From Candidatus Dojkabacteria bacterium (GTDB taxonomy: Bacteria > Patescibacteriota > Dojkabacteria > SC72): a stretch of DNA of 64,000 nucleotides. A program made the position numbers and the translations under genes. Numbering within the stretch: position 1 is the first letter of the stretch; every line of letters starts with the position of its first letter. Location of the stretch: assembly GCA_050950145.1 (NCBI GenBank), contig JBMNHB010000001.1, positions 300,458 through 364,457 of the forward strand, in the 5' to 3' direction. The notes beneath the pieces were generated by a model, which made no database searches, was not told the DNA's origin, and was given only the letters and a program-made list of their open reading frames with translations. Positions 1-64,000 of the stretch are shown one piece after another.

Positions 1-1404
1 CCATGGATTGATGAGATTGAGATTAAGTGTCCAAAGTGTGGTGAGAATGTAAAGAGGATTACTGATGTGGGAGATTGTTGGCTTGATGCAGGAGTAGTAC
101 CTTTCTCTACACTTGCATATCTTGATGACAAAAAATATTGGGAGAAGTGGTTCCCAGCAGAATTAGTAATTGAGATGATAGAGCAGATTAGGTTGTGGTT
201 CTACTCAATGCTTGTATTTGGTGTTGTTTTTGAAAAGAAAGCACCATACAAAGAAGTTATGTGTTTTGCAGAGGTCAGAGATGAGAAGAATGAGAGAATG
301 AGTAAGACTAAACCTAACTATGTAAAGTTTGATGATGCTGCAGACAAGATGGGTTCTGACATTCTCAGATGGAACTATTCAACAGCATCCATCGGTTCAA
401 ATATGAGATTTGGATGGGGAACTCTTGAGGATGTAAGGAGAAGATTCTACATTCAGCTTTGGAATTCATACAACTACTTTGTTACATATGCTAAGTTACA
501 TGATTGGGATTGGAAGAAGTATGATGTAAAGAAACTAACACATTTGATGGATAAATGGATGGTAGCAAAGACAAATGACCTAGTCTTTAAGGTTAACAAA
601 TCTCTAGAAGAGTACAATATGGCTACTGCATCAAGAGATATTGAGGAGTATTGTAAGGATCTCTCTCAATGGTATATCAGAAGGTCAAGAAACAGATTTA
701 AGAATGGAGATAGTGATGCCATAGGTACACTTCATTACATTTTAGTTACTCTTTCTAAACTTCTTGCTCCATTTACACCTTTCATATCTGAGGAGATGTA
801 TCAGAATCTTGTTGTGAATATGGGTTTGGAGAGTGTAGAGTCTGTACATCTAGAGGATTATCCAACGGTTGATGAAAAAGATATAGATACTAAAGTTCTT
901 GAGAATATGCAAAGAGTTAGAGATATTGCATCAAATGGTTTGAAGGTTAGAGAGAATGTTAGATTAAATCTAAGACAACCTCTTGCTAAAGCTTTTGTAA
1001 ATATCAAGGATGATGAGTTAAGAGAGATTGTTAGAGAGGAGATAAATGTTAAGGAGATATTCTTCTCTGAGAAAGCAGAAAAAGGAGAAGGAATGAATAC
1101 TGAAGGTGAGGGTAGTAACTTTATTACAATTGATTGTAACCTAACAGATGAGTTAAAGAATGAAGCTTTAATTAATGAATTTATGAGAAGGTACAAAGAT
1201 TTAAGAAAGAAGAAAGGTCTTAAGGTTGATGATATGGTTACCCTTTATCTTAAGATAGAGGATAAAGATACTAAAGATGTAATACAAAACTATGTTGATG
1301 AGAACCTTTCAGAGTTCCATGCAAAGAGTGTTGAAATGGATAACATTACAACAGATGAAGAGATAGAAGTTATGGGTGTAAAGATAGGGGTGAGAATTAC
1401 CTAA
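1..1404 (+). CDS. ileS: Isoleucyl-tRNA synthetase, C-terminal part (5'-truncated by window edge)
   Basis: Frame is open from nt 1 (PWIDEIEIKCPKCGEN...). Zn-ribbon CPKCG, 'DCWLDAG' motif and the class I anticodon-binding domain with 'WYIRRSRNRF' are typical of IleS. The ORF-track start at 67 is an internal GTG. Confidence 0.85.
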   Translation, partial: PWIDEIEIKCPKCGENVKRITDVGDCWLDAGVVPFSTLAYLDDKKYWEKWFPAELVIEMIEQIRLWFYSMLVFGVVFEKKAPYKEVMCFAEVRDEKNERMSKTKPNYVKFDDAADKMGSDILRWNYSTASIGSNMRFGWGTLEDVRRRFYIQLWNSYNYFVTYAKLHDWDWKKYDVKKLTHLMDKWMVAKTNDLVFKVNKSLEEYNMATASRDIEEYCKDLSQWYIRRSRNRFKNGDSDAIGTLHYILVTLSKLLAPFTPFISEEMYQNLVVNMGLESVESVHLEDYPTVDEKDIDTKVLENMQRVRDIASNGLKVRENVRLNLRQPLAKAFVNIKDDELREIVREEINVKEIFFSEKAEKGEGMNTEGEGSNFITIDCNLTDELKNEALINEFMRRYKDLRKKKGLKVDDMVTLYLKIEDKDTKDVIQNYVDENLSEFHAKSVEMDNITTDEEIEVMGVKIGVRIT

Positions 1405-1408
1405 GTCA

Positions 1409-1933
1409 TTAATCTTTTATAATATCTACATATATCCCAGTAATTGTACTAAAGTTCTTAGATGCTGTTTTTAATGAAGTACCACTAGATACTGCTAGTT
1501 CACCAACGATGTTTCTAATTGCACCTTCTAACTGTTTCTCAATACTAACAGGAATTAATCTTCCTTCTTTCTCTCTATTTTTCTTAACAAAGTTACAATA
1601 CTGAATTATTTTAATAGAATCATCAATACTAGAACTCTCTTCAAGCTCTTTAAAAGTGTTTAACATAATGTTAAAGTCTTTAACCTTAGGGTCAATAGTA
1701 GAAGACTTTTTGAGTATTGCAATCTTCTTTTTAATATCGTTTGCAGAAAGAACTGGTCTAATGCCTAAGTTCTCAATATTATCTACTGGTGTTGAAATCC
1801 TAAGAAGATTAGTGACTAATTCAAATTCAAAATACTTCTTCTTCTTTCCATCAAACTCAATTTCTTTTTCTCCTCTAATCCAACCAGCACCATGTGATGG
1901 ATAGAAAACCTTTGAACCAATCTTAAAATTCAT
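1409..1933 (-). CDS. carD: CarD/CdnL family RNA-polymerase-binding transcription factor
   Basis: N-terminal 'FKIGSKVFYPSHGAGWI' matches the CarD_CdnL_TRCF RNAP-interaction domain. Size 174 aa. Confidence 0.75.
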   Translation of the reverse strand: MNFKIGSKVFYPSHGAGWIRGEKEIEFDGKKKKYFEFELVTNLLRISTPVDNIENLGIRPVLSANDIKKKIAILKKSSTIDPKVKDFNIMLNTFKELEESSSIDDSIKIIQYCNFVKKNREKEGRLIPVSIEKQLEGAIRNIVGELAVSSGTSLKTASKNFSTITGIYVDIIKD

Positions 1934-1991
1934 ACTAAAATCTTTTTATCTTATCTACTCTATTATACCATAAAAATGCTATACTTATCTC

Positions 1992-3029
1992 ATGAATATT
2001 CTCTTGATTGGTGGAGGTACAGGAAGTACAGTTGTATTAGAAGGTTTAAAAAAGCATAAAGATTTAAATCTATCCGTGATTGTTGGAATGATGGATGATG
2101 GTGGTAGTAATGCTGTTGTACGAGATGAATTTGGTCTTCTTCCTCTTAGCGATATTAGAAAATCTTTAATAGCTTTGTATGATAGTGGGAATAATGAGAT
2201 TTTAAGAAAACTTTTTCTGTATAGATTTGCAACAGGAGAAGGAATAAAAGGGCACACTCTTGGTAATCTTCTAATGATAGCTATGACAGATATATTAGGA
2301 GGAAGTGAGATAGAAGCTATAGAGATGTTTAAGACAATTTTTGGAATAATTGGAGATGTAATACCTGTAACACTAGATAAATCAAGATTAGTAGCAGAAT
2401 ATGATGATGGTGAAATTATAGAAGGAGAACATTTAATTGATGAACCAGAGGTAGATAAGAATATATCCAAAATTTATCTTAAACCATCTGCAAAAGCTAC
2501 AGAGAATGCATTAAAAGCTATTAGAAAAGCAGATTACATAATACTTGGTCCAGGTGATCTATATACTACAACTCTTACAAACTTTGTTGTAAAGGGTATT
2601 AAAGAAGAAATAAAGAAATGTAAAGCAAAAATCATATGTATAGGGAATCTAATGAGTAAAAAGGGTCAAACTAGAAATATGACTCAAAGAGAATACTTAG
2701 ATATTATAGAGAAATATATTGGTAAAAAGGTTGATTACTTTTTAATTAACAATGGGAAAATTCCACAAGGAGCATATAAAAGGTATATAGAGAAAGGTGA
2801 ACATATTATAGAAGATGATATTACAGAGAAGAATTTTAAAGGAAAAATTATTAGAGCAGATTTGGTAGCGTCTGGATTGATAAAGAGAGAGAAAGGTGAT
2901 GAATTAGAGAGAAGTCTTGTTAGACATGATAGCGAGAAGATAAAGAGGGAACTTAGAAAAATATTCTCTTCTTCGCAGACAATTATTGAAAGAGTGCTGG
3001 GTAAATTTTTCTCCTACTACAAGGATTAA
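1992..3029 (+). CDS. YvcK/CofD-like (UPF0052, gluconeogenesis factor family) protein
   Basis: 'LLIGGGTGSTVVLEGL' and 'MMDDGGSNAVVRDEFGLLPLSDIR' motifs are characteristic of the CofD/YvcK family. Confidence 0.75.
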   Translation: MNILLIGGGTGSTVVLEGLKKHKDLNLSVIVGMMDDGGSNAVVRDEFGLLPLSDIRKSLIALYDSGNNEILRKLFLYRFATGEGIKGHTLGNLLMIAMTDILGGSEIEAIEMFKTIFGIIGDVIPVTLDKSRLVAEYDDGEIIEGEHLIDEPEVDKNISKIYLKPSAKATENALKAIRKADYIILGPGDLYTTTLTNFVVKGIKEEIKKCKAKIICIGNLMSKKGQTRNMTQREYLDIIEKYIGKKVDYFLINNGKIPQGAYKRYIEKGEHIIEDDITEKNFKGKIIRADLVASGLIKREKGDELERSLVRHDSEKIKRELRKIFSSSQTIIERVLGKFFSYYKD

Positions 3030-3041
3030 TCTTTGTATACT

Positions 3042-3998
3042 CTAGTCAAATATTACACTAATAGATTTGTTAGTATGTATTCTCTCAATAGCTTGAGCTA
3101 TGAGATCTCCTACTGTGACTACCTTAATTTTTCTTCCAAGTTTTGTCTTGGGATGATAAATAGTGTCGGTTATAATAAATTCTTTAATAGGGGAATCTTT
3201 AATTCGTTCTACCGCATTGTCACTAAGTACTCCATGTGTAGCAGCACCGTAAACTTTTTTTGCACCTCTCTTTACTAAAACCTCAGCAGCCTTACAGATA
3301 GTTCCACCTGTATCTATAATATCGTCTATCATAATTATGTTTTTCCCTTCTATTTCACCAATTACATTCATAACTTCATTCTCATTAGGTCTAGGTCTAA
3401 CCTTCTCTATTATAGCTATTGGTAATTTTAGAAAGTTAGCAAATTTTCTAGCTCTAGCTACTCCACCTAGATCAGGGGATACTACTACAAAGTTTGGATC
3501 AGCTTTTACATACTTTTTAAAATACTCAGCTAACTTCTTTAATGCAGTCAGGTGATCAACAGGGATGTTAAAATAGCCTTGAATCTGTCCTGCATGTAAA
3601 TCCATAGTAACAACTCTGTCAGCCCCAGCAACTGTTATCAAATCAGCAACGAGTTTAGCTGTGATTGGTTCCCTAGGTTTGGTTTTTCTATCTTGTCTAG
3701 CATAACCATAGTATGGAATAACAGCATTTACTCTTCCTACAGAAGCTCTTCTTAAAGCATCTATTATAACAAGCAATTCCATTAAGTTGTCATTTACAGG
3801 AGTACTTGTGGGTTGTATTACAAAGACGTCTGCTCCTCTAGCAGAATCTACAATATTTAGACCAATCTCTCCGTCTTTGAAATGTTTTACTTCTGTAACA
3901 CTTAGTTTGACATCTAAATATTTACAAATACTTTTTGCTAAGGGAATATTTGAATTACCAGTTATAATTCTTAATTTGCCATATCCGACATTTTTCAT
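3042..3998 (-). CDS. prs: Ribose-phosphate pyrophosphokinase (PRPP synthetase)
   Basis: Full-length similarity pattern: 'LRIITGNSN..LA', 'DVFVIQ', PRPP-binding 'IIMIDDIIDTGGT'. Confidence 0.9.
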   Translation of the reverse strand: MKNVGYGKLRIITGNSNIPLAKSICKYLDVKLSVTEVKHFKDGEIGLNIVDSARGADVFVIQPTSTPVNDNLMELLVIIDALRRASVGRVNAVIPYYGYARQDRKTKPREPITAKLVADLITVAGADRVVTMDLHAGQIQGYFNIPVDHLTALKKLAEYFKKYVKADPNFVVVSPDLGGVARARKFANFLKLPIAIIEKVRPRPNENEVMNVIGEIEGKNIIMIDDIIDTGGTICKAAEVLVKRGAKKVYGAATHGVLSDNAVERIKDSPIKEFIITDTIYHPKTKLGRKIKVVTVGDLIAQAIERIHTNKSISVIFD

Positions 3999-4135
3999 GA
4001 TGACACCCTCCTCTTTATTTTATGAAGATCTTTTGACCCCAATAAAAACATTATAATGATAATATCCGATTTCATCAATCGCTTTATAGAATCCTTGTTT
4101 TAAGGAAACTTTTGATGTCAATCTGTTGAGATATT

Positions 4136-4759
4136 TTAGAGAGCAATGACATTCATAACTCCCTGTACTTTACTTGCCCATGCATCAGCATTAGGAGGAC
4201 AGTATGAGTAACTGATAAGTTTTGGAGTGGTTAAACCTTTTGAGTAGTATCTACCAATACTTGCAGAAACAGTCCAAATTCCTTCTGTCCAGTTTGCAAA
4301 TCCCTTTTTACCCCATCCCCACGCATTGTAAGGTCTGAAGTTATTCTTACCACCACCAGATTCAATAATTGAGATAGCAGCAACAATTCTGTAGTCAATA
4401 CCATATTCATCTGCAGCCTTTACAAACTCTTCTGCATATTCTGCAAGTGGAGAATTTCTTTTTTCAAGATATGCTCTAATTTTTGCAACTTTAACTTCAT
4501 CAGGAATATTATTTTGAGGTATTTGAATAAATGCAGTTGGTTCTGTATCTTCAATAATATTCTCTACCTGAGTAGCTGCAGCTGTAGAGGTGATTTCTCC
4601 TGTCATCTCTGCTTTTACAGAGAATACTGGAATCTTATGAGAAAGAGTTTGTAGTATTACGGCGACAAAAAGTAGACCACTTAACATGGTTACTGTTTTT
4701 TTACTTTTTAATATCAATTTATTCATCCTTATATTTATTAAATAATTTAGGCTGAACAT
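4136..4759 (-). CDS. Secreted GH73/glucosaminidase-like (lysozyme-like) putative peptidoglycan hydrolase
   Basis: N-terminal TM/signal. 'DEYGIDYRIVAAISIIESGGGKNNFRPYNAWGWG' resembles the glucosaminidase 'ILESGWG...NLFGIK' core. Paralog of 57763..58515 (shared NAWGW, YCPP, AW motifs). Confidence 0.5.
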   Translation of the reverse strand: MFSLNYLINIRMNKLILKSKKTVTMLSGLLFVAVILQTLSHKIPVFSVKAEMTGEITSTAAATQVENIIEDTEPTAFIQIPQNNIPDEVKVAKIRAYLEKRNSPLAEYAEEFVKAADEYGIDYRIVAAISIIESGGGKNNFRPYNAWGWGKKGFANWTEGIWTVSASIGRYYSKGLTTPKLISYSYCPPNADAWASKVQGVMNVIAL

Positions 4760-4819
4760 ACATATATTATACCACGAAACGACCTATAGTATCAACCAGG
4801 GTGGAAGAGGTCTTATTTT

Positions 4820-6583
4820 ATGGTAATATTGCATATGATCAATATTGATATGACTGCACCAAGGCAGAAACCAAGAGAAACAGTTGTAAGAAGACATACT
4901 GTTTCTAGAAATGGTTCTATGCAGAAGCAGAAAGGTAAAATAAAGGTTTTTAGGTTAATTCTTCTCTCTTTTCTTTTTTCAGCACTGTTTCTATTTTTTG
5001 AAAATAGGGATAATTTTCTTTATGCGGTAAGGTATCTATTTAATATAGGAAGAAGTGCAGTTGTATACGATACATATACAATATCTTTTGAAGATGATGT
5101 CCCTGAGGAATTTAAAAATTTGATGGTAGAAAATTTAAGTAAGGTGGTGTTTAATGAAAAACCTAGGTTTAAGTTTAAAGATGGTAGAAGTGATTTAGTG
5201 ATAGGGATGGAGGAGAAAGAAGGTAGCAAGGTGGTGTTTAGTCAGGACTTTATTCCAGTGGGGCATATGTATTCTCTTACAACAAACTTAACAGATGATG
5301 ATATTAAGAGTAAGAATCTGTACATGATTGATGGTAGATTGAAGGAGCAGATTCAGAGTCAGATTGATGCAGATATCACTGTGTTAGATGGGGGAATTGA
5401 TAGTTTGGTAGCTAAACTAAAAGAGAGTGATGATAATATTGGTTTATTGTCTTTTGATTCTTTGGATTACAGAGTTAAGATAATACCTTTTAATGAAAAG
5501 TATTACTTAGATGATCAGGAAGGCGCTGTTAAGTTTAGATTTTACTCTTCCGTAAAGCCAGAAGATGAATTAATTATCTCAATTATCGGTATCCATATGG
5601 GTTTTGGTGGTAGTGGTGTTATGCAAAAAAGTTTGTTGACAAAATTGAATATGGGAGGTGTTGTTGCTATTGCAAGGAATTTAGCATTTAAGATGGAAGC
5701 TGCAAAAGAAAATGATTATGCTGCTAAGTATATAGGGGATTTTTTGGCAGATGCTGATCTTACACATGTATCTAATGAGGTTTCTTTTGTACCTGGTTGT
5801 ACTCCAACAAGAAGTATGGCTTTTTGTTCTAATCCTAAATATATTGAGACTTTAAAGAAGAGTGGTGTGGATATTGTTGAGTTAACAGGTAATCATAATA
5901 ATGACTATGGAGCTAAGTATAGTGCGAGTACAATAGAGACATATAAAGAATTGGGTTGGGATTATTTTGGTGGTGGACTTGATTTAGAAGATGCAAGAAA
6001 GATTTTGTATAAGGAGGTAAATGGTACTAAGATAGCATTTCTTGGCTATAACTATTACGATAGTATATTAAATAATCCAGGGCCATTAGCTGGAACTAAT
6101 AAATCTGGAGCGAATCCTTACAGTGAGGAGAAACTTAAGAGGGATATAGAAGAGGCTAAGAAGAATGCAGATGTTGTAATTACAAGTTTTCAATTTCAAG
6201 AGTGTTACTGTTATCCTGATGGTGATGTTATTTTTCCTCCTTGTTATAAACCTGTTGCTGTTCCTGATCAAAGAGGTACATTTAAGAAAGCTATTGATCT
6301 AGGAGCAGATATTGTAGTAGGTACTCAGGCGCATCAACCTCAGACATATGAGTTGTATAAAGATGGGGTTATATTCTATGGTTTAGGCAATCTCTTCTTT
6401 GATCAATATATTTGGATAGGAACCAGACAGGGTCTTGTGCTTACACATTATTTCTATGAAGGTAAGTATATTCAAACGAAAGTAGTTCCCATATATATGG
6501 ATAAGGATTTTAGAGTAAGGCTTGCAACTAAAGAACAGGGTGATTTACTATTGAAATTATTAAAGGATGCTAGAGATAAGTAA
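4820..6583 (+). CDS. CapA/PgsA-family metallophosphatase-like capsule (poly-gamma-glutamate) biosynthesis protein with long N-terminal membrane-anchored extension
   Basis: The C-terminal 300 aa carry the PGA_cap pattern ('GNHNNDYG', 'DVVITSFQFQE', 'GADIVVGTQAHQPQ', 'GLGNLFFDQ'). The N-terminal ~290 aa are unassigned and contain a TM helix. Confidence 0.65.
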   Translation: MVILHMINIDMTAPRQKPRETVVRRHTVSRNGSMQKQKGKIKVFRLILLSFLFSALFLFFENRDNFLYAVRYLFNIGRSAVVYDTYTISFEDDVPEEFKNLMVENLSKVVFNEKPRFKFKDGRSDLVIGMEEKEGSKVVFSQDFIPVGHMYSLTTNLTDDDIKSKNLYMIDGRLKEQIQSQIDADITVLDGGIDSLVAKLKESDDNIGLLSFDSLDYRVKIIPFNEKYYLDDQEGAVKFRFYSSVKPEDELIISIIGIHMGFGGSGVMQKSLLTKLNMGGVVAIARNLAFKMEAAKENDYAAKYIGDFLADADLTHVSNEVSFVPGCTPTRSMAFCSNPKYIETLKKSGVDIVELTGNHNNDYGAKYSASTIETYKELGWDYFGGGLDLEDARKILYKEVNGTKIAFLGYNYYDSILNNPGPLAGTNKSGANPYSEEKLKRDIEEAKKNADVVITSFQFQECYCYPDGDVIFPPCYKPVAVPDQRGTFKKAIDLGADIVVGTQAHQPQTYELYKDGVIFYGLGNLFFDQYIWIGTRQGLVLTHYFYEGKYIQTKVVPIYMDKDFRVRLATKEQGDLLLKLLKDARDK

Positions 6584-6584
6584 G

Positions 6585-9194
6585 TTATTGTAGTACTTTT
6601 ATAAATACTCCACTTTGATTTCCGATTTTTAACTCTTCTCCATATATTTCATTTTTATCATTCTTTATTGTATATTCAAAAAGACTTTTACTATCTTGCC
6701 ACTGTCCTATCTGTTTTATCTTATTAAACTCTAGATTTTTTAATATTTCATATGATGTATATCCTTTGTTATCAAACAGATAGGAAGGAACTAGATTCCA
6801 TCCTGACAACTTTGATATATCCAGACTTGCTCCTCTATAGCCAGTTAAATTAAATTCTGCTTCTTGTAGCGATATAACCATATATGATTTGTTTGAATCT
6901 AGTTTAAAATCATTGCCATATATCTTTCCATCTTGATACTTTACAACTTGAATCCATTCTCCTGATTTGTATTCTCCAACAGCAATAGCTCTTTTATCTG
7001 ACATATTGATTAAATCGTATGCTGTTTTAGGATGTAGTGTCTGAGTAGTATCTAATACTTCTACTGGATTAATGAAGCTAACCCCCTTCTTAAGTTGATA
7101 TTTAGCATTTGTGTTCTTACAATTTGTAATTGGAATATCTTCTCTAAGTACTCCATTACAATCGGATGGCATTTTTACGGAGAGTTTATTATCTTCAAAA
7201 CAACATATTTTTTCTGTTTTTATGATTTTTTTATCTACAGTACATGTATATCCATGTTCAGCTTCTAATCTAGTTTTGTAATTATTTCCTTCTTTATCGT
7301 AGAGACATATACAACCGTTAGGGTCTTCACAGTATCTATCTTTATTAGTCACGACCATTTCATCTCTATTTCCATCAGGAGGGTTAGGATCTGGATTAGG
7401 TGTAGGACTAGGGCTAGGGCTAGGACTAGGCGTAGGTACAAGACTATCTCCACAACATTGATGCTTGTATTCACTAGACTTTTCTCCTGCAACCATTATG
7501 GTTTCATCGTTTAATAAACATGTTTGCCCTTTGTAGATATGGACATTATTTTTGTTATCGTAATAATTGCATGTGCATCCATCATCTGTGTTACATGTCC
7601 CTTCGGGTTTTAGTTTATTTAGTGTTATTGATCCCCTTGGACTTACTTTACATTTTTCACCACATAGTGAAAGTCTTTTGTAATTCTCAGGTTTATTATT
7701 TTCATCTCTTTTTTCAAAACAATCACACCCTCCACGATCAGTACATATCTCTCCTTCTATTATATCAGTATTACCACTTGGATCATCATTACAACCAGTA
7801 CTACTTCCAAGAACATTATTCTTTTCTATGTCATTGTTATCACAATTTTTATATATGGTATTCATCTTTTGATTAGAATGATCACATATATAACTACTAG
7901 ATCTTTCTATCTTAAAAGGAAATTCAATATTATTATAACCACTAGTACCATCAAGTAGTACATGTTTGTAATTTCTAAGAGTTTTTGAATAATACAACAA
8001 ACCAGAAACAAGATCTCTTTTAGAATTACATCCCTTTCCTTTTTTATCTCCTAATACAAACTTTGTAGCCCATTGAATATTTTTAAAGAGTTTGGAATTT
8101 TTATTAAGAGAAAACTCACTATTAATATCCTTATCAGAAATCCAATTCTCTATTCTATTAGGAGTAAAGGTATCTAATGTACAAGTATTAATATACTCTT
8201 CTTTTGCAACATTATTTAATAACCAATCTAATTGTCCTCTAAAATCAAAATAGATATTTGAGTTTTTAATTCCAAAATCTTTTAAGTTTTGTACTCCATC
8301 TTTATCAGCTTTTGCATAATTACTAGCACCTGTTTCCTGAAACCATATTGTTAATGGAAATGCGGGGTCTACACCTTTCTCCAAAGAAGTACAATATACA
8401 TCATCAAAACATTCATTTGCATAATTACCTTTTCTACAATTATTGGTATATATCCCATTTTCAGCTTTATCTACAAATGTTGCTTTGTCTATTGCAGTAT
8501 GATTGTAATTATTCACTTTTATATCAACCATACAGTTAGAACCAGTTTTTTCTCTTGCAGCATATATCTTAGGTGCAAGAATATTATGAATTAATGCAAC
8601 TAACTCTTCTTCTGTAGTAATCTGAGCATATTCTCTTTGTTTATATTCTTCTCCTTGATTATCAAATGCCCATGTTCCATGTTTTGCTGTGTCCAACATA
8701 ATATTATCTCCACTATCCAAAGACATTAAAACTAACTTATCAATATTAGTATCTCCAGTTACTATATTAGGAGTTATTACTTCTTCCTTTATCTCTTTTG
8801 TTTTAAAACTAAATTCTTTTTTCTCTATACCTTTAGCAGAATCAATTTTAAATATATATCTTGTATTTGGTTCTAGATTCTCAATTTTGGTAATGTATAG
8901 ATTAGAGTTAGATATATTATCCTTGTAAAGTAGTACATCATTAAATGCTTGTGTATATGGTCCTGTAAATGTTTCTTTTTTGTATGAAAGTATTTGGAAG
9001 TCTTCTTCCTTTACCTTCCAATATATCTGTGTACTATCAGTAGTAGTATTAGCAACAACAATATCAAATGGTGTTCTTAGAGATTTTTGATAATTAAAAT
9101 CACTTCTTAGTAGAAGTAATGATGCTCCTAGAGAGAGAAACACACCTAAAATAAATAGCATAAGTATGTTTTTCTTTTTGATAGGTTTTTCCAC
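6585..9194 (-). CDS. Large secreted multidomain protein: FN3-like N-domain, lysozyme/GH73-like middle domain, Cys-rich region, Pro/Thr/Ser linker, conserved C-terminal ~240-aa domain
   Basis: Signal/TM at N-terminus. 'PLTIWFQETGASNYA...DFGIKN' resembles the GH73 core. 'TPSPSPSPSPTPNPDPNPP' linker. The C-terminal 240 aa are ~98% identical to the downstream paralog 9232..11382. Confidence 0.6.
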   Translation of the reverse strand: MEKPIKKKNILMLFILGVFLSLGASLLLLRSDFNYQKSLRTPFDIVVANTTTDSTQIYWKVKEEDFQILSYKKETFTGPYTQAFNDVLLYKDNISNSNLYITKIENLEPNTRYIFKIDSAKGIEKKEFSFKTKEIKEEVITPNIVTGDTNIDKLVLMSLDSGDNIMLDTAKHGTWAFDNQGEEYKQREYAQITTEEELVALIHNILAPKIYAAREKTGSNCMVDIKVNNYNHTAIDKATFVDKAENGIYTNNCRKGNYANECFDDVYCTSLEKGVDPAFPLTIWFQETGASNYAKADKDGVQNLKDFGIKNSNIYFDFRGQLDWLLNNVAKEEYINTCTLDTFTPNRIENWISDKDINSEFSLNKNSKLFKNIQWATKFVLGDKKGKGCNSKRDLVSGLLYYSKTLRNYKHVLLDGTSGYNNIEFPFKIERSSSYICDHSNQKMNTIYKNCDNNDIEKNNVLGSSTGCNDDPSGNTDIIEGEICTDRGGCDCFEKRDENNKPENYKRLSLCGEKCKVSPRGSITLNKLKPEGTCNTDDGCTCNYYDNKNNVHIYKGQTCLLNDETIMVAGEKSSEYKHQCCGDSLVPTPSPSPSPSPTPNPDPNPPDGNRDEMVVTNKDRYCEDPNGCICLYDKEGNNYKTRLEAEHGYTCTVDKKIIKTEKICCFEDNKLSVKMPSDCNGVLREDIPITNCKNTNAKYQLKKGVSFINPVEVLDTTQTLHPKTAYDLINMSDKRAIAVGEYKSGEWIQVVKYQDGKIYGNDFKLDSNKSYMVISLQEAEFNLTGYRGASLDISKLSGWNLVPSYLFDNKGYTSYEILKNLEFNKIKQIGQWQDSKSLFEYTIKNDKNEIYGEELKIGNQSGVFIKVLQ
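6601..7316. repeat. Copy 1 of a ~716-bp near-identical direct repeat (3' ends of the two tandem paralogs)
   Basis: Direct base-by-base comparison with 9249..9963 shows only a handful of substitutions and one 1-bp indel. Identity decays gradually 5' of 7316 and 9963. Confidence 0.85.
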
Positions 9195-9231
9195 TATTAC
9201 ATAATATCAAATATATTTCTTGAATAGTAAT

Positions 9232-11382
9232 CTATTGTATTACCTTTATAAATATTCCATTCTGATTTCCGATTTTTAGCTCTTCTCCATATATTTCATT
9301 TTTATCATTCTTTATTGTATATTCAAAAAGACTTTTACTATCTTGCCACTGTCCTATCTGTTTTATCTTATTAAACTCTAGATTTTTTAATATTTCATAT
9401 GATGTATATCCTTTGTTATCAAACAGATAGGAAGGAACTAGATTCCATCCTGACAACTTTGATATATCCAGACTTGCTCCTCTATAGCCAATTAAATTAA
9501 ACTCTGCTCCTTGTAGCGATATAACCATATATGATTTGTTTGAATCTAATTCAAAATCATTGCCATATATTTTTCCATCTTGATACTTTACAACTTGAAT
9601 CCATTCTCCTGATTTGTATTCTCCAACAGCAATAGCTCTTTTATCTGACATATTGATTAAATCGTATGCTGTTTTAGGATGTAGTGTCTGAGTAGTATCT
9701 AATACTTCTACTGGATTAATGAAGCTAACCCCCTTCTTAAGTTGATATTTAGCATTTGTGTTCTTACAATTTGTAATTGGAATATCTTCTCTAAGTACTC
9801 CATTACAATCGGATGGCATTTTTACGGAGAGTTTATTATCTTCAAAACAACATATTTTTTCTGTTTTTATGATTTTTTTATCTACAGTACATGTATATCC
9901 ATGTTCAGCTTCTAATCTAGTTTTGTAATTATTTCCTTCTTTATCGTAGAGACATATACAACCATCATGATCTGCACAATATCTATCTTTATCAGTCACG
10001 ACCATTTCGTCTTTAATACCATCTCCTCCAGAAGGTATTGGTTTATCTGGGTCTGTTGGAGTGGAGTCTGTTGATTCTCCTGAGCATGTTCTATACTTTC
10101 TGTTTTGAGTTTCTTTAGATCTATCACATGAGTTTGCATTAGGTGGAATTCTCCATGGCCATTTGGGTAATTCTTTACCAGTCATCTGATAAAACATCCA
10201 CTCTAAGTATCCAATATACTCAACTCCAGCACCTATTCCATCGTTATCTTCTGTACATACATATCCTTTCCAGTATTTTGTTGCCCATATATGTTCTGGA
10301 CTATATTTTTTCTTAAGTATATCTATTTCTTGGTCTGATTTTTCACCTCTTCTTCTGCAAGCTTCCTCAAACCAATCATCTGCATATGACTCTATAGCAA
10401 CATTTTTAAGAAAATAATTAATTTGTGTAGTAAAATCATTCTTCCATTCTGCTACATGGATTCCAAAGTCTTCAACTACAGGGAATTGTGCATACATGCT
10501 AGCAGCAGATTCGTGCATCCAAACAGTTAATGATATTGCAGGATTAAGTCCAGCGTTTATTGATTTACAATAAGCATCAGCATAACATTCTCTTAAATAG
10601 TCTCCTTTACAATATGAAAAACGTTCTCCTTCTGTAAGTGCTAATGATTGTTCTAAGGTAGGTAGGTATCTAGTATCCTTTATTACAACATTCGTCATAC
10701 AATTAGCTCCTGTAGCTGCATACACATTGTTTTTTAGTGCAGTATTTAATTTTCTCTTTAATTCAAATTTTGGAATATATTGTGCATATTTAATTTCTTT
10801 GTAGGTTTTACCTTTTAAATCTAGTGCCCAGTTTCTGTTTTTGTTAGCAAAAACCATATACTTCTCTCCTTCGGCATCAATTAGAATAAAGTCACCAGGG
10901 TCAGAGCTTCCTGTTTCTATCTGTGGTAGTTTAACTTGTTCATTAATATTTTTAGTTATAAAAGTAAGATTATAATCCCATATGTGTTGTGGAGAATTAA
11001 TTCTAAATGTATATTCTGTATTCGGTTTTAGATTTGATATTGTTGATTTGTATAAGTCTTCTTCATCGGAAATATTTGTGTATATTCTAAAATCATTCTC
11101 ATACTTGTATGGAGCTGTACTTTCTTTTTCTTTGTATGTTAGAACTTCAATATTTTTAGTTTTGGTTTTCCAATATACTTCTGCTTGATTGGTTGAGATA
11201 TTAGCAACTATTATGTCATAGGGTTTTTCTTCTAAAATTTGAAATGTTTTTCTGTTTTGAACTATTAGATAAATATTAGCAATTACTAATAAAAGACCAA
11301 GGAGAAAGAAGTATATAATATTTTTTGATTTTCTAGTTTTTTTCATTTCTCTATGATACCAAATATATATTATCTTGTGCAC
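9232..11382 (-). CDS. Large secreted multidomain protein, tandem paralog of 6585..9194 (variable N-terminal and lysozyme-like domain, near-identical C-terminal domain)
   Basis: N-terminal TM. 'ISLTVWMHESAASMYA...DFGIH' lysozyme/GH73-like signature. C-terminal 240 aa near-identical to 6585..9194 at DNA level. The true start may be the internal Met (MKKTRK...). Confidence 0.6.
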   Translation of the reverse strand: MHKIIYIWYHREMKKTRKSKNIIYFFLLGLLLVIANIYLIVQNRKTFQILEEKPYDIIVANISTNQAEVYWKTKTKNIEVLTYKEKESTAPYKYENDFRIYTNISDEEDLYKSTISNLKPNTEYTFRINSPQHIWDYNLTFITKNINEQVKLPQIETGSSDPGDFILIDAEGEKYMVFANKNRNWALDLKGKTYKEIKYAQYIPKFELKRKLNTALKNNVYAATGANCMTNVVIKDTRYLPTLEQSLALTEGERFSYCKGDYLRECYADAYCKSINAGLNPAISLTVWMHESAASMYAQFPVVEDFGIHVAEWKNDFTTQINYFLKNVAIESYADDWFEEACRRRGEKSDQEIDILKKKYSPEHIWATKYWKGYVCTEDNDGIGAGVEYIGYLEWMFYQMTGKELPKWPWRIPPNANSCDRSKETQNRKYRTCSGESTDSTPTDPDKPIPSGGDGIKDEMVVTDKDRYCADHDGCICLYDKEGNNYKTRLEAEHGYTCTVDKKIIKTEKICCFEDNKLSVKMPSDCNGVLREDIPITNCKNTNAKYQLKKGVSFINPVEVLDTTQTLHPKTAYDLINMSDKRAIAVGEYKSGEWIQVVKYQDGKIYGNDFELDSNKSYMVISLQGAEFNLIGYRGASLDISKLSGWNLVPSYLFDNKGYTSYEILKNLEFNKIKQIGQWQDSKSLFEYTIKNDKNEIYGEELKIGNQNGIFIKVIQ
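9249..9963. repeat. Copy 2 of the ~716-bp near-identical direct repeat
   Basis: See 6601..7316. Offset between copies ~2648 bp. Confidence 0.85.
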
Positions 11383-11467
11383 ATTCTTTTTAGGGTGATT
11401 ATAGTAGCTAAGCTGGGAATGGAAAAAACCATACCACCTACTTACAAATTCTAATGAAAAAGGAAGA

Positions 11468-11542
11468 TGGCTCCGCGACCAGGACTCGAACCTGGAACCA
11501 AACGGTTAACAGCCGTTCGCTCTACCATTGAGCTATCGCGGA
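11468..11542 (-). tRNA. tRNA-Asn (anticodon GTT), CCA encoded
   Basis: Reverse complement TCCGCGATAGCTCAATGGTAGAGCGAACGGCTGTTAACCGTTTGGTTCCAGGTTCGAGTCCTGGTCGCGGAGCCA folds as a cloverleaf. Anticodon loop is CTGTTAA. Confidence 0.85.
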
Positions 11543-12042
11543 TTAACAAGTCTATTATATCCCCTTAACCACTCTAACTGCAATAGCTCTTCTTCTTTAA
11601 CTTCAAATATCTCTTTTAAAAGCTCTTTCCCATCTTTTGTTCTAGTAGGTAGTGTCAATATTTTACACTTTTTCCCATCTATCTCAATATCCTTTTGTAC
11701 AATAATATCCTTAATATCTTCCCTTTTTCTCTTTTCTTCTTTTAATAATTCTCCATATATAAAGAGAGTTTCATAATCATTTAAATCTAAATCCCATACG
11801 TTTACTTCTTTACTGATAATCCTTGCAACTATGTTATCTACAATAAAAAATCTTTGTGTTGGTTTTTTATAATCATAAGATTTTTCTAGATATATGGAAG
11901 CTTCATATTCAGAAGGACAATCTATTTTTTCAAAAAAATCACCATACTCTCTCATAACAAAGATGGAATCATCCTCTATATAATCTCTACAAGCATTGCA
12001 ATAGGGATATTCATCATAATCTTCATAATCTATTTTACTCAT
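11533..12042 (-). CDS. Hypothetical protein (acidic, CxxC-containing)
   Basis: 169-aa ORF with protein-like composition. Its TAG stop lies within the first bases of tRNA-Asn on the same strand. Confidence 0.4.
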   Translation of the reverse strand: MSKIDYEDYDEYPYCNACRDYIEDDSIFVMREYGDFFEKIDCPSEYEASIYLEKSYDYKKPTQRFFIVDNIVARIISKEVNVWDLDLNDYETLFIYGELLKEEKRKREDIKDIIVQKDIEIDGKKCKILTLPTRTKDGKELLKEIFEVKEEELLQLEWLRGYNRLVNPR

Positions 12043-12101
12043 TGGACACAGTATTAAACTTAACTATATAATGTAACACATCTAATTTAAGTAGTACAAT
12101 A

Positions 12102-12671
12102 ATGAAAAGAGAAGATGTTAGATTTACCTTTCTAGGTATGGATTCTAGTAATGCTTTAAAAGAATATGCATTAGATAAGATATCAAAAAGAGCAGATTTA
12201 TTAGATAAAGCTATATCCATGGAAGTCGCTTTTAAAGAACATAAAGCAAGTAGGGGAGTAAAGAATGACTTTAGGGTAGATATTTCCGTAGATTTACCAG
12301 AAACGCCAATTAGAATAACAGAGAGAGGAGAAGAGATGTATGCAAATATTGATAGAGCTGTAGATGTTCTTGTAAGGAGATTAAATAGGTATGTAGATAT
12401 GAAAGATCATTGGGGTGGTACTAAAGCATGGGAAGTAATGGATATTGATACAGATACAGAGGTAGAAGAAGATCAATATTCAAACTATGTTCCTAAAATA
12501 GCTAAGAGAAAAAAGATAGAAGATATGTCTCCACTTGAGGAAGGTGAAGCTATTGAGAGAATGGAGATGTTAGGATATGATTCATTCCTTTTCAGAAGTA
12601 AGGCAACAGATAAAATATCATTGGTGTATAAAAGAAAAGATGGTTCATACGGAATAGTAGAACCATCTTAA
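12102..12671 (+). CDS. hpf: Ribosome hibernation promoting factor (long HPF/RaiA)
   Basis: N-terminal S30AE pattern ('RFTFLGMDSSNALKEYALDKISK'). C-terminal dimerisation domain 'YDSFLFRSKATDKISLVYKRKDGSYGIVEP'. Confidence 0.85.
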   Translation: MKREDVRFTFLGMDSSNALKEYALDKISKRADLLDKAISMEVAFKEHKASRGVKNDFRVDISVDLPETPIRITERGEEMYANIDRAVDVLVRRLNRYVDMKDHWGGTKAWEVMDIDTDTEVEEDQYSNYVPKIAKRKKIEDMSPLEEGEAIERMEMLGYDSFLFRSKATDKISLVYKRKDGSYGIVEPS

Positions 12672-12691
12672 CCTTAGAATCTTTTTAATAA

Positions 12692-13489
12692 CTATTTCTT
12701 AAAAAGAGTTCCTAATATTTTCAAGAAACCATATTTTGGTTTTGCAGTACTATTGTTTTGAATTTTATACTCTGTCCTCTTTTCTGCTAACCAATCAGCT
12801 TGGATTGATTGAACTTGACTGATTAGGTATTGTTCTTTGGTTTCTTCTTTATGCTTCTCGTAATCTAACTGTTCTCCTTCTTCTAATGCCTCTGTTTCTG
12901 TTGGGAAGATGATACTACTGTATTGATTGAAGAACTCTTTTAAATCATCATCTGTATATTTAACCTCTGGTCCTATAACTTTAGTATACAGAGATTGAGT
13001 TTTCAATTGTTCTCTTAATTCTTTCTCAGTAACATTACTTGCCTTAAGAGCTGCCTGATATGCTTCTTCACCACCAATTCTTTTAATTACAGTATCAAGC
13101 TTATCCTGAATCTCTTCCTCTGTTACTTTAACTTCCATCTTCTTAGCTTCTTTTTCAATGATAGAGTCATTAATCAAGGTATCAGCAATAGATGCTCCAT
13201 ATGCATTTTCTAAAGTTTCGTGCCATTTTGCTTTTGAGATTCTCTGTCCATTAACAACAGCTACACTATAATCGTTGTTAAGATACTGTACTCCTAAATC
13301 TAAGAGTGTTACTACTCCAATTATTGCAACAACAATTCCTAATATTTTAAAAATCTGTTTATAAATAGGAGAAGATAGTTTAGGCTTTTTAATAGTAACT
13401 TTCTTTGTTACCTTCTTTGCAGGAGCCTTTTTCCCTGTTGTTTTCTTTGGGGTAGTTTTTGTTTTGACAATTTTTTTAGTCCTTGCCAT
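12692..13489 (-). CDS. Membrane-anchored SurA-N-like chaperone domain protein (no PPIase domain evident)
   Basis: Lys-rich N-tail, one TM helix, then SurA_N-like segment ('VAVVNGQRISKAKWHETLE...'). Confidence 0.45.
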   Translation of the reverse strand: MARTKKIVKTKTTPKKTTGKKAPAKKVTKKVTIKKPKLSSPIYKQIFKILGIVVAIIGVVTLLDLGVQYLNNDYSVAVVNGQRISKAKWHETLENAYGASIADTLINDSIIEKEAKKMEVKVTEEEIQDKLDTVIKRIGGEEAYQAALKASNVTEKELREQLKTQSLYTKVIGPEVKYTDDDLKEFFNQYSSIIFPTETEALEEGEQLDYEKHKEETKEQYLISQVQSIQADWLAEKRTEYKIQNNSTAKPKYGFLKILGTLFKK

Positions 13490-13568
13490 GTAAATATGAT
13501 AAAAATAATTTAGATTATATTATCTTGTAGTTTAACAGAATATTGGGAAATTGGGAAGGGGAGTTATT

Positions 13569-14927
13569 TTATAATGCTTGCAGGTGGACATAAAGTGTTT
13601 TATTCCCATCATCATGTTGTAGGTAGGCCCATGTAGCTCCATATTGATCTACATAGTAATTTACAACACCACTAGTAGATGCATATACTCTAGCTCCTTC
13701 ACCATTAAGATATGCAACATTCCAGTTAGATAACCCCATATTTTTTCTAGTGTTTAATATATTATCAACTATTGGACATAGACCGTAGGGGACAATATAT
13801 GTGTCCCATGATTGGTTACCCTGTGCTTTACTTACCATATCTATAGCATTATGCCCTCCCCAAAAATCATTTGTAACTAGGCCACTAACAAGTGGAGCAG
13901 TGTACAATCCACTTGTTACATATTGTCCATAACCTGTCCCTCCTAAATAACCACCTGATGAGGGTTCCAAAATGACATTGCGAGAATTTCTTAATTGGTA
14001 GTGTAAGTGAGAACCAAAGGAACATCCTGTATGTCCTTGTAAACCTATAACTTCTCCTTTTGCTACTCTTCTACCATTCTTAAAATATCCTTGTTCTGCA
14101 AGTCTAATAATTAAATCAGCAGTTGCCTTCTCAGATTCGCTTAATGCTGTAGAAATCTGTTTTAACTCTGCAAGATATGTAGCTTCTCTTCTTTTTGATT
14201 GTGCTAATAGGTTAGCTTGTTCATTTTTTTGTCCATCTAATTCAGCTTTTACTTCTTCTAGTTTCTTTCTCTCTTCTTCAATTTCGCTCTTTTTTACTTC
14301 CATCTCTTTTTTATCATCTAGAAGTTTTGCCTCTTCTACTTCTAATTCTACAATTGAACTAGAATATCTCTCCAGAGCCTTTAAATCCTTACTTCTAGTT
14401 GTAGTTAAATATTTACTTCTTCTTAAAATGGAAGAGATATTTTTGATATCTAGAAATATTTCAAATTGATTAATAAAAGAAAACTTGTATGATTCTGTAA
14501 TCCTGTTATTTACTGTAACACCAAGGACATTTACCTCTTGTTTTAAGAGAGAAATGTTATCCTCTTTCTTTTCAATCTCTTTCTTTAAAATCTGTATCTC
14601 AATGTCCTGTTTTGCTATCTCTATCTGAAGTTCTTTAATCAAAGTTTCATTCTGAGCAATTTGTCTCTGTATATATTTTATTTTCTCATTTAAAGAGAGT
14701 TGTTGATACTCCTCGTTTTTTAATTTCTTTGTTAAATTTTGTTCTTGTTTATGCAGATCATCCTCTTGCTTTTTGTAGTATTCGTAACATTCTAGAAGGG
14801 TCATACCAGCAGGACACTGTGCTTCAGCTGAAACTTTCTTACTGTTGTATGAAACCAAAAGAAAGACAGATAGTAAAGTGGTTATTGTTATTGAAATTAT
14901 CAAACCTATTCTTTTCATACTATCCAT
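13569..14927 (-). CDS. EnvC-like coiled-coil M23 peptidase family murein hydrolase activator
   Basis: Long coiled-coil N-half. M23 motif 'GHTGCSFGSHLHYQL'. Sits immediately downstream of ftsE-ftsX as in ftsEX-envC operons. Confidence 0.75.
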   Translation of the reverse strand: MDSMKRIGLIISITITTLLSVFLLVSYNSKKVSAEAQCPAGMTLLECYEYYKKQEDDLHKQEQNLTKKLKNEEYQQLSLNEKIKYIQRQIAQNETLIKELQIEIAKQDIEIQILKKEIEKKEDNISLLKQEVNVLGVTVNNRITESYKFSFINQFEIFLDIKNISSILRRSKYLTTTRSKDLKALERYSSSIVELEVEEAKLLDDKKEMEVKKSEIEEERKKLEEVKAELDGQKNEQANLLAQSKRREATYLAELKQISTALSESEKATADLIIRLAEQGYFKNGRRVAKGEVIGLQGHTGCSFGSHLHYQLRNSRNVILEPSSGGYLGGTGYGQYVTSGLYTAPLVSGLVTNDFWGGHNAIDMVSKAQGNQSWDTYIVPYGLCPIVDNILNTRKNMGLSNWNVAYLNGEGARVYASTSGVVNYYVDQYGATWAYLQHDDGNKTLYVHLQAL

Positions 14928-14932
14928 TTATT

Positions 14933-15859
14933 CTAATCTAAATATTTCTTAACTGCACTAAGACTACTTATTACACCTATTAATACTCCTGTAAAGACAT
15001 GTATTAAATAATAACTGATTAAGAAGAGAATATTAACAGGTCTTAAACATGTTAAACCTAAATCTTTAAGTATTTGATTAAATGAAAATGAAAAATCAGG
15101 ATTACTCATTAGGGATGATATTACTATGTAAAAAGGTATGATTATCAGTGTAGCAGCTAATACGCCACCAAGTGCTCCATAGTACAATCCTTCGAAAATG
15201 TAAGGAATTTTTATGTACTTATCAGGACTACCAACAACATTCATAATCTTTATCTCTTCCTTATGAGAATTAATATTGAATCCGATTGTTATTCTAATCA
15301 ACGAGAAAGCGATAACTCCGAGTGCAGAAATTAAGATAACCGAAACTACCTTTATAGTATTGGATAGAGACTCTAATGTTTTAACAACATCTGGGAAGTA
15401 GAAAATATCATCTATGGAAGAATTAATCTCTTTTTCTCTCTCAATCTCTTTGATAAGGTTAAGGAGATCTTCAACACTCTTTGCTCTAATTTCTAAACTT
15501 GGGGGAAGAGAATCAGCTGTTACTGTTGCTATTAAATCAGGATTATCAGAATAATAATCTTTGTAAATTGCTAAAGCTTTCTCTTGATTAACATACTCTA
15601 TATTCTCTATTGTATTAGGATCATCCAAACTCTCTTTAAGTGTCAGAATATCTGCTTCTTTTGTATCTTTTTTAAAGAAAATAATTACTTCTGCTTTCTT
15701 CTCGTAATATTTAATAGCTTTTTGTGAAATAATACCAATACTTATAAAGAAGGAAGATATTAGTAATACTATTGTTGAAACTAGAATAGTTGAAAGAGAT
15801 AGAAATCTATTTCTCTTCATATTCTTTTTTGTTGTTTCTACTAATTTACTTTTTTCCAT
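14933..15859 (-). CDS. ftsX: Cell division permease FtsX
   Basis: Four-TM topology with periplasmic loop. Position after ftsE. Family-typical length. Confidence 0.8.
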   Translation of the reverse strand: MEKSKLVETTKKNMKRNRFLSLSTILVSTIVLLISSFFISIGIISQKAIKYYEKKAEVIIFFKKDTKEADILTLKESLDDPNTIENIEYVNQEKALAIYKDYYSDNPDLIATVTADSLPPSLEIRAKSVEDLLNLIKEIEREKEINSSIDDIFYFPDVVKTLESLSNTIKVVSVILISALGVIAFSLIRITIGFNINSHKEEIKIMNVVGSPDKYIKIPYIFEGLYYGALGGVLAATLIIIPFYIVISSLMSNPDFSFSFNQILKDLGLTCLRPVNILFLISYYLIHVFTGVLIGVISSLSAVKKYLD

Positions 15860-16847
15860 TTTTTTTACTTTCTTTATTATTTAAATACTCTTTTAAGAAG
15901 CTTTCAAGTTTTTCTCTCTCCTTATCAGTTATTTTTAAGTTATCTAAGTCATCATCTGTTAAATTAAGGATAAGGTCAACTGAGTTAATTTTTGCATTAA
16001 GGAATTTTTCTAATATCTTCTTATCTAACTCTTCTAACTCTTTATCATATATTGGCTTCTCTTCTAATTCTTCGTCTAACTCATCTCCTATTTTAATATT
16101 ACTATCAATAGTAGTAGTTTCTTTCTTTGGTTTCTTTATAGTATCATAGTCCCCTTCGTCGCTATCAGAGATGACTTTCCCTTTTTCCATTCTAATAACT
16201 CTCTTTTTCATTTTGTTTACTAATTCTCTATCATGACTAATGACTAATACTGTTGTTCCGCCTCTATTAATACTGTTTAGAATATCTAAAACTTGGAATG
16301 AAGTCTCAGGATCCAGATTCCCTGTTGGTTCATCTGCAACAAGTAAATCAGGATTATTTGCTAGTGCTCTTGCTATAGCACCTCTTTGTTGCTCTCCTCC
16401 TGATAGTTGTACTGGGAAAAGATCTTTTCTGTCTTGTAATTTAACTAATTCTAGTAAATATTCAGTTGTTTCTTTAATCTCTTTCTCTGTTTTACCTAAA
16501 ATTTCTAGTGCAAACTGAATATTTTCTTCTAATGTTTTACTCTCTAGTAATCGTAAGTCTTGAAAAACCATTCCTAATCTCTGTCTATACTTAGGTAAAA
16601 GCTTGGTTGGAAGTTTAGGTACTTCAATTTCATCAAAAATAATGTTTCCAGAGGTAGGAAGTTCTTCTCTTATCAACAATCTCATTAGTGTAGTTTTACC
16701 TGCTCCTGATGGACCCACAAGAAATGAAAACTCTCCTTTGTCTATTGAAAAGGAAACATCTTCCAGTGCAACGATATTTTCATTATATTTTTTGGTTACT
16801 TTATCGAATATTAACATGGCAGTTCTATCAATCATATATCTTACCAT
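15846..16847 (-). CDS. ftsE: Cell division ATP-binding protein FtsE with ~110-aa charged C-terminal extension
   Basis: Walker A 'GPSGAGKTT', ABC signature 'LSGGEQQR', Walker B 'LLVADEPTGNLD'. Unusual D/E/K-rich C-terminal tail. Confidence 0.9.
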   Translation of the reverse strand: MVRYMIDRTAMLIFDKVTKKYNENIVALEDVSFSIDKGEFSFLVGPSGAGKTTLMRLLIREELPTSGNIIFDEIEVPKLPTKLLPKYRQRLGMVFQDLRLLESKTLEENIQFALEILGKTEKEIKETTEYLLELVKLQDRKDLFPVQLSGGEQQRGAIARALANNPDLLVADEPTGNLDPETSFQVLDILNSINRGGTTVLVISHDRELVNKMKKRVIRMEKGKVISDSDEGDYDTIKKPKKETTTIDSNIKIGDELDEELEEKPIYDKELEELDKKILEKFLNAKINSVDLILNLTDDDLDNLKITDKEREKLESFLKEYLNNKESKKNGKK

Positions 16848-16852
16848 ATATA

Positions 16853-17938
16853 TTAACTCATTCTGATTTCAGCTTCAATGAAATCGTCTAAGTTCCCATC
16901 CAATACGCTCTCAGGATTACTAGATTCTACATTTGTTCTTAAATCTTTTACCATTTTGTAAGGATGGAGTACATAGTTTCTAATCTGGTTTCCCCATCCA
17001 GCAATTTTGTAATCACCTTTAATATCTGCAATCTCCTTTACTTTCTCTTCTTCTTTAATTCTCCATAGTTTTCCTTTAAGAATATTCATAGCATTCTCTC
17101 TGTTTTGTGCTTGATTTCTCTGTGCTGAACTACTTACAGTTATTCCTGTTGGAATATGTGTAATCTGTACAGCAGATGATGTTTTATTTACATTCTGTCC
17201 ACCAGGTCCCCCTGCTTTTACAGCTTTAAACTCAATATCCTTATCTGGTATCTCTAGTTTTTCTTCGTCTTTGGAGAATAGGGGGATAACTTCAACTCCT
17301 GCAAATGTCGTTTGTCGCAAACCTTGTGCATTGTATGGTGATATTCTAACTAACCTATGAGCACCGTGTTCTTTTTTAAGCATTCCAAATGAAAGAGGAG
17401 AATATATCTCAATGGTAACTGTTGAGATACCTGTTTCACTTCCTTTAATGTTTTCTGTTATTGAATATTTCCATCCCTTCTTATCAAAATACATAGTGTA
17501 CATTCTAAAAAGCATAGAAGCCCAATCATTTGCTTCTGTCCCACCTTGTCCTGCATGAATACTTATTACAGCAGGATATGAATCATATTCACCAGAAAGA
17601 AATCTTTGTAATGAGAACTCATCAAGTTCTTTTCTTAATTTCTGATACTCTTCAATTAATTCATTCTGCTCAGTCTCTTTCTCTATTGAATTAAAAAGTT
17701 CAACTAAAGAAGATATATCTTTGTTAAGCCTCTGAGCTGTTTGTGTGACATCCTTCAAATGTGAAATTCTATTCATTACTTTTTTAGCATGTTCTGGATT
17801 ATTCCAAAAATTCTCTTCAATACTTTCTTTCTCTAAAGAAAAAAGGTCTGCTTCTAGCATTTTTAAATCCAAAGCCTTGACGGTTTCTTTACAATCTTTC
17901 TCTAAATCTTCTATGTCTCTTTTACTTAAATCTTCCAT
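16853..17938 (-). CDS. prfB: Peptide chain release factor 2 (no frameshift evident)
   Basis: 'GGQNVNKTSSAV' GGQ motif and RF2-type 'RISPYN' (SPF-like) motif. Contiguous 361-aa ORF. Confidence 0.85.
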   Translation of the reverse strand: MEDLSKRDIEDLEKDCKETVKALDLKMLEADLFSLEKESIEENFWNNPEHAKKVMNRISHLKDVTQTAQRLNKDISSLVELFNSIEKETEQNELIEEYQKLRKELDEFSLQRFLSGEYDSYPAVISIHAGQGGTEANDWASMLFRMYTMYFDKKGWKYSITENIKGSETGISTVTIEIYSPLSFGMLKKEHGAHRLVRISPYNAQGLRQTTFAGVEVIPLFSKDEEKLEIPDKDIEFKAVKAGGPGGQNVNKTSSAVQITHIPTGITVSSSAQRNQAQNRENAMNILKGKLWRIKEEEKVKEIADIKGDYKIAGWGNQIRNYVLHPYKMVKDLRTNVESSNPESVLDGNLDDFIEAEIRMS

Positions 17939-17985
17939 TCGTGTATATTATATTGAACTCTTAATCATTTATCTAGAGAATTTGT

Positions 17986-19638
17986 ATGTCAAATGGAAAA
18001 CAAGAAGAAAATACAGGAATGAGTGGGTTTAACAATGTGCTTGATGTTAGACGATTTGTTACTTTAATTGTTTTGGATGGTTTTGGTGTATTTCCTGATG
18101 CTGAGGGAAATGCAGTATGGGCAGCTAAAACTCCCTTTCTAGACACAATATGGACACATGGGAGATCTACTCTTATACATGCAGCAGGTACTCATGTAGG
18201 TTTGCCAGGAGAAGACGCAGGTAATTCTGAGGTAGGACATTTGAATTTAGGTGCAGGTCAGGTGGTATATCAAACACTTCCTAGGATTAATGATGCAATT
18301 AGTGCTCATGAGTTGGATAATAATCCGGTTATTAAGCAGATGTTTTCATATCTTAGGAAAAGTAGAGGTAAACTTCATCTTACAGGAGTACTTAGTCCAG
18401 CAGGTGTACATGGACATATTAAACACCTTTTCTCTTTATTAGATCTCTGCGCTGTTAGTGGTATAGATCCATATATACATGTGATGTTGGATGGTAGAGA
18501 TACTCCTCCCAAAGAGGGACATCTGTATGTAGAGAAATTACAGGCAAAGATTAAGGAAATAGGGAAGGGTAAAATAGCTTCAATAATGGGTAGGTTTTAT
18601 GGTATGGATAGAGATAGTAGGTGGGAAAGAACCAAACTTGCATATGATGCAATGGTTGGTCTCTCTGAGGATACTTTTACTGATCCAGTAGAGGTTGTAC
18701 AGAGGGCTTACAATAAAGGAGAAGATGATCAGTTCTTCAAGCCACGGGTTTGTGTAGATGAAAACTTGAGACCAGTTGGTGCTGTTCAGAATAACGATGC
18801 TATACTTTTCTGGAATTTTAGAGAGGATAGGGCAAGGCAGTTGACAAAGGCTTTTGTCCTTAAAGATTTTCCTCACTTTGTAAGAAGAAATTTCCCAGAG
18901 AAACTATATTTTGCAACTATGACTGGTTATGAAGAGAATCTTCCAGCTAACGTTGTATTTCCACCTTTAAGGATTAAAAAATCTTTGTCGGAGTATCTGT
19001 CAGACAATGGTAAGAAACAGATTCATCTTTCAGAAACAGAGAAATATATGCATGTGACATACTTCTTTAATGGTGGTATTGAACAACCACATGAAGGAGA
19101 AACTTTCTTTAATATTCCATCAAAGAGAGTGGACAACTATGCCTCAGTCCCAGAAATGAGTGCATTAGTTATTACAGAAGAAACGATGAATAGGATAGCA
19201 AATATTGAAAAAAATCCTCTTGACTTTATTCTCCTTAACTTTGCAAATCCAGATATGTTAGGTCATACAGGTAATTTTAGAGCAACCATTAAGGGGAATG
19301 AAATAGTTGATGAGTGTTGTGCAAAGATAGGCAAGGCTACGATAGATGCAGGTGGTTGTTTAATTGTAACAGCAGATCATGGGAACTGCGAGACTATGAT
19401 TAATAGGGCAACAAAAGAGATAGATATTGCACATACTAATAATCCAGTTCCACTAGTCGTTGCAAACAGTTTGAATGAAATAACTCCTCATCAAGGTGTA
19501 CCACAGTTAAAGATTGGAACAGGTCCAAAAGCAAGGGCAACAGGAATTCTTGCAGATGTTGCTCCTACCGTATTAGGTCTTCTAGGGATGGATATTCCAT
19601 CAAGTATGACTGGGATAGACCTAAGGTCTGTTCTATAG
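17986..19638 (+). CDS. gpmI: 2,3-bisphosphoglycerate-independent phosphoglycerate mutase, copy 1
   Basis: 'LIVLDGFG', catalytic-Ser context 'NSEVGHLNLGAG', 'HLTGVLSPAGVHGHIKH', C-terminal 'ADHGNCE'. Confidence 0.85.
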   Translation: MSNGKQEENTGMSGFNNVLDVRRFVTLIVLDGFGVFPDAEGNAVWAAKTPFLDTIWTHGRSTLIHAAGTHVGLPGEDAGNSEVGHLNLGAGQVVYQTLPRINDAISAHELDNNPVIKQMFSYLRKSRGKLHLTGVLSPAGVHGHIKHLFSLLDLCAVSGIDPYIHVMLDGRDTPPKEGHLYVEKLQAKIKEIGKGKIASIMGRFYGMDRDSRWERTKLAYDAMVGLSEDTFTDPVEVVQRAYNKGEDDQFFKPRVCVDENLRPVGAVQNNDAILFWNFREDRARQLTKAFVLKDFPHFVRRNFPEKLYFATMTGYEENLPANVVFPPLRIKKSLSEYLSDNGKKQIHLSETEKYMHVTYFFNGGIEQPHEGETFFNIPSKRVDNYASVPEMSALVITEETMNRIANIEKNPLDFILLNFANPDMLGHTGNFRATIKGNEIVDECCAKIGKATIDAGGCLIVTADHGNCETMINRATKEIDIAHTNNPVPLVVANSLNEITPHQGVPQLKIGTGPKARATGILADVAPTVLGLLGMDIPSSMTGIDLRSVL

Positions 19639-20433
19639 ATAGAAAAGAAAAAGTATTGCTATTCCCAAAACTATCCTATACACACCAAATATAGTTAGCC
19701 ATTGACTTTTCTTTACCATCTTAAGAGAGAGTAGTGTAATAACTCCAAACAGAAGTGTTGATATAATAATTATCAGCATATTAAACAAAACAGGTTCTCC
19801 AACAATCTGTGTAAAACTAGCAACCGTATGATTTTTAATAACTAATAGAACAAAAGTACCTAGCAATACGGGTATGCTTAAGAAGAATGAGAATTTCAAA
19901 GCTACATATTTTTTCATACCCATTAGAATACCTACTATTGTTGTAATACCAGATCTAGATGTTCCAGGTATTAAAGCTAATATTTGTGAACTTCCGACAA
20001 CGAATGCCTGTTTCCATGATAGATCTTCTACTTTTCTCAGCTTCTCTTCTTCATCTTTTGTAAACTTTTTTTCAACTAAAATCATCACAATTCCCCAAAC
20101 AATCAAAGATAGTGCAATTATCCACTCTGCTCTTAATTTTTCTGAAATAAACTTATCAAAGAAAATCCCAGCTATTCCCACAGGGATTGAAGCAACAATA
20201 ATTTTTAAGAAAAATTTAAGTTTTGATTTTGTAAAAAAATCTTTAAAAATCTTACTCCAGAAGAACAGTATAATGGCGAGTGTTGTTCCGAGGTGGAAAG
20301 TGATAAGTAATGATGAGGAGAAATTTAAATTCATTAATTTCCCCAAAAGTAATATATGTGCAGAACTAGATACTGGAAGTAGTTCTGTAATCCCTTGTAT
20401 TATACCAATAATTAAATATTTTAATATTTCCAT
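19633..20433 (-). CDS. uppP: Undecaprenyl-diphosphatase
   Basis: 'IIQGITELLPVSSSAHILL' and 'IPGTSRSGITT' BacA/UppP motifs. 8 TM. Confidence 0.85.
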   Translation of the reverse strand: MEILKYLIIGIIQGITELLPVSSSAHILLLGKLMNLNFSSSLLITFHLGTTLAIILFFWSKIFKDFFTKSKLKFFLKIIVASIPVGIAGIFFDKFISEKLRAEWIIALSLIVWGIVMILVEKKFTKDEEEKLRKVEDLSWKQAFVVGSSQILALIPGTSRSGITTIVGILMGMKKYVALKFSFFLSIPVLLGTFVLLVIKNHTVASFTQIVGEPVLFNMLIIIISTLLFGVITLLSLKMVKKSQWLTIFGVYRIVLGIAILFLFYL

Positions 20434-20439
20434 CCATTT

Positions 20440-21168
20440 ATGATAATATTAAGCAAGATGAGAGTCAAAAAATTTTTAACAATTATTTTTAGTTTTCTGT
20501 TTTTCTTTTTCTTTTCAAGTTCGGCTATTCTTGCAGCTGAACCGTCATTTTCTTTTTTCCCAGCTGGGGGGATAATTATAGATAAATCTAAAGGTTTTTC
20601 TGTTGATGTGTTAATAGATACAGCAGGACAGGAAGTTATGTCTGCAAAGTTTGTTGTTCTTTTTGATCCAACAGTTTTAAGATTAACTAAAGCTGAGAGA
20701 AATAGTACACTCTTTAGTCAGTGGCCAGAGGAGGAATCATCAATAGATAATGATAACGGAGTTGTTATGCTAGGAGGTTTTACACAGAGTGGTACAGGTT
20801 CTCCATATAAAACTTCAGGCAATCCTGACATTATAGCTAGACTTACATTTGAGATTCTTAAGGAGAAAGAGACATATTTAGATTGGGAGTATGATACAAA
20901 TAATGGTGTTTTTGATACCAATATTATGCAAGAGGGTAGTCCTCCTATGAATATTTTGACTAAGAAACCTTCTGCTGTAACATTCCAAATTGGTGGTAGT
21001 GCAGTTCTTAAGCCAGATGTTGCCACAGGTATCTTTGATTCCAAATATCTGATTATAGTCGGTGCTGTTCTTCTACTCTTTGGTGGTTTTATGATATTTA
21101 CTAGACCTAATTTCTACAGGCGAGGTAGAGGTACAGTCGTAGTTATTGGAGATAATGAAAACAGATAA
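20440..21168 (+). CDS. Secreted cohesin-like domain protein with C-terminal TM anchor
   Basis: Signal peptide. 'FSVDVLIDTAGQEVMSAKFVVLFDPTVL' follows the cohesin beta-sandwich pattern. C-terminal hydrophobic helix plus basic tail. Confidence 0.35.
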   Translation: MIILSKMRVKKFLTIIFSFLFFFFFSSSAILAAEPSFSFFPAGGIIIDKSKGFSVDVLIDTAGQEVMSAKFVVLFDPTVLRLTKAERNSTLFSQWPEEESSIDNDNGVVMLGGFTQSGTGSPYKTSGNPDIIARLTFEILKEKETYLDWEYDTNNGVFDTNIMQEGSPPMNILTKKPSAVTFQIGGSAVLKPDVATGIFDSKYLIIVGAVLLLFGGFMIFTRPNFYRRGRGTVVVIGDNENR

Positions 21169-22279
21169 TCTAAAAGTAGCTATTGTTACAGATTCCCTTT
21201 TTAGAATGGCTGGTGGCTCTAAGGTTTTGGAGTGTTTTGCAGAACTCTTCCCAGATGCAGATATATATACTCTCTTTACACTTCCTAAAAAACAGATGGA
21301 GAAGAGTCTTTCTCCTAGTATTCTTTCTCACAAGATATATAGTTCAGGGTTAAACAAGTTTCCTTTTGTACATAAATATTACAGATATACCCTTGCTAAT
21401 TGGCCTTTTACAATAGAGAAGTTTGATTTTTCAGATTATGACTTAGTAATATCTTCTTCTTGGGCAGTAGCACACGGAGTTATAACTCCACTTGATACAG
21501 TACATGTTGCATATGTTCACACACCTATGAGATATATTTGGGATATGTGTGATTTGTATTTTAAAAATAGATTTCCCGAGCCTGCCTATAGAATAGCATC
21601 ACATTTTCTTCGGATCTGGGATACAAGTGCAAGTAGTAGGGCAGATTTTATGATCTCTAATTCTAGATTTGTAGCAAAGAGAATTCAGAAGTATTGGGAT
21701 AGGAATGTAGATGCTGTTATCTATCCACCAGTAAATATGTATAAAGGGGAATTGATAGAAGATAGGGAAGAGTATTTTGTATCAGGTGCCCCATTTGAAC
21801 CTAACAAGGGAGGGGAATTTCTTCTTGAGTGTGCTAAGTGGATAGGGTTTAATTTGAAAGTTATTGGGACAGGTGATTTAAAGAAGAAGTTTGAAAGGAA
21901 GTATAAAGATTGTAAGAATATTGAATTTTTAGGGTGGGTTTCGGAAGAAGAAAAATACGAAATTTTCTCTAAAGCAAAAGGATATATTATGACAGGAATA
22001 GAAGAATTTGGAATATTTCCAGTAGAGGCTATGAGTTGTGGGACACCTGTGTTAGCATATGGTAGTGGAGGAGCATTAGAAACTGTGAAGGAAGGTTTAA
22101 GTGGTATGTTTTTTTATGAGAGAACAACAGAGGGTTTTAAGAAGATATTTGATAAATTCTTAAAATACAGTTGGAATTATGATGAGATAGTTAGAAGTGC
22201 AAGACAGATGAGTGATAAAGAGGGTTTTAAAGAAGAATTTAGAAAGTTCTTAGTTGATAATGGTATTTTAATTAAATAA
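21146..22279 (+). CDS. Family 4 glycosyltransferase (GT-B fold)
   Basis: C-terminal 'EEFGIFPVEAMSCGTPVLAYGSGGALETV' E-x7-E motif region of GT4 enzymes. Confidence 0.75.
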   Translation: MEIMKTDNLKVAIVTDSLFRMAGGSKVLECFAELFPDADIYTLFTLPKKQMEKSLSPSILSHKIYSSGLNKFPFVHKYYRYTLANWPFTIEKFDFSDYDLVISSSWAVAHGVITPLDTVHVAYVHTPMRYIWDMCDLYFKNRFPEPAYRIASHFLRIWDTSASSRADFMISNSRFVAKRIQKYWDRNVDAVIYPPVNMYKGELIEDREEYFVSGAPFEPNKGGEFLLECAKWIGFNLKVIGTGDLKKKFERKYKDCKNIEFLGWVSEEEKYEIFSKAKGYIMTGIEEFGIFPVEAMSCGTPVLAYGSGGALETVKEGLSGMFFYERTTEGFKKIFDKFLKYSWNYDEIVRSARQMSDKEGFKEEFRKFLVDNGILIK

Positions 22280-22297
22280 TTTTATTTTTATATATCT

Positions 22298-22492
22298 ATG
22301 GAGAAAAAAGATAAAGGAAAGATTGGTAAACAACCAATTCCAGTAAATATTAGTGTTTTCTTTATATTAGGTCTTACTTTTTCTCTTCTTTCAATAATGC
22401 CTGATGGAGGGACATATTTGCCAATAGGTTTGGCTTTTTTAGCAATAGGGATAGCAGATCTCTTTGAGCTTAGGAGAAAACAGAAAGAATAA
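22298..22492 (+). CDS. Small two-TM membrane protein (hypothetical)
   Basis: 64-aa ORF with two hydrophobic helices. No antisense gene competes for this span. Confidence 0.3.
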   Translation: MEKKDKGKIGKQPIPVNISVFFILGLTFSLLSIMPDGGTYLPIGLAFLAIGIADLFELRRKQKE

Positions 22493-22535
22493 TTATTGAT
22501 AATAATATTGATATTTGATATTATTTCATACCATA

Positions 22536-22611
22536 TGCCGAGATAGCTCAGTTGGTAGAGCACCTGTCTGAAGAACAGGGTGTCCCCAGTTCAAGTCTGG
22601 GTCTCGGCACC
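22536..22611 (+). tRNA. tRNA-Phe (anticodon GAA), CCA encoded
   Basis: GCCGAGATAGCTCAGTTGGTAGAGCACCTGTCTGAAGAACAGGGTGTCCCCAGTTCAAGTCTGGGTCTCGGCACCA. Loop is CTGAAGA. Confidence 0.9.
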
Positions 22612-22612
22612 A

Positions 22613-22689
22613 TGCGGGAGTAGTTCAGTTGGCTAGAACGACACATTGCCAATGTGTAGGTCGCGGGTTCGACCCCCGTCTCCCGCTCC
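22613..22689 (+). tRNA. tRNA-Gly (anticodon GCC), CCA encoded
   Basis: GCGGGAGTAGTTCAGTTGGCTAGAACGACACATTGCCAATGTGTAGGTCGCGGGTTCGACCCCCGTCTCCCGCTCCA. U73 discriminator. 1 nt after tRNA-Phe. Confidence 0.9.
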
Positions 22690-22696
22690 AAATAGT

Positions 22697-23656
22697 TTAA
22701 TATCTATCCCACCCCTCTGCCATGAAAGAAACGGCAACATTATTTGTATTACTACTACATTGTACAGATATGAAGTCCCAACCATCTATCGTATTTATTC
22801 GGAAATGAGTATAGTAAGTTTGTTTTTTAATCCAATTAGGGTTATCTGCATATTTTTCCAGTTGGACATATTTTAATGCTTCTTTGACAGTATCTTCGTT
22901 TATGGAGTTAGGAGTGCAGGACATTTTCTTTATAAATACATGTGCTCCGAATAATCTTTGGTCATTTTTGGTGAAGAATGCTTCAAGGTCATAACTGTCA
23001 TTAGAGTATGAGAACATAGAAGAAACTGGAGGATCTTTGTAGTCAACTATCGCCTTGCCGTAAATGTTCTGAATAGAAGATATACTTTTCTTTTTAAAAT
23101 CTTCAGCGTTTAGATATGGTTGAAAAGTTTGTGTCTTTACTTGTGGTTTTGCTTCTGTCTTACTTATCTTCTCTTGTTCTGTTGGAGAGTTATTAATGTT
23201 TTTAGTAGATGCGTTATCCTTCATAACATTAGACACGAAAATTCCCACTCCAATGATATGCAATATTATTGATACTATTAAAGCATATCGCAATCGTACC
23301 TTTAATTTTTTGGTATACCAACTTCTAAATGGTGGGAAAGTAACGAGAGCTGATAGAAGAAGAATAATGCCCGAGAAGAAGATTTTTATATTTGTCATTA
23401 ATCCCCCAAGAATAATAATGGATGAAAATAGAAAACCAATGATACATAATATCCAAAAGAGTATTGTAATTGCGAGGCTCTGAGTTTTGTAAGTAGTTTC
23501 CTCTTCTTGTGGTTTTAATATTAAATCTCTTTGTTTTCTTTCTCTATCTTTCTCAAGTTTTTTCTTCTCTTGTAGAAATTCCTCTTTTGTAATAATACCT
23601 TCACTCATTAATTCTTTAAGTTTCTTTGTTTCTTCATTGTAAAAATCTTTATTCAT
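22697..23656 (-). CDS. SHOCT-domain membrane protein with C-terminal extracellular domain (hypothetical)
   Basis: N-terminal 'LKELMSEGIITKEEFLQEKKKL' SHOCT-like motif, multiple TM helices, unassigned C-terminal domain. Confidence 0.45.
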   Translation of the reverse strand: MNKDFYNEETKKLKELMSEGIITKEEFLQEKKKLEKDRERKQRDLILKPQEEETTYKTQSLAITILFWILCIIGFLFSSIIILGGLMTNIKIFFSGIILLLSALVTFPPFRSWYTKKLKVRLRYALIVSIILHIIGVGIFVSNVMKDNASTKNINNSPTEQEKISKTEAKPQVKTQTFQPYLNAEDFKKKSISSIQNIYGKAIVDYKDPPVSSMFSYSNDSYDLEAFFTKNDQRLFGAHVFIKKMSCTPNSINEDTVKEALKYVQLEKYADNPNWIKKQTYYTHFRINTIDGWDFISVQCSSNTNNVAVSFMAEGWDRY

Positions 23657-23767
23657 TATGTAATTTAAAATAACATATTAAATAGTTAATTATACATAAA
23701 ACCATTGTATTGTATAAAAGATAGATAGTCCATATAATTAAATAGTTAATTTAACATTAATAGATAA

Positions 23768-24487
23768 ATGGATTCAAAAGCAGACAAACTTAAAGCACTT
23801 TCCTTACTTAAAAAGGAGGGGAAAATAACAGAAAAAGAGTTTGAGTCAAAAAAGAAAGTTATTTTAAATGGTACTCTATTTAGTAAGATAGGTGATAAGT
23901 ATAACGATATTAAAGATACATACGAAAAGAAGAAAATAGAAAAAAAGAGGATAGAGGAAGAGGCTGCAGAAAAAGAAAGGGAAAGAGTGGATAAAATTTT
24001 AAGTGGTGATATTGAACCAATAGCTGTTTCTTATAACCTAAAGTCGGGTGAAAAATGTTATTACGAGACATCTGCGAAAAGGATGGCAGTAATTCCGAAA
24101 ATGATAGAAACAACAAGTATTAGAACCAAGAAAAAAGGTGTTCTAGGAAGGGCAGTTGTAGGTGGTGTTCTGTTAGGGCCTCTAGGAGCATTGGGAGGTG
24201 CAATGACAGCAGGGAGTAAATCTAGTTCAAATGTTTCCCAAATGACCATTGATAGACTTGAGGAAGTAGATGCTGGTTCAATATTATTAACAAATAAAAG
24301 AGTTATTTTTATTGGTAATGAAATGTTTTCTATCTTAAGAGATGATGTGTTTAATGTCATATCCGAAGGGAATGATAAAGTAGTCATTAAGTATGAAGGT
24401 ATGGGGAAAAATGAGCATTATTTATTGCCTAACAAGGATGCAAGGGAAATAGATTTGTTTTATAGAGGTATTGCAAACTGTAAATAA
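23768..24487 (+). CDS. SHOCT-domain protein with bacterial PH (bPH_2-like) C-terminal domain
   Basis: 'LKALSLLKKEGKITEKEFESKKK' SHOCT-like. C-terminal 'ILLTNKRVIFIGNEMFSI...VVIKYEGMG' resembles bPH domains. Confidence 0.45.
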   Translation: MDSKADKLKALSLLKKEGKITEKEFESKKKVILNGTLFSKIGDKYNDIKDTYEKKKIEKKRIEEEAAEKERERVDKILSGDIEPIAVSYNLKSGEKCYYETSAKRMAVIPKMIETTSIRTKKKGVLGRAVVGGVLLGPLGALGGAMTAGSKSSSNVSQMTIDRLEEVDAGSILLTNKRVIFIGNEMFSILRDDVFNVISEGNDKVVIKYEGMGKNEHYLLPNKDAREIDLFYRGIANCK

Positions 24488-24765
24488 AAAATCTCTCCTT
24501 TGCAAGGACAAGTTTTATTTATACTTCCAAATTATGATTTTTGAATATCTTTACTGATTGTCTTTGCAAAATCCTCGTACCTATTTGTATATTAGGTGAT
24601 TAGTACCTTCAATAATATGGATTTTAGCATTAGAGATGTTGTTTTTTAAATAATGTATAGTTTATCATAGATAACTTACATAACATATAAAATCCTCTTT
24701 CATTTACAAAACAATCTAATATGTGTATATTGAATAGTCATACTTAATATTAGGATTATTCAAAT

Positions 24766-25521
24766 ATGGAAGGAACAAACTCTATACCAAGGAATATTAT
24801 AGTAGAAACACAATCAGGGTTGAATTCCCAAGGACAAAAAGAAACAAAGAGTAAAACTATTAGCACTTTTTGGAAAAAGAATAAAATAGTTATATTGATT
24901 ATATTTTTAGCATTATTCATAGGCTTTCTTTTTGTAATGTTTGGTTACTATCTTGGTAAAAATTCAATGTTAGATAAAATAATCCCTCAATCTATTAGAA
25001 GTGCACTCTTTAAAGGAGGAGTAGATGGAATGGAGCCATACTTAGAAATGATAGAAGGGAGAGAGGAGGTTAAAAGGGAACCAACAGTATGTGATAAAGA
25101 AAGTAAGAAAATATTATCAGTAGTAGATAAGTTTGAAAAACTTCAAAAAGAAAGAAAATCATCTGAGATATTTGATCTCTTTACTGATGCTAAAACTAAT
25201 GAGGAGAAAGAGGAGTATAATAAATTGAAAGATAAGGATGGATTATACATTGGTGCATCTTTGAATTACAAAACAGAGTCATATAGAGTAACAAGTGGAC
25301 CAGTAGAGATAGATGGAAAATGTATTGTAAATGTTGAAGAAAGGAGAAGTTATTCAGATGGCGATAATAGTGAGAAATATCAAGAACCTTTAGGTAGAAG
25401 TTTTGTGTTAGAGTTTAAAAAAGTTAGTGGTAAAAAATGGGTTATCAATCAGTATCAGAGTTTTGAAGCAAATGTTAAGAAAACAAAATACTCGGGTTTT
25501 ACAATGGAAGTTATGAAGTAA
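24766..25521 (+). CDS. Hypothetical membrane-anchored protein
   Basis: 251-aa ORF with a single N-proximal TM helix and protein-like composition. No recognisable domain. Confidence 0.4.
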   Translation: MEGTNSIPRNIIVETQSGLNSQGQKETKSKTISTFWKKNKIVILIIFLALFIGFLFVMFGYYLGKNSMLDKIIPQSIRSALFKGGVDGMEPYLEMIEGREEVKREPTVCDKESKKILSVVDKFEKLQKERKSSEIFDLFTDAKTNEEKEEYNKLKDKDGLYIGASLNYKTESYRVTSGPVEIDGKCIVNVEERRSYSDGDNSEKYQEPLGRSFVLEFKKVSGKKWVINQYQSFEANVKKTKYSGFTMEVMK

Positions 25522-26139
25522 TTATTTAGATATCTCTTTTCTAAATAATTGTAATAGTTTCTCCTTGTTCTTGTATACGAGGTATCCAATAATAGAGAGG
25601 GTTAATATTGTTAGACCTCCATTAATCATATCCATTATTCTCTTAATTTGCTCCCAATTAAAACCAATCTCAGCGCCTAAATATGCAAAACCTAATGCAT
25701 AAATAAATGTGCCAACAAATACTGCGACACAAGCTGCAGGAATATTATATTTTAGATATCCTGCAACAAGAAGAACAGCTACTCTTAATCCTGGTGTAAA
25801 CCTTGTTAAAACAATATATAGAAACCCATGTTTTTTAATATATCTATTACTCTTATTAAAAGCATCCTCACTTATATTCATCCACTTTCCTTTCCCATTA
25901 AGAAATCCAAGAACATCTTTATCTTTAAAGTAGTACCCTATTGCATATGTCCATAGAGCTCCGACCACTTCACCTAATGATGCGACTATAGCTATCTGAA
26001 TAATTTGATCAGGTCTAGTTGCTGCAACCATTGTTATGACAAGTTCTGCTGGTAAGACTCCTACGGCAGAGATAAAAACACCGAGATATCCTAGTCTTCC
26101 CATCCAAAATGTAAGTTTTATTAGTATGTCTGAGATCAC
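25522..26139 (-). CDS. DedA/TVP38 family membrane protein, copy 1
   Basis: 'LGYLGVFISAVGVLPAELV' and 'KHGFLYIVLTRFTPGLRVAVLLVAG' SNARE-associated (DedA) motifs. Confidence 0.7.
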   Translation of the reverse strand: MISDILIKLTFWMGRLGYLGVFISAVGVLPAELVITMVAATRPDQIIQIAIVASLGEVVGALWTYAIGYYFKDKDVLGFLNGKGKWMNISEDAFNKSNRYIKKHGFLYIVLTRFTPGLRVAVLLVAGYLKYNIPAACVAVFVGTFIYALGFAYLGAEIGFNWEQIKRIMDMINGGLTILTLSIIGYLVYKNKEKLLQLFRKEISK

Positions 26140-26201
26140 AATTTACATCATACCATAACTTATACTTTTAAATATGATAATATGGTAACATTTTACAATC
26201 A

Positions 26202-27038
26202 ATGGAAGAAATTATTAAAAGAAAAGCTAATATAAAGGGGACTACAAAGAGTTGGTTCAAAGAAAGATTGGTTAGATTTAAACCTGTTGTTTTTATAAAA
26301 AAGAATCTTCCTATATTTATCTTTATTATTCTTTTTTTTCTCTCTTTATTATTTCGTATCTGGAATATTAAAAAGTATGAGATTTATGATATATCTGGAA
26401 CTCCAGCTGATGAAAATGTAACTAAACTTGTTAGTGATTATTTAGATAAAAATGTTATTGGTAAAAATTTTTTTCTTATCAATTCTGTTAGCTTATCAGA
26501 TGAATTGGTTAAAAATATCTCTTATATAAACTACATAAATATATCTAAACTTGTTCCTAATAAACTAGTTATTATGCTAGACCTTTACTCTCCGAAATTT
26601 GTTACACTAATTGGTACAGAAAAATGTTCTCTTCTCTCTTTAGAGGGTATTGTTCTTGAAGAGCTTTGTTTGGAGTCAGAAGATATTAAGAATTGTTGTA
26701 CCGAATATGTAAAAGATACACCATATTCCTTTTTTAAGTCAGAAGAGATAGATATTTCAGATATTGCTAATGGAAAAAGATCTTTATTAGTAATAGAGAC
26801 TGTTTCAAAAATGATAAAGATGGTTGAATCATTTGGAGTTAGTGTAAAAGAGATATATTTAGACCAGAATGTTATAGATATTATTGATGAAGAAGGTAGG
26901 GTTAATAGGTTTTCATTGTCCGATGATCTTAATGTTCAACTTGCTAGATATTTTGTAGTGATGAGGAAAATTAGACAAGATGAGATGAAATACAGTATTA
27001 TTGATATTAGATTTGAAAGGCCTGTTGTAAAAAATTAA
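26202..27038 (+). CDS. FtsQ/DivIB-like cell division protein (tentative)
   Basis: Short cytoplasmic N-tail, single TM, extracytoplasmic domain. Located immediately upstream of ftsA-ftsZ. No strong sequence motif. Confidence 0.4.
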   Translation: MEEIIKRKANIKGTTKSWFKERLVRFKPVVFIKKNLPIFIFIILFFLSLLFRIWNIKKYEIYDISGTPADENVTKLVSDYLDKNVIGKNFFLINSVSLSDELVKNISYINYINISKLVPNKLVIMLDLYSPKFVTLIGTEKCSLLSLEGIVLEELCLESEDIKNCCTEYVKDTPYSFFKSEEIDISDIANGKRSLLVIETVSKMIKMVESFGVSVKEIYLDQNVIDIIDEEGRVNRFSLSDDLNVQLARYFVVMRKIRQDEMKYSIIDIRFERPVVKN

Positions 27039-27143
27039 GAAGGTCTTGATAATCTATACAATTTTGATTATATTAATATACTGATGTTATAAATCAACAT
27101 CTTTTGTATAATAAATTAAGTAAAATAACTGTCTTAAACACTT

Positions 27144-28442
27144 ATGGCACGAAGAATAATTACAGCAATTGATGTTGGTGGTTTTAAAATTACAACATTG
27201 ATAACTTCAGTTGAAGATGGAAAGAATCCAACGGTAATAGGTGTCTGTGCATATCCAAGTAAAGGTATTAAAAAGGGTGTTGTTGTTAATATTGATGATG
27301 CTACTAGTGCAATATTAGAAAGTGTAACAGCTGCAGAGAGAATGGCTGGAGTTACTGTTTCTGATGCCTTTATTTCAATTAACGGTGAGCAGGTAACGAG
27401 TTTGAATAATAAGGGTGTTGTAGCTGTTGCAGGAAGTGAGATTACAATTGATGATACTTACAGAGCTATTGAGAATGCGAGGACACTTTCTTTACCTGAT
27501 AATCTAAATCCAATCCACATTATACCAAGAGAATTTGTAGTTGATAGTCAGGGAGGAATTAAATATCCAATTGGTATGAGTGGTGGAAGACTTGAAGTTG
27601 AGACCCACATTATTACAGCACCAAACTCTTACTGGCAAAATATTAAAAAATGTGTAGAACAGGTTGGTGCAAATGTCTATGATGTAATTTTTACAGCATG
27701 GGCATCTTCATTAGCAGTTTTAACTGATACTGAAAAAGAATTAGGAGTAACACTTCTGGATATTGGTGCAGGAACAACAGGTATTACAATATTTCAAGAG
27801 GGTTCAATAATATATAGTGGTTGTGTTCCATTGGGTGGAAGTAGCATTACGAGCGATATTGCAATAGGTTTACAGGTTTCATTAGAAGAGGCAGAAAAGA
27901 TTAAAGTAAACATGAATACTCTTTTTGATGTTAAGTATGATGGTAGTAAAACCAAACAAATGGCAAATATTCCAAAAATATTGCAAAAGAAAGAGACAGT
28001 AGCTCCTAAGAAGAAAAAAGAAGCAGATTTAGATCTTAATGCAATTGGAATTGATAAGGTGGTTTCTAAGGATATGTTAGAAAAGATTGTAAATGCTAGA
28101 TGTGAAGAGATATTAGAAATGGTAAGGGATAATATATCTAAAGCAGGATATGATGTTGCTATGCCAGCAGGAGTTGTCTTAACGGGAGGTAGTAGTTTAC
28201 TTAGAGATATCACTAAATTAACACAAGATGTGGTGGGTGTTGCAGCAAGAGTGGGATATCCTTCAGGATTAACAGGTATGACAGAAGAGATTTCAGATCC
28301 TTCATATGCATGTGTACAAGGATTGATAAAACATGCATTAGATGATGATGTTGAGATAAGTAGTGGAAGTGAAAAAAGCAAAGTTGATGTTAAAGGATTC
28401 TTTGGTAAAATAGGAGAATGGTTAAAGTCATTACTGCCATAA
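27144..28442 (+). CDS. ftsA: Cell division protein FtsA
   Basis: Actin-fold ATPase pattern ('IITAIDVGG', 'LDIGAGTTGITIF', 'VVLTGGSS'). Adjacent to ftsZ. Confidence 0.9.
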   Translation: MARRIITAIDVGGFKITTLITSVEDGKNPTVIGVCAYPSKGIKKGVVVNIDDATSAILESVTAAERMAGVTVSDAFISINGEQVTSLNNKGVVAVAGSEITIDDTYRAIENARTLSLPDNLNPIHIIPREFVVDSQGGIKYPIGMSGGRLEVETHIITAPNSYWQNIKKCVEQVGANVYDVIFTAWASSLAVLTDTEKELGVTLLDIGAGTTGITIFQEGSIIYSGCVPLGGSSITSDIAIGLQVSLEEAEKIKVNMNTLFDVKYDGSKTKQMANIPKILQKKETVAPKKKKEADLDLNAIGIDKVVSKDMLEKIVNARCEEILEMVRDNISKAGYDVAMPAGVVLTGGSSLLRDITKLTQDVVGVAARVGYPSGLTGMTEEISDPSYACVQGLIKHALDDDVEISSGSEKSKVDVKGFFGKIGEWLKSLLP

Positions 28443-28467
28443 ATAATTTAAGTTTACAGAGGATAAT

Positions 28468-29688
28468 ATGTTAGTTTCTACAAGTGTTGACCCAGTAGCA
28501 AAAATTAAAGTTATTGGTGTTGGTGGTGGTGGTTGTAATGCGATTAATACTATGATTACTGATTATGATATTCAGGGTGTTGACTTTTTAGCATTTAATA
28601 CAGATGCACAATCACTTAAAAAATCTCAGGCTCCTATTACATTGCAGCTAGGTGAAGAGCTAACAAAAGGGTTAGGTGTAGGTGGTAATGCAGAACTTGG
28701 AGCAGAAGCAGCAGAAGAGAGTTTAGATCAGATACAGGAGTTAATAGATGGTGCTAATATGGTTTTTGTTACTGCAGGTATGGGTGGTGGAACAGGAACA
28801 GGTGCAGCTCCAATTGTTGCTGGAGTTGCTAGAAATATGGGAGCATTAACAGTAGCTGTTGTGACAAAGCCATTTGATTTTGAAGGTAACAAAAGGAAAG
28901 AAATAGCAGAAGAAGGAATAGCTAACTTAAGAGAAAAAGTAGATACTTTGATTGTAGTACCTAATCAGAGATTATTAGAGATAGTTAATGAAAGTGAAAA
29001 ACTATCATTCATAGATGCGATGAAAAAAGTTGACTCTGTTCTTGCTGAGGGTGTAAAGAGTATCTCTAGCTTGATTAGTGAAACAGGATATATCAATGCT
29101 GATTTCAATGATGCTAAAACTGTAATGAAAGACGCTGGTACTGCACTTATGGGTATCGGTAGGGCATCTGGAGAGAATAGGGCAGAAGATGCTGCCAGAG
29201 CAGCTACTACAAGCCCACTCTTAGATATGTCAATTGAGGGTGCTACAGGTGTACTTTACAATATCGTTGCTGCAGATCTTACTCTTGAAGAGGTAAGTCA
29301 AGTATCAGATCTAATTAAGGAAGCAGTTGATCCATCTGCAAATATTAAATTTGGAGCTCAAATTGATCCAGACGCAGGAGATGAACTTATCATCACTATA
29401 GTAGCAACAGGATTTGATGAATCAAAACAGATATATAGACAACCAAAGAATGAAGATTCTACATCCTCAATCTCTACACCTAGTAGTATAAGGACATTTG
29501 GGATGGATGATGCTACAGACTCAACTACTGAAAGTCCTACAGAAACACTAGATTCCTTTGATGATGAAAGGACAGAGGATGATGATATCTTAGAAGATAC
29601 AACATTTGATTTACCAACTACTGATAGTACACCAGAGATTCCGACAGATGATCCTCTAGATGTTCCAGCTTTTATGAGGAATAAGTAA
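28468..29688 (+). CDS. ftsZ: Cell division GTPase FtsZ
   Basis: 'GVGGGGCNAIN', 'FNTDAQSL', tubulin signature 'GMGGGTGTGAAP', acidic C-terminal tail. Confidence 0.95.
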   Translation: MLVSTSVDPVAKIKVIGVGGGGCNAINTMITDYDIQGVDFLAFNTDAQSLKKSQAPITLQLGEELTKGLGVGGNAELGAEAAEESLDQIQELIDGANMVFVTAGMGGGTGTGAAPIVAGVARNMGALTVAVVTKPFDFEGNKRKEIAEEGIANLREKVDTLIVVPNQRLLEIVNESEKLSFIDAMKKVDSVLAEGVKSISSLISETGYINADFNDAKTVMKDAGTALMGIGRASGENRAEDAARAATTSPLLDMSIEGATGVLYNIVAADLTLEEVSQVSDLIKEAVDPSANIKFGAQIDPDAGDELIITIVATGFDESKQIYRQPKNEDSTSSISTPSSIRTFGMDDATDSTTESPTETLDSFDDERTEDDDILEDTTFDLPTTDSTPEIPTDDPLDVPAFMRNK

Positions 29689-29717
29689 GGGGTAGATCTC
29701 TCTGTTACAATCTATGT

Positions 29718-31040
29718 ATGAATATTTTAAAGAACACTTCTTTTAAAACCAAACATTTTTCCTTCTTTCTCCTAATTCCGCTAATTCTTCTTTTAATTAT
29801 TGGAATAGTTACATTATATTCTACTTTAATTCTTCCAACAGGTGGATTAGATACAACAGATATATTTACAAAACAAATAATTTTTCTTGTAATAGGAATA
29901 CTCCTTTTCCTCTTACTAAGCTATTTAGATCTTTCATACCTAAAACATTGGCAAGTTCTGCTTATAATCTATGCAGTAACAATAATCTTACTAGTACTAA
30001 CACTACTCTTTGGTCCTGTTATTAAAAATGTAAAAAGATGGCTAATTATAGGTGGAATTCAGATACAACCATCAGAGATTGCAAAATTCACAGTCATAAT
30101 CGTAACCTCTGTAATATTCTCTATGAAAGAGAAATACAATGAGTGGATTCTTTTTCTACTATCCTTTCTTTTTCTTGTTCCAATCTTAGCTTTAATATAT
30201 CTGCAACCTAGTGGTAGTATGATGGTTCTTACTCTGGCTATTTGGTTCCTTTTAGTATTTATGGGTCTTAATAATCCAGTAAGAAACGCAGTTATACTAA
30301 CAATTCTTCTTTCAACAGTTGGTGCTTTCCTAATATCTTCAATCACAGGTAATAATCTATGGTTCTTGTTACTAATAGTTGCTGTTGTAGTTGGTATATT
30401 TGGTTTCTATGCAAAGAGTAATTGGAAACTTTTCATTATAATTTCATTTGTAGTAGCACTTCTCATTGGAGCTCTATCTTCTGTTACTTGGAGGAATCTT
30501 CTTAAGGATTATCAAAAACAAAGAATAGTTGCCTTTATTAATCCTGAAGGAACATCATCAGATAATCTTTTTAATGTTAATCAATCTAAGATAGCTATTG
30601 GTTCTGGAAGGATATTTGGTAAAGGTTTTGGTAATGGAACACAGAGTAAAAGAAACTTCTTACCAGAGTTTAGAACTGACTTTATCTTTGCTTCCTATGC
30701 AGAGGAATTTGGTTTAGTAGGTAGTCTTTTTCTAATGCTTTTGTATGGTTTAATAATTGCTTTTTGCTTTATGACAGCTGTTAATTGTACTGGAAATACA
30801 ATGTATTCTTTAATTAGTATGGGTGTTGGTATAAAGATGTTACTTGAGATATTTATTAATATTGGTACTAATACAGGTAGTATTCCAGCTACAGGTATTC
30901 CTCTTCCCCTTATGAGTGCAGGAGGAACGATTACAGTAATGACTTTGGTATGTTTAGGATTAGTGCATAATATTAGTTTAAAGAATAGTCAAAAACTTAG
31001 GACGAAGAAAGGCGATATTATTGACGTGTATGAGGATTAA
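29718..31040 (+). CDS. ftsW: SEDS-family peptidoglycan glycosyltransferase (FtsW/RodA)
   Basis: 10-TM protein with 'PEFRTDFIFASYAEEFG' and 'TGIPLPLMSAGGT' SEDS motifs. Confidence 0.85.
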   Translation: MNILKNTSFKTKHFSFFLLIPLILLLIIGIVTLYSTLILPTGGLDTTDIFTKQIIFLVIGILLFLLLSYLDLSYLKHWQVLLIIYAVTIILLVLTLLFGPVIKNVKRWLIIGGIQIQPSEIAKFTVIIVTSVIFSMKEKYNEWILFLLSFLFLVPILALIYLQPSGSMMVLTLAIWFLLVFMGLNNPVRNAVILTILLSTVGAFLISSITGNNLWFLLLIVAVVVGIFGFYAKSNWKLFIIISFVVALLIGALSSVTWRNLLKDYQKQRIVAFINPEGTSSDNLFNVNQSKIAIGSGRIFGKGFGNGTQSKRNFLPEFRTDFIFASYAEEFGLVGSLFLMLLYGLIIAFCFMTAVNCTGNTMYSLISMGVGIKMLLEIFINIGTNTGSIPATGIPLPLMSAGGTITVMTLVCLGLVHNISLKNSQKLRTKKGDIIDVYED

Positions 31041-31088
31041 TATCTAAAACATTGACTTTTTTACCTACATAACATAAAATCCATACCT

Positions 31089-31514
31089 ATGGCAGACAAA
31101 AAAGCTACAAAAACTACAAAAAAGACAACAACTAAGAAAGCTGTAAAATCAGCAGTTAAAAAATCTACTCCTAAAAAAGAAGTTAAAGTAGAAGCAAAGA
31201 AAAGTGATAAATTTGCTGTAATTGCAATCTCTGGAGTTCAATTAAAAGTATATAAAGGTAAGGAATATGAAGTAGAGAAATTAGAAGGTAAGAAAGGAGA
31301 TAAGATTGAAGTAAAAGAAGTCTTACTACTCTCTGATGGTAAGGATGTAAAAATCGGTAAACCATATGTAAAAGATGCAGTTGTTAAACTTGAAATTACA
31401 TCTCAGAAAAAAGGTGAGAAGATTGAAGGTTTTAAGTATGCAGCTAAGGCAAGACAGAGAACTAGGTATGGATATAGACCGAGTATTACGAAAGTAATAG
31501 TTAAGAGTATATAA
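31089..31514 (+). CDS. rplU: 50S ribosomal protein L21 with Lys-rich N-terminal extension
   Basis: 'FAVIAISGVQLKV', 'GKPYV', C-terminal 'KARQRTRYGYRPSIT'. Confidence 0.85.
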   Translation: MADKKATKTTKKTTTKKAVKSAVKKSTPKKEVKVEAKKSDKFAVIAISGVQLKVYKGKEYEVEKLEGKKGDKIEVKEVLLLSDGKDVKIGKPYVKDAVVKLEITSQKKGEKIEGFKYAAKARQRTRYGYRPSITKVIVKSI

Positions 31515-31519
31515 TTAAG

Positions 31520-32728
31520 ATGCCCAAACAATATTTCTTTGAAGCTGGAACATTCCCAGAACTATCATATACAGAACTTCTTGCAGTTCTAGAATCTTTT
31601 GGATTTAGTAAAGATGTAGTAACTAGATTCGGTTCTAGTATATTCTTGGTTAAAGATGAAAAGATTGATGAAACATTTGTTAAGAATATCTTTGATAGAC
31701 TAGGAGGTAGTGTAAGAGTAGGGGAGATAGTTGAAGATATTGATAACTTCTATACCACAACCAATCAAGAAGGAATTGATAGTCAGGAAGGTAGTAAGAA
31801 AGTAATATTTGGTATTAGCATACTAGGCAATTCTCATAAAGATGATAGTAGATTTCTTAAAAAGTTAGCAAACAGTATTAAAAAAGGATTAAAGGAATAT
31901 GGTATATCATCAAGATTTGTTCTTCCACAAGGAAGAGATAGTTCTCTAAACGCAGCACAAGTAATTAGGAATCAAATATTACAAAAAGGTTTTGAATTAA
32001 ATATTCTTAGACAAGGTAATGAAGAGATATATGGAAGAACAATTAAGATTCAAGATTTAGAGGGTTTTGTAAGAAGGGATATGAACAAACCTGAAACTGA
32101 TACAGAGATGGGTACATTACCACCTAAATTAGCAAGAATGATGGTTAATTTTACAGCACAAAACAGTGGAACTCTTTGGGATCCATTCTGTGGTTCAGGT
32201 ACTATACCTATGGAAGCTGCAATGCTGGGTTTTAACTTCTTAGCATCAGATATCAATCCTCAAGCAGTTAATGATACAGATGCAAATGTAAGGTGGTTAA
32301 GTAGTGAAGGATATATATCTGATACTCTTTATGAGACATTTAGGTTTGATGTTACAAAACCGGATAGTGAGATTGTAAAGAAACTAAAACATACTGATAT
32401 TACATCAATTGTATGCGAACCTTACATGGGTCCACCTCTAACAAGAATTATTTCTGAGCAGAAAGCAAATGAATTGTTGGAAGGTGTTAAGAAACTTTAC
32501 TTTAAGCTTTTTGATTTAATTGACAACAAAATGGAGAAGAGAGGAATTAAAGTTATAATCATTATTCCTTCATACAAAACAGATAGAGGATGGAAAACAT
32601 TTGGTATTAGAGAGTTAGTTGGCAAGAGGTGGATTGTAAAAAATAGTGAATATTCTAAAGAGGACTTGAAGTGGAACCGAAAAAATAGTATTATTACCCG
32701 GAACATTTACATACTAGAGAGATCTTAG
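31520..32728 (+). CDS. Putative RNA (m2G/m6A-type) methyltransferase, UPF0020 family
   Basis: SAM-binding 'LWDPFCGSGTIPMEAA', 'LASDIN' and a (D/N/E)PPY-like 'CEPYMGPP' motif. Inserted between rplU and rpmA. Confidence 0.55.
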   Translation: MPKQYFFEAGTFPELSYTELLAVLESFGFSKDVVTRFGSSIFLVKDEKIDETFVKNIFDRLGGSVRVGEIVEDIDNFYTTTNQEGIDSQEGSKKVIFGISILGNSHKDDSRFLKKLANSIKKGLKEYGISSRFVLPQGRDSSLNAAQVIRNQILQKGFELNILRQGNEEIYGRTIKIQDLEGFVRRDMNKPETDTEMGTLPPKLARMMVNFTAQNSGTLWDPFCGSGTIPMEAAMLGFNFLASDINPQAVNDTDANVRWLSSEGYISDTLYETFRFDVTKPDSEIVKKLKHTDITSIVCEPYMGPPLTRIISEQKANELLEGVKKLYFKLFDLIDNKMEKRGIKVIIIIPSYKTDRGWKTFGIRELVGKRWIVKNSEYSKEDLKWNRKNSIITRNIYILERS

Positions 32729-32758
32729 TATGAGTATATAACTTGATAAAAAGAGTAG

Positions 32759-33019
32759 ATGGCAAAAGTTGCAGCAGGAAGTACAACATCTAACTACGGT
32801 AAGGTAGCTGGTAAAAGGCTAGGTGTTAAAAAATTTGCAGGAGAGCAAGTAAAAGCTGGAAACGTTATTGTTAGACAGAGAGGTTCTGTATATCATCCAG
32901 GAGATAACACATACATGGGTAAGACCCATGCAATACATGCAAAAACAGATGGAGTAGTGCAGTTTAGAAAGATGAGTGGTTTTAAGAGGGGTAGATTTTT
33001 TGTTGACGTAATAGTATAG
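32759..33019 (+). CDS. rpmA: 50S ribosomal protein L27
   Basis: '[32 protein letters not shown]...[13 protein letters not shown]' matches L27. Confidence 0.85.
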
Positions 33020-33029
33020 TCATATATCT

Positions 33030-33776
33030 ATGGCTAAATCCAAATTTATACAGATTGAAAGCAAAAATGCTCTTTTAGAGCTGTTAAGGGAAGGTAGGGA
33101 TTTTGAAACTATCTATGCAGTTAGTAGTGCGTTTAAAGATGAAAAAAGTAAGGAGATATATAGACTTGCAGGTCAGAAGAGAATTCCAATTATTAAGGTT
33201 TCAAGAAAAGCACTTCAGAGGAGACTGAGATCTTCATCTGCAGAGAGTATTGTTGGTATGATGTATTCTCAAAATGATTGGAGTCTTAGTGAATTACTAG
33301 ACACTATTTATGAGAAAGGTAAACAACCGTTTTTTCTTGTTTTAGATGATTTGAAATATACACAGAATATTGCTGCTATAATGAGAACAGCTTTTGCTGT
33401 TGGAGTAAATGGCATTATTGTTAATCCTCAGAAGAAAAGTATAATTACTCATGAGACAATTAGAATTTCAATGGGAGCAGCTGAGAGAGTCCCACTTGTA
33501 GAGATGAAGCTTTTTGAAGCTCTCAAGGTATTAAAGGAGAATGATATTAAGACATATGCAGTACATATGGAAGGAACAAATTACTATGAACAAGATCTTA
33601 GAGGTCCAATTGCATTTGTCTTAGGTGCTGAAGATGTTGGTATTTCAACAGGAATTCTGGAAAGAGTAGATGGTGCTGTATCTATTCCAATGAGAGAAGG
33701 TATTGGATCACTGAATGTTAGTTCTACAGCTGCAGTGTTAGTATATGAGAAGTTGAGGCAGGAAGTTAGTAAGTAA
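33030..33776 (+). CDS. TrmH/SpoU family RNA 2'-O-methyltransferase (RlmB-like)
   Basis: SPOUT motifs 'FLVLDDLKYTQNIAAIMRTA', 'FVLGAEDVGIS', 'VSIPMREGIGSLNVSSTAAVLVYE'. Confidence 0.8.
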   Translation: MAKSKFIQIESKNALLELLREGRDFETIYAVSSAFKDEKSKEIYRLAGQKRIPIIKVSRKALQRRLRSSSAESIVGMMYSQNDWSLSELLDTIYEKGKQPFFLVLDDLKYTQNIAAIMRTAFAVGVNGIIVNPQKKSIITHETIRISMGAAERVPLVEMKLFEALKVLKENDIKTYAVHMEGTNYYEQDLRGPIAFVLGAEDVGISTGILERVDGAVSIPMREGIGSLNVSSTAAVLVYEKLRQEVSK

Positions 33777-33779
33777 GTA

Positions 33780-34631
33780 TTACAACAATTTCTTCATTAA
33801 ATCATTTAACTCATCAATATTGTTGTATCTAATAATTACTTTTCCTCCTTTTGTCATCTTTCTAATATGTGCTGTATAACCCAATTTCTTACTTAACATA
33901 TCTGAATACTTACTTGTTTGTTCATCTGTAGTTCTCCAAACCTTTGTTGATGAACTCTTACCATACGATATCTTTCTAACTAGTTTTTCAACCTCTCTAA
34001 CACTCATACCTCTTTTTATTGCTAAATCAGCAGCAGCAATTAATGATGTTCTATCTTTAATACCCAGTAATGCTCTAGCATGACCCTCACTTAATCTACC
34101 ATTTAAAACATCTTCCTTAACAGGGTCTGGAAGATTAATTAATCTTATCTTGTTTGTAATTGTAACTCTGTTTAGACCAACCTTTTTTGCTATCTCCTCA
34201 TGAGACATACCAAATTCATCCTGCATCTGTTTATATGCTGCAGCTTCTTCAAGTGGATTAAGATCTTGTCTTTGAACATTCTCTACAATTGCAATCTCTA
34301 ACATCTCCTTTGGAGAACTATCCTTTATCACAACAGGTACCGTCTTAAGTCCTGCAAGTTGAGAAGCTCTTAATCTTCTCTCTCCTGCTATTAAATAGTA
34401 TTTATCCGAATCCTTCTTCTTTGTAATAATTAAAGGTTGAATAACGCCATGTTCTCTAATAGAATCAGCAATTTGAATTAACTCCTCTGGATCAATATGC
34501 ATTCTAGGTTGATATGGATTTGGTTCTATATTATCAATATTAAAATCAGGGATGTAAGAGCTAGTTGAATTATCAACCTGATTAGAACTAATGAGTGCTG
34601 CTAATCCTTTTCCTAATCTTTCATTCTGCAT
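33780..34631 (-). CDS. parB: Chromosome partitioning protein ParB
   Basis: 'GVIQPLII', 'YYLIAGERRLRASQLAGL' ParB-box motifs, HTH region. Confidence 0.9.
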   Translation of the reverse strand: MQNERLGKGLAALISSNQVDNSTSSYIPDFNIDNIEPNPYQPRMHIDPEELIQIADSIREHGVIQPLIITKKKDSDKYYLIAGERRLRASQLAGLKTVPVVIKDSSPKEMLEIAIVENVQRQDLNPLEEAAAYKQMQDEFGMSHEEIAKKVGLNRVTITNKIRLINLPDPVKEDVLNGRLSEGHARALLGIKDRTSLIAAADLAIKRGMSVREVEKLVRKISYGKSSSTKVWRTTDEQTSKYSDMLSKKLGYTAHIRKMTKGGKVIIRYNNIDELNDLMKKLL

Positions 34632-34648
34632 ATTATTTTTTACTTAAT

Positions 34649-35443
34649 TTAATCTTCAAAACGTTTAATAAATTCGTTTGCTAGTTTAGAGTAGGCCATT
34701 GCACCTGTTGACTTATCATCGTATTGGAATATTGTTTTACCATGTGATGGTGATTCTGATAGTCTTACATTTCTAGGTACAACAGACTCAAATGCAACAT
34801 CCTTAAAGAATTCTTTAACATCTTTTACAACACTCTCTGAAAGTTTTGTTCTACTATCATACATTGTTAAAACAACACCTCCAATTTTGAGAGAGGGATT
34901 AACACTCTTTATGAGTTTTGTGGTCTCTATGAGCTGTCCTAGGCCCTCTAGTGCGAAATATTCACACTGTATAGGGATGATTAACCTCTCTGCAGCTGTT
35001 AGCGCATTTATAGTCAGAAGACCTAATGATGGTGGACAGTCAATTAAGATATAGTCATATTTCTCTGTTATTTCCTCTAATTTATTCTTTAACAAAGTTT
35101 CTCTAGATATCATATTAACCATCTCAATTTCAGCTCCTGCTAAAGATAAGTGTGATGGGACTAAAAAAAGGTTAGGAGTAGATGTAGTAACAAATACCGA
35201 AGATATTGAATCTCCTCCCACTAAAACATCATAAATATTCTTGTACGGAGCTTGATCTGTAGAATTCCAACTCTGTTTATCAAATTGTTGGGTAAATCCA
35301 AGCCCAGAAGAGAGATTTGATTGTGGATCTAAGTCAACGACTAACACTTTTTTCTTCTTGTTTGCTAGTGCAGCTCCAAGATTCATGACTGTTGTAGTCT
35401 TTCCTACTCCTCCTTTTTGGTTTGCAATGACAAATGTTTTCAT
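34649..35443 (-). CDS. parA: Chromosome partitioning ATPase ParA/Soj
   Basis: Deviant Walker A 'ANQKGGVGKTTT'. Adjacent to parB. Confidence 0.9.
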   Translation of the reverse strand: MKTFVIANQKGGVGKTTTVMNLGAALANKKKKVLVVDLDPQSNLSSGLGFTQQFDKQSWNSTDQAPYKNIYDVLVGGDSISSVFVTTSTPNLFLVPSHLSLAGAEIEMVNMISRETLLKNKLEEITEKYDYILIDCPPSLGLLTINALTAAERLIIPIQCEYFALEGLGQLIETTKLIKSVNPSLKIGGVVLTMYDSRTKLSESVVKDVKEFFKDVAFESVVPRNVRLSESPSHGKTIFQYDDKSTGAMAYSKLANEFIKRFED

Positions 35444-35475
35444 ATTTTTAGCTTATCATGTTTCACACTAGATTT

Positions 35476-36084
35476 CTATATCCCATTATACACCTCGTGT
35501 TTAACCAATCTAAACTGGTTAAATGGGAAATATACAATCCAAGCTTTTCCCTTAATGTCTTTTTCATCTATAGGGCCAAAAACTCTGGAATCAGAACTAT
35601 GTGGTCTGTTATCTCCACATGCAAAATATCTCCCTTCTGGAACAGTAATCGTTTCGCCCTCTTTAAGATATTCACCACCATTTGTATATACACTACTACT
35701 TAAGTAGTGTGATTCGTCAAGCATGTTTCCATTAATATATAGCTTTCCATCTTTTAACATAACTGTTTCGCCAGGCAGACCGATGATTCGTTTGATGAAG
35801 TCTTGTGTTTCTGAATACTTAAAGATAATGACATCTCCTCTTTGTGGTTTTTTCATTTTGTATAATATTTTGTTTGCCATTAACATTTCCCCATTTTTGT
35901 ATGTTGGATCCATAGATCTTCCTACAACTTCATGAGGTGTCATAATAAAGAGATAAAGGACTACAGAGATAACCAATGCAACTACAACGGTTTCTAAAAA
36001 TGACATGATAAATTTACCAATAGATCCTAGTACAGAGGATATTTTCTCTGTTGGGGTTAATTCTTCTGGTTCTGAATCGTACAT
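35476..36084 (-). CDS. lepB: Signal peptidase I
   Basis: Catalytic 'VVGRSMDPTY' (Ser), 'YFACGDNRPHSSDSR' box E. Confidence 0.85.
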   Translation of the reverse strand: MYDSEPEELTPTEKISSVLGSIGKFIMSFLETVVVALVISVVLYLFIMTPHEVVGRSMDPTYKNGEMLMANKILYKMKKPQRGDVIIFKYSETQDFIKRIIGLPGETVMLKDGKLYINGNMLDESHYLSSSVYTNGGEYLKEGETITVPEGRYFACGDNRPHSSDSRVFGPIDEKDIKGKAWIVYFPFNQFRLVKHEVYNGI

Positions 36085-36154
36085 TTGTTGAGCAGATTAA
36101 ATAATAGTAATTACTAATATACAGTCTATTCAAATGACATTTCTTTGTCAATGA

Positions 36155-36841
36155 TTATCTATCATTTGTAATATCTCCACTCTCTTCTAATGATATTTTT
36201 TCTCCTAAGAAGGTTGGTTTTGGTTTAAAGATGATTTTAAAGAAATCTTTGTTTTGAGCAAATATCTCTCTTGTTAATCTAGCACTATGTCCTCCTAGAA
36301 TATTCTTAGTTGCATTAGCTCCAATTACGTCTAAATCTAGCCTTCTTCCAATATATATTGCTCTGTAAAGATGGTATTCTTGAGAGACAACTATTACTTT
36401 TTCTGCTTCAAATATATATCCTACCCTGTACATACTTTCATATGTTGAAAAACCTGCATGATCCATGAATATATCTTCTGAGGGTACACCTTTTTCAATA
36501 GCGTAATCTTTCATGATATTAACTTCATCGTAATACTCTCTTCCATGGTCACCACTCATTATAATCTTAGGTGCTATACCATTCTCATATAGATATATAC
36601 CTGTATCCAATCTTTCTTTTAGAATTGGGGAAGGGTAGTTACCTCTTACACCACTACCTAGAACTAATATTGCATCATATTCATCTTGATTATCCTGGAT
36701 TGTAATATTTTCTTGGTTATAGACATACTTTTCAGTTGATTTAGTTACATACAAACTTATGCAACCTACTAAAGTAGGAATTAAGAAGAGTATTGCAGCT
36801 AATGAAATGAGAACTTTATTTCTTTTGAAAAAGTCTTTCAT
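36155..36841 (-). CDS. DUF218 (SanA/YdcF/ElyC-like) membrane-anchored protein
   Basis: N-terminal TM. 'YDAILVLGSGV', 'IIMSGDHG' and 'KVIVVSQEYHLYRA' are typical of DUF218. Confidence 0.55.
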   Translation of the reverse strand: MKDFFKRNKVLISLAAILFLIPTLVGCISLYVTKSTEKYVYNQENITIQDNQDEYDAILVLGSGVRGNYPSPILKERLDTGIYLYENGIAPKIIMSGDHGREYYDEVNIMKDYAIEKGVPSEDIFMDHAGFSTYESMYRVGYIFEAEKVIVVSQEYHLYRAIYIGRRLDLDVIGANATKNILGGHSARLTREIFAQNKDFFKIIFKPKPTFLGEKISLEESGDITNDR

Positions 36842-36850
36842 AATATGATA

Positions 36851-36926
36851 TGGTACCGCTACGGGGAATCGAACCCCGGTTTACAGGATGAAAACCTGTT
36901 GTCCTAGACCACTAGACGATAGCGGC
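36851..36926 (-). tRNA. tRNA-Glu (anticodon TTC), CCA encoded
   Basis: Reverse complement GCCGCTATCGTCTAGTGGTCTAGGACAACAGGTTTTCATCCTGTAAACCGGGGTTCGATTCCCCGTAGCGGTACCA. Glu-type D-arm. Loop is TTTTCAT. Confidence 0.85.
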
Positions 36927-36969
36927 ATTACTCTAGAGATTCTACTATAATTAGATCTTTTTGTGAATA

Positions 36970-37209
36970 CTATACCTCTCCCTTTGCAATCATGCTTAGT
37001 ATTTGTTGTTCTTCTGCAAATGTAGCTCTTTTAAAAGCAGCTAGTTCTTTTTCATATACATATCTTCTTTTACATTTGCATTCAACCATTATCCTATTAT
37101 CAGATAGGTTACCTAACTTTTTAGCTTTAGTTAATGGTGCTGTACAACCAACACATAGTTTTCTTTCTAGTAGAACATTTTGAAATGGTCTTGCTATTCT
37201 TTTAAACAT
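36970..37209 (-). CDS. Hypothetical small Cys-rich (zinc-ribbon-like) protein
   Basis: 79-aa ORF with CxxC...CxC. Weak: a 63-aa antisense ORF covers the same span. Confidence 0.3.
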   Translation of the reverse strand: MFKRIARPFQNVLLERKLCVGCTAPLTKAKKLGNLSDNRIMVECKCKRRYVYEKELAAFKRATFAEEQQILSMIAKGEV

Positions 37210-37276
37210 ACTGGACTATTCTATCATATATTTGAACGAATTGGATAACCCATAGCGTTGTCTTCTCTTATATGTG

Positions 37277-37285
37277 TTGGTATAA
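37277..37285 (+). promoter_or_regulatory. Extended -10 promoter element TGGTATAAT (followed by AAGGAGG SD 8 nt before ATG 37353)
   Basis: Perfect TGnTATAAT match at 37277..37285. Canonical SD 'aaggagg' at 37338..37344. Confidence 0.35.
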
Positions 37286-37352
37286 TGTTGTTGTATATTC
37301 ACATTTGTGGATTACAGCTGTTTAAAAACTCATATTAACAAGGAGGTAATCA

Positions 37353-37739
37353 ATGTCTGAAGAATATAAAGAGAAGATAGTTGCAGAACTTAAGGAAGAA
37401 TTAAAACAACATCCAGTTAAGTTTGGTGAGTTTCGTTTGAAGTTAACTTTATCCTCACTTCGTTCTTATTTCTTTTTCCCACTTGAAACAGATTTTAATA
37501 TTAAGGAGATACGAAGATGTGGAAAAAACTGGGCTGTATTACTCCAAAGAAATTTAGAGAAAGGGCTAGAGTTTACCGATGCCTTATATGAATGTTGTGG
37601 TCTTGCTTGTGGTACGGAGTCTAGAAAACTCCTAGCTTATGCCTCTGTATTTCTGTACTTGTGTTGGAAGGGGCCGGTGTCTTCTTGGAAACTTGCAACT
37701 TTAACAATGGAACACTTTGGGGAAGGCTATCTAGATTGA
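37353..37739 (+). CDS. Hypothetical protein, compositionally atypical (Cys/Trp-rich, GC-richer 3' two-thirds)
   Basis: 128-codon ORF, long for this AT-rich background. Strong SD and extended -10 upstream. No recognisable domain. Confidence 0.4.
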   Translation: MSEEYKEKIVAELKEELKQHPVKFGEFRLKLTLSSLRSYFFFPLETDFNIKEIRRCGKNWAVLLQRNLEKGLEFTDALYECCGLACGTESRKLLAYASVFLYLCWKGPVSSWKLATLTMEHFGEGYLD

Positions 37740-37895
37740 AATATGAGTTTTTAATATAGGTACCATACAAGGTGAGATATGTATACAGCAATGTATATTT
37801 TAAATATCTCGTAAAACCTCAATATGGTGCTTTTTTCTTTTATCAGTGATATAATCTGATAGTTATATTATATTATTTGAATTAATAATTATAAT

Positions 37896-38651
37896 ATGGA
37901 ACCAACAGATGATTTAGTTTCTGAATCCACACCTCAGGAACAAGGATGCACACCTCTAAACAATAGAGTCATGGGAAATTTTGATCCTAGTTGTTCTTAT
38001 CTTTCGATATTAAAAAATAATAGAACAAATTATGATCCACCACCTGAAAATGGTGGGTTTTATACACTATTTCGACTAACAGAAAGTCAAAAACTTTTCA
38101 TGGCTAAATTAATGGGTATGCCAACGCTTGAAAAGAAACAGAAACCAGGAGAAACAGAGATTCCACTACTTAGCGATGCTATTTATTATGGATTAGATGA
38201 AACAAGTAAAACCTTAATTGAATATGAAAATGATAATCAAAAATTTTTACTTCGTTTAACTCCAGAAATAAATGAAACTTTGTTTTTTAAAGTGCAAAGA
38301 GATCATTTAGTAAATCTAATATCTGCAGGTTTAAGAATAGAGGAAAGGAATGGTTTAGATGAAGAGATAATGCCAACGAAATTATTACTTTCTGGTTATG
38401 AAGATGAGAAGACAATTGCAGAGAAAACTGAGAATTTGCATAATAATCAAAACGGAATTAGGGAAGGAATTTTAGAACTAATATTATTGACAAAAGACAC
38501 TAATTCTCCCTCTCAATTATGCTTAGGTTCTTGGATGACTATTACTTTACCAAAGAATCTTGATTTGGAGAAAAGAGCAGTTGTTAATTCCAGATTTATT
38601 GCGAAACTAGTTGTTAATGGTTTTAGAGTAAAAGAAATTTCAGATATCTAG
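37896..38651 (+). CDS. Hypothetical protein
   Basis: 251-aa ORF with protein-like composition and no recognisable motif. Ends 10 nt before tRNA-Leu. Confidence 0.45.
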   Translation: MEPTDDLVSESTPQEQGCTPLNNRVMGNFDPSCSYLSILKNNRTNYDPPPENGGFYTLFRLTESQKLFMAKLMGMPTLEKKQKPGETEIPLLSDAIYYGLDETSKTLIEYENDNQKFLLRLTPEINETLFFKVQRDHLVNLISAGLRIEERNGLDEEIMPTKLLLSGYEDEKTIAEKTENLHNNQNGIREGILELILLTKDTNSPSQLCLGSWMTITLPKNLDLEKRAVVNSRFIAKLVVNGFRVKEISDI

Positions 38652-38661
38652 TATCTGAAAA

Positions 38662-38745
38662 TGCCGAGGAGAGGACTCGAACCTCCAAGGGTTTTACCCC
38701 ATATGCTCCTAAGGCATATGTGTCTGCCAGTTTCACCACCTCGGC
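38662..38745 (-). tRNA. tRNA-Leu (anticodon TAG), type II with long variable arm, no encoded CCA
   Basis: Reverse complement GCCGAGGTGGTGAAACTGGCAGACACATATGCCTTAGGAGCATATGGGGTAAAACCCTTGGAGGTTCGAGTCCTCTCCTCGGCA. Loop is CTTAGGA. Confidence 0.85.
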
Positions 38746-38978
38746 TTAGTAGGCTATATTTTACTAAAAATTCGAACTTTTTAACAGTATTAGTGTAAAT
38801 ATAGTATGGAAATAATAGTTTGAAGAGAAAACCCAAATTTACTGTTCTCCCCCAATCACCTTACCATATACTTTAACATGTCCATTCTCTGTATATTCAG
38901 CAGTCTTTAAAACTTCTTCTTGTGTTAAACATTTACCAGGGATATCTTCTCTAACTTCTTCTAATTTAATATGTTTTT

Positions 38979-40517
38979 TCATTTTTTTAATTCTTTCTCT
39001 AAAGTAATCTTTACCTCTGCTGGATTAGCTGTACCATGTGTTAATTGCATAACCTTACCAACTAAAAAGCCAATACTAGCCTCCTTACCACCTCTGTAAT
39101 CATTAGCAGCCTGTGGATTCTCATCAATAACTTGCTTTGCAATATCTTCAAGACTCCCAACAGACTCCTTAGCACTCTTTAGTTTCTCAATCTCTTTGGA
39201 TATGTCAATATCTTTCTCTATACTCTCATTAAGTAATTCCTCTGCCTTGTTCTTTGTAAATATACCTTCCCTAAAAGCAATGATTAACAAAGCTAAGTCT
39301 TCTCCTTTAACACCTGTCTCTATAATATCCTTACCTTGCTTGTTTGCAATTGCATAGAGTGGACCCATAATCCAGTTTGAAGCCTCTGTAGCTGCATCTT
39401 TTTCATCCATATTCTCAGAGAGTTTCTTTTGAAGTTTCTCAAAATACTCAGCACTCTCTTTTGATGAAGAGATTACATCTGCAGCATACTCTGTAAGTTT
39501 CCAATCCTTCACATATCTCTTTATCTTCTCAGTTGGCAACTCAACTAACTCTTTCTTGATTCTTTCAATATCTTCCTTAGATACATCAATTATTGGAATA
39601 TCTGGATCTGGAGCATATCCATAGTCCTCAGCCTTTTCTTTACTTCTTTGGAACTCTGTAACACCCCTAGATGCATTCCAACCTCTTGTTTGCTGTATTA
39701 ACTCTTTTCCTTCCTCTAACTCTTCTATCATCCTCTTTACTTCATACTCTATAGCTTTTTCTACTGCTGTTATGGAACCAATATTCTTTACTTCAGTCTT
39801 AGGATTAAGTTTATAATCACCAATTGGTAATACCTTTCCATCTTTGTATTCCCATTTACCTTTTTCCTGAATTGAGATATTTGGTTCACATCTCATCTGT
39901 CCTTTCTCCATATCTGCATCGGAGACATTTAGATATCTAGCAATCTGTCTAATCTTTGTAGCATAGTCTTTAGCATCCTTTGCACTTCTAATATTTGGTT
40001 TTGTAACAATCTCAATCAATGGAACACTTGATTTATTAAAATCAAGAAGGGTATATTCCTTACCTGTAGAAGCTTCTACATGGTGTGTTGACTTACCAAC
40101 ATCTTCTTCTGGATGTATTCTTTCTATCTCTACCTTTGCACCACTTGGTACCTCTACATATCCGTTTGAGCATAATGGATTCTCTCCTTGTGTAATCTGA
40201 TATCCTTTAGGTAGGTCAGGGTAGGAGTAATGCTTTCTATCAAATTGTATCTCAGAAGCAATCTTACAATTTGTTCCTAAACCCATGAGGATACAGAGCT
40301 CTAGTGCTCTTTTATTTGGTTGGGGAGTACCTCCAAGTCCTAAACACATCGGACATACTTGCGTATTTGGTTCTTTCTGAAAGTACTGAGCTGGACATGA
40401 ACAAAACATCTTAGATTTTGTTTTAGTTTGTACATGTATCTCTAAACCAATTATCACATCGTATTTGTTTGTTGTATTTTTACTCATGGGGAATATATTA
40501 TCACTTTCTTTATTCAA
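38979..40517 (-). CDS. gatB: Asp-tRNA(Asn)/Glu-tRNA(Gln) amidotransferase subunit B
   Basis: 'YDVIIGLEIHVQ', 'KMFCSC' and the C-terminal YqeY-like domain. Full length. Confidence 0.9.
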   Translation of the reverse strand: MNKESDNIFPMSKNTTNKYDVIIGLEIHVQTKTKSKMFCSCPAQYFQKEPNTQVCPMCLGLGGTPQPNKRALELCILMGLGTNCKIASEIQFDRKHYSYPDLPKGYQITQGENPLCSNGYVEVPSGAKVEIERIHPEEDVGKSTHHVEASTGKEYTLLDFNKSSVPLIEIVTKPNIRSAKDAKDYATKIRQIARYLNVSDADMEKGQMRCEPNISIQEKGKWEYKDGKVLPIGDYKLNPKTEVKNIGSITAVEKAIEYEVKRMIEELEEGKELIQQTRGWNASRGVTEFQRSKEKAEDYGYAPDPDIPIIDVSKEDIERIKKELVELPTEKIKRYVKDWKLTEYAADVISSSKESAEYFEKLQKKLSENMDEKDAATEASNWIMGPLYAIANKQGKDIIETGVKGEDLALLIIAFREGIFTKNKAEELLNESIEKDIDISKEIEKLKSAKESVGSLEDIAKQVIDENPQAANDYRGGKEASIGFLVGKVMQLTHGTANPAEVKITLEKELKK

Positions 40518-41592
40518 TATCCATAACTAACTCATCATCCTTCTCAAATTTTTCTTTGCATAATACATAGAATGTACCTCTACCTCTACCTTTTGATTTA
40601 ATATATCCTTTTTCAACCATATCTTGCAAATCTCTATATGATGTCATGAAAGATACACCCATCATCTTTGTCAATTCCTTCCTATTTATCTTCTGATTAA
40701 GTGTAAGGTAGTCTATAATCTGAATCTGCCTAGGATTCAATTCCCATTCAAGAGTACCTTGTTTTTTAACTTTTTTAAGGTATGTATCAGCATATTCTTT
40801 TGATACTTCAATAGCAGTAAGTGAAACTGTGTAGAGAAATGCTTCTATGAAAGGAGTTAGGTCCATCTTAGCTTTTGTCATCTTGTGTGCAGAGAGTAGA
40901 TCTTCAGCGACATATTCTAATGATTTGAAATACGGAATTATATTCTCCGGATTATACCCATATTTTTTAGATAGTATTTCTACAACAAGTATTGCAGTGA
41001 TTTGATTACCTACTGAAAATGGTGCTTTATCTAAAAATTCATAGAGTAGTATCCCAATTTTAATTAATTTATGATTACTATCTGTTCCATTCTGTATCCA
41101 ATCAAAAAGTTCATTAAAGTGAGAAGTCATATCCATATTTGGATAGAAATCTCTGGCTTTGTACCATGTATCATATATTTCATTTGGTTTTTCACTAAAT
41201 CCTCTAATTTTTCCAATATCCCAATCATCTACAATACCTCTCATTACTAATCTATTAATATGTACAGCTAATTCCATAGAGGGTTTGAGAGAGTTTGCAT
41301 TGTTGTAGGATTTTACAAAGTCTTTGGCACTTCTGAAGTTTGTAAATATTTTTAGTTTCTTTTTCTCAGAAGGCATTTCTTGTCCTCTTTGTATTGTTAG
41401 AGCTTTGTTGTAACCAATTGGATATGCTATTAAATCACCCATCTTCTGTATATCTTCTGCAGAAAATCGTTCTTTTAATGGTGTTTTATATTTCTCTGGT
41501 AGAGGATTATATTTAATCTCATTCATTGATAGCTCATACTTAATAATGTAGTTGAGCATAAGATTTGTAAGCGTATATTTAGGTGTTTTCAT
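40510..41592 (-). CDS. Fic/DOC family protein with degenerate active-site motif and C-terminal winged-helix
   Basis: Fic-fold helix 'YEFLDKAPFSVGNQITAILVVEILSKKYGY' aligns to HPFx(D/E)GNGR but lacks His and Arg. C-terminal 'LTLNQKINRKELTKMMGVSFMTSYRDLQDMVEKGYI' wHTH. Overlaps gatB by 8 nt. Confidence 0.5.
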   Translation of the reverse strand: MKTPKYTLTNLMLNYIIKYELSMNEIKYNPLPEKYKTPLKERFSAEDIQKMGDLIAYPIGYNKALTIQRGQEMPSEKKKLKIFTNFRSAKDFVKSYNNANSLKPSMELAVHINRLVMRGIVDDWDIGKIRGFSEKPNEIYDTWYKARDFYPNMDMTSHFNELFDWIQNGTDSNHKLIKIGILLYEFLDKAPFSVGNQITAILVVEILSKKYGYNPENIIPYFKSLEYVAEDLLSAHKMTKAKMDLTPFIEAFLYTVSLTAIEVSKEYADTYLKKVKKQGTLEWELNPRQIQIIDYLTLNQKINRKELTKMMGVSFMTSYRDLQDMVEKGYIKSKGRGRGTFYVLCKEKFEKDDELVMDIE

Positions 41593-41608
41593 CTTTATTC
41601 TAAAAAAA

Positions 41609-41681
41609 AGCTGGTAGATGGTCTCGAACCATCGACCTGTCCCTTACGAAGGGAATGCTCTACCAACTGAGCTATACCAGC
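41609..41681 (-). tRNA. tRNA-Thr (anticodon CGT), no encoded CCA
   Basis: Reverse complement GCTGGTATAGCTCAGTTGGTAGAGCATTCCCTTCGTAAGGGACAGGTCGATGGTTCGAGACCATCTACCAGCT. Loop is TTCGTAA. Confidence 0.8.
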
Positions 41682-41747
41682 AATCGTAACAAAGATTGTA
41701 ACATAGGAGGGTGGTGTAGGCAAGAGAAATATGTTGTATAATGAAGT

Positions 41748-42275
41748 ATGGAAACAAAAAAGAAAATATATAATTTACAGAGAAAAGATAATCTTAGTTG
41801 GGATGTTTATTTCATGGCAATAGCTAAACTTTCTGCTATGAGAAGTAAAGATTCTAGTACTCAAGTTGGTGCATGTATAGTAGGTAGTGATAACAGAATA
41901 CTTTCAATTGGTTACAATGGTGCACCTAATGGTTGGGAAGATGATAATTTCCCTTGGGCAAGAGAAGGAGAACCTCTAGAGATTAAATATCCTTATGTTG
42001 TACATGCAGAGAGAAATGCAATATTAAACTATAGGGGTAGTAGAAAGGATATGGAAGGTGCAAAGATATATGTAGATCTTTTTCCATGTAATGAATGTGC
42101 AAAGGAGATTATTCAATCAGGGATAAAAGAAGTTATATATCTATCTGATAAATATGCGGAAACAGAAGCTATTATTGCATCAAAGAGATTGTTTAATGAA
42201 TGTGGTGTTAAGTATAGACAGTTAGATAAGAAGAGTCAGATAAAACTAGAGATTGATCTGTGTAATAAGGAATAA
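41748..42275 (+). CDS. dCMP deaminase (ComEB-like)
   Basis: Zn-binding 'HAERNA' and 'PCNECAKEI' motifs. Size 175 aa. Confidence 0.85.
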   Translation: METKKKIYNLQRKDNLSWDVYFMAIAKLSAMRSKDSSTQVGACIVGSDNRILSIGYNGAPNGWEDDNFPWAREGEPLEIKYPYVVHAERNAILNYRGSRKDMEGAKIYVDLFPCNECAKEIIQSGIKEVIYLSDKYAETEAIIASKRLFNECGVKYRQLDKKSQIKLEIDLCNKE

Positions 42276-42278
42276 CGA

Positions 42279-42605
42279 TTATTTCCTCCTTATTTCAATA
42301 TCATAGTACTGTTCTTGAAAATGAGTTTTTTCTAGTATTTCTTCATCTGTAAAATCAACACCCTCTGGAGCAGCCACCCATTTTTCTTCAGTGTCGTTAT
42401 TTCTATGTATAATTGCAATTACTTTTCCAGTCCATTCCTTTAGTGGTTTATCTGGACCTAGTATATATACATCTTGTTCTTCTCCATCTCCACCAATTAC
42501 ACCCTCAACATATCCATAGTTAACAGAATATTTAATATTAGGATATTTTGGATGCACAGACCCCATTGGTCTATCAATTATCACCTTTACTGTTTCTCCT
42601 ACCAT
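42279..42605 (-). CDS. Short inorganic-pyrophosphatase-like protein
   Basis: 'NYGYVEGVIGGDGEEQDVYILG' resembles the family I PPase 'NYGFIP...DGDPLDVLV' core, but at 108 aa it is ~65 aa shorter than canonical. Confidence 0.4.
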   Translation of the reverse strand: MVGETVKVIIDRPMGSVHPKYPNIKYSVNYGYVEGVIGGDGEEQDVYILGPDKPLKEWTGKVIAIIHRNNDTEEKWVAAPEGVDFTDEEILEKTHFQEQYYDIEIRRK

Positions 42606-42628
42606 AAAGTTGTGTTAGTTATTTAAAA

Positions 42629-42702
42629 AGCGAGAGACGGGATTCGAACCCGCGACCTTCTCCTTGGGAAGGAGACATTCTAGCCAACTGAACTACTCTC
42701 GC
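42629..42702 (-). tRNA. tRNA-Gly (anticodon CCC), no encoded CCA
   Basis: Reverse complement GCGAGAGTAGTTCAGTTGGCTAGAATGTCTCCTTCCCAAGGAGAAGGTCGCGGGTTCGAATCCCGTCTCTCGCT. Loop is TCCCAAG. U73. Confidence 0.85.
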
Positions 42703-42767
42703 ATATAGGTATTCTACTAAAAAAAAGAGGGTATTCCTACCCCCTTTCTTTTATAGATCTAAAGAAA

Positions 42768-43145
42768 CTATGCAGCTATCTGCTTTTTAACATCTTCCCA
42801 GTCTTCTCTTAACTGATTATCTAACTTCTTAGCAGCTTTTTCTGTAAGCTTACCATTTCCTTTAAAGGTTTCTACAATCTCTGCTACAATCTTTTTATAT
42901 TCCTCTGCATCTATCTTTTTCCCAGCCTTCTTTACATTAGCTATCTTCTTGTTTACTTCAGCTTTTGCTTGCTCAAAAAGTTCAAGACCTTTCTCTTTTG
43001 TATCCTTAGCAAACTTTTTAATATCCTCTCTTGTTTCTTTACCAGATTTTGGAGCTAAGAGGACTCCTGCTGCAGCGCCTGCTAATGCACCAATAGCTAC
43101 ACCTGCGGCTACTTTACCAGCAACATTCTTGTTTTTGTCTCCCAT
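42768..43145 (-). CDS. YtxH-domain (DUF948-like) stress protein
   Basis: N-terminal 'AAGVAIGALAGAAAGVLLAPKSGKETREDIKK' is the YtxH signature. Coiled-coil remainder. Confidence 0.6.
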   Translation of the reverse strand: MGDKNKNVAGKVAAGVAIGALAGAAAGVLLAPKSGKETREDIKKFAKDTKEKGLELFEQAKAEVNKKIANVKKAGKKIDAEEYKKIVAEIVETFKGNGKLTEKAAKKLDNQLREDWEDVKKQIAA

Positions 43146-43166
43146 ATATATAAATAATAAATTTAA

Positions 43167-43460
43167 TTAAAACTTAACAAACTTAAATATTAGATATGCA
43201 ATAATAATTAGTATACAAGGTATTAGTATAGCAAGAAGTAGAGTACCAAAGGAATAGGAGGGTTCATTTTGAGTTTGTGATTCTAGGGTTTTTACTGTTT
43301 CTTTCTCTGTTTTCTCTTCAATTGCATCTTCTGTTTCTTCTTGTTGAGTTGCAGTAGGTATATTTTCTTCTTCATGTGCCCTTGTCTCTATTGTAGGTGA
43401 TGCTAAAAAGATAAAGAGAGATACTCCAGCTATTAAAAATACTTTGTATATCTTTTTCAT
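43167..43460 (-). CDS. Small secreted/membrane protein (hypothetical)
   Basis: Signal peptide, acidic middle, C-terminal TM. 97 aa. Confidence 0.35.
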   Translation of the reverse strand: MKKIYKVFLIAGVSLFIFLASPTIETRAHEEENIPTATQQEETEDAIEEKTEKETVKTLESQTQNEPSYSFGTLLLAILIPCILIIIAYLIFKFVKF

Positions 43461-43466
43461 AATTAC

Positions 43467-44114
43467 ATGTTAACATATATAACTATGGTAAATCCAGATA
43501 CAAAATTAGAGGAGAAGTTATGGAGAAGAGGATTGAAGTATGTTGTGGGTGTAGATGAGGCTGGTAGAGGGCCTCTTGCTGGTCCTGTTGTAGTTGCAGG
43601 GGTAGTCATTGAATCATCTAGTCAGGTTGTAGAAGGTGTAAGGGATAGTAAGAAGATGAGTAAGAAACAGAGAGAGGAGAAGTATGATGAGATTCTTAAG
43701 ATATCTACTGCATGTGGTGTTGGTATTGTAAGTTGCAAAGAGATAGATAAAGTAGGAATTAAAGAAGCTGTAAGGATAGCCATGGAGAAAGCAGTTTTAG
43801 AGGTTGAGAAGAAACTTAAGTGTAAAGTAGATTACATTATTTCTGATGGAGCTGTATACCTCCTAGAGGACAGAGAGATGCTTAGTATTAGTCATGGAGA
43901 TTTGCACCATTATAGTATCTCTGCTGCGTCTGTACTTGCTAAGGTGGTAAGGGATAGGATTATGGAGAAGTATGCTAAGAAGTATCCTGAATATGGTTTT
44001 GAAAGACATGTTGGTTATGGTACTAAACAACATTTAGAGGCTATTTCTAAGTATGGTATTTGTCCTATTCATAGGAAAAGTTATGCCCCTATTAAAAAAG
44101 CTTGTAAAATGTAG
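43467..44114 (+). CDS. rnhB: Ribonuclease HII
   Basis: 'VVGVDEAGRGPLAGPVVVA' catalytic DEDD start motif. Size 215 aa. Confidence 0.9.
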   Translation: MLTYITMVNPDTKLEEKLWRRGLKYVVGVDEAGRGPLAGPVVVAGVVIESSSQVVEGVRDSKKMSKKQREEKYDEILKISTACGVGIVSCKEIDKVGIKEAVRIAMEKAVLEVEKKLKCKVDYIISDGAVYLLEDREMLSISHGDLHHYSISAASVLAKVVRDRIMEKYAKKYPEYGFERHVGYGTKQHLEAISKYGICPIHRKSYAPIKKACKM

Positions 44115-44145
44115 TAGTTGAATAGTATAATGACGAGTCATTTAT

Positions 44146-44219
44146 GGGGTGCTAGCTCATCAGGTTAGAGCAACTGCCTTTTAAGCAGTTGGTGCTGGGT
44201 TCGAGTCCCAGGCACCTCA
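44146..44219 (+). tRNA. tRNA-Lys (anticodon TTT), no encoded CCA
   Basis: GGGGTGCTAGCTCATCAGGTTAGAGCAACTGCCTTTTAAGCAGTTGGTGCTGGGTTCGAGTCCCAGGCACCTCA. Loop is CTTTTAA. Confidence 0.85.
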
Positions 44220-44304
44220 CTTTTCAATAACTACTATATCCATTGTATAAATAATTTAGTTATGCTAATTTATTAATATAAATATAATTTTATTTATTCA
44301 AACT

Positions 44305-45138
44305 ATGGATGATAAATTAAAAACACAACCAGAAGAAGTAAAGGCAGGGGTAAAAGTAGAAACACCCAAGAAACCTAATACTCTTCTTGCCGTTCTTGTT
44401 ACAATTTTGGTTATGACACTTTTAGCAGTAGTTGTAGGACTTTTCTTTTTTAAGGTTAATTTCAAAGGTACAAAAGAAGTAACAGATACTGGTACAGGAG
44501 TAGAAGTCTTGGAGGAAGGAGAATCTCCAGAAGAAGGAGAATCAGGATGTGCTGTTGAAACATGTGATGCATCAGCAAAAGTTGGATGTGAGGTTAAGAA
44601 TTCTGGTTGGGCACAGTTTTGTTTCCCAGACATTAAGTTTAGTGCAGAAATACCTTCTGATTTAATAAAATTTGACTTTAGTGGAACAGAATTAGAATCA
44701 AGATGGACTGCAGCACAGTACTCAAGGCCTGAGCATAAATTTACCGGCTTTGGGCAATATGTTAAAACTGTTAGTATTCAATTCTCTCCATTTAGTACCA
44801 ATGGTGTAGTATGTGGAGGCCCAGGATGTGCTGGTATGAGTAGTATAAGTATAGATGTCTTTAAGAATACCTCAAATAAAACACTTGATGAGCTTTGGAC
44901 TGCTTTCAAAAATTCACCAACAGATCCAGATGCGATGGATGAGATAAATGGGAGTAAGACAACTAAGTGGGGGACATCAGTATACAAATATGCACAAGGA
45001 AGTGTCTATGGAGATATTCCTGGATATTTACTTGTAAAGAACGGGTTTGTGTATGATGTATCATATACTCTCTCTCCATCACCAACAGCAGCATATACAT
45101 CCGCAGAGAAGATAATTGAATCTATGCAGTTTAACTAA
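44305..45138 (+). CDS. Membrane-anchored extracytoplasmic protein (hypothetical)
   Basis: 277-aa ORF, N-terminal TM after a basic tail, Cys pairs in the ectodomain. Confidence 0.4.
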   Translation: MDDKLKTQPEEVKAGVKVETPKKPNTLLAVLVTILVMTLLAVVVGLFFFKVNFKGTKEVTDTGTGVEVLEEGESPEEGESGCAVETCDASAKVGCEVKNSGWAQFCFPDIKFSAEIPSDLIKFDFSGTELESRWTAAQYSRPEHKFTGFGQYVKTVSIQFSPFSTNGVVCGGPGCAGMSSISIDVFKNTSNKTLDELWTAFKNSPTDPDAMDEINGSKTTKWGTSVYKYAQGSVYGDIPGYLLVKNGFVYDVSYTLSPSPTAAYTSAEKIIESMQFN

Positions 45139-45167
45139 CAAGGGATATAATAAAATATTAATATTAG

Positions 45168-46094
45168 TTGGGTAATATTATGTCAGATAGAAAGTTATAT
45201 ATTGTAATATTTCTTCTTCTCTTGGCTATTCTAGGTTTAACTGGTTACTATCTTCATGGTAAAGGTGTATTTGATATTTCTAAAGATAAAAAAGTTGTTG
45301 AGAATGAAGATGGGCAAGGCGATGGGGATGATGGATTATTTAAAACAAAAAAGGGTGTAGCTTTTACTCTTACATCACCACTTCCCAATTCAACAGTTGA
45401 TTGTAAATTCCAAATAGTTGGGGATATGCCAAGTAAATGGTTTTTTGAAGGAACATTCCCTTATGAAATTATGGTAGGAGGGAAATTAGTTCACGAAGGC
45501 AGTGTTCAGACAGAAGATGATTGGACTAAGAAATCAATCCTTCACTTTGTTGCAGATGTAGATTGTGGAGAAAAATGTATAGGTGATGGAGAGATCATAT
45601 TGAAAAATGAAAATCCAAGTGGTCTTAAGAAAAATGAAGATAGCTATACTATCCCTATTAAATTTCCCAGTACATGTGCAGTAAAAGAACCAGTTGAACT
45701 TGAGACAATGCAGGTAAAGGTGTTCTTTGCTAATACGGATGAAGATCCCGATTCATCTAGATGTGAAGTAACTTTTCCAGTAACAAGAACAATAACCAAA
45801 ACTCAAGCAGTTGGAAGAGCATCTCTTAACGAACTTTTGAAAGGTGTTACATCTGTAGAAAAAGCTAAGAAGTATCATACTGCTATACCTGAAGGTGTGG
45901 TATTAAAGAGTCTTACTATCAAAGAAGGTGTTGCATACGCAGACTTTAATTCAAAATTAACAGAAGGAGTAGGTGGTACGTGTTTAGTAGATAGAATTAG
46001 ATCTCAGATAAGGAATACTTTACAACAGTTTCCAACTGTTAAGAATGTAGTAATAGCTGTAGATGGGAAAACAGAAGGAGTTCTAGAACCTTAA
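45168..46094 (+). CDS. Membrane-anchored Gmad2 + GerMN domain protein
   Basis: N-terminal TM. Middle Ig-like 'KFQIVGDMPSKWFFEGTFPYEIMVGG' (Gmad2-like). C-terminal 'ASLNELLKGVT...IPEGVVLKSLTIKEGVAYADFN...QFPTVKNVVIAVDGK' (GerMN pattern). Confidence 0.5.
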   Translation: MGNIMSDRKLYIVIFLLLLAILGLTGYYLHGKGVFDISKDKKVVENEDGQGDGDDGLFKTKKGVAFTLTSPLPNSTVDCKFQIVGDMPSKWFFEGTFPYEIMVGGKLVHEGSVQTEDDWTKKSILHFVADVDCGEKCIGDGEIILKNENPSGLKKNEDSYTIPIKFPSTCAVKEPVELETMQVKVFFANTDEDPDSSRCEVTFPVTRTITKTQAVGRASLNELLKGVTSVEKAKKYHTAIPEGVVLKSLTIKEGVAYADFNSKLTEGVGGTCLVDRIRSQIRNTLQQFPTVKNVVIAVDGKTEGVLEP

Positions 46095-46651
46095 GCCCAG
46101 TAAGTGAGTACACAGATAATTGCTGTTACTAAGGTCCCTGCTATAACTTGTGCTAAGTTATGTTTCTCTAATTTAATTCTCGACCAAGCTATAAAAGGGG
46201 AGAAGAGGAAAAGAAATAAAAAGTATGGAGAAAGTAAGTAGGTTAAGGTAAAGAACAGTAAGGTAGAATATGTCATATGACCACTAATTTTCCAAAAAAA
46301 TGTAATCAATGTAATTATTGAAGCTACTAAAAAGATAGCTAAAGAAACATCTGTTAATGGTTCAATACCATATCTTCTTAAAAGTAGGAATAATACACCA
46401 AATAGAAGAGATATGGATATAAAATATGGAGGTCTCTCTTCTCTTTTTGTAAATTCATAATCAGAAGCCTTTCCAAGTTTTTTAAGAATCAAGTAGGGTA
46501 AAACTGTTGTCAAAAGATATGCTAAGCAATATACAACCTTCAATTCTATCTTGAGAGGGGATATCACTATAGCCAATAATGGTGTTAACATCATGGTAAG
46601 AAAACCATTTGAAATTTCTGAAATTATTCTTGCTATCTTTTTCTTGCTCAT
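46091..46651 (-). CDS. PAP2-family membrane phosphatase (tentative)
   Basis: Multi-TM. 'KISGHMTYS' (PSGH-like) and 'RIKLEKHNLAQVIAG' (SRxxxxxHxxxD-like) motifs. Confidence 0.4.
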   Translation of the reverse strand: MSKKKIARIISEISNGFLTMMLTPLLAIVISPLKIELKVVYCLAYLLTTVLPYLILKKLGKASDYEFTKREERPPYFISISLLFGVLFLLLRRYGIEPLTDVSLAIFLVASIITLITFFWKISGHMTYSTLLFFTLTYLLSPYFLFLFLFSPFIAWSRIKLEKHNLAQVIAGTLVTAIICVLTYWA

Positions 46652-46676
46652 TATTCAGTATAACACGAATAATATA

Positions 46677-47075
46677 TTACTTTCCAAACAACTGTTTTTT
46701 TACTTCCTCCCTATCTTTTTCTGTTAATATTTCAATACTACTTATCTGTTTTTCTTTAGAACTTTCAAAAATCTTCATAATTTCATTCGGATTATCATCA
46801 CCTGCTATCCTATTTGTACTTACAGCTCCACATTTTTCACATCTGTGGACAATCATAATTTCTCCAACTTTTTCGTTCCCATATTTATCAACTTTTCTCT
46901 TTTTAAATGTAAGTCCAATAGGAATCATCTTCCCTTGACACTTTGATTTCCTATCTCCAGGAATATTCTCATCTAAATGTTGTGAAAGAAGACAAAAAGG
47001 GCAGTGATTTCTGTTCTTTGTTCCGATATATCCATTCTCTTTAACTTCTTTTTTACAATTGAAACACTTAAACAT
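46677..47075 (-). CDS. RNHCP-domain zinc-ribbon protein
   Basis: 'CFNCKKEV...NRNHCPFC...HRCEKCG' matches the RNHCP domain. Overlaps the upstream helicase gene by 8 nt. Confidence 0.5.
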   Translation of the reverse strand: MFKCFNCKKEVKENGYIGTKNRNHCPFCLLSQHLDENIPGDRKSKCQGKMIPIGLTFKKRKVDKYGNEKVGEIMIVHRCEKCGAVSTNRIAGDDNPNEIMKIFESSKEKQISSIEILTEKDREEVKKQLFGK

Positions 47076-49317
47076 TAAATTTTTTTGAGAAATTATCTCC
47101 TTCTTTTGTTATTACACACAATCTATGAAGAGCCCTTGTAATAGCAACATAGAGAAGTTTTATTGAAAGTAAATCATCTTTGTAATAATCAGAATTAGCA
47201 TCAGCAATTATTACCGAATCAAATTCTAATCCTTTAGCATTTTCAATAGGTAATATTAACAATCCTGTTCTATAATCATTCTCACTGTAGTTTACAACAT
47301 CTCTGTTGATTTCATCTTCATATGGCTTAAAAATCTCATATAGTTCTCTTGCGTGTTCTCTATTTCTTGCTAAAAGTGCACAGGTAACAGACCCTTTTTC
47401 AAAATATTCCTTTATCATCTCAATAATCTCTTTTACATCATTTTTATCCATATTCACAATGTCTTTATCTTTTTGCATAATTCTTACTTCTTCACCATGT
47501 CTTAGTACTGCTTCTGGTAAATCATATGATTTTGGAAAGTATTCTTTAAATATTTTGTTTGCAAACTCTACAATTTCAACAGTAGTTCTGTAACATTTCT
47601 GTAGCTGATGATATGATGTATCCTTTTTTGTATTCTCTTTTACAACTTCAAAAACTTCATTCCATGACTTAATGTAAAAAGGAGGAATTATTGATTGCGC
47701 AAGGTCTCCAGCTATTGTCATATTCCCATTCTTTGCAATTTTGGAGAGTGTAGCAAGTTGTACAAAACTCATATCTTGAGCCTCATCAATCATTATGTAA
47801 GCTCTCTCATACAATTTACTACCATATACTTTTAAGTGTAGGTATACCATAGGAGCTAGATCTTCAATTCTGTATGTACGAATTCTTCCACTATGTTTTA
47901 TCCCTTCAAGTGTATATTTAGAAATATCTTTTGAAATATATTTAGATTTAAAAAGGTTTTTGTAAAGCTGGTATATATTAGTTTCTCTCCTAAAGTATGC
48001 AAGAATCTTAGCTTTTATCTCCTCAGTGTTTTCTGTTCTAAGCTTAATATCTCCTTCTTTATACTTGTTGAATTTTTTTTGAGCAAAAGCATATTCTGTT
48101 GCTAGTGACACTCTCTCTATCATATCAATATCACTATACTCTTCTTTGAGTTGATGATATCTATCAGCTATCACTTCTGCCATGCTGCTTGGAATATTTT
48201 CTAGTAGATTCTCTTCAAAATCGTGGAAGTATTTATCTAAAATTTTGATAAACTCTCTAGAACCTTTAAATTCTTTGAATTCTAAATTTTCTTCTTCTGT
48301 AGAAACTGTGTAGTAGTCATCCCATTCTAGAATTTTCTTTGCCCAGAAAAGATATGTTAGCGTTTCAACCTTTCTTACCCCTAAGTTAGGTAAAACATCA
48401 GACACATAATCTATGAACATTTGGTTAGGGGCTATGATTAAGGAATTTGTTTCGTTGATTCTCTTTGGGTATGTGTAGAAGAGATATGCCAATCTGTGTA
48501 AGAGAATTGTAGTCTTCCCACTACCAGCAACTCCTTGTATAACAACAGGGAAATTAATATCTTCTCGTATAATATTGTTTTGTTGAGCTTGAATTGTTGC
48601 AACAATATCTTGTAGCTTTTTACCGATTCTTTCTTGAAGTTGTACTAAGAGAAATTCGTCAGCAGCAACATTTCCAGATTTAGCATCATATATTCCTCTT
48701 ATTCTTGCTCTTGATATTTGGAATTGTCTTTTTTGAATTAACTCTCCTTTTCTTTCTCCAATAGGGGCAATAAATGAAACATTTTTCTTAGGTCCAGAGT
48801 TTTGATAGTAAATATTAGCAATAGGGGATCTCCAGTCTGTAATTAGAGGTAAATGTGTATCTGCTTCTACCATTGCAAATTTGCCGATATATAGGTTGAG
48901 TGGTATTTTAGTTCTAGAATCGTCTGGTAAGAAAGAAATTTTTCCAAAATATGGAGAGTCAAGTGCCAAAAGCTGATTGTTAATTCTTTCAACAGTTATC
49001 TCTATTTGAGCAAGAATTTTATTATAAATACTTCTAGCAGCTTTCCTTTCGTCGGCATCACTCTCTGCTTCTATTTCTGCTATCTGTCTTTCAAGTTCTT
49101 CTTCTAATCTTTTGAGGTTAGGTAATAGGAAATCTAATCTTTCTTTTGTAAGAAGAGAGACTTTTTGTAAATGTGGGTATTCCTCTTCTTCTAAGGAGTT
49201 TTCGTATACTATCTTGCTGAAATCTACTACCTCCTCTATATCCTTGTATAGAGGGTTTAGATGTTTCTCAAAGGTTTGCATTTCGTTTTTGGCAGAAATT
49301 ACCCGCTCAGTATACAA
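47068..49317 (-). CDS. UvrD/HelD-like superfamily 1 DNA helicase with N-terminal coiled-coil domain
   Basis: Walker A 'GVAGSGKTTILLHRLAYL', 'IMIDEAQD' motif II, C-terminal 'LLYVAITRALHRL' motif VI. ~200-aa coiled-coil N-terminus as in HelD-type helicases. Confidence 0.8.
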   Translation of the reverse strand: MYTERVISAKNEMQTFEKHLNPLYKDIEEVVDFSKIVYENSLEEEEYPHLQKVSLLTKERLDFLLPNLKRLEEELERQIAEIEAESDADERKAARSIYNKILAQIEITVERINNQLLALDSPYFGKISFLPDDSRTKIPLNLYIGKFAMVEADTHLPLITDWRSPIANIYYQNSGPKKNVSFIAPIGERKGELIQKRQFQISRARIRGIYDAKSGNVAADEFLLVQLQERIGKKLQDIVATIQAQQNNIIREDINFPVVIQGVAGSGKTTILLHRLAYLFYTYPKRINETNSLIIAPNQMFIDYVSDVLPNLGVRKVETLTYLFWAKKILEWDDYYTVSTEEENLEFKEFKGSREFIKILDKYFHDFEENLLENIPSSMAEVIADRYHQLKEEYSDIDMIERVSLATEYAFAQKKFNKYKEGDIKLRTENTEEIKAKILAYFRRETNIYQLYKNLFKSKYISKDISKYTLEGIKHSGRIRTYRIEDLAPMVYLHLKVYGSKLYERAYIMIDEAQDMSFVQLATLSKIAKNGNMTIAGDLAQSIIPPFYIKSWNEVFEVVKENTKKDTSYHQLQKCYRTTVEIVEFANKIFKEYFPKSYDLPEAVLRHGEEVRIMQKDKDIVNMDKNDVKEIIEMIKEYFEKGSVTCALLARNREHARELYEIFKPYEDEINRDVVNYSENDYRTGLLILPIENAKGLEFDSVIIADANSDYYKDDLLSIKLLYVAITRALHRLCVITKEGDNFSKKFNV

Positions 49318-49347
49318 CTTTTTTCTTCTTTTGTCTAGAAATCTTGG

Positions 49348-49550
49348 AGGTCTGGCCTAGGTCTGCCCCATGTTAATCTATATTTAATCATCTATATTCC
49401 TTTCTTATATAAGTCTTTTTTGATAAAAATCTTTTTATTTTGTAAGAATTTTGGTCTAGGGAGACATAGGATATTGTAATTACTTAGTAGTAGGAGACCT
49501 TTTGGGTGGATTAAAAAGTTATGAATCAGGGGCAGACCTAGGCCAGGCCT
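49348..49550. mobile_element. MITE-like GC-rich element with ~22-bp terminal inverted repeats (copy 1)
   Basis: Left end aggtctggcctaggtctgccccatgttaa. Right end aaaagttatgaatcaggggcagacctaggccaggcct, which is its reverse complement at 19/20. AT-rich ~140-bp interior. Second copy at 61932..62137. Confidence 0.6.
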
Positions 49551-49575
49551 GGTGTGGTTGTGGTATGATGTAAAT

Positions 49576-50136
49576 ATGAGTGGACAGTTGAAATTTCTTT
49601 TGACTTTGGTTGTACTTGTTGGCCTCTTTCTCTTTTTACAAGAGAAGTTTAGTTTTTTGGATATCTCAATCACAGAAAATTCTTCTAAGGTAGAAGAACA
49701 GAAAGAAAATAATTCAAAGAAGGAAAGTAGTGAAGAAAAAAAAGACTATGTAGATATATATATGGAAGAAGGTAAGAGTGTAAAAGTTAATGTAGAAGTT
49801 GCTAATACTGAGATAGAAAGAAGGAATGGTCTCTCAAATAGACAATATCTAGGAGATTATGATGGAATGTGGTTTATCTTTGATGAAGATGTAAAGAATT
49901 CTTTTTGGATGAAAGATATGCTAATTCCTTTAGATATTATTTTTGTTGATTCTAGTGGTTTTATTGTGGATATAAAGGAGAATAATGCTTCTTGTACTGA
50001 TTCATATTGTCCCAACATAATTTCATCAACAAGTTATAGATATGTACTTGAAGTTAATGGAAATTTTTGTCAGGAGAATGGTGTAGAAGTAGGTCATAGT
50101 ATAACCGCACACATTAGTTCAGATAATCCTGTATAA
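49576..50136 (+). CDS. DUF192 (COG1430) secreted protein
   Basis: 'DYDGMWFIFDEDVKNSFWMKDMLIPLDIIFVDSSGFIV...YVLEVNGNF' matches DUF192. ATG at 49576 preferred over the track GTG at 49552, which lies inside the repeat element. Confidence 0.55.
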   Translation: MSGQLKFLLTLVVLVGLFLFLQEKFSFLDISITENSSKVEEQKENNSKKESSEEKKDYVDIYMEEGKSVKVNVEVANTEIERRNGLSNRQYLGDYDGMWFIFDEDVKNSFWMKDMLIPLDIIFVDSSGFIVDIKENNASCTDSYCPNIISSTSYRYVLEVNGNFCQENGVEVGHSITAHISSDNPV

Positions 50137-50144
50137 TAGTAGCT

Positions 50145-50804
50145 ATGATTAATTCATTAATAGATTGGTTAGTAAATTTAATTAACTCTGTTGGATATTG
50201 GGGTGTTGGTTTAGCAATGTTTATTGAAAGTTTTTTTGCTCCCATACCAAGTGAAATAATCCTTCCTTTTTCTGGTTTTGTAGCATCTCAAGGTACATTG
50301 AATATTGTTTTAGTGATAATAATCGCTACTTTTTCTGCATATCTTGGTTCCCTTCCTTTCTATTTAGTAGGTAGATGGGGAGAAAAGTCAGTAATGAAAT
50401 TTCTGAATAAATATGGGAAATATCTCTTTATATCTAAAACAGATCTGAATAAAGGATTTACTGCTTTTGAAAAGTATGGAAATGGAATTGTTTTACTTGG
50501 AAGAGTTATTCCAATTGTTCGTACAGTTATTTCTTTTCCTGCAGGTGTTGCAAAGATGAACTTCTTTGTTTTTTCTATGTATACACTAGTAGGTACTGCT
50601 ATTTGGTCAACCATACTAGCTCTTGCAGGATACTTTTTAGGTTCTAAATGGGAAATTGTTTCAGAATATGTTGCTAAGTATGAAAAAATTATATTAATAA
50701 TTTTAATACTAGTAGCTGTTTGGTATGTTGCTAGAGGTATTATTAATATGAGAAAAGATTCAACTAAACTAAAGGCAAAAGACTCTTCCCAGTCATCTCA
50801 CTAG
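50145..50804 (+). CDS. DedA/TVP38 family membrane protein, copy 2
   Basis: 'GYWGVGLAMFIESFFAPIPSEIILPFSGF' and 'LLGRVIPIVRTVISFPAGVAKMN' DedA motifs. Confidence 0.7.
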   Translation: MINSLIDWLVNLINSVGYWGVGLAMFIESFFAPIPSEIILPFSGFVASQGTLNIVLVIIIATFSAYLGSLPFYLVGRWGEKSVMKFLNKYGKYLFISKTDLNKGFTAFEKYGNGIVLLGRVIPIVRTVISFPAGVAKMNFFVFSMYTLVGTAIWSTILALAGYFLGSKWEIVSEYVAKYEKIILIILILVAVWYVARGIINMRKDSTKLKAKDSSQSSH

Positions 50805-52293
50805 GTTTACTAATTCCCATTATCTGCAGTATTGTTGGTGCAATATCTCTTAATGCTCCGTATGGAAGAAGTTGTGGTTTGTAATCACTTCCTACGATTA
50901 TAAATGGAACAGGGTTTATTGAATGTTCAGTATCCATACTACCATCATCAACATTTAACATCTCTTCTACATTCCCATGATCTGCTGTTATCACAACAAC
51001 ACCACCCAATGCAGTAAAACTATTTACTAATTCTTTGACACAGAAATCAACAATCTTAACTGCCTTAATTCCTGCTTCTAGGTTCCCAGTGTGTCCAACC
51101 ATGTCAGCATTTGCAAAATTAGCAACAATCAAATCATATGTTCGTCTCTGTATCCTATCAAGCAATATTGTTGTAATCTCTAATGCACTCATTTCTGGTT
51201 TTTGATCATATGTAGTAACCTTTGGAGAAGGAATAATAATACGATCTTCTTTATTATAGATAACGGGTGTTCCTCCGTTAAAGAAATATGTAACATGAGG
51301 GAATTTTTCTGTTTCTGCAATTCTTAACTGAGTTCTTTCTTCTGCATCAATAACATTACCAAGTGTAAGATTAATATATTGTTTTGGGAAAATAATTTTT
51401 TCAGGGAAGTTTTTCCTATATTCCACCATACTTGCAACAAAAAGATTAGGTATTTTTTTTCTAAAAAAACCAGTGAAATTATCAGAAATTAATGCCTCAG
51501 TTAATTGAATCATCCTATCTGATCTGAAATTCATTAAAATCACAACATCATTTTCTTTTATATTGCTCTTATTAATGACAGCAGGTTCTATAAACTCATC
51601 TGTTATGTTTTGTGAATAATTATGTTGTATAGCTGTATGACAATTGGGAAATTCTGCCCCCAAATTCTTTTCAAGAAGATAGTATGCTCTTTCAGTTCTG
51701 TCCCACTTATTATTCCTATCCATACCATAGAATCTACCGATGATAGTACCAATTTGACCCATCCCTCTATCCATACAATATTTATCAATATCAGCAAGGT
51801 AAGAAGCTGCTGCATTTACTGCAGTATCCCTTCCATCTGTAAATACATGAATAAATACTCTATTTGGGAAATTATATTTAGAGAAAAAGTCAATTACTGC
51901 TTTGAAATGATCAATATGAGAATGTACAGCACCATCACTAAGAAGACCTACAAGGTGAATATCTCCTCCATATTTGTGAGCATGAGCAAAAGCTTCCTTT
52001 AGTGTATTGTTTTGATAGATTAAACCTTTTTCAATTGAATTGTTTATTCTAGGTAGATTTTGGCTTACAGTTCTGCCTGCTCCAATGTTTAAATGACCCA
52101 CCTCACTATTACCTTTAATATTTTTTGGTAAACCGACATGTTCTCCTGAAGCGATTAAGTAGGTTCGTGGAGATGAGCTCCAAAGAGAGACAAGGGTTGT
52201 AGGATTGGCCTGTACAACAGCATTTCCAGGGCTAAGAGGTGCAGCTCCTAAACCATCTAAAATTAGTAACAAAACTTTCTTCTTTTTACTCAT
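50764..52293 (-). CDS. gpmI: 2,3-bisphosphoglycerate-independent phosphoglycerate mutase, divergent copy 2
   Basis: 'LILDGLG', 'NSEVGHLNIGAG', 'HLVGLLSDGAVHSHIDH', 'ADHGNVEEM'. About 45% identity to copy 1 by eye. Confidence 0.85.
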   Translation of the reverse strand: MSKKKKVLLLILDGLGAAPLSPGNAVVQANPTTLVSLWSSSPRTYLIASGEHVGLPKNIKGNSEVGHLNIGAGRTVSQNLPRINNSIEKGLIYQNNTLKEAFAHAHKYGGDIHLVGLLSDGAVHSHIDHFKAVIDFFSKYNFPNRVFIHVFTDGRDTAVNAAASYLADIDKYCMDRGMGQIGTIIGRFYGMDRNNKWDRTERAYYLLEKNLGAEFPNCHTAIQHNYSQNITDEFIEPAVINKSNIKENDVVILMNFRSDRMIQLTEALISDNFTGFFRKKIPNLFVASMVEYRKNFPEKIIFPKQYINLTLGNVIDAEERTQLRIAETEKFPHVTYFFNGGTPVIYNKEDRIIIPSPKVTTYDQKPEMSALEITTILLDRIQRRTYDLIVANFANADMVGHTGNLEAGIKAVKIVDFCVKELVNSFTALGGVVVITADHGNVEEMLNVDDGSMDTEHSINPVPFIIVGSDYKPQLLPYGALRDIAPTILQIMGISKPSEMTGKSLLPLV

Positions 52294-52384
52294 AGGCAGA
52301 TTATCATATATATTGTGGCATATTTTTCATTTTTATTCTATAATCATCTCTAGCATTTCAAATTAAATATTTTTAGTACAGATT

Positions 52385-52915
52385 ATGGATAACAATATAT
52401 TGAAAAAAATAGAAGAAGATTCTTACAAAAAAAGACCTGATGTAGAGGTTGGAGATACAGTTAAGTTACATTTAAGAATTAAAGAAGGGAATAAGGAGAG
52501 AACACAGATTTTTCAAGGTGTTGTTATCTCAATTAAAGGAACAGGTTTAAGTAAGAATATTGTAGTAAGAAAGATATCATATGGGGTTGGTGTAGAGAAG
52601 ATTATTCCACTACATGCACCTGTGTTATTGAAAGTAGAAGTTGTTAAAAGAGGGAAGGTTAGAAGAGCAAAGTTGTTCTATCTTAGAGAAAGGGAAGGAA
52701 GAAGGGCATTGAAGGTAAGCGGTGTAAAGGATGTGTATATGACAGATGAGGTAGAAGTACCAGTTGAAGGTGAAGAAGAGCTTGTGGAGTCATCTGAGGA
52801 AGCTGAAGTTGTTAAAGAAGAAGTTATTGAAGAGGAAGTTAAGGAAGAAAAAGAAACAGCTGAAGAAGTGAAAGAGAAAAAGGAAGAAGATAAAGAAGAA
52901 CAAAAGAAAGAATAG
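52385..52915 (+). CDS. rplS: 50S ribosomal protein L19 with ~60-aa acidic/Lys-rich C-terminal extension
   Basis: '[33 protein letters not shown]', '[11 protein letters not shown]'. Confidence 0.85.
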
Positions 52916-52923
52916 AGCTACTT

Positions 52924-52996
52924 GCAGGGGTAGTTCAATGGTTAGAATATCTGTTTTCCAAACAGAGGGTTGCGGGTTCGAGTCCCGTCCCCTGCT
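52924..52996 (+). tRNA. tRNA-Gly (anticodon TCC), no encoded CCA
   Basis: GCAGGGGTAGTTCAATGGTTAGAATATCTGTTTTCCAAACAGAGGGTTGCGGGTTCGAGTCCCGTCCCCTGCT. With the standard single N26 the loop is TTTCCAA (anticodon UCC) and the discriminator U73 fits Gly. A 1-nt register shift would read CCA (Trp). Confidence 0.7.
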
Positions 52997-53069
52997 TTTC
53001 CTACATTTTTAAAAGAGAGTAACACTTAGTAAGAACTAAGGTGTTAATTATCTACAAAATGTAATATAA

Positions 53070-53636
53070 TTGAACATGAAGAATGTTGATGTACCAATGT
53101 GGGATAAAGGAGATAGTACTGATAACTTTGCAAAAGGTGGAGGTAGATCATCATTAAAATTTGATGATATCGTTAAAGAAGATAAAAAGATTATTGGATT
53201 GTTCAAATTAATACTAGGTAGAAAACCTTCAACACGAGAATCAGCATATTACAGAATTAGTAGGGCAAGTAAAGAAAATATTACAGAAAAACTAATTAAT
53301 AGTGAAGAACATAAAGAATTGATAGTTTCTGCTCAAAAGTATCCAGAAGTTCTAAAAGAAAAAAAACAATTAGAATCTACAGTTTTAAAACTAAAAAGTA
53401 ATATTGAAGATAGTGGGAAGGAGTTTGAAGAATTAAAGAAACTTTTAGAGGAAAAGAATAGAACTATTAGAGATCTTAGAGAAGAAAAAGACAAACCTTA
53501 TTTAACAAAGAAAGAACTTATAGAGGAATCAAACATATATTATTCAAAATTTTCTGAAAGAACACCTACTAAAAAATCATACAATGTTAACGATCAATCT
53601 CTGTGGGATAGAATACTAAAACTATTTTTTAAGTAA
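53070..53636 (+). CDS. DUF4214-like / coiled-coil hypothetical protein
   Basis: 'IIGLFKLILGRKPSTRESAYY' resembles the DUF4214 motif. Coiled-coil C-half. Confidence 0.35.
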   Translation: MNMKNVDVPMWDKGDSTDNFAKGGGRSSLKFDDIVKEDKKIIGLFKLILGRKPSTRESAYYRISRASKENITEKLINSEEHKELIVSAQKYPEVLKEKKQLESTVLKLKSNIEDSGKEFEELKKLLEEKNRTIRDLREEKDKPYLTKKELIEESNIYYSKFSERTPTKKSYNVNDQSLWDRILKLFFK

Positions 53637-53643
53637 AGAAATC

Positions 53644-53847
53644 ATGACTAGTAAAAAACTTGGAGAAAGATTAAAAAAGGCCAGGGAAGATAAAAAATTA
53701 ACACAAAGAGAGTTAGCTATAAAGGTAGGACTTTCAGATAAATCTATTAGTATCTACGAAAAAGGTAAAGTATATCCACCAATAAGAAATCTCCTTATGT
53801 TATCTAAAGAATTAGGTGTTGATATCTCCAAACTTCTAACTGACTAA
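53644..53847 (+). CDS. XRE-family helix-turn-helix transcriptional regulator
   Basis: 'KKLTQRELAIKVGLSDKSISIYEKGKVYPPIRNLLMLSKELGVDISKLL' is a Cro/C1-type HTH. Confidence 0.7.
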   Translation: MTSKKLGERLKKAREDKKLTQRELAIKVGLSDKSISIYEKGKVYPPIRNLLMLSKELGVDISKLLTD

Positions 53848-54431
53848 TTTGGTGGTGTTAACCATTTTTTTGCTTTCTCAGCTCCCTTTTTAGATAGTTT
53901 AATAATTACAAATATTAATACTCCTATTATTATTACTATTCCAAACGTCATTAGTATACTGATTATTTTGTATTCAGAACTTACAGGTTGAATAATAAGA
54001 TTTCCATCAAAGGTTAAGCTATCTGCAGTACTATTTGTGTAATTAGTGTCATGTTGCCAAGAAATAACAGAAACAGAGAGATTATATGTTCCGGGGTTTT
54101 CTGGCTTAACTACAGCTTTTACGGTATATGTTTCGCCTTCTTTCATTGCAATAAATCTTGCATGTTTCGGTCTTACATCTAGTGTAGGAGGATAGCTCCA
54201 AAGTATCTCAGTCTTTGGACTATCCATAAGAGGTTTAATATATAATGCATATGTTACACTTTTTCCAAATGGTGTTTGCTGTAGTCTCACAAGCTCTAAA
54301 TCAAAATATTTAGTATCCATAGTGTTCTCTTCTGTAGTTGTTGTTTCTAATTCAGTCTGTTGTGCAAAAACAGAAGTAGAAAAGAACATCAGGAACGAAA
54401 AGACAATTATTAGACTAACTATTTTTTTCAT
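53844..54431 (-). CDS. Secreted protein with C-terminal TM anchor (hypothetical)
   Basis: Signal peptide, beta-rich middle, C-terminal hydrophobic helix plus KK tail. Start overlaps the upstream gene (ATGA). Confidence 0.4.
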   Translation of the reverse strand: MKKIVSLIIVFSFLMFFSTSVFAQQTELETTTTEENTMDTKYFDLELVRLQQTPFGKSVTYALYIKPLMDSPKTEILWSYPPTLDVRPKHARFIAMKEGETYTVKAVVKPENPGTYNLSVSVISWQHDTNYTNSTADSLTFDGNLIIQPVSSEYKIISILMTFGIVIIIGVLIFVIIKLSKKGAEKAKKWLTPPN

Positions 54432-54847
54432 TTAAGGATCTTGTTAATACTAAATTTATATATGTTGAAAACATTTATCGCTTCCTCTTGATCTATATCA
54501 TAATCATTATGAACAATATCATTTCTTATCTTATGAACACTCCATAATTCATCTAATTCTTTTCTTTTAAAAATAGAACTTGATTTTTTTAAGTTATCAC
54601 CACAGGTATTTGTATTATTAAAGTAGTACTGTAAAGATTTTGTTAAAAGATTATCTAATTTTATAACGGAATCGCGTCTAACAGAACTATCCAGACTTTG
54701 TATATGTATCTCTAACTCTTTCAATTTATTAAGTATCTCAACCTTTCTTGAAGTGTCAATTTTTTTATTTGCAAAAGATACAGCAAGAAAAAGTACTACT
54801 ATTAACAGAAGAATTACAATTGTCATTGTTATACTTGTTGTTTGCAT
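54428..54847 (-). CDS. Small N-terminally anchored membrane protein (hypothetical)
   Basis: 139 aa with an N-terminal TM helix. 4-nt overlap with the downstream gene and 19-nt overlap with the upstream gene suggest an operon. Confidence 0.4.
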   Translation of the reverse strand: MQTTSITMTIVILLLIVVLFLAVSFANKKIDTSRKVEILNKLKELEIHIQSLDSSVRRDSVIKLDNLLTKSLQYYFNNTNTCGDNLKKSSSIFKRKELDELWSVHKIRNDIVHNDYDIDQEEAINVFNIYKFSINKILK

Positions 54848-56727
54848 TTCAACTTTTTAATGGTTTTAAATAATAGATATGATAACAGCAGAACAACAGA
54901 AAAGAAAATAAGTGAGAGAATTTTAGAAAGAATTGTTATATATTTTGGTGTACTATTAGGTAAATCTAATTTCATTGTAATATTTTCAGATATTCCAGTA
55001 AGATTACTAACACTTCCTGTTATGAATAATTTATTGGAATTCATCTTTTCAAATGGAATATTCAATTGTATATTATGATTTTGTTTTGGAAGTAGGAGTT
55101 TTGATGTTGTATTATTTACACTATCAATGTATTGAGAAATTTTTCTTAAATTAGATTTATCTAGCTTTATACTTGAGATTGCTATATTCCCATTATTTAA
55201 TATATCTATATCTGCTCTTATATATTTCTTCGTTATGTCGTAATCATCCATTGATAAATTTGTTTTTACTAACAAGCTTCTCTCCTTAAAGTCTTTATTA
55301 TCTAGCTCTACCAAGAAATCATTAGGTGTATAAAAAGTAAGAGTTGGTGACATAGGGTTCTTTCCTCTTCTTAGTATTGCTATATGATCAGCAAGTTCAT
55401 TGTTAAATAGGTTTTGCTTTCTATACTTTTCCATAAAAGGATCTACTGAAACCCATTCTGATTTTGTAATATCATAATATTCAACCCAATAGTGATAGAA
55501 TCCATCAGTTGTGTATCCTGATATATTTGAGACATATCCTAGAACCATTCTACTTGGTATAGAGAAATACCTTAGTAAAGCGATATAGAAGTCTGCAAAA
55601 TTAACAGGTGTTAGAGACGTACTGTTCCTTATAATAGAACTTATACTACTCCTGGTAGATTCAATTTGACCAAGTTTTATATCATCATTATAGTCTAATC
55701 TATATATGACATACTGGTATAGATATTTATAGAAAATTTCTTTCTCTTTTTCTTTCAGTAAAGTAATATCTTTAGCATTCTCATTAATAACCAATCCTTT
55801 ATCTTTCATAAAATTCAAAACTCTTTGTATTTCAACTGTATCAATCATTTCCCAGTATCCAATCTTTTTGGTTAAAACTTCTTTAGGTTGAGTGTTATGG
55901 GAATTTACTTCTTTTTGAATAAAACCAGTTATATGGCAATCAAGTGTTTTATTTGGTTCTACCATATAACTAAAAATGTAATTTCCATCATCATCTGTTA
56001 TAGAGGAGGTGGGGAGTGGGGATATCTCTTCCCAAATTATCGCTTGGAATTCAGAATCCATAGGTAATATTAATTCAAAAGTTTGAATTTGGTCTGTTGT
56101 ATTTGTGAAAACTCTGTTAACAGTAAATTTATACTGTATTCCATTTGAGAAAAATATGTATACCTCTGGATTTTTAGGTTCTTTAAATGTCACTTTATAT
56201 AGATTGTTTTCTAGTTCTTTATTTTGGATATTTTCGGAAGCCCAAGAAAATTCTCCTTTTTCTTTAGGGTATTTTACTATTACTTCTTTAGTGGTTGCAT
56301 CCAGAACTTTTGATTGTAAATTATAGGCAATTTCATTAGTGTTTGGGGTTGTATAGACAATTGTAATTTCAAAAGGAGATTCAGGAGTTATGACTCTATT
56401 TTTTAAATCAAACTGAATATCTGTAACTGAGGTTCTAATATATCTATCACATTTTATCTCCTCTGTTCCGTTTATGTAACATTTAGGGTTGATATTCTTA
56501 ACTTGTAAAGAAGTAGTGTATATTGAGAGAACTCTTGTTCTATCTGTTGTTAACTGTAAGGTAAGAGTGGTATTTACTTTATCTTCTTTTATTGTATGAA
56601 CAAAATATGAGTTAACATAAAATTCATCTTCTTGTGCTAATAGAGGGGTAATTGAAATAAAAAAGAATGGAACAAAAAGACTAATAAGTGACAGAATTCT
56701 CTTTAAATAACCACTTAAATTTCTCAT
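54829..56727 (-). CDS. Large secreted protein with transglutaminase-like (possibly non-catalytic) domain and C-terminal TM
   Basis: 'NFADFYIALLRYFSIPSRMVLGYV...DGFYHYWVEYYDITKSEWVSVDP' follows the TGase-core pattern (His, Asp present). The expected catalytic Cys position reads Asn. Confidence 0.4.
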   Translation of the reverse strand: MRNLSGYLKRILSLISLFVPFFFISITPLLAQEDEFYVNSYFVHTIKEDKVNTTLTLQLTTDRTRVLSIYTTSLQVKNINPKCYINGTEEIKCDRYIRTSVTDIQFDLKNRVITPESPFEITIVYTTPNTNEIAYNLQSKVLDATTKEVIVKYPKEKGEFSWASENIQNKELENNLYKVTFKEPKNPEVYIFFSNGIQYKFTVNRVFTNTTDQIQTFELILPMDSEFQAIIWEEISPLPTSSITDDDGNYIFSYMVEPNKTLDCHITGFIQKEVNSHNTQPKEVLTKKIGYWEMIDTVEIQRVLNFMKDKGLVINENAKDITLLKEKEKEIFYKYLYQYVIYRLDYNDDIKLGQIESTRSSISSIIRNSTSLTPVNFADFYIALLRYFSIPSRMVLGYVSNISGYTTDGFYHYWVEYYDITKSEWVSVDPFMEKYRKQNLFNNELADHIAILRRGKNPMSPTLTFYTPNDFLVELDNKDFKERSLLVKTNLSMDDYDITKKYIRADIDILNNGNIAISSIKLDKSNLRKISQYIDSVNNTTSKLLLPKQNHNIQLNIPFEKMNSNKLFITGSVSNLTGISENITMKLDLPNSTPKYITILSKILSLIFFSVVLLLSYLLFKTIKKLKCKQQV

Positions 56728-57415
56728 ATTTTCTTATTAGTTGTTTTATTACAGTTGTTTTTGGTGTTATTCCATAATCTTTAATAACCTTTTCCATATC
56801 CACTTTTTCAACTTCATTAACAATCTTGTAATTAGGATTTCTAACTACTTCTTGTTTGGCATTCTTCCTTATTACATAATATGCCATTCCACTATTATCA
56901 TCAAGGACTACTCTAGAGATAGCTTTAATAGACATTATTTCAGCAAAGATTAATGGTGTATTTTGTCTAGGATTAACAGCTACGAAGTCATAATTAGAAG
57001 GAATGATAATTTTTTGTCCTTTTTTAGCAACTATTTTTATAACCCTATTTTCTTTTGGTGACTTATATTGCTGAATTAACACTATTGCTGTTCCATTTAA
57101 TATTTCTATGATTCTTGGATACTTTTTACATCTGGTTACTTTTGTTTTAACAAACTCAATACCTGCAAGATTAGAATTCATAGTATATATGTGTAGTTTA
57201 ACCTTTTTAGAAGAGAGAACAGAATCAGTATCAACTTCAAAATACTTCTGATAGAATATTTCTGGGCAATCTAACTCTTTGTTAAGTAACTGTTCTCTTA
57301 TATCTTCAATTGTTACTATTTTCTTCCTCTTGCATCCAGAGTTTTTAAAGACTAATTCGTCATTTTCGTATATTATTGAAAATCCTGTTGTTGTCTTTAA
57401 ATCTATTTTTGCCAT
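56681..57415 (-). CDS. Cupin-fold protein resembling archaeal-type (cupin) phosphoglucose isomerase but lacking the metal-binding His/Glu residues
   Basis: 'EFVKTKVTRC...EILNGTAIVLIQ...KKGQKIIIPSNYDFVAVNPRQNTPLIFAEI' parallels the cupin-PGI 'EFFFTKGHFH...YVALKGKGGMLLQ...PGTVVYVPPYWAHRTVNIGDEPFIFLAIY' architecture by recall. HxH and the AHR His are absent. Confidence 0.3.
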   Translation of the reverse strand: MAKIDLKTTTGFSIIYENDELVFKNSGCKRKKIVTIEDIREQLLNKELDCPEIFYQKYFEVDTDSVLSSKKVKLHIYTMNSNLAGIEFVKTKVTRCKKYPRIIEILNGTAIVLIQQYKSPKENRVIKIVAKKGQKIIIPSNYDFVAVNPRQNTPLIFAEIMSIKAISRVVLDDNSGMAYYVIRKNAKQEVVRNPNYKIVNEVEKVDMEKVIKDYGITPKTTVIKQLIRKYEKFKWLFKENSVTY

Positions 57416-57469
57416 AGGACATTATACCACACACATCAATACCTATAGATTTAATATGGGAAAAACCGA

Positions 57470-57760
57470 TTAATCATTGTTTCTATATGATTTTAGAAGT
57501 TCTGAAAGTATTATTCCGATAATAATATAGAAGACTAATGATAGTACAAGTACAGCTGGTATCTGTATCTTCCATATGTTAATGGTACTATTAACTATTC
57601 CTTGGAATGGAGCAGTCACAATATCACTTATTCTTGTTATCCAATAAACAATATCATTTTCCGGATTAGCATTTATAGCTATTAATACTATTCTTACTCC
57701 TAATATTCCTTGTATTACGATAGTAGCAAAATATGCAAGTCTAATTAGTAATTTAATCAT
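57470..57760 (-). CDS. YggT-family small membrane protein
   Basis: 96 aa, two TM helices with YggT-like spacing. Confidence 0.45.
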   Translation of the reverse strand: MIKLLIRLAYFATIVIQGILGVRIVLIAINANPENDIVYWITRISDIVTAPFQGIVNSTINIWKIQIPAVLVLSLVFYIIIGIILSELLKSYRNND

Positions 57761-57762
57761 AT

Positions 57763-58515
57763 TTATATTTTATCTAAATTATCTAAATAATACTGTAATT
57801 GTTGCATATATCTTGTAACACCATTTGCCCAAGCATGTTCTGGGTTTTGACCACATGGTGGACAGTATATCGGTTCTATTTCAAAAGGAGTCATTGTAGT
57901 CCCATATCCCTGAGCAAATCGTTCTGTTATATGTATAATTGCACTATCCCAGCTAGAAAATATACTCCAACCTCTATCATTACTATTTACACCCCTCCAT
58001 CCCCATGCATTATTTGTTCCACCTGGCGTTATATTCCCAAACGCAGACTCAACACCGGAAATAGAAGCAAGTAATCTCCAATCTAACCCATGTTTATCTG
58101 CTTCCTTTACGAATGTTTCTGCACTATTTGCCATCGGTGAGTGAAAGTCACTTAAAAACTTATTCATAGCAAGAACTCTTGGATCAATTACAAAGAATTT
58201 AGTATTTGAAATAGTTGAACTATTCAAGTTCTTACTGTATGTAGACATATTGTAACTTGTTGTGTTTGCATAGATATCATAAACAGGAGAGAGTACATTT
58301 ATAGTTGTAGTTTGTTTTGCTCTCATTACTATACCAATATGCTTTATAAAAAAACTTTCAACAGAGGGAGAGATAAAAATATAATAAAAGATAAGAAAAA
58401 CAAATAAAATAGAGACTCTAAAAATATTAGAGTTAAGTATCTCTTTAACATTTAATGCTTTTTCTTGATTATGCATTTCATCTGTCATAATATCTAGTAT
58501 ATCAAATTGGGGCAA
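57763..58515 (-). CDS. Secreted GH73/glucosaminidase-like putative peptidoglycan hydrolase (paralog of 4136..4759)
   Basis: N-terminal TM. 'DKHGLDWRLLASISGVESAFGNITPGGTNNAWGWRG' and 'YCPPCG...AWANGV' shared with 4136..4759. Confidence 0.5.
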   Translation of the reverse strand: MPQFDILDIMTDEMHNQEKALNVKEILNSNIFRVSILFVFLIFYYIFISPSVESFFIKHIGIVMRAKQTTTINVLSPVYDIYANTTSYNMSTYSKNLNSSTISNTKFFVIDPRVLAMNKFLSDFHSPMANSAETFVKEADKHGLDWRLLASISGVESAFGNITPGGTNNAWGWRGVNSNDRGWSIFSSWDSAIIHITERFAQGYGTTMTPFEIEPIYCPPCGQNPEHAWANGVTRYMQQLQYYLDNLDKI

Positions 58516-58523
58516 TATATGTT

Positions 58524-61500
58524 ATGTTCACTCATTTACATTTACATACAGAGTATTCCTTACTGGATGCAACTATACGAATTTCTGATCTAATAGAGAA
58601 GCTTAAGGCTAATAACATGAATGCGTGTGCGATTACAGATCATGGAAATATGTATGGGGCATATAAGTTTCAGAGCGCAATGAAAGCTGAAGGATTAAAA
58701 CCAATAATAGGTTGTGAGATATATATTGCACCAAGAAGTATGGAAGACAAAGAATATGGCATAGATAATAACTATTTTCACTTAGTTCTCTTAGCTAAAA
58801 ACTTAGAAGGTTACAAAAACCTTGTGAAAATTGTTTCTATAGCCCATATGGATGGTTTCTACTATAGACCTAGGATTGATATTGAAACATTAAAAAAACA
58901 CACAGGAGGATTAATTGCACTCTCAGCTTGTCTTGCTGGTCCAGTAGCTCAGCCTCTTTTGAATAATGATTACAAAAAAGCCAAGGAGAATGCAGAACTA
59001 TATTCAAAACTTTTCAAAGATAATTTCTACATTGAGATTCAAAGGAATGGAATGGAAGAACAGAACTTGGTTAATGAGGGTCTTATTAAGATAGCAAAAG
59101 AATTAGATCTTCCACTAGTAGCAACTTGTGATTCCCATTACCTAAATAGAGAGGATGCTGAAATACAAGAGATTCTATGGTGTATTTCAGATGGTACAAC
59201 AATGGATGATCCAAATAGAAGGAGAATGCCCACAAACGAATTCTATGTAAAAACTCCAGAACAGATGCAAGAACTCTTTAGTGATTTACCTGAGGCAGTT
59301 GAAAACACACAAAAAATAGCTGACTCAGTAGAAGAGTATGATATTACATTTGAAAGAGTTGAGACAAAGTTTTTAGATTTACCTAAAGGTGAGACAGCTC
59401 GGTCATACTTAAAGAAATTGACATATGAAGGTGCTAAGAAGAAGTATGGTGAAATAACAAAGGAGTTGAAAGAAAGGATTGATTATGAATTATCTTTGAT
59501 ACATGAGAAAGGTTACGACGATTACTTTTTGGTAGTTAGAGACTTTGTCCATTTTTGTCACGAAAACGACATTATTGTTGGTATGAGAGGCTCAGGTTGT
59601 GGTTCTGTTGTTGCCTATGCAACAGACATTACAAATATAGAACCAATTAAATGGGAACTGTACTTTGAAAGATTTCTTAACCCTGAGCGACCAAGTCCCC
59701 CTGATTTTGATATTGATATAGCAGATCAGAGAAGAGATGAAGTTATACAATACACAATTGATAAATACGGTATAGATAATGTAAAACAGATAGGAACCTT
59801 TAGCAAACTACAAACAAGACAAGCTATTAGGGATGTTGCAAGAGTTATAGGGATTGACTTAAAAACAGCTGATGCTCTATCAAAAATGGTTGAAATAGTT
59901 TTTGGTAAATCAAAAGGTATTGACTATATGATCGAGAAGAATCCTGAATTTGCAGAAATAATTAATTCTTCAGAAGAAACAAAGCATCTTGCAAACATTG
60001 TTAGAAAAATTTCAGGCCTTTGTAGAGGGATATCTACACATGCATGTGGAATTATCATTACTCCTACACCAGTTATTGAATATTGCCCAATACAAAGAGA
60101 TGCGCACGGAGGAGGTATTGGAATGACTCAGTACGAAATGTTTGATATAGAACCTCTTGGATTAATGAAATATGACTTTCTTGGTTTAAGAAACCTCCAT
60201 GTTATTGGAGCAGCACTTAAAAAGGTTGAAAGAAGTACCGGAGAGAAAATAGATTTAAGAGAAATAGACTATGAAGATCCAAAAGTCTTTGACTTAATTA
60301 AGTCTGGACATACTGTTGGGTTATTCCAAATGGAGAGTGAAGGAATGAAAAGAACAATTAGAACTCTTCAACCAGAGAACTTGGAGGATATCTGCTATAT
60401 TCTAGCTGCCTACAGACCAGGTCCAATGCAGTACATTACTGAATATCAGGCAGTAAAAACAGGCAAACAAGAACCAGATTACATATTTGATGAACTTGAA
60501 CCAGTTCTCTCAGTTACCAGAGGAGTTATTACATACCAAGAGCAGGTAATGAGAATAGCACAGATAATTGCAGGATACTCTCTAGGAAAAGCAGATGTCT
60601 TAAGAAGAGCAATGGGAAAAAAGATAGTTGAAGTTATGGAGAAAGAGAAACCGACCTTTGTAGAAGGAGCTATAAAGAACGGCTATGATAAGGAAAAAGT
60701 GGAGAAACTCTGGGATAAATTGCTTCAGTTTGCAAACTATGGCTTTAACAAAGCACATAGTGCATCATATGCAACAATAGCATATTGGACTGCATATCTT
60801 AAAACACACTACCCTTTGGAATATATGGCAGCTCTTTTAGAAGGAGATTTAGATAAGTTTGATAGGATAATACTTGATCTAAAAGAATGTAAAAGATTAG
60901 GAATTAATGTCCTCCCACCAGATATTAACAAGAGTGGATATTACTTTACATCTGATGATAACAACAGTATATGGTTTGGACTTGGTGGGATAAAGAATAT
61001 CGGTGGTGATCTTGTTAAATTAATAATCAAAGAGAGAGAAGAGAATGGTGAGTATCAGAACTTGGATGATTTTGTACACCGTGTATATGAAGATGTTGGT
61101 AAGAAAGCGATGGAGTATCTAATAATGGCAGGGACAATGGATTCTTTTGGAGATAGGTTAGATCTGTTAAAAACTTTTCCAACAGTTTATCAGAAAGAGA
61201 AAGATGACAGGAAAGCTAGTAGTGTAGGACAATTTGACTTTTTTTCACTGGGTCAAACAGAAGAAGGACAGAATAGGACAATTGCAACTCCACTTGAAAA
61301 AGATACAGAAACTGATAGAAATGTTTTGCTACAGTGGGAAAAAGATCTTTTAGGTCTCTACTTTTCAAGTCATCCTCTTGATAATCTTCAAGAGCTTTTC
61401 ATAACAAAAAATGTGGTAACATTGGAGGATGCATTGGAGTATAAAAAGAATAATGAAATGTTGGTTCTTGGTGTTATGATTAATAAAGTAAGAAAGGTGA

Positions 61501-61922
61501 CTACAAAAAAAGGTGATATGATGGCATTTCTTTCAATAGAGGATAAGACTGCGAAAACCGATGCTATTGTATTCCCAAGAACCTACGAGGAATTGAAAGG
61601 TGTATTGAAGGAGAATGTTCCAGCTTTAATTGTTGGTAAGTTAAATGTTAGAAATGGAGAGAAGAGTATTGTTGTTGAGAAGTTAAAACCGATAGATCCG
61701 TCTAAACATAATAATATCTTTGAAGGTATTACATTTAAAATCTCACCAGAACACACAAAAGAACAAGTGTCAGATTTAAAAGGATATATAGCTAATTCTG
61801 AAGGAGATACACCTGTTAGGATTATGGTTAATGACAACGGAAAGAACAAGATTGTAGAACTAAAGAAGAAAATACCTTTGAATGATGAAACTAGACAATG
61901 GATGAATGTATTTAGTTTTTAG
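58524..61922 (+). CDS. dnaE: DNA polymerase III alpha subunit
   Basis: PHP domain 'FTHLHLHTEYSLLD', palm/fingers motifs, OB-fold C-terminus. Full length 1132 aa. Confidence 0.95.
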   Translation: MFTHLHLHTEYSLLDATIRISDLIEKLKANNMNACAITDHGNMYGAYKFQSAMKAEGLKPIIGCEIYIAPRSMEDKEYGIDNNYFHLVLLAKNLEGYKNLVKIVSIAHMDGFYYRPRIDIETLKKHTGGLIALSACLAGPVAQPLLNNDYKKAKENAELYSKLFKDNFYIEIQRNGMEEQNLVNEGLIKIAKELDLPLVATCDSHYLNREDAEIQEILWCISDGTTMDDPNRRRMPTNEFYVKTPEQMQELFSDLPEAVENTQKIADSVEEYDITFERVETKFLDLPKGETARSYLKKLTYEGAKKKYGEITKELKERIDYELSLIHEKGYDDYFLVVRDFVHFCHENDIIVGMRGSGCGSVVAYATDITNIEPIKWELYFERFLNPERPSPPDFDIDIADQRRDEVIQYTIDKYGIDNVKQIGTFSKLQTRQAIRDVARVIGIDLKTADALSKMVEIVFGKSKGIDYMIEKNPEFAEIINSSEETKHLANIVRKISGLCRGISTHACGIIITPTPVIEYCPIQRDAHGGGIGMTQYEMFDIEPLGLMKYDFLGLRNLHVIGAALKKVERSTGEKIDLREIDYEDPKVFDLIKSGHTVGLFQMESEGMKRTIRTLQPENLEDICYILAAYRPGPMQYITEYQAVKTGKQEPDYIFDELEPVLSVTRGVITYQEQVMRIAQIIAGYSLGKADVLRRAMGKKIVEVMEKEKPTFVEGAIKNGYDKEKVEKLWDKLLQFANYGFNKAHSASYATIAYWTAYLKTHYPLEYMAALLEGDLDKFDRIILDLKECKRLGINVLPPDINKSGYYFTSDDNNSIWFGLGGIKNIGGDLVKLIIKEREENGEYQNLDDFVHRVYEDVGKKAMEYLIMAGTMDSFGDRLDLLKTFPTVYQKEKDDRKASSVGQFDFFSLGQTEEGQNRTIATPLEKDTETDRNVLLQWEKDLLGLYFSSHPLDNLQELFITKNVVTLEDALEYKKNNEMLVLGVMINKVRKVTTKKGDMMAFLSIEDKTAKTDAIVFPRTYEELKGVLKENVPALIVGKLNVRNGEKSIVVEKLKPIDPSKHNNIFEGITFKISPEHTKEQVSDLKGYIANSEGDTPVRIMVNDNGKNKIVELKKKIPLNDETRQWMNVFSF

Positions 61923-61931
61923 ACATACAAC

Positions 61932-62137
61932 AGGTCTGACCTAGGTCTGCCCCATGTTAAGAAAATTTTAATCTCTAAGTTATGTACTTTCAAAAAGGTC
62001 TCCTAGTCCTCGGCTCAGGTAGTATGTACGTGTTACAAGTAAAAACAGAGGAACATGTACCCCAAAAAGGTATGTAAGAAGCAAAATTTCTCACATATTA
62101 AAAAGTTATGAATGAGGGGCAGGCCTAGGCCTGGCCT
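61932..62137. mobile_element. MITE-like GC-rich element with terminal inverted repeats (copy 2)
   Basis: Left end aggtctgacctaggtctgccccatgttaa. Right end aaaagttatgaatgaggggcaggcctaggcctggcct. Same TIRs and subterminal 'attaaaaagttatgaat' as copy 1. Interior diverged. Confidence 0.6.
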
Positions 62138-62153
62138 TGTAGTATAATTAGAC

Positions 62154-63632
62154 ATGAACATAAACCAAATAGACTTACTTCCTCTAAAGCCAGGAGTATA
62201 CAAATTCTATGACAAGAACAAAAAACTTTTGTATATAGGAAAAGCTCTTAATTTAAGAAACAGAATCAAATCATATTTTAATGACACACTCTATGACAGA
62301 CCGTATGTAAAGAAGATGATTCCTCTAATTGAAACAGTAGAAATAGTAGAAACAAATAATGAAATAGAATCGTTGGTATTGGAGGCAGCATTAATCAAAG
62401 AATTCAAACCTAAATATAATACTGATCTCAAAGACGACAAATCATATGCTTGGATATATGTATCTACAAAAGATGAATACCCTTTGATTAAAATAACAAG
62501 AAATGTATCAAGTAAGGAATTAAAAAAAGGAGAGCTCTTTGGTCCATATCCCAATATACACTCTGCCAGAAGAGTTTTCACATACCTTAGAAAACTCTAT
62601 CCTTTCTGTACATGCTCACCAGAAAGAGCAAAAAGAGAGAAAGAATGTATGTATTTTCATATTGGTCTTTGTCCAGGACCATATCAAGGACATATCACAA
62701 AAGAAGAATACAGAAGAAATATAACTGAAATACTTAAATTTCTTAAAGGTAGGAAACGAGGACAGATTGCTAAACTAGAATCTAAAATGAAACAATATTC
62801 TAAAGCAAAAGAATATGAAAAAGCTGGAGAATTAAGAGATAAAATTGAAGATCTTAAATACTTAGGAGAAAAGATAGATTTTGAGTATAACGAAAGTTCA
62901 GAATCTTATATAACAAGAAGGAAAAAACTACTACAATCTAATTTCCAAGAATTAAAAATAGAGTTAGGGTTGAAAAAACTAAACAGAATTGAATGCTATG
63001 ATATCTCTAATATACAAGGTAAAGAAGCGTATGGTTCAATGGTAGTTGCAGAAAAAGGAGAGATTAAAAGAAGTGAGTATAGGATTTTTAGAATAAAAAC
63101 TCTTGAGACTCCCAATGATACGCAGATGCTAAAAGAAGTCCTTTCTAGAAGATTTAATGAAAAGCAAAAAGAAAAATACAGTTCATATCCAGAGATTGTC
63201 CTAATAGACGGTGGTAAAGGACAACTATCTGTAGTAGAACCCTCTATTCCCAAAAATATCTATTTACTAGGTATTACAAAGGGAAGAAAATACAAAAGAA
63301 AAGGAGGCCATTTACTTGACGAATTTTGGTATATGAATAGAGGTAGTAAAAAGGTAGAGAAAATAAAGATTATCAATAAAGATGTACTAATAGATCTAAG
63401 AGATGAAGCGCATAGATTTGCTATTCTTCATCATAGAAAAGCAAGAGTTAGAGAGAGTAAAAAATCTGAATTAATTAAGATTAACGGAGTAGGAGAGAAG
63501 AGCAGGGTAAAACTTCTTAAAAACTTCAAATCGATTGAGAATATTAAAAAGGCTAATTTGGAAGATATTAATATGGTTTTGAACAATAAAAAGATAAGTA
63601 AGTTAGTTTACGAATATTTCAGAAAGAATTAA
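62154..63632 (+). CDS. uvrC: Excinuclease ABC subunit C
   Basis: GIY-YIG 'PGVYKFYDKNKKLLYIGKALNLRNRIKSYF', UvrBC domain, C-terminal RNase H-like and HhH regions. Confidence 0.9.
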   Translation: MNINQIDLLPLKPGVYKFYDKNKKLLYIGKALNLRNRIKSYFNDTLYDRPYVKKMIPLIETVEIVETNNEIESLVLEAALIKEFKPKYNTDLKDDKSYAWIYVSTKDEYPLIKITRNVSSKELKKGELFGPYPNIHSARRVFTYLRKLYPFCTCSPERAKREKECMYFHIGLCPGPYQGHITKEEYRRNITEILKFLKGRKRGQIAKLESKMKQYSKAKEYEKAGELRDKIEDLKYLGEKIDFEYNESSESYITRRKKLLQSNFQELKIELGLKKLNRIECYDISNIQGKEAYGSMVVAEKGEIKRSEYRIFRIKTLETPNDTQMLKEVLSRRFNEKQKEKYSSYPEIVLIDGGKGQLSVVEPSIPKNIYLLGITKGRKYKRKGGHLLDEFWYMNRGSKKVEKIKIINKDVLIDLRDEAHRFAILHHRKARVRESKKSELIKINGVGEKSRVKLLKNFKSIENIKKANLEDINMVLNNKKISKLVYEYFRKN

Positions 63633-63641
63633 TAAAAGAAA

Positions 63642-63986
63642 CTATCTTAACTTTCTACTCTCTTGTGGTTGTAGATTGGAGAAAACTGTTTCAAAAAAAG
63701 GATTATTCTCAGGGTTTCCATCTAAAACATAACCAATTCCTCTGTTAGGTTCAACTAGTACAGCAATATCATGAACTCCATCACTACATGTTATCTTTCC
63801 TTTTATACCTTTTATAAATTCTGTATATGCCAATTCTGTTCTTGTAATCCCGCATTTTAATTCTTTATTCTCACTATTTACTTGTTCTATATATTTATGC
63901 AAAAAGTGGTCTAATGCTTGACCATTATATGAATCAATAGGTATTAACTGTATCTTCTCTTCACCTCCCAGCTTTCTAAGCAACAT
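63642..63986 (-). CDS. Hypothetical protein (start may lie beyond window edge)
   Basis: 114-aa ORF with protein-like composition and no recognised motif. The reading frame remains open upstream to the window end. Confidence 0.3.
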   Translation of the reverse strand: MLLRKLGGEEKIQLIPIDSYNGQALDHFLHKYIEQVNSENKELKCGITRTELAYTEFIKGIKGKITCSDGVHDIAVLVEPNRGIGYVLDGNPENNPFFETVFSNLQPQESRKLR

Positions 63987-64000
63987 CTGTCTGTGATCCT

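Follow-up and report, generated by a model that had tools for sequence, protein, structure and literature searches.

A vertically inherited six-gene operon of Candidatus Dojkabacteria carries two conserved pseudo-enzymes and may serve the cell envelope

In the window analyzed here (the whole stretch of 64,000 nucleotides from a Candidatus Dojkabacteria contig), four overlapping genes are the downstream two-thirds of a six-gene operon that is inherited vertically and occurs in essentially every sampled member of the Dojkabacteria (CPR/WS6), a phylum of tiny genomes. Its cupin is a phosphoglucose isomerase (PGI)-fold protein that lacks all four metal ligands, and its 632-aa ectoprotein has a transglutaminase (TGase) fold that lacks the nucleophile. 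Each loss extends through the whole family, whereas homologues in outgroups are intact. We tentatively, and with somewhat less than even confidence, regard the operon as a vertically inherited membrane/envelope module built from exapted pseudo-enzymes, with cell-wall remodelling, envelope maintenance or division as its most likely role; a part in sugar metabolism, or in adhesion acquired horizontally, is less likely. If this is true, the operon represents neither metabolism nor a mobile adhesion island. No description of the operon or module was found in the searchable literature.

Gene organization

The operon lies on the minus strand and runs, 5′ to 3′, through p250 (57763..58515), a 96-aa YggT/YlmG-like protein (57470..57760), the 244-aa cytoplasmic cupin of PGI family PF06560 without a metal site (56681..57415), the 632-aa extracytoplasmic TGase-like pseudo-enzyme (54829..56727), the 139-aa p139 (54428..54847) and the 195-aa p195 (53844..54431). 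These six genes form a co-directional, tightly packed unit with modal spacings of +2 (p250 to YggT), +24 (YggT to cupin), -47 (cupin to TGase-like), -8 and -4 nt, and no terminator-like sites were found inside the block. A preliminary description of this DNA had proposed a four-gene operon with overlaps of 47, 19 and 4 nt. The coordinates and overlaps were confirmed and the four genes are co-directional, but the unit also includes the genes at 57470-57760 and 57763-58515.

The 47-nt out-of-frame overlap (56681..56727, minus strand), in which the 3′ end of the cupin gene lies over the 5′ end of the TGase-like gene, is more than chance, because 82 of the 85 orthologous loci compared keep a start codon at -47 (ATG in 80 of 85) and cupin wobble conservation is doubled inside it, with a third-position information content of 1.29 bits within the overlap versus 0.63 bits outside. 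Both reading frames are constrained in this interval. The overlap is exactly -47 in 72/76 loci, and the TGase-like ATG is embedded within conserved ...KYEKF... cupin codons.

Three further features lie on the plus strand: a 67-aa XRE-family HTH gene (53644..53847; HTH_19 54 bits, HTH_3 46 bits), the gene for the 188-aa coiled-coil protein p188 (53070..53636) and a tRNA-Gly(tcc) at 52924..52996, where a tRNA had been noted before. The HTH assignment made in the preliminary description held, and this gene adjoins the block even in distant lineages, but it is convergent with the operon (tail-to-tail, the 3′ ends of XRE and p195 overlapping by 4 nt) and not divergent as had been stated. p188 is a conserved neighbor whose N-terminal motif only weakly resembles DUF4214, as the match appears in one orthologue at E 0.005, below the cut-off.

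Synteny and vertical inheritance

Database proteins that are 100% identical to those of the window carry the name Candidatus Dojkabacteria. The cupin is encoded in 110 species-representative genomes, and 80 loci were fetched. The same order, DnaE, p250, YggT-like, cupin, TGase-like, p139, p195, XRE, p188, tRNA-Gly, L19 and iPGM, recurs in about 80 species-level genomes, and the arrangement from DnaE through iPGM was seen in nearly every sufficiently long Dojkabacteria locus. p250 is present in 83/86 loci and, in most of the 82 compared, is followed in the same direction by the next gene at a distance of 1-20 nt; XRE occupies the same position in 60 loci, p188 was found in 68, and tRNA-Gly sits between p188 and L19 in 22/23 scanned loci. 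Even in L030, where the locus is rearranged, the four genes for cupin, TGase, p139 and p195 have stayed together.

The preliminary description had read the region as an accessory island at a tRNA, and had held that presence of the block in all relatives away from a tRNA would count against this. The block is in essentially all sampled relatives and is still beside the tRNA, which is itself part of the conserved synteny. A mobile accessory island is ruled out by the synteny of the block, both flanks and the tRNA across about 80 species, together with the lack of any phage-family (PHROG) match in the block; the tRNA-Gly belongs to the conserved gene order as a landmark and does not mark a site where the operon block integrated.

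Conserved loss of catalytic residues

The cupin passes the Pfam GPI model PF06560 (44.2 bits versus a cut-off of 20.7) and has no signal peptide or TM segment by hydropathy. The best PDB matches (Foldseek) of its AF2 model (pLDDT 84, pTM 0.86) are the cupin PGIs of P. furiosus and T. litoralis, with E 4e-10, target TM 0.70 and ~205 aligned columns. Judged from this model, the predicted fold match spans the whole PGI and not merely the ~90 residues first reported, and the similarity is not spurious. The loss of metal ligands that had been described is borne out: all four are replaced (H88 to T94, H90 to C96, E97 to R101 and H136 to F144), His is found at the three ligand columns in 0/181 unique cupin sequences, and the Glu column holds R (167) or K (14). 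Among outgroup cupins, HHEH is kept in 54/129 full-length representatives. A "KN" motif at positions 183-185 (RKN in the window copy) is common to the ligand-less relatives only. Strong purifying selection acts on the cupin: its sequences from 80 species have a median identity of 58%, against 64% for iPGM, and vary little in length (243-247 aa).

It could be argued that the cupin is still a working, metal-independent sugar-phosphate isomerase or epimerase whose operon partners are coincidental neighbors. It passes the GPI cut-off, carries the NCBI name "glucose-6-phosphate isomerase family protein", is strongly conserved, and has invariant E87, K90, T91, N148 and Q151 that align with positions conserved in true PGIs; metal-free cupin enzymes also exist, such as the RmlC-type epimerases. 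We nevertheless consider this improbable, as the lost ligands include Glu97, which we take to be also the proposed catalytic base of the P. furiosus enzyme, and coincidence hardly explains the 47-nt overlap or the way in which YggT, p195 and XRE genes recur near the cupin in distant lineages. Conserved residues inside the barrel (R101, K90, T91 and E87) could still allow catalysis or ligand binding that needs no metal. In one ligand-less cupin lineage (L089/L090), neither YggT nor an ectoprotein is found next to the cupin; the role of the cupin may therefore be independent of the module.

With 40 bits against Transglut_core PF01841, the 632-aa protein is above the cut-off of 23. It consists of a signal peptide, an N-terminal beta-sandwich resembling M1-aminopeptidase and Ost1 N-domains, a Cys-less TGase core, a C-terminal beta-sandwich that resembles FlaF and FlaG of the archaellum in structure, and a TM anchor at the C-terminus. 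Among the structural neighbors of the TGase fold are PeiW (a wall isopeptidase), LapG (a periplasmic protease) and protein 4.2 (a membrane scaffold that also lacks the Cys). The nucleophile is absent, as had been claimed, but the column in which the canonical Cys would stand holds Pro374, as seen in a BLASTP alignment with a homologue that has the Cys and in the MSA with P0189, and not Asn376, which replaces an Asp kept in 123/130 orthologues. Cys occurs at the nucleophile column in 0/130 of these proteins and the catalytic His is not strictly kept among them, while Cys-His-Asp is kept in the outgroup homologues L088 and P0189 (unassigned metagenome contigs). Both enzyme-like proteins are thus conserved pseudo-enzymes and not lineage-specific accidents, in agreement with the pseudo-enzyme reading of the preliminary description, and its view that the cluster is not central metabolism is supported.

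Membrane proteins and conserved companions

Hydropathy agrees with the earlier topology assignments, with a signal peptide and C-terminal TM segment in the TGase-like protein and in p195, and one N-terminal TM helix in p139. p195 has a signal peptide, a variable acidic/Thr-rich linker, a conserved ectodomain (VSVISWQxDTNYTNS) that we read from its sequence as a probable beta-sandwich, a TM anchor and a cytoplasmic tail, KxWLTPP, in which the W, T and P positions are kept in 68-70 of 70 sequences and L in 61/70.

C-anchored TGase-like and p195 proteins could form or anchor a structural, S-layer-type surface layer in which conserved NxT/S sequons are glycosylation sites. Their type I topology with C-terminal anchors, the DTNYTNS motif with its two sequons, and the resemblance of the TGase-like N-domain to OST subunit 1 and of its C-domain to FlaF and FlaG are in keeping with such a layer. 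It would leave the cytoplasmic partners (the cupin and the HEPN-like domain of p139) unexplained, and we think it has a small chance of being correct.

Distant lineages retain YggT, the ligand-less cupin, a C-anchored ectoprotein, a p195 homologue, XRE and p188. In Dojkabacteria as well as in the L091/92, L093, L094 and L095/96 lineages, a YggT-like gene directly precedes the ligand-less cupin gene; p195 homologues follow the latter in L091 (E 4e-27), L095 (2e-17) and L097 (1e-16), XRE homologues adjoin the cupin/p195 pair in L095 (E 1.6e-15) and L097 (E 7e-18), and L095 has a p188 homologue (E 2.7e-9). For the outgroup ectoproteins found in place of the TGase-like protein (448 and 455 aa), no homology was detected for the 448-aa protein and neither gave a TGase HMM match; therefore the TGase-like part may not be integral to the ancestral function.

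p139 has basic residues after its TM helix, followed by a cytoplasmic helical domain with the invariant HEPN-like (Rx4H) motif HK-x-RN-xx-VH, in which H105, K106, R108, N109, V112 and H113 are present in 71/71 sequences. Its Pfam matches, to HepT-like, HEPN_Apea, Csm6_HEPN, Swt1 HEPN and DUF4145, are collinear and sub-threshold, the C-terminal part of the PADLOC Csx1 model matches at E 0.005, and several orthologues are labelled "YutE (UPF0331/DUF86)" by JGI. One reading of these features is a toxin-antitoxin or defence-type element with p139 as HEPN RNase toxin, XRE as antitoxin or repressor and the other proteins as sensors. The invariant RNxxxH, the weak HepT, Csm6 and Csx1 matches and the adjacent XRE gene, which matches many defence-associated HTH models, would suit it. 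We regard it as very improbable, however: the block is core and syntenic rather than patchy, outgroup versions keep XRE without p139, XRE is convergent with p139 and not co-transcribed, and the other proteins have no significant PADLOC or PHROG matches. The defence-family (PADLOC) matches in the block were limited to generic HTH models and the single weak Csx1 match.

In p250, a TM segment at the N-terminus precedes a lysozyme-superfamily-like ectodomain that contains the motifs GLDWRL..SISGVESAFGN..NNAWGWRG and CPPC; the true start of the protein is probably the invariant Met10 (ATG near 58488). GVES is invariant in 80/80 sequences, and PDB profile alignments with goose-type lysozyme and lytic murein transglycosylase place their ES motif on it, which suggests, in our reading, that the Glu of GVES is the catalytic residue. 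Sub-threshold matches were obtained to Glucosaminidase PF01832 in 6/13 members (best E 0.0016) and to SLT_2 in 3/13. The YggT-like protein has TM segments at 8-32 and 62-91 by hydropathy and scores 13.9 bits in the window, below the Pfam YGGT cut-off, while the L091 orthologue scores 29.2 bits against a cut-off of 27.

A candidate envelope function

The presumably co-transcribed lysozyme-like and YggT-like genes point more to the organism's own envelope than to adhesion. A host-attachment module without an island, in which the TGase-like and p195 ectodomains grip a host cell and the cytoplasmic parts regulate or anchor, is conceivable for presumed episymbionts such as Dojkabacteria, and would account for secreted, membrane-anchored products with beta-sandwich modules. 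The TGase-like protein is the fastest-evolving of the block, followed by p195 (median identities of 39% and 43.5%), and the p195 linker varies in length; a fast TGase-like protein and variable p195 linkers also fit a host-facing surface protein and count against the envelope reading. We still judge attachment unlikely in view of the strict synteny over about 80 species, the absence of adhesin-typical gene-content variability, repeats and size polymorphism, the tight co-directional spacing with genes for a lysozyme-like enzyme and for a YggT protein of the division-cluster type, and the outgroups that swap the TGase-like protein yet keep cupin, YggT and p195.

The predicted topologies are consistent with a membrane complex. 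In the envelope module that we favor, the two dead enzymes would act as binding or scaffold parts and not as catalysts. The small YggT-like protein may keep the soluble cupin at the membrane, on the model of Streptomyces SepG, possibly with the help of the conserved WLTPP cytoplasmic tail of p195. On the outer side, three parts would bind or cut the cell's own wall: the TGase-like domain without its Cys, the ectodomain of p195 and the lysozyme-like p250. p139 would provide a membrane-tethered cytoplasmic HEPN-like domain, which might act as an RNase or bind nucleotides as its output. The convergent XRE and p188 would be conserved companions, maybe regulators.

The lysozyme-like, window YggT and HEPN assignments are below curated thresholds, which counts against an envelope role.

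Comparison with known systems

Soluble SsgB depends on SepG (YlmG/YggT) for its localisation to the membrane at Streptomyces division sites (PMC4852450). The operon shares with this system a two-TM YggT-family protein of ~95 aa, a gene adjoining that of a soluble partner, a proposed anchoring function and an envelope/division context (PMC4852450). Here, however, a cupin takes the place of the SsgB-like partner, dcw-cluster genes do not adjoin the operon, and an interaction between YggT-like protein and cupin is suggested only by gene adjacency across lineages.

p139 resembles HepT-like/DUF86 and other HEPN RNases (Rx4-6H) in its invariant R-N-x-x-x-H, which lies close to the C-terminal end of a ~105-aa helical domain. 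Unlike them, it is membrane-tethered by its N-terminal TM helix, has no MNT partner and is core rather than accessory, and its matches are below significance thresholds.

Known relatives of the TGase-like protein are bacterial transglutaminase-like putative cysteine proteases (PDB 3isr from Cytophaga hutchinsonii and 3kd4, BDI_1141). With L088 and P0189 it has the entire architecture in common (signal peptide, beta domain, TGase core, beta domain and TM anchor) at 25% identity, but these homologues adjoin SecG and an SBP gene rather than a cupin, and all 130 Dojkabacteria proteins differ from the Cys-bearing homologues in lacking the nucleophile. Erythrocyte protein 4.2 is likewise a Cys-less transglutaminase-fold membrane scaffold, although it is eukaryotic, cytoplasmic and of an unrelated lineage, and its Cys loss is independent.

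With the cupin-type PGIs (PF06560; Pyrococcus furiosus and Thermococcus litoralis; PDB 1x82, 1qxj, 1j3p) the window cupin has in common the fold over ~200 residues and the framework residues G85, E87, T91, G108, Q115, P139, N148 and N193. In contrast to those enzymes, it has T, C, R and F in place of the ligands H88, H90, E97 and H136, is extended at its C-terminus by ~45 aa that form three short helices, belongs to hosts reported to be without the pathway, and is embedded in a putative envelope operon.

Conserved gene order and ancestry

The gene block forms a tightly coupled operon that has been passed on vertically, in contrast to the preliminary description, which saw in it an accessory module and a possible island at a tRNA gene. 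Database proteins with 100% identity to the cupin and the TGase-like protein carry the name Candidatus Dojkabacteria (CPR/WS6). Scanning species-representative genomes with the cupin alignment recovered relatives in 110 genomes; the lineage, where one is named, is mostly Dojkabacteria/WS6, and many of the others are labelled 'uncultured Candidatus Saccharibacteria' or Patescibacteria. From these, 80 loci were retrieved. Synteny was assessed by tblastn of eleven window proteins against these loci. The common order is dnaE (minus), then p250, a YggT-like gene, cupin, TGase-like, p139 and p195 (plus), then the genes for the XRE protein, p188 and L19 (all minus) and iPGM (plus), where p139, p188, p195 and p250 are named for the lengths of their products. 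The dnaE-to-iPGM order recurs in nearly every long-enough locus of the 80 species loci, and in 22 of the 23 loci scanned the gap between p188 and L19 holds the tRNA-Gly(tcc), located at 52924-52996 in the window. This shared synteny indicates that the block, both flanks and the tRNA-Gly are ancestral backbone. Presence of the block in all relatives at a non-tRNA site had been named as the outcome that would speak against an island; the block is essentially present throughout, and it sits beside a tRNA gene that is itself part of the backbone.

None of the operon proteins matches a PHROG phage family, and synteny together with this absence rules out a genomic island. Integrase-like Pfam domains were not found among eight neighbouring proteins. 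The GC content is 0.27-0.30 over 53-58 kb compared with 0.28-0.385 elsewhere in the window, a small dip inside the window's range. In three relatives' loci (L028, L057 and L086) the p188 homologue is separated from tRNA-Gly/L19 by an additional 2.7-4.5 kb, and in L003, on the same contig as L057, the extra region between p188 and the tRNA includes a class-I tRNA-synthetase-family gene. Such extra DNA in some genomes points to the tRNA flank as a variable spot, with the operon not being the insert. The window's L19 (52385-52915) has 176 aa including a Glu/Lys-rich C-terminal tail of ~55-60 aa, and orthologues in related loci have 135-168 aa.

Operon limits and a constrained gene overlap

Four minus-strand ORFs, cupin (56681-57415, 244 aa), TGase-like (54829-56727, 632 aa), p139 (54428-54847, 139 aa) and p195 (53844-54431, 195 aa), overlap by 47, 19 and 4 nt, exactly as first described from the sequence. 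The unit is six genes, not four, as it also takes in p250 and the YggT-like gene. Across loci the modal spacing is +2 nt from p250 to the YggT-like gene (mostly 1-20), +21 to +28 nt from there to cupin, -8 nt between TGase-like and p139 (45 loci) and -4 nt between p139 and p195 (47 loci); cupin and TGase-like are spaced at -47 nt in 72 of 76 loci. One rearranged locus from a yak rumen MAG (L030, 9355-13664) reads iPGM (minus), L19 and tRNA-Gly, immediately followed by cupin, TGase-like, p139 and p195, with dnaE, p250, YggT, XRE and p188 not found nearby; the four genes first described thus hold together as a sub-unit. A promoter and terminator scan of the block was uninformative, with fewer promoter-like sites than in shuffled controls and no terminators.

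The out-of-frame cupin/TGase-like overlap (window 56681-56727, minus strand; orthologous positions in L007-L086) is, by its codon statistics, under selection. Of 85 loci, 82 have a start codon at -47 (ATG in 80), which lies within the conserved cupin ...KYEKF... codons. Third-codon information content in cupin, 0.63 bits upstream of the overlap, approximately doubles to 1.29 bits within it, and this rise at wobble positions argues that both frames are constrained and that the annotated TGase-like start is real. A frameshift fusion of the two products was rejected, since it would put a cytoplasmic domain before a signal peptide and each frame has its own conserved start or stop.

At the other end of the operon, the listed p250 start in the p250 region (57763-58523) is a TTG at 58515; dnaE, which diverges from it, starts at 58524, leaving only 8 nt between the two. 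Orthologue alignment suggests that the start is likely Met10, an ATG near 58488; even so, the p250/dnaE gap would be only ~35 nt for two divergent promoters.

A phosphoglucose isomerase fold without metal ligands

Single-sequence PDB searches with the cupin and TGase-like proteins gave chance-level matches only, so profile and fold searches were needed for both. The cupin matches the Pfam GPI family PF06560 over residues 66-196 (44.2 bits; cut-off 20.7). Its AF2 model (pLDDT 84.3, pTM 0.86) is closest by Foldseek to the cupin-type phosphoglucose isomerases (PGI) of P. furiosus and T. litoralis (1x82, 1qxj, 1j3p; E 4e-10, target TM 0.70, ~205 columns), followed by the vicilins as the next fold class (E 4e-6). 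The reported loss of metal ligands was borne out by HMM alignment, in which H88, H90, E97 and H136 of P. furiosus PGI correspond to T94, C96, R101 and F144, and it extends to the orthologues: the three His columns lack His in all 181 unique sequences, and at the Glu column 167 of them have R and 14 have K. Judging by these residues, the cupin is probably catalytically disabled in every orthologue. Residual metal-independent sugar chemistry is improbable. Judging from the report of Wrighton et al., a PGI here would be without pathway context.

The protein is nearly constant in length (243-247 aa), with a median identity across 80 species of 58%, where iPGM reaches 64% and DnaE 71%. Dojkabacteria genomes are ~0.6-0.9 Mb and have very few interpretable functions. 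In genomes so small and poorly interpretable, a block that keeps its order across the sampled phylum and is conserved to about the degree of housekeeping genes is likely central to Dojkabacteria biology.

A transglutaminase-like protein without its cysteine

The TGase-like protein matches Transglut_core PF01841 (40 bits; cut-off 23) and has a TGase/papain-like core fold. Its AF2 model (pLDDT 83.6) runs from a signal peptide through an N-terminal beta-sandwich, the TGase core and a C-terminal beta-sandwich to a TM helix. The position of the catalytic Cys was set by alignment with the homologues P0189 ('ALCMEFTD') and L088 ('VICQEYAD'), both of which have the Cys. Loss of the Cys had been proposed and holds in 130 of 130 orthologues, where the column is P, S, A, Q, N, T or D; the proposed Asn replacement does not, as the residue in register is Pro374 and not Asn376, whose own column is Asp in 123 of the 130. 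The other two positions were said to be kept: Asp429 is indeed D or E, and of the same 130 sequences 112 have H at His412, 14 have N and 4 have S. No alternative conserved Cys near the core was seen in the orthologue alignment. On this alignment, the TGase-like protein is catalytically disabled in every orthologue.

Homologues in outgroups, i.e., lineages beyond Dojkabacteria, share the whole architecture, retain Cys-His-Asp and adjoin SecG and an SBP gene rather than a cupin. P0189 has LexA, a holin-like protein, SecG and SBP as neighbours; as cupin is absent there, this context does not represent an ancestral form of the operon.

Other products of the operon

By hydropathy, the TGase-like protein and p195 have a signal peptide and a C-terminal TM anchor, p139 has a single N-terminal TM helix followed by basic residues, and the cupin has no hydrophobic segment. 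The product p250 consists of a TM segment and an ectodomain with invariant GVES (80/80) and CPPC motifs. Sub-threshold matches to Glucosaminidase PF01832 (GH73) occur in 6 of 13 members (best E 0.0016), and SLT_2 is matched by 3 of 13, none shown reaching curated cut-offs. In PDB profile alignments, GVES coincides with the ES motif found in goose-type lysozyme and in a lytic murein transglycosylase. The protein is probably a hydrolase of peptidoglycan glycan strands. The YggT-like protein crosses the membrane with two TM segments; against YGGT PF02325 (cut-off 27) the copy in the window reaches 13.9 bits, the orthologue at L091, an outgroup locus, scores above it at 29.2 bits, and that of L003/L004 is flagged CCB3_YggT by precomputed annotations.

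All 71 p139 sequences share H105, K106, R108, N109, V112 and H113, which form an HK-x-RN-xx-VH (Rx4H) motif of the Rx4-6H type that HEPN proteins carry in a C-terminal helix. Sub-threshold HEPN matches (E 0.005-0.06), collinear for several families, come from five Pfam HEPN families, HepT-like, Csm6 and Apea among them, and from PADLOC Csx1, whose C-terminal part (positions 297-402 of 440) aligns at E 0.005; the HepT-like model pairs p139 residues 58-125 with profile positions 39-105 of 120. Several orthologues are named YutE/DUF86 by JGI, and a PDB profile search with p139 returned no HEPN match. Taken at sequence level, a membrane-tethered HEPN-like domain is probable. The gene is present in 73 of the 86 compared loci, mostly Dojkabacteria, and was undetected in outgroup versions of the module.

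The XRE protein, a 67-aa product on the plus strand (53644-53847), matches HTH_19 (54.2 bits) and HTH_3 (45.8 bits) above cut-off. Its gene had been described as divergent from the block and is instead convergent, the 3' ends overlapping by 4 nt. A HEPN-like domain beside an HTH protein could suggest a toxin or defence element. The PADLOC defence families yielded only generic HTH models for the XRE protein and, among the operon proteins, nothing but the weak Csx1 match of p139; on these results a defence system was set aside, and we regard a HEPN/XRE toxin or defence element as very improbable.

The p195 ectodomain carries a conserved motif, VSVISWQxDTNYTNS, and its cytoplasmic tail a near-invariant WLTPP (of 70 sequences, 68-70 keep W, T and P and 61 keep L), of which a W-(I/L)...P form is retained in outgroup homologues. 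The tail may be a docking site. The DTNYTNS segment is near-invariant and contains two N-x-S/T sequons, and it may be a glycosylation site.

A ligand-less branch beyond Dojkabacteria

An exhaustive profile search over 1.84 billion representatives (E <= 1e-3) returned 510 proteins, most of them 240-275 aa and aligned over their whole length. The four ligands (HHEH) are kept in 54 of 129 full-length representatives and all absent in 63, with 12 intermediate; most ligand-less ones have RKN or SKN, a shared 'KN' motif, at positions 183-185. The ligand-less proteins, about half of the full-length PF06560 representatives related to the cupin (among P0310-P0459 and loci L088-L098), are of the kind that pipelines annotate as 'glucose-6-phosphate isomerase family'.

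The gene contexts of these relatives vary. L094 has p250, YggT, cupin and TGase-like, the contig ending within the last; L093 has YggT, cupin and an ORF beginning 'MKNLTGF...' that overlaps by 62 nt. In L091/L092, YggT and cupin are followed by a 448-aa C-anchored ectoprotein and a p195 homologue (E 4e-27). L095/L096 have YggT, cupin, a 455-aa C-anchored ectoprotein, a p195 homologue (E 2e-17), a 259-aa TM/coiled-coil protein and XRE (E 1.6e-15), with a p188 homologue on the other strand (E 2.7e-9), and L097 has cupin, a p195 homologue and XRE. A different context is seen in the ligand-less lineage of L089/L090 (DnaJ, cupin, rhomboid, ADK, Mur ligase), and in L088 a ligand-intact cupin copy lies apart from YggT. 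Homology of the 448-aa ectoprotein of L091 to the TGase family was undetectable (hhalign probability 0.2%), and for this reason we do not claim it as a deletion of the TGase core. The outgroup contexts point to a deeper core of YggT, ligand-less cupin, C-anchored ectoprotein(s) including p195, and XRE (plus p188, a 188-aa coiled-coil protein in the window, 53070-53636, plus strand). TGase-like and p139 are Dojkabacteria-specific elaborations.

In outgroups, a gene for an HD-domain protein (OB-fold + HD, or TraI_2 + HD) lies directly upstream of cupin or of the YggT-cupin pair (L091 5593-6570; L095 5434-6513; L098 1-486), occupying the site of the lysozyme-like p250 of Dojkabacteria.

Possible function and significance

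The components come from known superfamilies, and thus neither a new fold nor new chemistry is involved. What is new is the large ligand-less PF06560 branch, its recurrent coupling to YggT, p195 and XRE, and the finding that a PGI and a TGase-type protein became pseudo-enzymes in parallel within one operon conserved across the sampled phylum. A full-text literature search yielded no relevant work linking cupin/PGI or YggT to Dojkabacteria, CPR or Patescibacteria, and on transglutaminase only unrelated work, CPR-C4 included. A glycolytic isomerase and a transglutaminase-type protease appear to have given up catalysis in parallel and become parts of a membrane module, with active relatives in other sampled lineages. 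Automatic 'glucose-6-phosphate isomerase' labels on the ligand-less branch (63/129) can mislead metabolic reconstructions of CPR and are a likely source of false PGI assignments.

The products comprise extracytoplasmic anchored proteins (p250, TGase-like, p195), integral or tethered ones (YggT, p139) and a soluble cytoplasmic one (cupin). We consider it very probable that this is a core operon of the envelope, two of whose products are conserved pseudo-enzymes. The dead enzymes would serve as binding or scaffold modules, with YggT and/or the p195 tail recruiting the cupin to the membrane. Outside the membrane, the module and the lysozyme-like p250 would engage the cell's own wall; p139 could provide an RNA- or nucleotide-directed cytoplasmic output, and XRE and p188 would be conserved companions of the operon. 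The explanation as a whole is tentative, somewhat short of an even chance, and a specific wall-remodelling or division mechanism is more doubtful still. Anchored ectoproteins could instead face outward, to a host or to the surface layer: host attachment is unlikely, and an S-layer or structural role rather more so.

A fuller extension of the core envelope operon, also improbable, would be a Patescibacteria-specific trans-envelope sensing and remodelling machine built from exapted dead enzymes. Here the metal-free pseudo-PGI would keep its sugar-phosphate pocket, sense wall-precursor supply (F6P, G6P or GlcN6P) in the cytoplasm, dock on YggT and the p195 WLTPP tail, and be coupled to the Cys-less TGase-like protein as a wall-binding ectodomain and to the external lysozyme-like hydrolase; in Dojkabacteria, p139 as a membrane-tethered HEPN RNase would give an Ire1-like output. 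The functions offered here are proposals, and the operon provides a testable lead into CPR envelope biology together with a caution for metabolic annotation.

CPR-C4 is a homodimeric, vasohibin-like transglutaminase-like protease of CPR with an intact Cys-His triad; it was judged unrelated to the TGase-like protein because of that triad and its absence among the fold-search matches listed. The poorly understood YggT/YlmG family gains a new candidate soluble partner in the cupin, and there is a precedent for its proposed recruitment by YggT, in that SepG (YlmG/YggT) is needed to localise the soluble SsgB at Streptomyces division sites (PMC4852450).

Follow-up and report, generated by a model that had tools for sequence, protein, structure and literature searches.

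The analysed stretch of DNA (64,000 nucleotides, hereafter the window) carries a sequence of 206 bases with palindromic ends in the spacer between dnaE and uvrC. Its position raises the question of what kind of element it is and whether it serves the repair and replication genes beside it. A preliminary description of the window, made from its letters, had reported a palindromic element at 61932-62137 (copy 2) and another copy of it next to a UvrD-like helicase (copy 1). Copy 2 was recovered at this position, and copy 1 lies at 49348-49550.

Parts of copy 2 and its relation to copy 1

We found the 22-mer AGGYCWGRCCTAGGYCTGCCCC at four positions of the window, namely 49348 and 61932 on the plus strand and 49550 and 62137 on the minus strand, forming two inverted pairs, whereas 0.00 occurrences are expected from 100 shuffles. 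Both copies have inverted ends of about 42 nt, which are based on a GC-rich imperfect palindrome of 22 nt, AGGTCTGRCCTAGGTCTGCCCC (hereafter REP). The center of the 22-mer is CCTAGG, and the sequence can alternatively be parsed as two 11-nt direct half-sites, AGGTCTGnCCT and AGGTCTGCCCC. Terminal inverted repeats with one to two substitutions had been described, and we counted one in the left 22-mer and two in the right 22-mer. The two copies and the surroundings of copy 2 comprise the following features:

49348..49550, plus strand: copy 1, with the same family of ends and a family B interior, between a UvrD-like helicase gene and a DUF192 gene
58524..61922, plus strand: dnaE (DNA polymerase III alpha; Pfam DNA_pol3_alpha, PHP, finger, HHH_6)
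61928..61931, plus strand: tetranucleotide CAAC 5' of the left REP, the copy 2 instance of a family-wide YAAC tag
61932..61953, plus strand: left REP, 22-nt imperfect palindrome AGGTCTGACCTAGGTCTGCCCC, with exact-pattern matches in Dojkabacteria MAGs and metagenomes
61954..61973, plus strand: left subterminal A/T-rich segment ATGTTAAGAAAATTTTAATC, kept in 16 aligned elements and found also in elements bearing a predicted REP-associated tyrosine transposase (RAYT)
61974..62096, plus strand: family A interior, non-coding, with no supported internal structure and no covariation inside
61993-62005: degenerate REP-like motif AAAAGGTCTCCTA within the interior of copy 2
62097..62115, plus strand: right subterminal conserved segment ATTAAAAAGTTATGAATGA, found by the repeat finder and in the aligned elements
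62116..62137, minus strand: right REP, inverted relative to the left one (minus-strand reading AGGCCAGGCCTAGGCCTGCCCC), which pairs with the left REP in folds
62143..62148, plus strand: uvrC -10 box TATAAT, located beyond copy 2 and 5 nt ahead of the ATG at 62154, a leaderless-type spacing
62154..63632, plus strand: uvrC (Pfam GIY-YIG, UVR, UvrC_RNaseH_dom)

The Pfam matches agree with the earlier naming of DnaE and UvrC as flanks. Copy 2 begins 9 nt after the dnaE stop codon and ends 16 nt before the uvrC ATG; these 16 nt had been given as the distance to the TATAAT box, which in fact lies 5 nt from the end of the element.

Copy 1 is flanked by the UvrD-like helicase gene (47068-49317, minus strand) and by the DUF192 gene, whose ATG is at 49576 (both by Pfam), and has an orthologue, L010, with 96% identity. 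The repeat finder aligned the left arms of the two copies over 42 nt (86% identity) and the right arms over 44 nt (91% identity). The interiors of about 120 nt have a global identity of 48%, the shuffle null being 48.5 +/- 2.3, in both orientations. The copies had been described as having the same terminal repeats and subterminal motifs; this holds, but the interiors are unrelated, so that only the ends of about 44 nt are common to both. The possibility that the interior of copy 1 is an inverted interior of copy 2 was rejected, the identity being at the null level; the interiors share one 13-nt motif, which is inverted. A search with GNCCTAGGNC found no further such site outside both elements and one unrelated intragenic match.

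The terminal arms, i.e. the REPs, pair in both single-stranded DNA and RNA folds, and the remainder is weakly folded. The z-score is -1.9 for the single-stranded DNA fold of copy 2 and -3.4 for the RNA fold of 61915-62153 (-66.4 kcal/mol, terminal arms paired). RNAalifold applied to 11 family A copies supported the terminal stem alone and detected no compensatory changes. A scan of 61700-62400 for terminator-like sites (a GC-rich hairpin followed by a T tract) returned zero sites, and a promoter scan within copy 2 gave none on the plus strand, the sole match being a minus-strand consensus at 61993-61965. Rfam models identified only tRNAs in the whole window at gathering thresholds and nothing in 61880-62200 at E <= 1.

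The repeat family and its transposase

A scan of one genome per GTDB species with the pattern AGGNCNGNCCTAGGNCTGCCCC returned 38 loci, of which the low-GC ones all belong to MAGs of Candidatus Dojkabacteria or to MAGs that bear the label Saccharibacteria. The high-GC matches (Streptomyces, Vicinamibacterales and others) were treated as chance matches and not as family members, since a pattern with 18 fixed bases should match about 17 times by chance in 596 Gb. Forty further loci, all low-GC and from digester or fermentation samples, were found in metagenomes with a stricter pattern of the left end, and there were no matches to the REP in a collection of viral contigs. Automatic pairing of the ends yielded 59 inverted pairs, seven elements with a degenerate partner end and one lone REP. 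In the related contigs, about 65 elements occupy about 20 distinct intergenic sites, as defined by clustering of the flanking ORFs, and all of them lie between genes or overlap gene ends by at most 13 nt. Many metagenome contigs terminate in these elements; from a practical point of view, the elements break metagenome assemblies and may mediate rearrangements.

The elements form two size classes with the same ends: non-coding units of 202-217 nt (202-209 nt among the automatically paired elements) and units of 539-557 nt. Between the common ends, the short units differ in their interiors, of which at least five are unrelated: family A, which includes copy 2; family B, which includes copy 1; and the interiors of L024, L011 and L006, each of which stands separately. 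The interior of L012 and L033 is intermediate between families A and B. As seen on a contig of 75.5 kb (Ga0255347_1000458; loci L050, L059 and L062), a single transposase unit can be accompanied by short units, three in this case.

Long units, in which the same inverted REPs surround a transposase gene, were found at nine loci (L018, L030, L005, L028, L056, L058, L059, L061 and L072). Each contains a single ORF of 151-161 amino acids with the motif YCLMPNHFHL, and the four ORFs from genome assemblies are 46-78% identical in pairwise comparisons. The ORF matches Pfam Y1_Tnp (IS200-like) with 35-43 bits at a cut-off of 23, and its sole specific NCBIfam match is NF047646, REP-associated tyrosine transposase, with 36-42 bits, which is under the cut-off of 80. 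Searches of the PDB with the single protein or with a profile of four sequences gave no match, and a profile of 58 homologues was required: its best match was 4ER8, the E. coli TnpA_REP (E 3.4e-6, residues 2-146 against 2-139), followed by ISDra2 TnpA (E 0.005, HUH region only). The HUH histidines H59/H61, the catalytic tyrosine Y115 and a metal ligand, N119, of 4ER8 (roles according to PMC3479197) correspond to H62/H64, Y123 and N127 in the L018 protein, and these positions are invariant or nearly so in the 58 sequences.

An AlphaFold2 model of P0121, a protein 97% identical to the L018 ORF (mean pLDDT 90.9), had 4ER8_A as the top Foldseek match in the PDB, with a TM-score of 0.71 and an rmsd of 3.0 over 149 columns; the structures of IS608, ISDra2 and IS200 TnpA scored lower (TM 0.49-0.58). 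More than 5000 database proteins match the transposase at E <= 1e-5, under names such as "REP element-mobilizing transposase RayT" (JGI) and "transposase [Candidatus Dojkabacteria]" (NCBI), so the protein family is already labelled RayT in databases. Profile and model agree in predicting that the protein of the long units is a HUH/Y1 transposase of the RAYT clade, with TnpA_REP (4ER8) as the nearest solved relative.

No transposase gene was found in the 64-kb window, and a partner elsewhere in this genome is presumed from the close relative CAYPAR. The fetched loci contain one transposase unit per MAG (CAYPAR, JAGPFQ, DHUO and CAYOEG), a lower bound given that only loci with the exact REP pattern were included. 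Similarity between long and short units is confined to the ends, over about 44 nt on the left and about 41 nt on the right, and the interior of copy 2 has no match in the RAYT ORF. Derivation of the short units from transposase units by deletion was rejected, as the ends alone match, even at the site between the RsmD-like and SpoU-like methyltransferase genes. At this site a transposase unit is present in UBA5232 (L030, and also L058), and eight other contigs have a short unit at exactly the same place. The Fic|YbaB site is likewise occupied by a transposase unit in one case (L072) and by a short unit in another (L063), while at the MutS|PPDK site only the transposase unit was seen (L018, L056, L059 and L061).

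The boundaries of the elements were analyzed in 62 distinct 5' flanks. C is found at position -1 in 33 of 62 flanks (background C 15%), A at position -2 in 37 and A at position -3 in 40; the trinucleotide AAC ends 16 and the tetranucleotide CAAC 11 of the 62 flanks, giving the consensus YAAC. The CAAC at 61928..61931 may belong to the element itself or reflect a preference for certain targets. No duplication of the target site was seen beyond the chance level, flank matches being at the level of shuffled partners at all six boundary offsets from 0 to 5.

Occupied sites, their neighbours and conservation of the ends

Occupancy of the dnaE-uvrC spacer was compared in fetched contigs encoding relatives of UvrC. 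The element is present in the window, L043 and L080, which belong to the window's clade (UvrC 93-96% identical), and in L027 and L066 from the UBA5232 clade (UvrC 74% identical). Four relatives have no element there: in L041, whose UvrC is 76% identical to that of the window and 79-81% to that of L027, the dnaE stop codon is 30 nt from the uvrC ATG; in L040 and L042 another gene lies between dnaE and uvrC; and in L039 the upstream gene is different (UvrC 94% identical). In every relative examined, with or without the element, a TATAAT box precedes the uvrC ATG by 5-6 nt, and in the four element-free relatives (L039-L042) a TG is located one base 5' of the box (TGnTATAAT). Because element-free relatives have the same TATAAT box, the uvrC promoter lies outside the element and is independent of it, and copy 2 has been inserted into the few bases that separate the stop codon of dnaE from the -10 box of uvrC. 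The earlier idea that the element supplies a shared regulatory site is not supported by these data, since uvrC genes without it keep the same kind of -10 box.

The neighbours of about 20 sites were annotated with Pfam and ARAGORN:

Sites 1-5: UvrD-like|DUF192; DnaE|UvrC; RsmD-like|SpoU; TrxR-like|cytidylyltransferase (convergent 3' ends); peptidase M50|unknown
Sites 6-10: RarA|methyltransferase; MutS|PPDK-like; CDP-alcohol transferase|EF-Tu; tRNA-Arg|tRNA-Arg; IF-2|RuBisCO large subunit
Sites 11-15: OYE-type oxidoreductase|?; Fic|YbaB; MazG|YbaB; DsbA-like|unknown; FtsH|Flg_new
Sites 16-20: unknown|PolA; SerRS|SocA; RNase J|LeuRS-type synthetase; two sites with unannotated neighbours

The background rate was derived from the window, where 54 of 65 ORFs were annotated and four replication or repair genes were found (DnaE, UvrC, the UvrD-like helicase and RNase HII); seven of about 65 spacers touch such a gene, i.e. 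0.108 per site. As had been pointed out, both copies in the window flank genome-maintenance genes, those for DnaE and UvrC and for the UvrD-like helicase, and Pfam bears this out. This pattern drew attention because two of two copies beside repair or replication genes has P = 0.012. Among all sites, five of 20 are flanked by such genes (P = 0.057 against 0.108 per site). When the two discovery sites are omitted, three of 18 remain (P = 0.31), 18 independent sites having little power against a mild bias. The proposed tabulation of neighbours, now available for about 20 sites, hence gives no support for a repair bias, and the position of copy 2 beside repair genes is indistinguishable from chance.

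The gap between the element and the downstream ATG is 14 nt for the RsmD-like gene, 14 nt for Flg_new, 16 nt for UvrC, 17 nt for RarA and 19 nt for PolA. This gap of 14-19 nt reflects the leaderless-type promoters of these genomes and not one class of genes.

Divergence was considered both within and between genomes. In the MAG CAYPAR, the interiors of three family A paralogues at different sites (L001, L004 and L008) are 88% identical, while L004 is 70% identical to its positional orthologue L034 in JAGPFQ. Similarly, the interior of copy 2 is 74-77% identical to the CAYPAR paralogues L001, L004 and L008 and 63% identical to its positional orthologue L027. Paralogues being closer than orthologues is the pattern expected of within-genome spread or conversion.

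The four-fold sites of dnaE and uvrC differ by 0.24-0.35 among three genomes with strictly orthologous copies (the window, L043 and L080), whereas the divergence of the elements is 0-0.045 in the REPs, 0-0.068 in the subterminal 22 nt and 0.12-0.22 in the interior. The 88 bases of the ends at dnaE|uvrC have two to five substitutions, compared with 22-30 predicted from the four-fold rate. The deficit is extreme for the ends (P <= 5e-8) and significant for the interior (P from 0.012 down to 1e-8). Divergence so far below that of four-fold sites demonstrates that the ends are actively maintained, whether through selection for recognition by the transposase, through conversion among copies or through a host function. 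Stop codons precede the ends of the elements by 0-9 nt, and -10 boxes of genes of the leaderless type follow them at 3-13 nt. There is a slim chance that the REP ends are cis elements selected by the host, whose genome has hardly any intergenic DNA, acting as insulators or as stand-ins for a -35 box, with a modest bias towards genome-maintenance genes (uvrC, uvrD-like, rarA, mutS and polA).

Origin of copy 2 and known systems of its kind

In our opinion, copy 2 is very probably a non-autonomous REP-doublet (REPIN-like) element of a RAYT-partnered family, inserted in the short dnaE-uvrC spacer. Its mobile unit would consist of two inverted 22-nt REPs, each with about 20 nt of subterminal sequence, enclosing a non-coding interior of about 120 nt, and its family would include the unit of about 550 nt with the same ends around the predicted RAYT-type HUH/Y1 transposase, as present in sister Dojkabacteria genomes. 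The homology with E. coli TnpA_REP and IS200/IS605 TnpA suggests that the transposase may be supplied in trans from elsewhere in the genome. It would recognise the REP hairpin and the adjacent tetranucleotide YAAC on single-stranded DNA, and by cutting and rejoining at the REP it would move or copy doublets without a target duplication. By such a step copy 2 would have come to lie behind the dnaE stop codon and ahead of the uvrC -10 box, leaving uvrC with its own promoter outside the element. We infer that the transposase catalyses these steps, that they take the single-stranded route and that the family is mobile at present; the signs of mobility are indirect, namely paralogues closer than orthologues, patchy occupancy of dnaE|uvrC and the lack of a target duplication. 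Against this reading speak the bit scores of the transposase under the RAYT cut-off, the lack of such a gene in the window, the long spacing of the REPs, with an interior that forms no continuous hairpin and a stem devoid of compensatory changes, the tag YAAC, and the fact that short units did not arise from long ones by deletion. The low divergence in comparison with four-fold sites is unlike that of a purely selfish, decaying insertion.

The same conservation of orthologous ends could be explained by a damage-responsive cis site, at which a protein would bind the CCTAGG palindrome in place of a -35 box upstream of uvrC, the UvrD-like gene, rarA, mutS and polA. An end of the element is indeed located 1-30 nt 5' of the start codons of these five genes, and the five of 20 sites touching repair or replication genes (P = 0.057) point in this direction. 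However, only three of 18 sites outside the discovery pair do so (P = 0.31), the 14-nt spacing to the ATG is found also at the RsmD-like and Flg_new genes, the neighbours include EF-Tu, IF-2, RuBisCO, tRNA-Arg, FtsH, SerRS, Fic and YbaB, some sites (TrxR-like|cytidylyltransferase) lie between convergent 3' ends, element-free uvrC relatives have a promoter of the same kind, and the same ends surround a transposase gene. A damage-responsive site is improbable on this evidence. The shared damage operator, attenuator or terminator that the preliminary description had considered is likewise unsupported, given the mixed neighbours, the elements between convergent 3' ends, the promoters of element-free relatives and the lack of terminator and Rfam matches around copy 2.

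An effect on the host at the RNA level, which would be compatible with the REP doublet, is rather unlikely. REPs of E. coli protect mRNA 3' ends, impede terminating ribosomes and insulate from read-through. If the element is transcribed as the dnaE 3' UTR, its REPs, paired into a long stem, could similarly protect the 3' end of the dnaE mRNA, impede the ribosome 9 nt upstream or insulate uvrC from read-through. This agrees with the RNA fold of 61915-62153 with its paired arms (-66.4 kcal/mol, z = -3.4), with elements beginning 0-9 nt past upstream stop codons or overlapping them, and with the entire element being more conserved than four-fold sites, but the z-score of copy 2 as single-stranded DNA is only -1.9, no terminator with a T tract was found in the scanned region and no covariation preserves the pairing. 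As for a structured non-coding RNA gene or a riboswitch-like leader of uvrC, the conserved intergenic stretch with an RNA fold below that of shuffles would fit, but Rfam gave no match at E <= 1, the terminal stem alone is conserved and shows no compensatory pairs, the interiors are of at least five unrelated kinds, and the -10 box of uvrC is 3' of the element and 5 nt from the ATG, so that the element is not in the leader; we regard this explanation as very improbable. A classical MITE, i.e. an internal-deletion derivative of an IS with a DDE transposase that moved via its terminal inverted repeats, would account for the size (about 200 nt), the terminal inverted repeats (about 42 nt), the occurrence in several copies and the intergenic location. 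It is hardly credible in view of the lack of target-site duplication at any boundary offset, of the ends enclosing only a Y1/HUH transposase and no DDE enzyme, and of interiors without similarity to the long element. The earlier suggestion of a MITE that landed by chance in a permissive spacer thus stands as to a mobile element with chance neighbours, while its kind is that of REP/RAYT (Y1 HUH, no target duplication) and not that of a classical MITE.

The idea of a palindromic damage operator common to repair genes in an organism possibly lacking LexA is thereby removed as unsupported, and its place is taken by an identity that can be tested, namely a REP-doublet/RAYT system in the ultra-small genome of a member of Patescibacteria. 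The family lends itself, as a compact example, to the question whether such elements are retained as replicators or because they are useful to the host. A full-text literature search found no description of REPIN/RAYT populations in Patescibacteria; the terms "REP-associated tyrosine transposase" and "candidate phyla radiation" occurred together in one paper only, with reference to an archaeal locus.

The family of copy 2 resembles the REP/REPIN-RAYT systems (REP/BIME with TnpA_REP in E. coli, REPINs in Pseudomonas fluorescens) in several respects: a short, GC-rich imperfect palindrome is repeated in extragenic positions; the REPs form inverted doublets with pairing arms, as in REPINs; the same inverted repeats surround a transposase predicted to be of the RAYT clade, of which each assembly has one unit in the fetched loci; the hairpin foot is preceded by a conserved tetranucleotide, and the target is not duplicated; and long persistence at orthologous sites is combined with homogeneity within a genome. 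It differs in its host, a member of Patescibacteria (Candidatus Dojkabacteria) with a coding density of about 94% in the window, and in its low copy number, two copies in the 64-kb window and a transposase unit with three short units on the 75.5-kb contig. Unlike in REP-RAYT systems, the transposase unit occurs at three sites in relatives, two of which hold a short unit in other genomes, and the protein scores under the NCBIfam RAYT cut-off. The tag is YAAC and not GTAG, as in E. coli REPs, or CGTC; its position is analogous to that of GTAG while the sequence differs. In contrast to classical REPINs, the REPs are about 185 nt apart, and the interior of about 120 nt forms no hairpin and exists in at least five unrelated versions. 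In GI doublets of Pseudomonas, 71 bp separate the invariant 16-mers (PMC3116915).

With IS200/IS605 elements and the non-autonomous PATEs derived from them, the family shares the Y1 HUH fold and motifs, imperfect hairpins with an adjacent guide or target tetranucleotide, the lack of target duplication and short non-coding derivatives. The ends of IS200/IS605 elements, however, are asymmetric subterminal hairpins and not long terminal inverted repeats as here; moreover, the protein is nearer to 4ER8 (TM 0.71 vs 0.49-0.58; profile E 3e-6 vs 5e-3), and there is no tnpB. Classical MITEs (Correia, RUP and ERIC-type elements) are similar in being about 200 nt long and intergenic and in having terminal inverted repeats; like them, the elements may abut promoters or stop codons and may be co-transcribed. 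Unlike MITEs, they have no target-site duplication and no DDE partner, and their interior does not originate from an autonomous unit. In summary, the family of copy 2 is of a known kind, that of REP doublets and RAYTs, though it does not fall strictly within the families of E. coli or Pseudomonas.

Gene ends inside the REPs

Genes that enter a REP (the inverted 22-nt repeat bounding each element) from its outer end stop within it: the TGA lies inside AGGCCTGA, giving an 8-nt overlap, and an FtsH gene overlaps its REP by 13 nt. The gene 3' ends lie at the following positions of the fetched loci:

L004 2537-2544, gene 3' end inside REP
L022 1866-1873, gene 3' end inside REP
L067 1945-1957, gene 3' end inside REP

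Since these genes terminate inside the REP, the element provides three of them (SpoU-like, cytidylyltransferase-like and FtsH) with their stop codon and final residues. Of the four transposase genes from genome assemblies, two end on the TAG within the flanking REP's CCTAGG centre (L030 2819-2821; L028 1285-1287), and the last residues of both ORFs (..GQT) are encoded by the REP.

The L028 transposase gene has a REP singlet of the GGGGCAGACCTAGGTCTGCCCC type on each side. In a second set of MAGs, comprising CAYOEG and others, the repeat occurs as such singlets, that is, as lone perfect or near-perfect 22-nt palindromes GGGGCAGACCTAGGTCTGCCCC; further loci with this type are L032, L037, L019, L023, L002 and L038.

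L017 3075-3096 and 7016-7037, REP singlets
L020 3667-3688, REP singlet
L028 1276-1297 and 1793-1814, REP singlets

Insertion sites, rearrangement and contig ends

At one insertion site the element sits between a pair of tRNA-Arg genes (anticodons gcg and tcg), where 2 nt separate its start from the end of one tRNA:

L036 6488-6692, element at the tRNA-Arg site
L068 2357-2561, element at the tRNA-Arg site
L081 6153-6357, element at the tRNA-Arg site

The family B element at L052 3168-3370 has mixed flanks: it shares the left one with L013 at the OYE-oxidoreductase site, and the right one with window copy 1 and L010 at the DUF192 site. Either recombination between two copies has rearranged the locus, or the contig, which is 4.4 kb long with a coverage of 2.6, is an assembly chimera.

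Many MAG and metagenome contigs start or stop inside an element or directly beside it (L001, L039, L045, L049, L051, L057, L058, L064, L073, L074 and L082). Assemblies of these populations are therefore frequently broken by the REP-doublet family, and counts of the element taken from MAGs are too low.

Interior motif and other window features

Inside the element, the two window copies resemble each other only in the motif AAAAGGTCTCCTA, similar in appearance to half of a degenerate REP:

61993-62005, + strand, motif close to the left end of copy 2
49491-49503, inverted, motif close to the right end of copy 1

The coding share of the window is 94%. The two elements aside, its largest non-RNA intergenic gap is a 278-nt spacer (24488-24765), in which we found no ORF of at least 70 aa, no tRNA and no Rfam match.

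A 300-nt direct repeat with 96% identity (6579-6878 and 9226-9525) sits at the 3' ends of two neighbouring large ORFs. Neither has a Pfam match, and the two are probably paralogues in tandem whose C-terminal region has been homogenised:

6585-9194, - strand, 869-aa ORF
9232-11382, - strand, 716-aa ORF

The window repeat scan's long inverted repeats I1, I3 and I8 are explained by a pair of paralogous genes for cofactor-independent phosphoglycerate mutase, one on each strand:

17986-19638, + strand, phosphoglycerate mutase gene
50764-52293, - strand, phosphoglycerate mutase gene

TATAAT-like boxes close to start codons

A TATAAT-like box lies 5-6 nt 5' of the ATG, often with TG one base upstream of it (TGnTATAAT):

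Window 62143-62156 and 49561-49578, box and start
L040 about 2483-2503, box and start
L041 2490-2503, box and start
L042 2488-2503, box and start

Related loci show the same arrangement where RsmD-like, RarA and PolA genes start. The gap between box and ATG is too short for a Shine-Dalgarno sequence. This layout suggests that many genes of this Dojkabacteria lineage are transcribed from extended -10 promoters into leaderless mRNAs.
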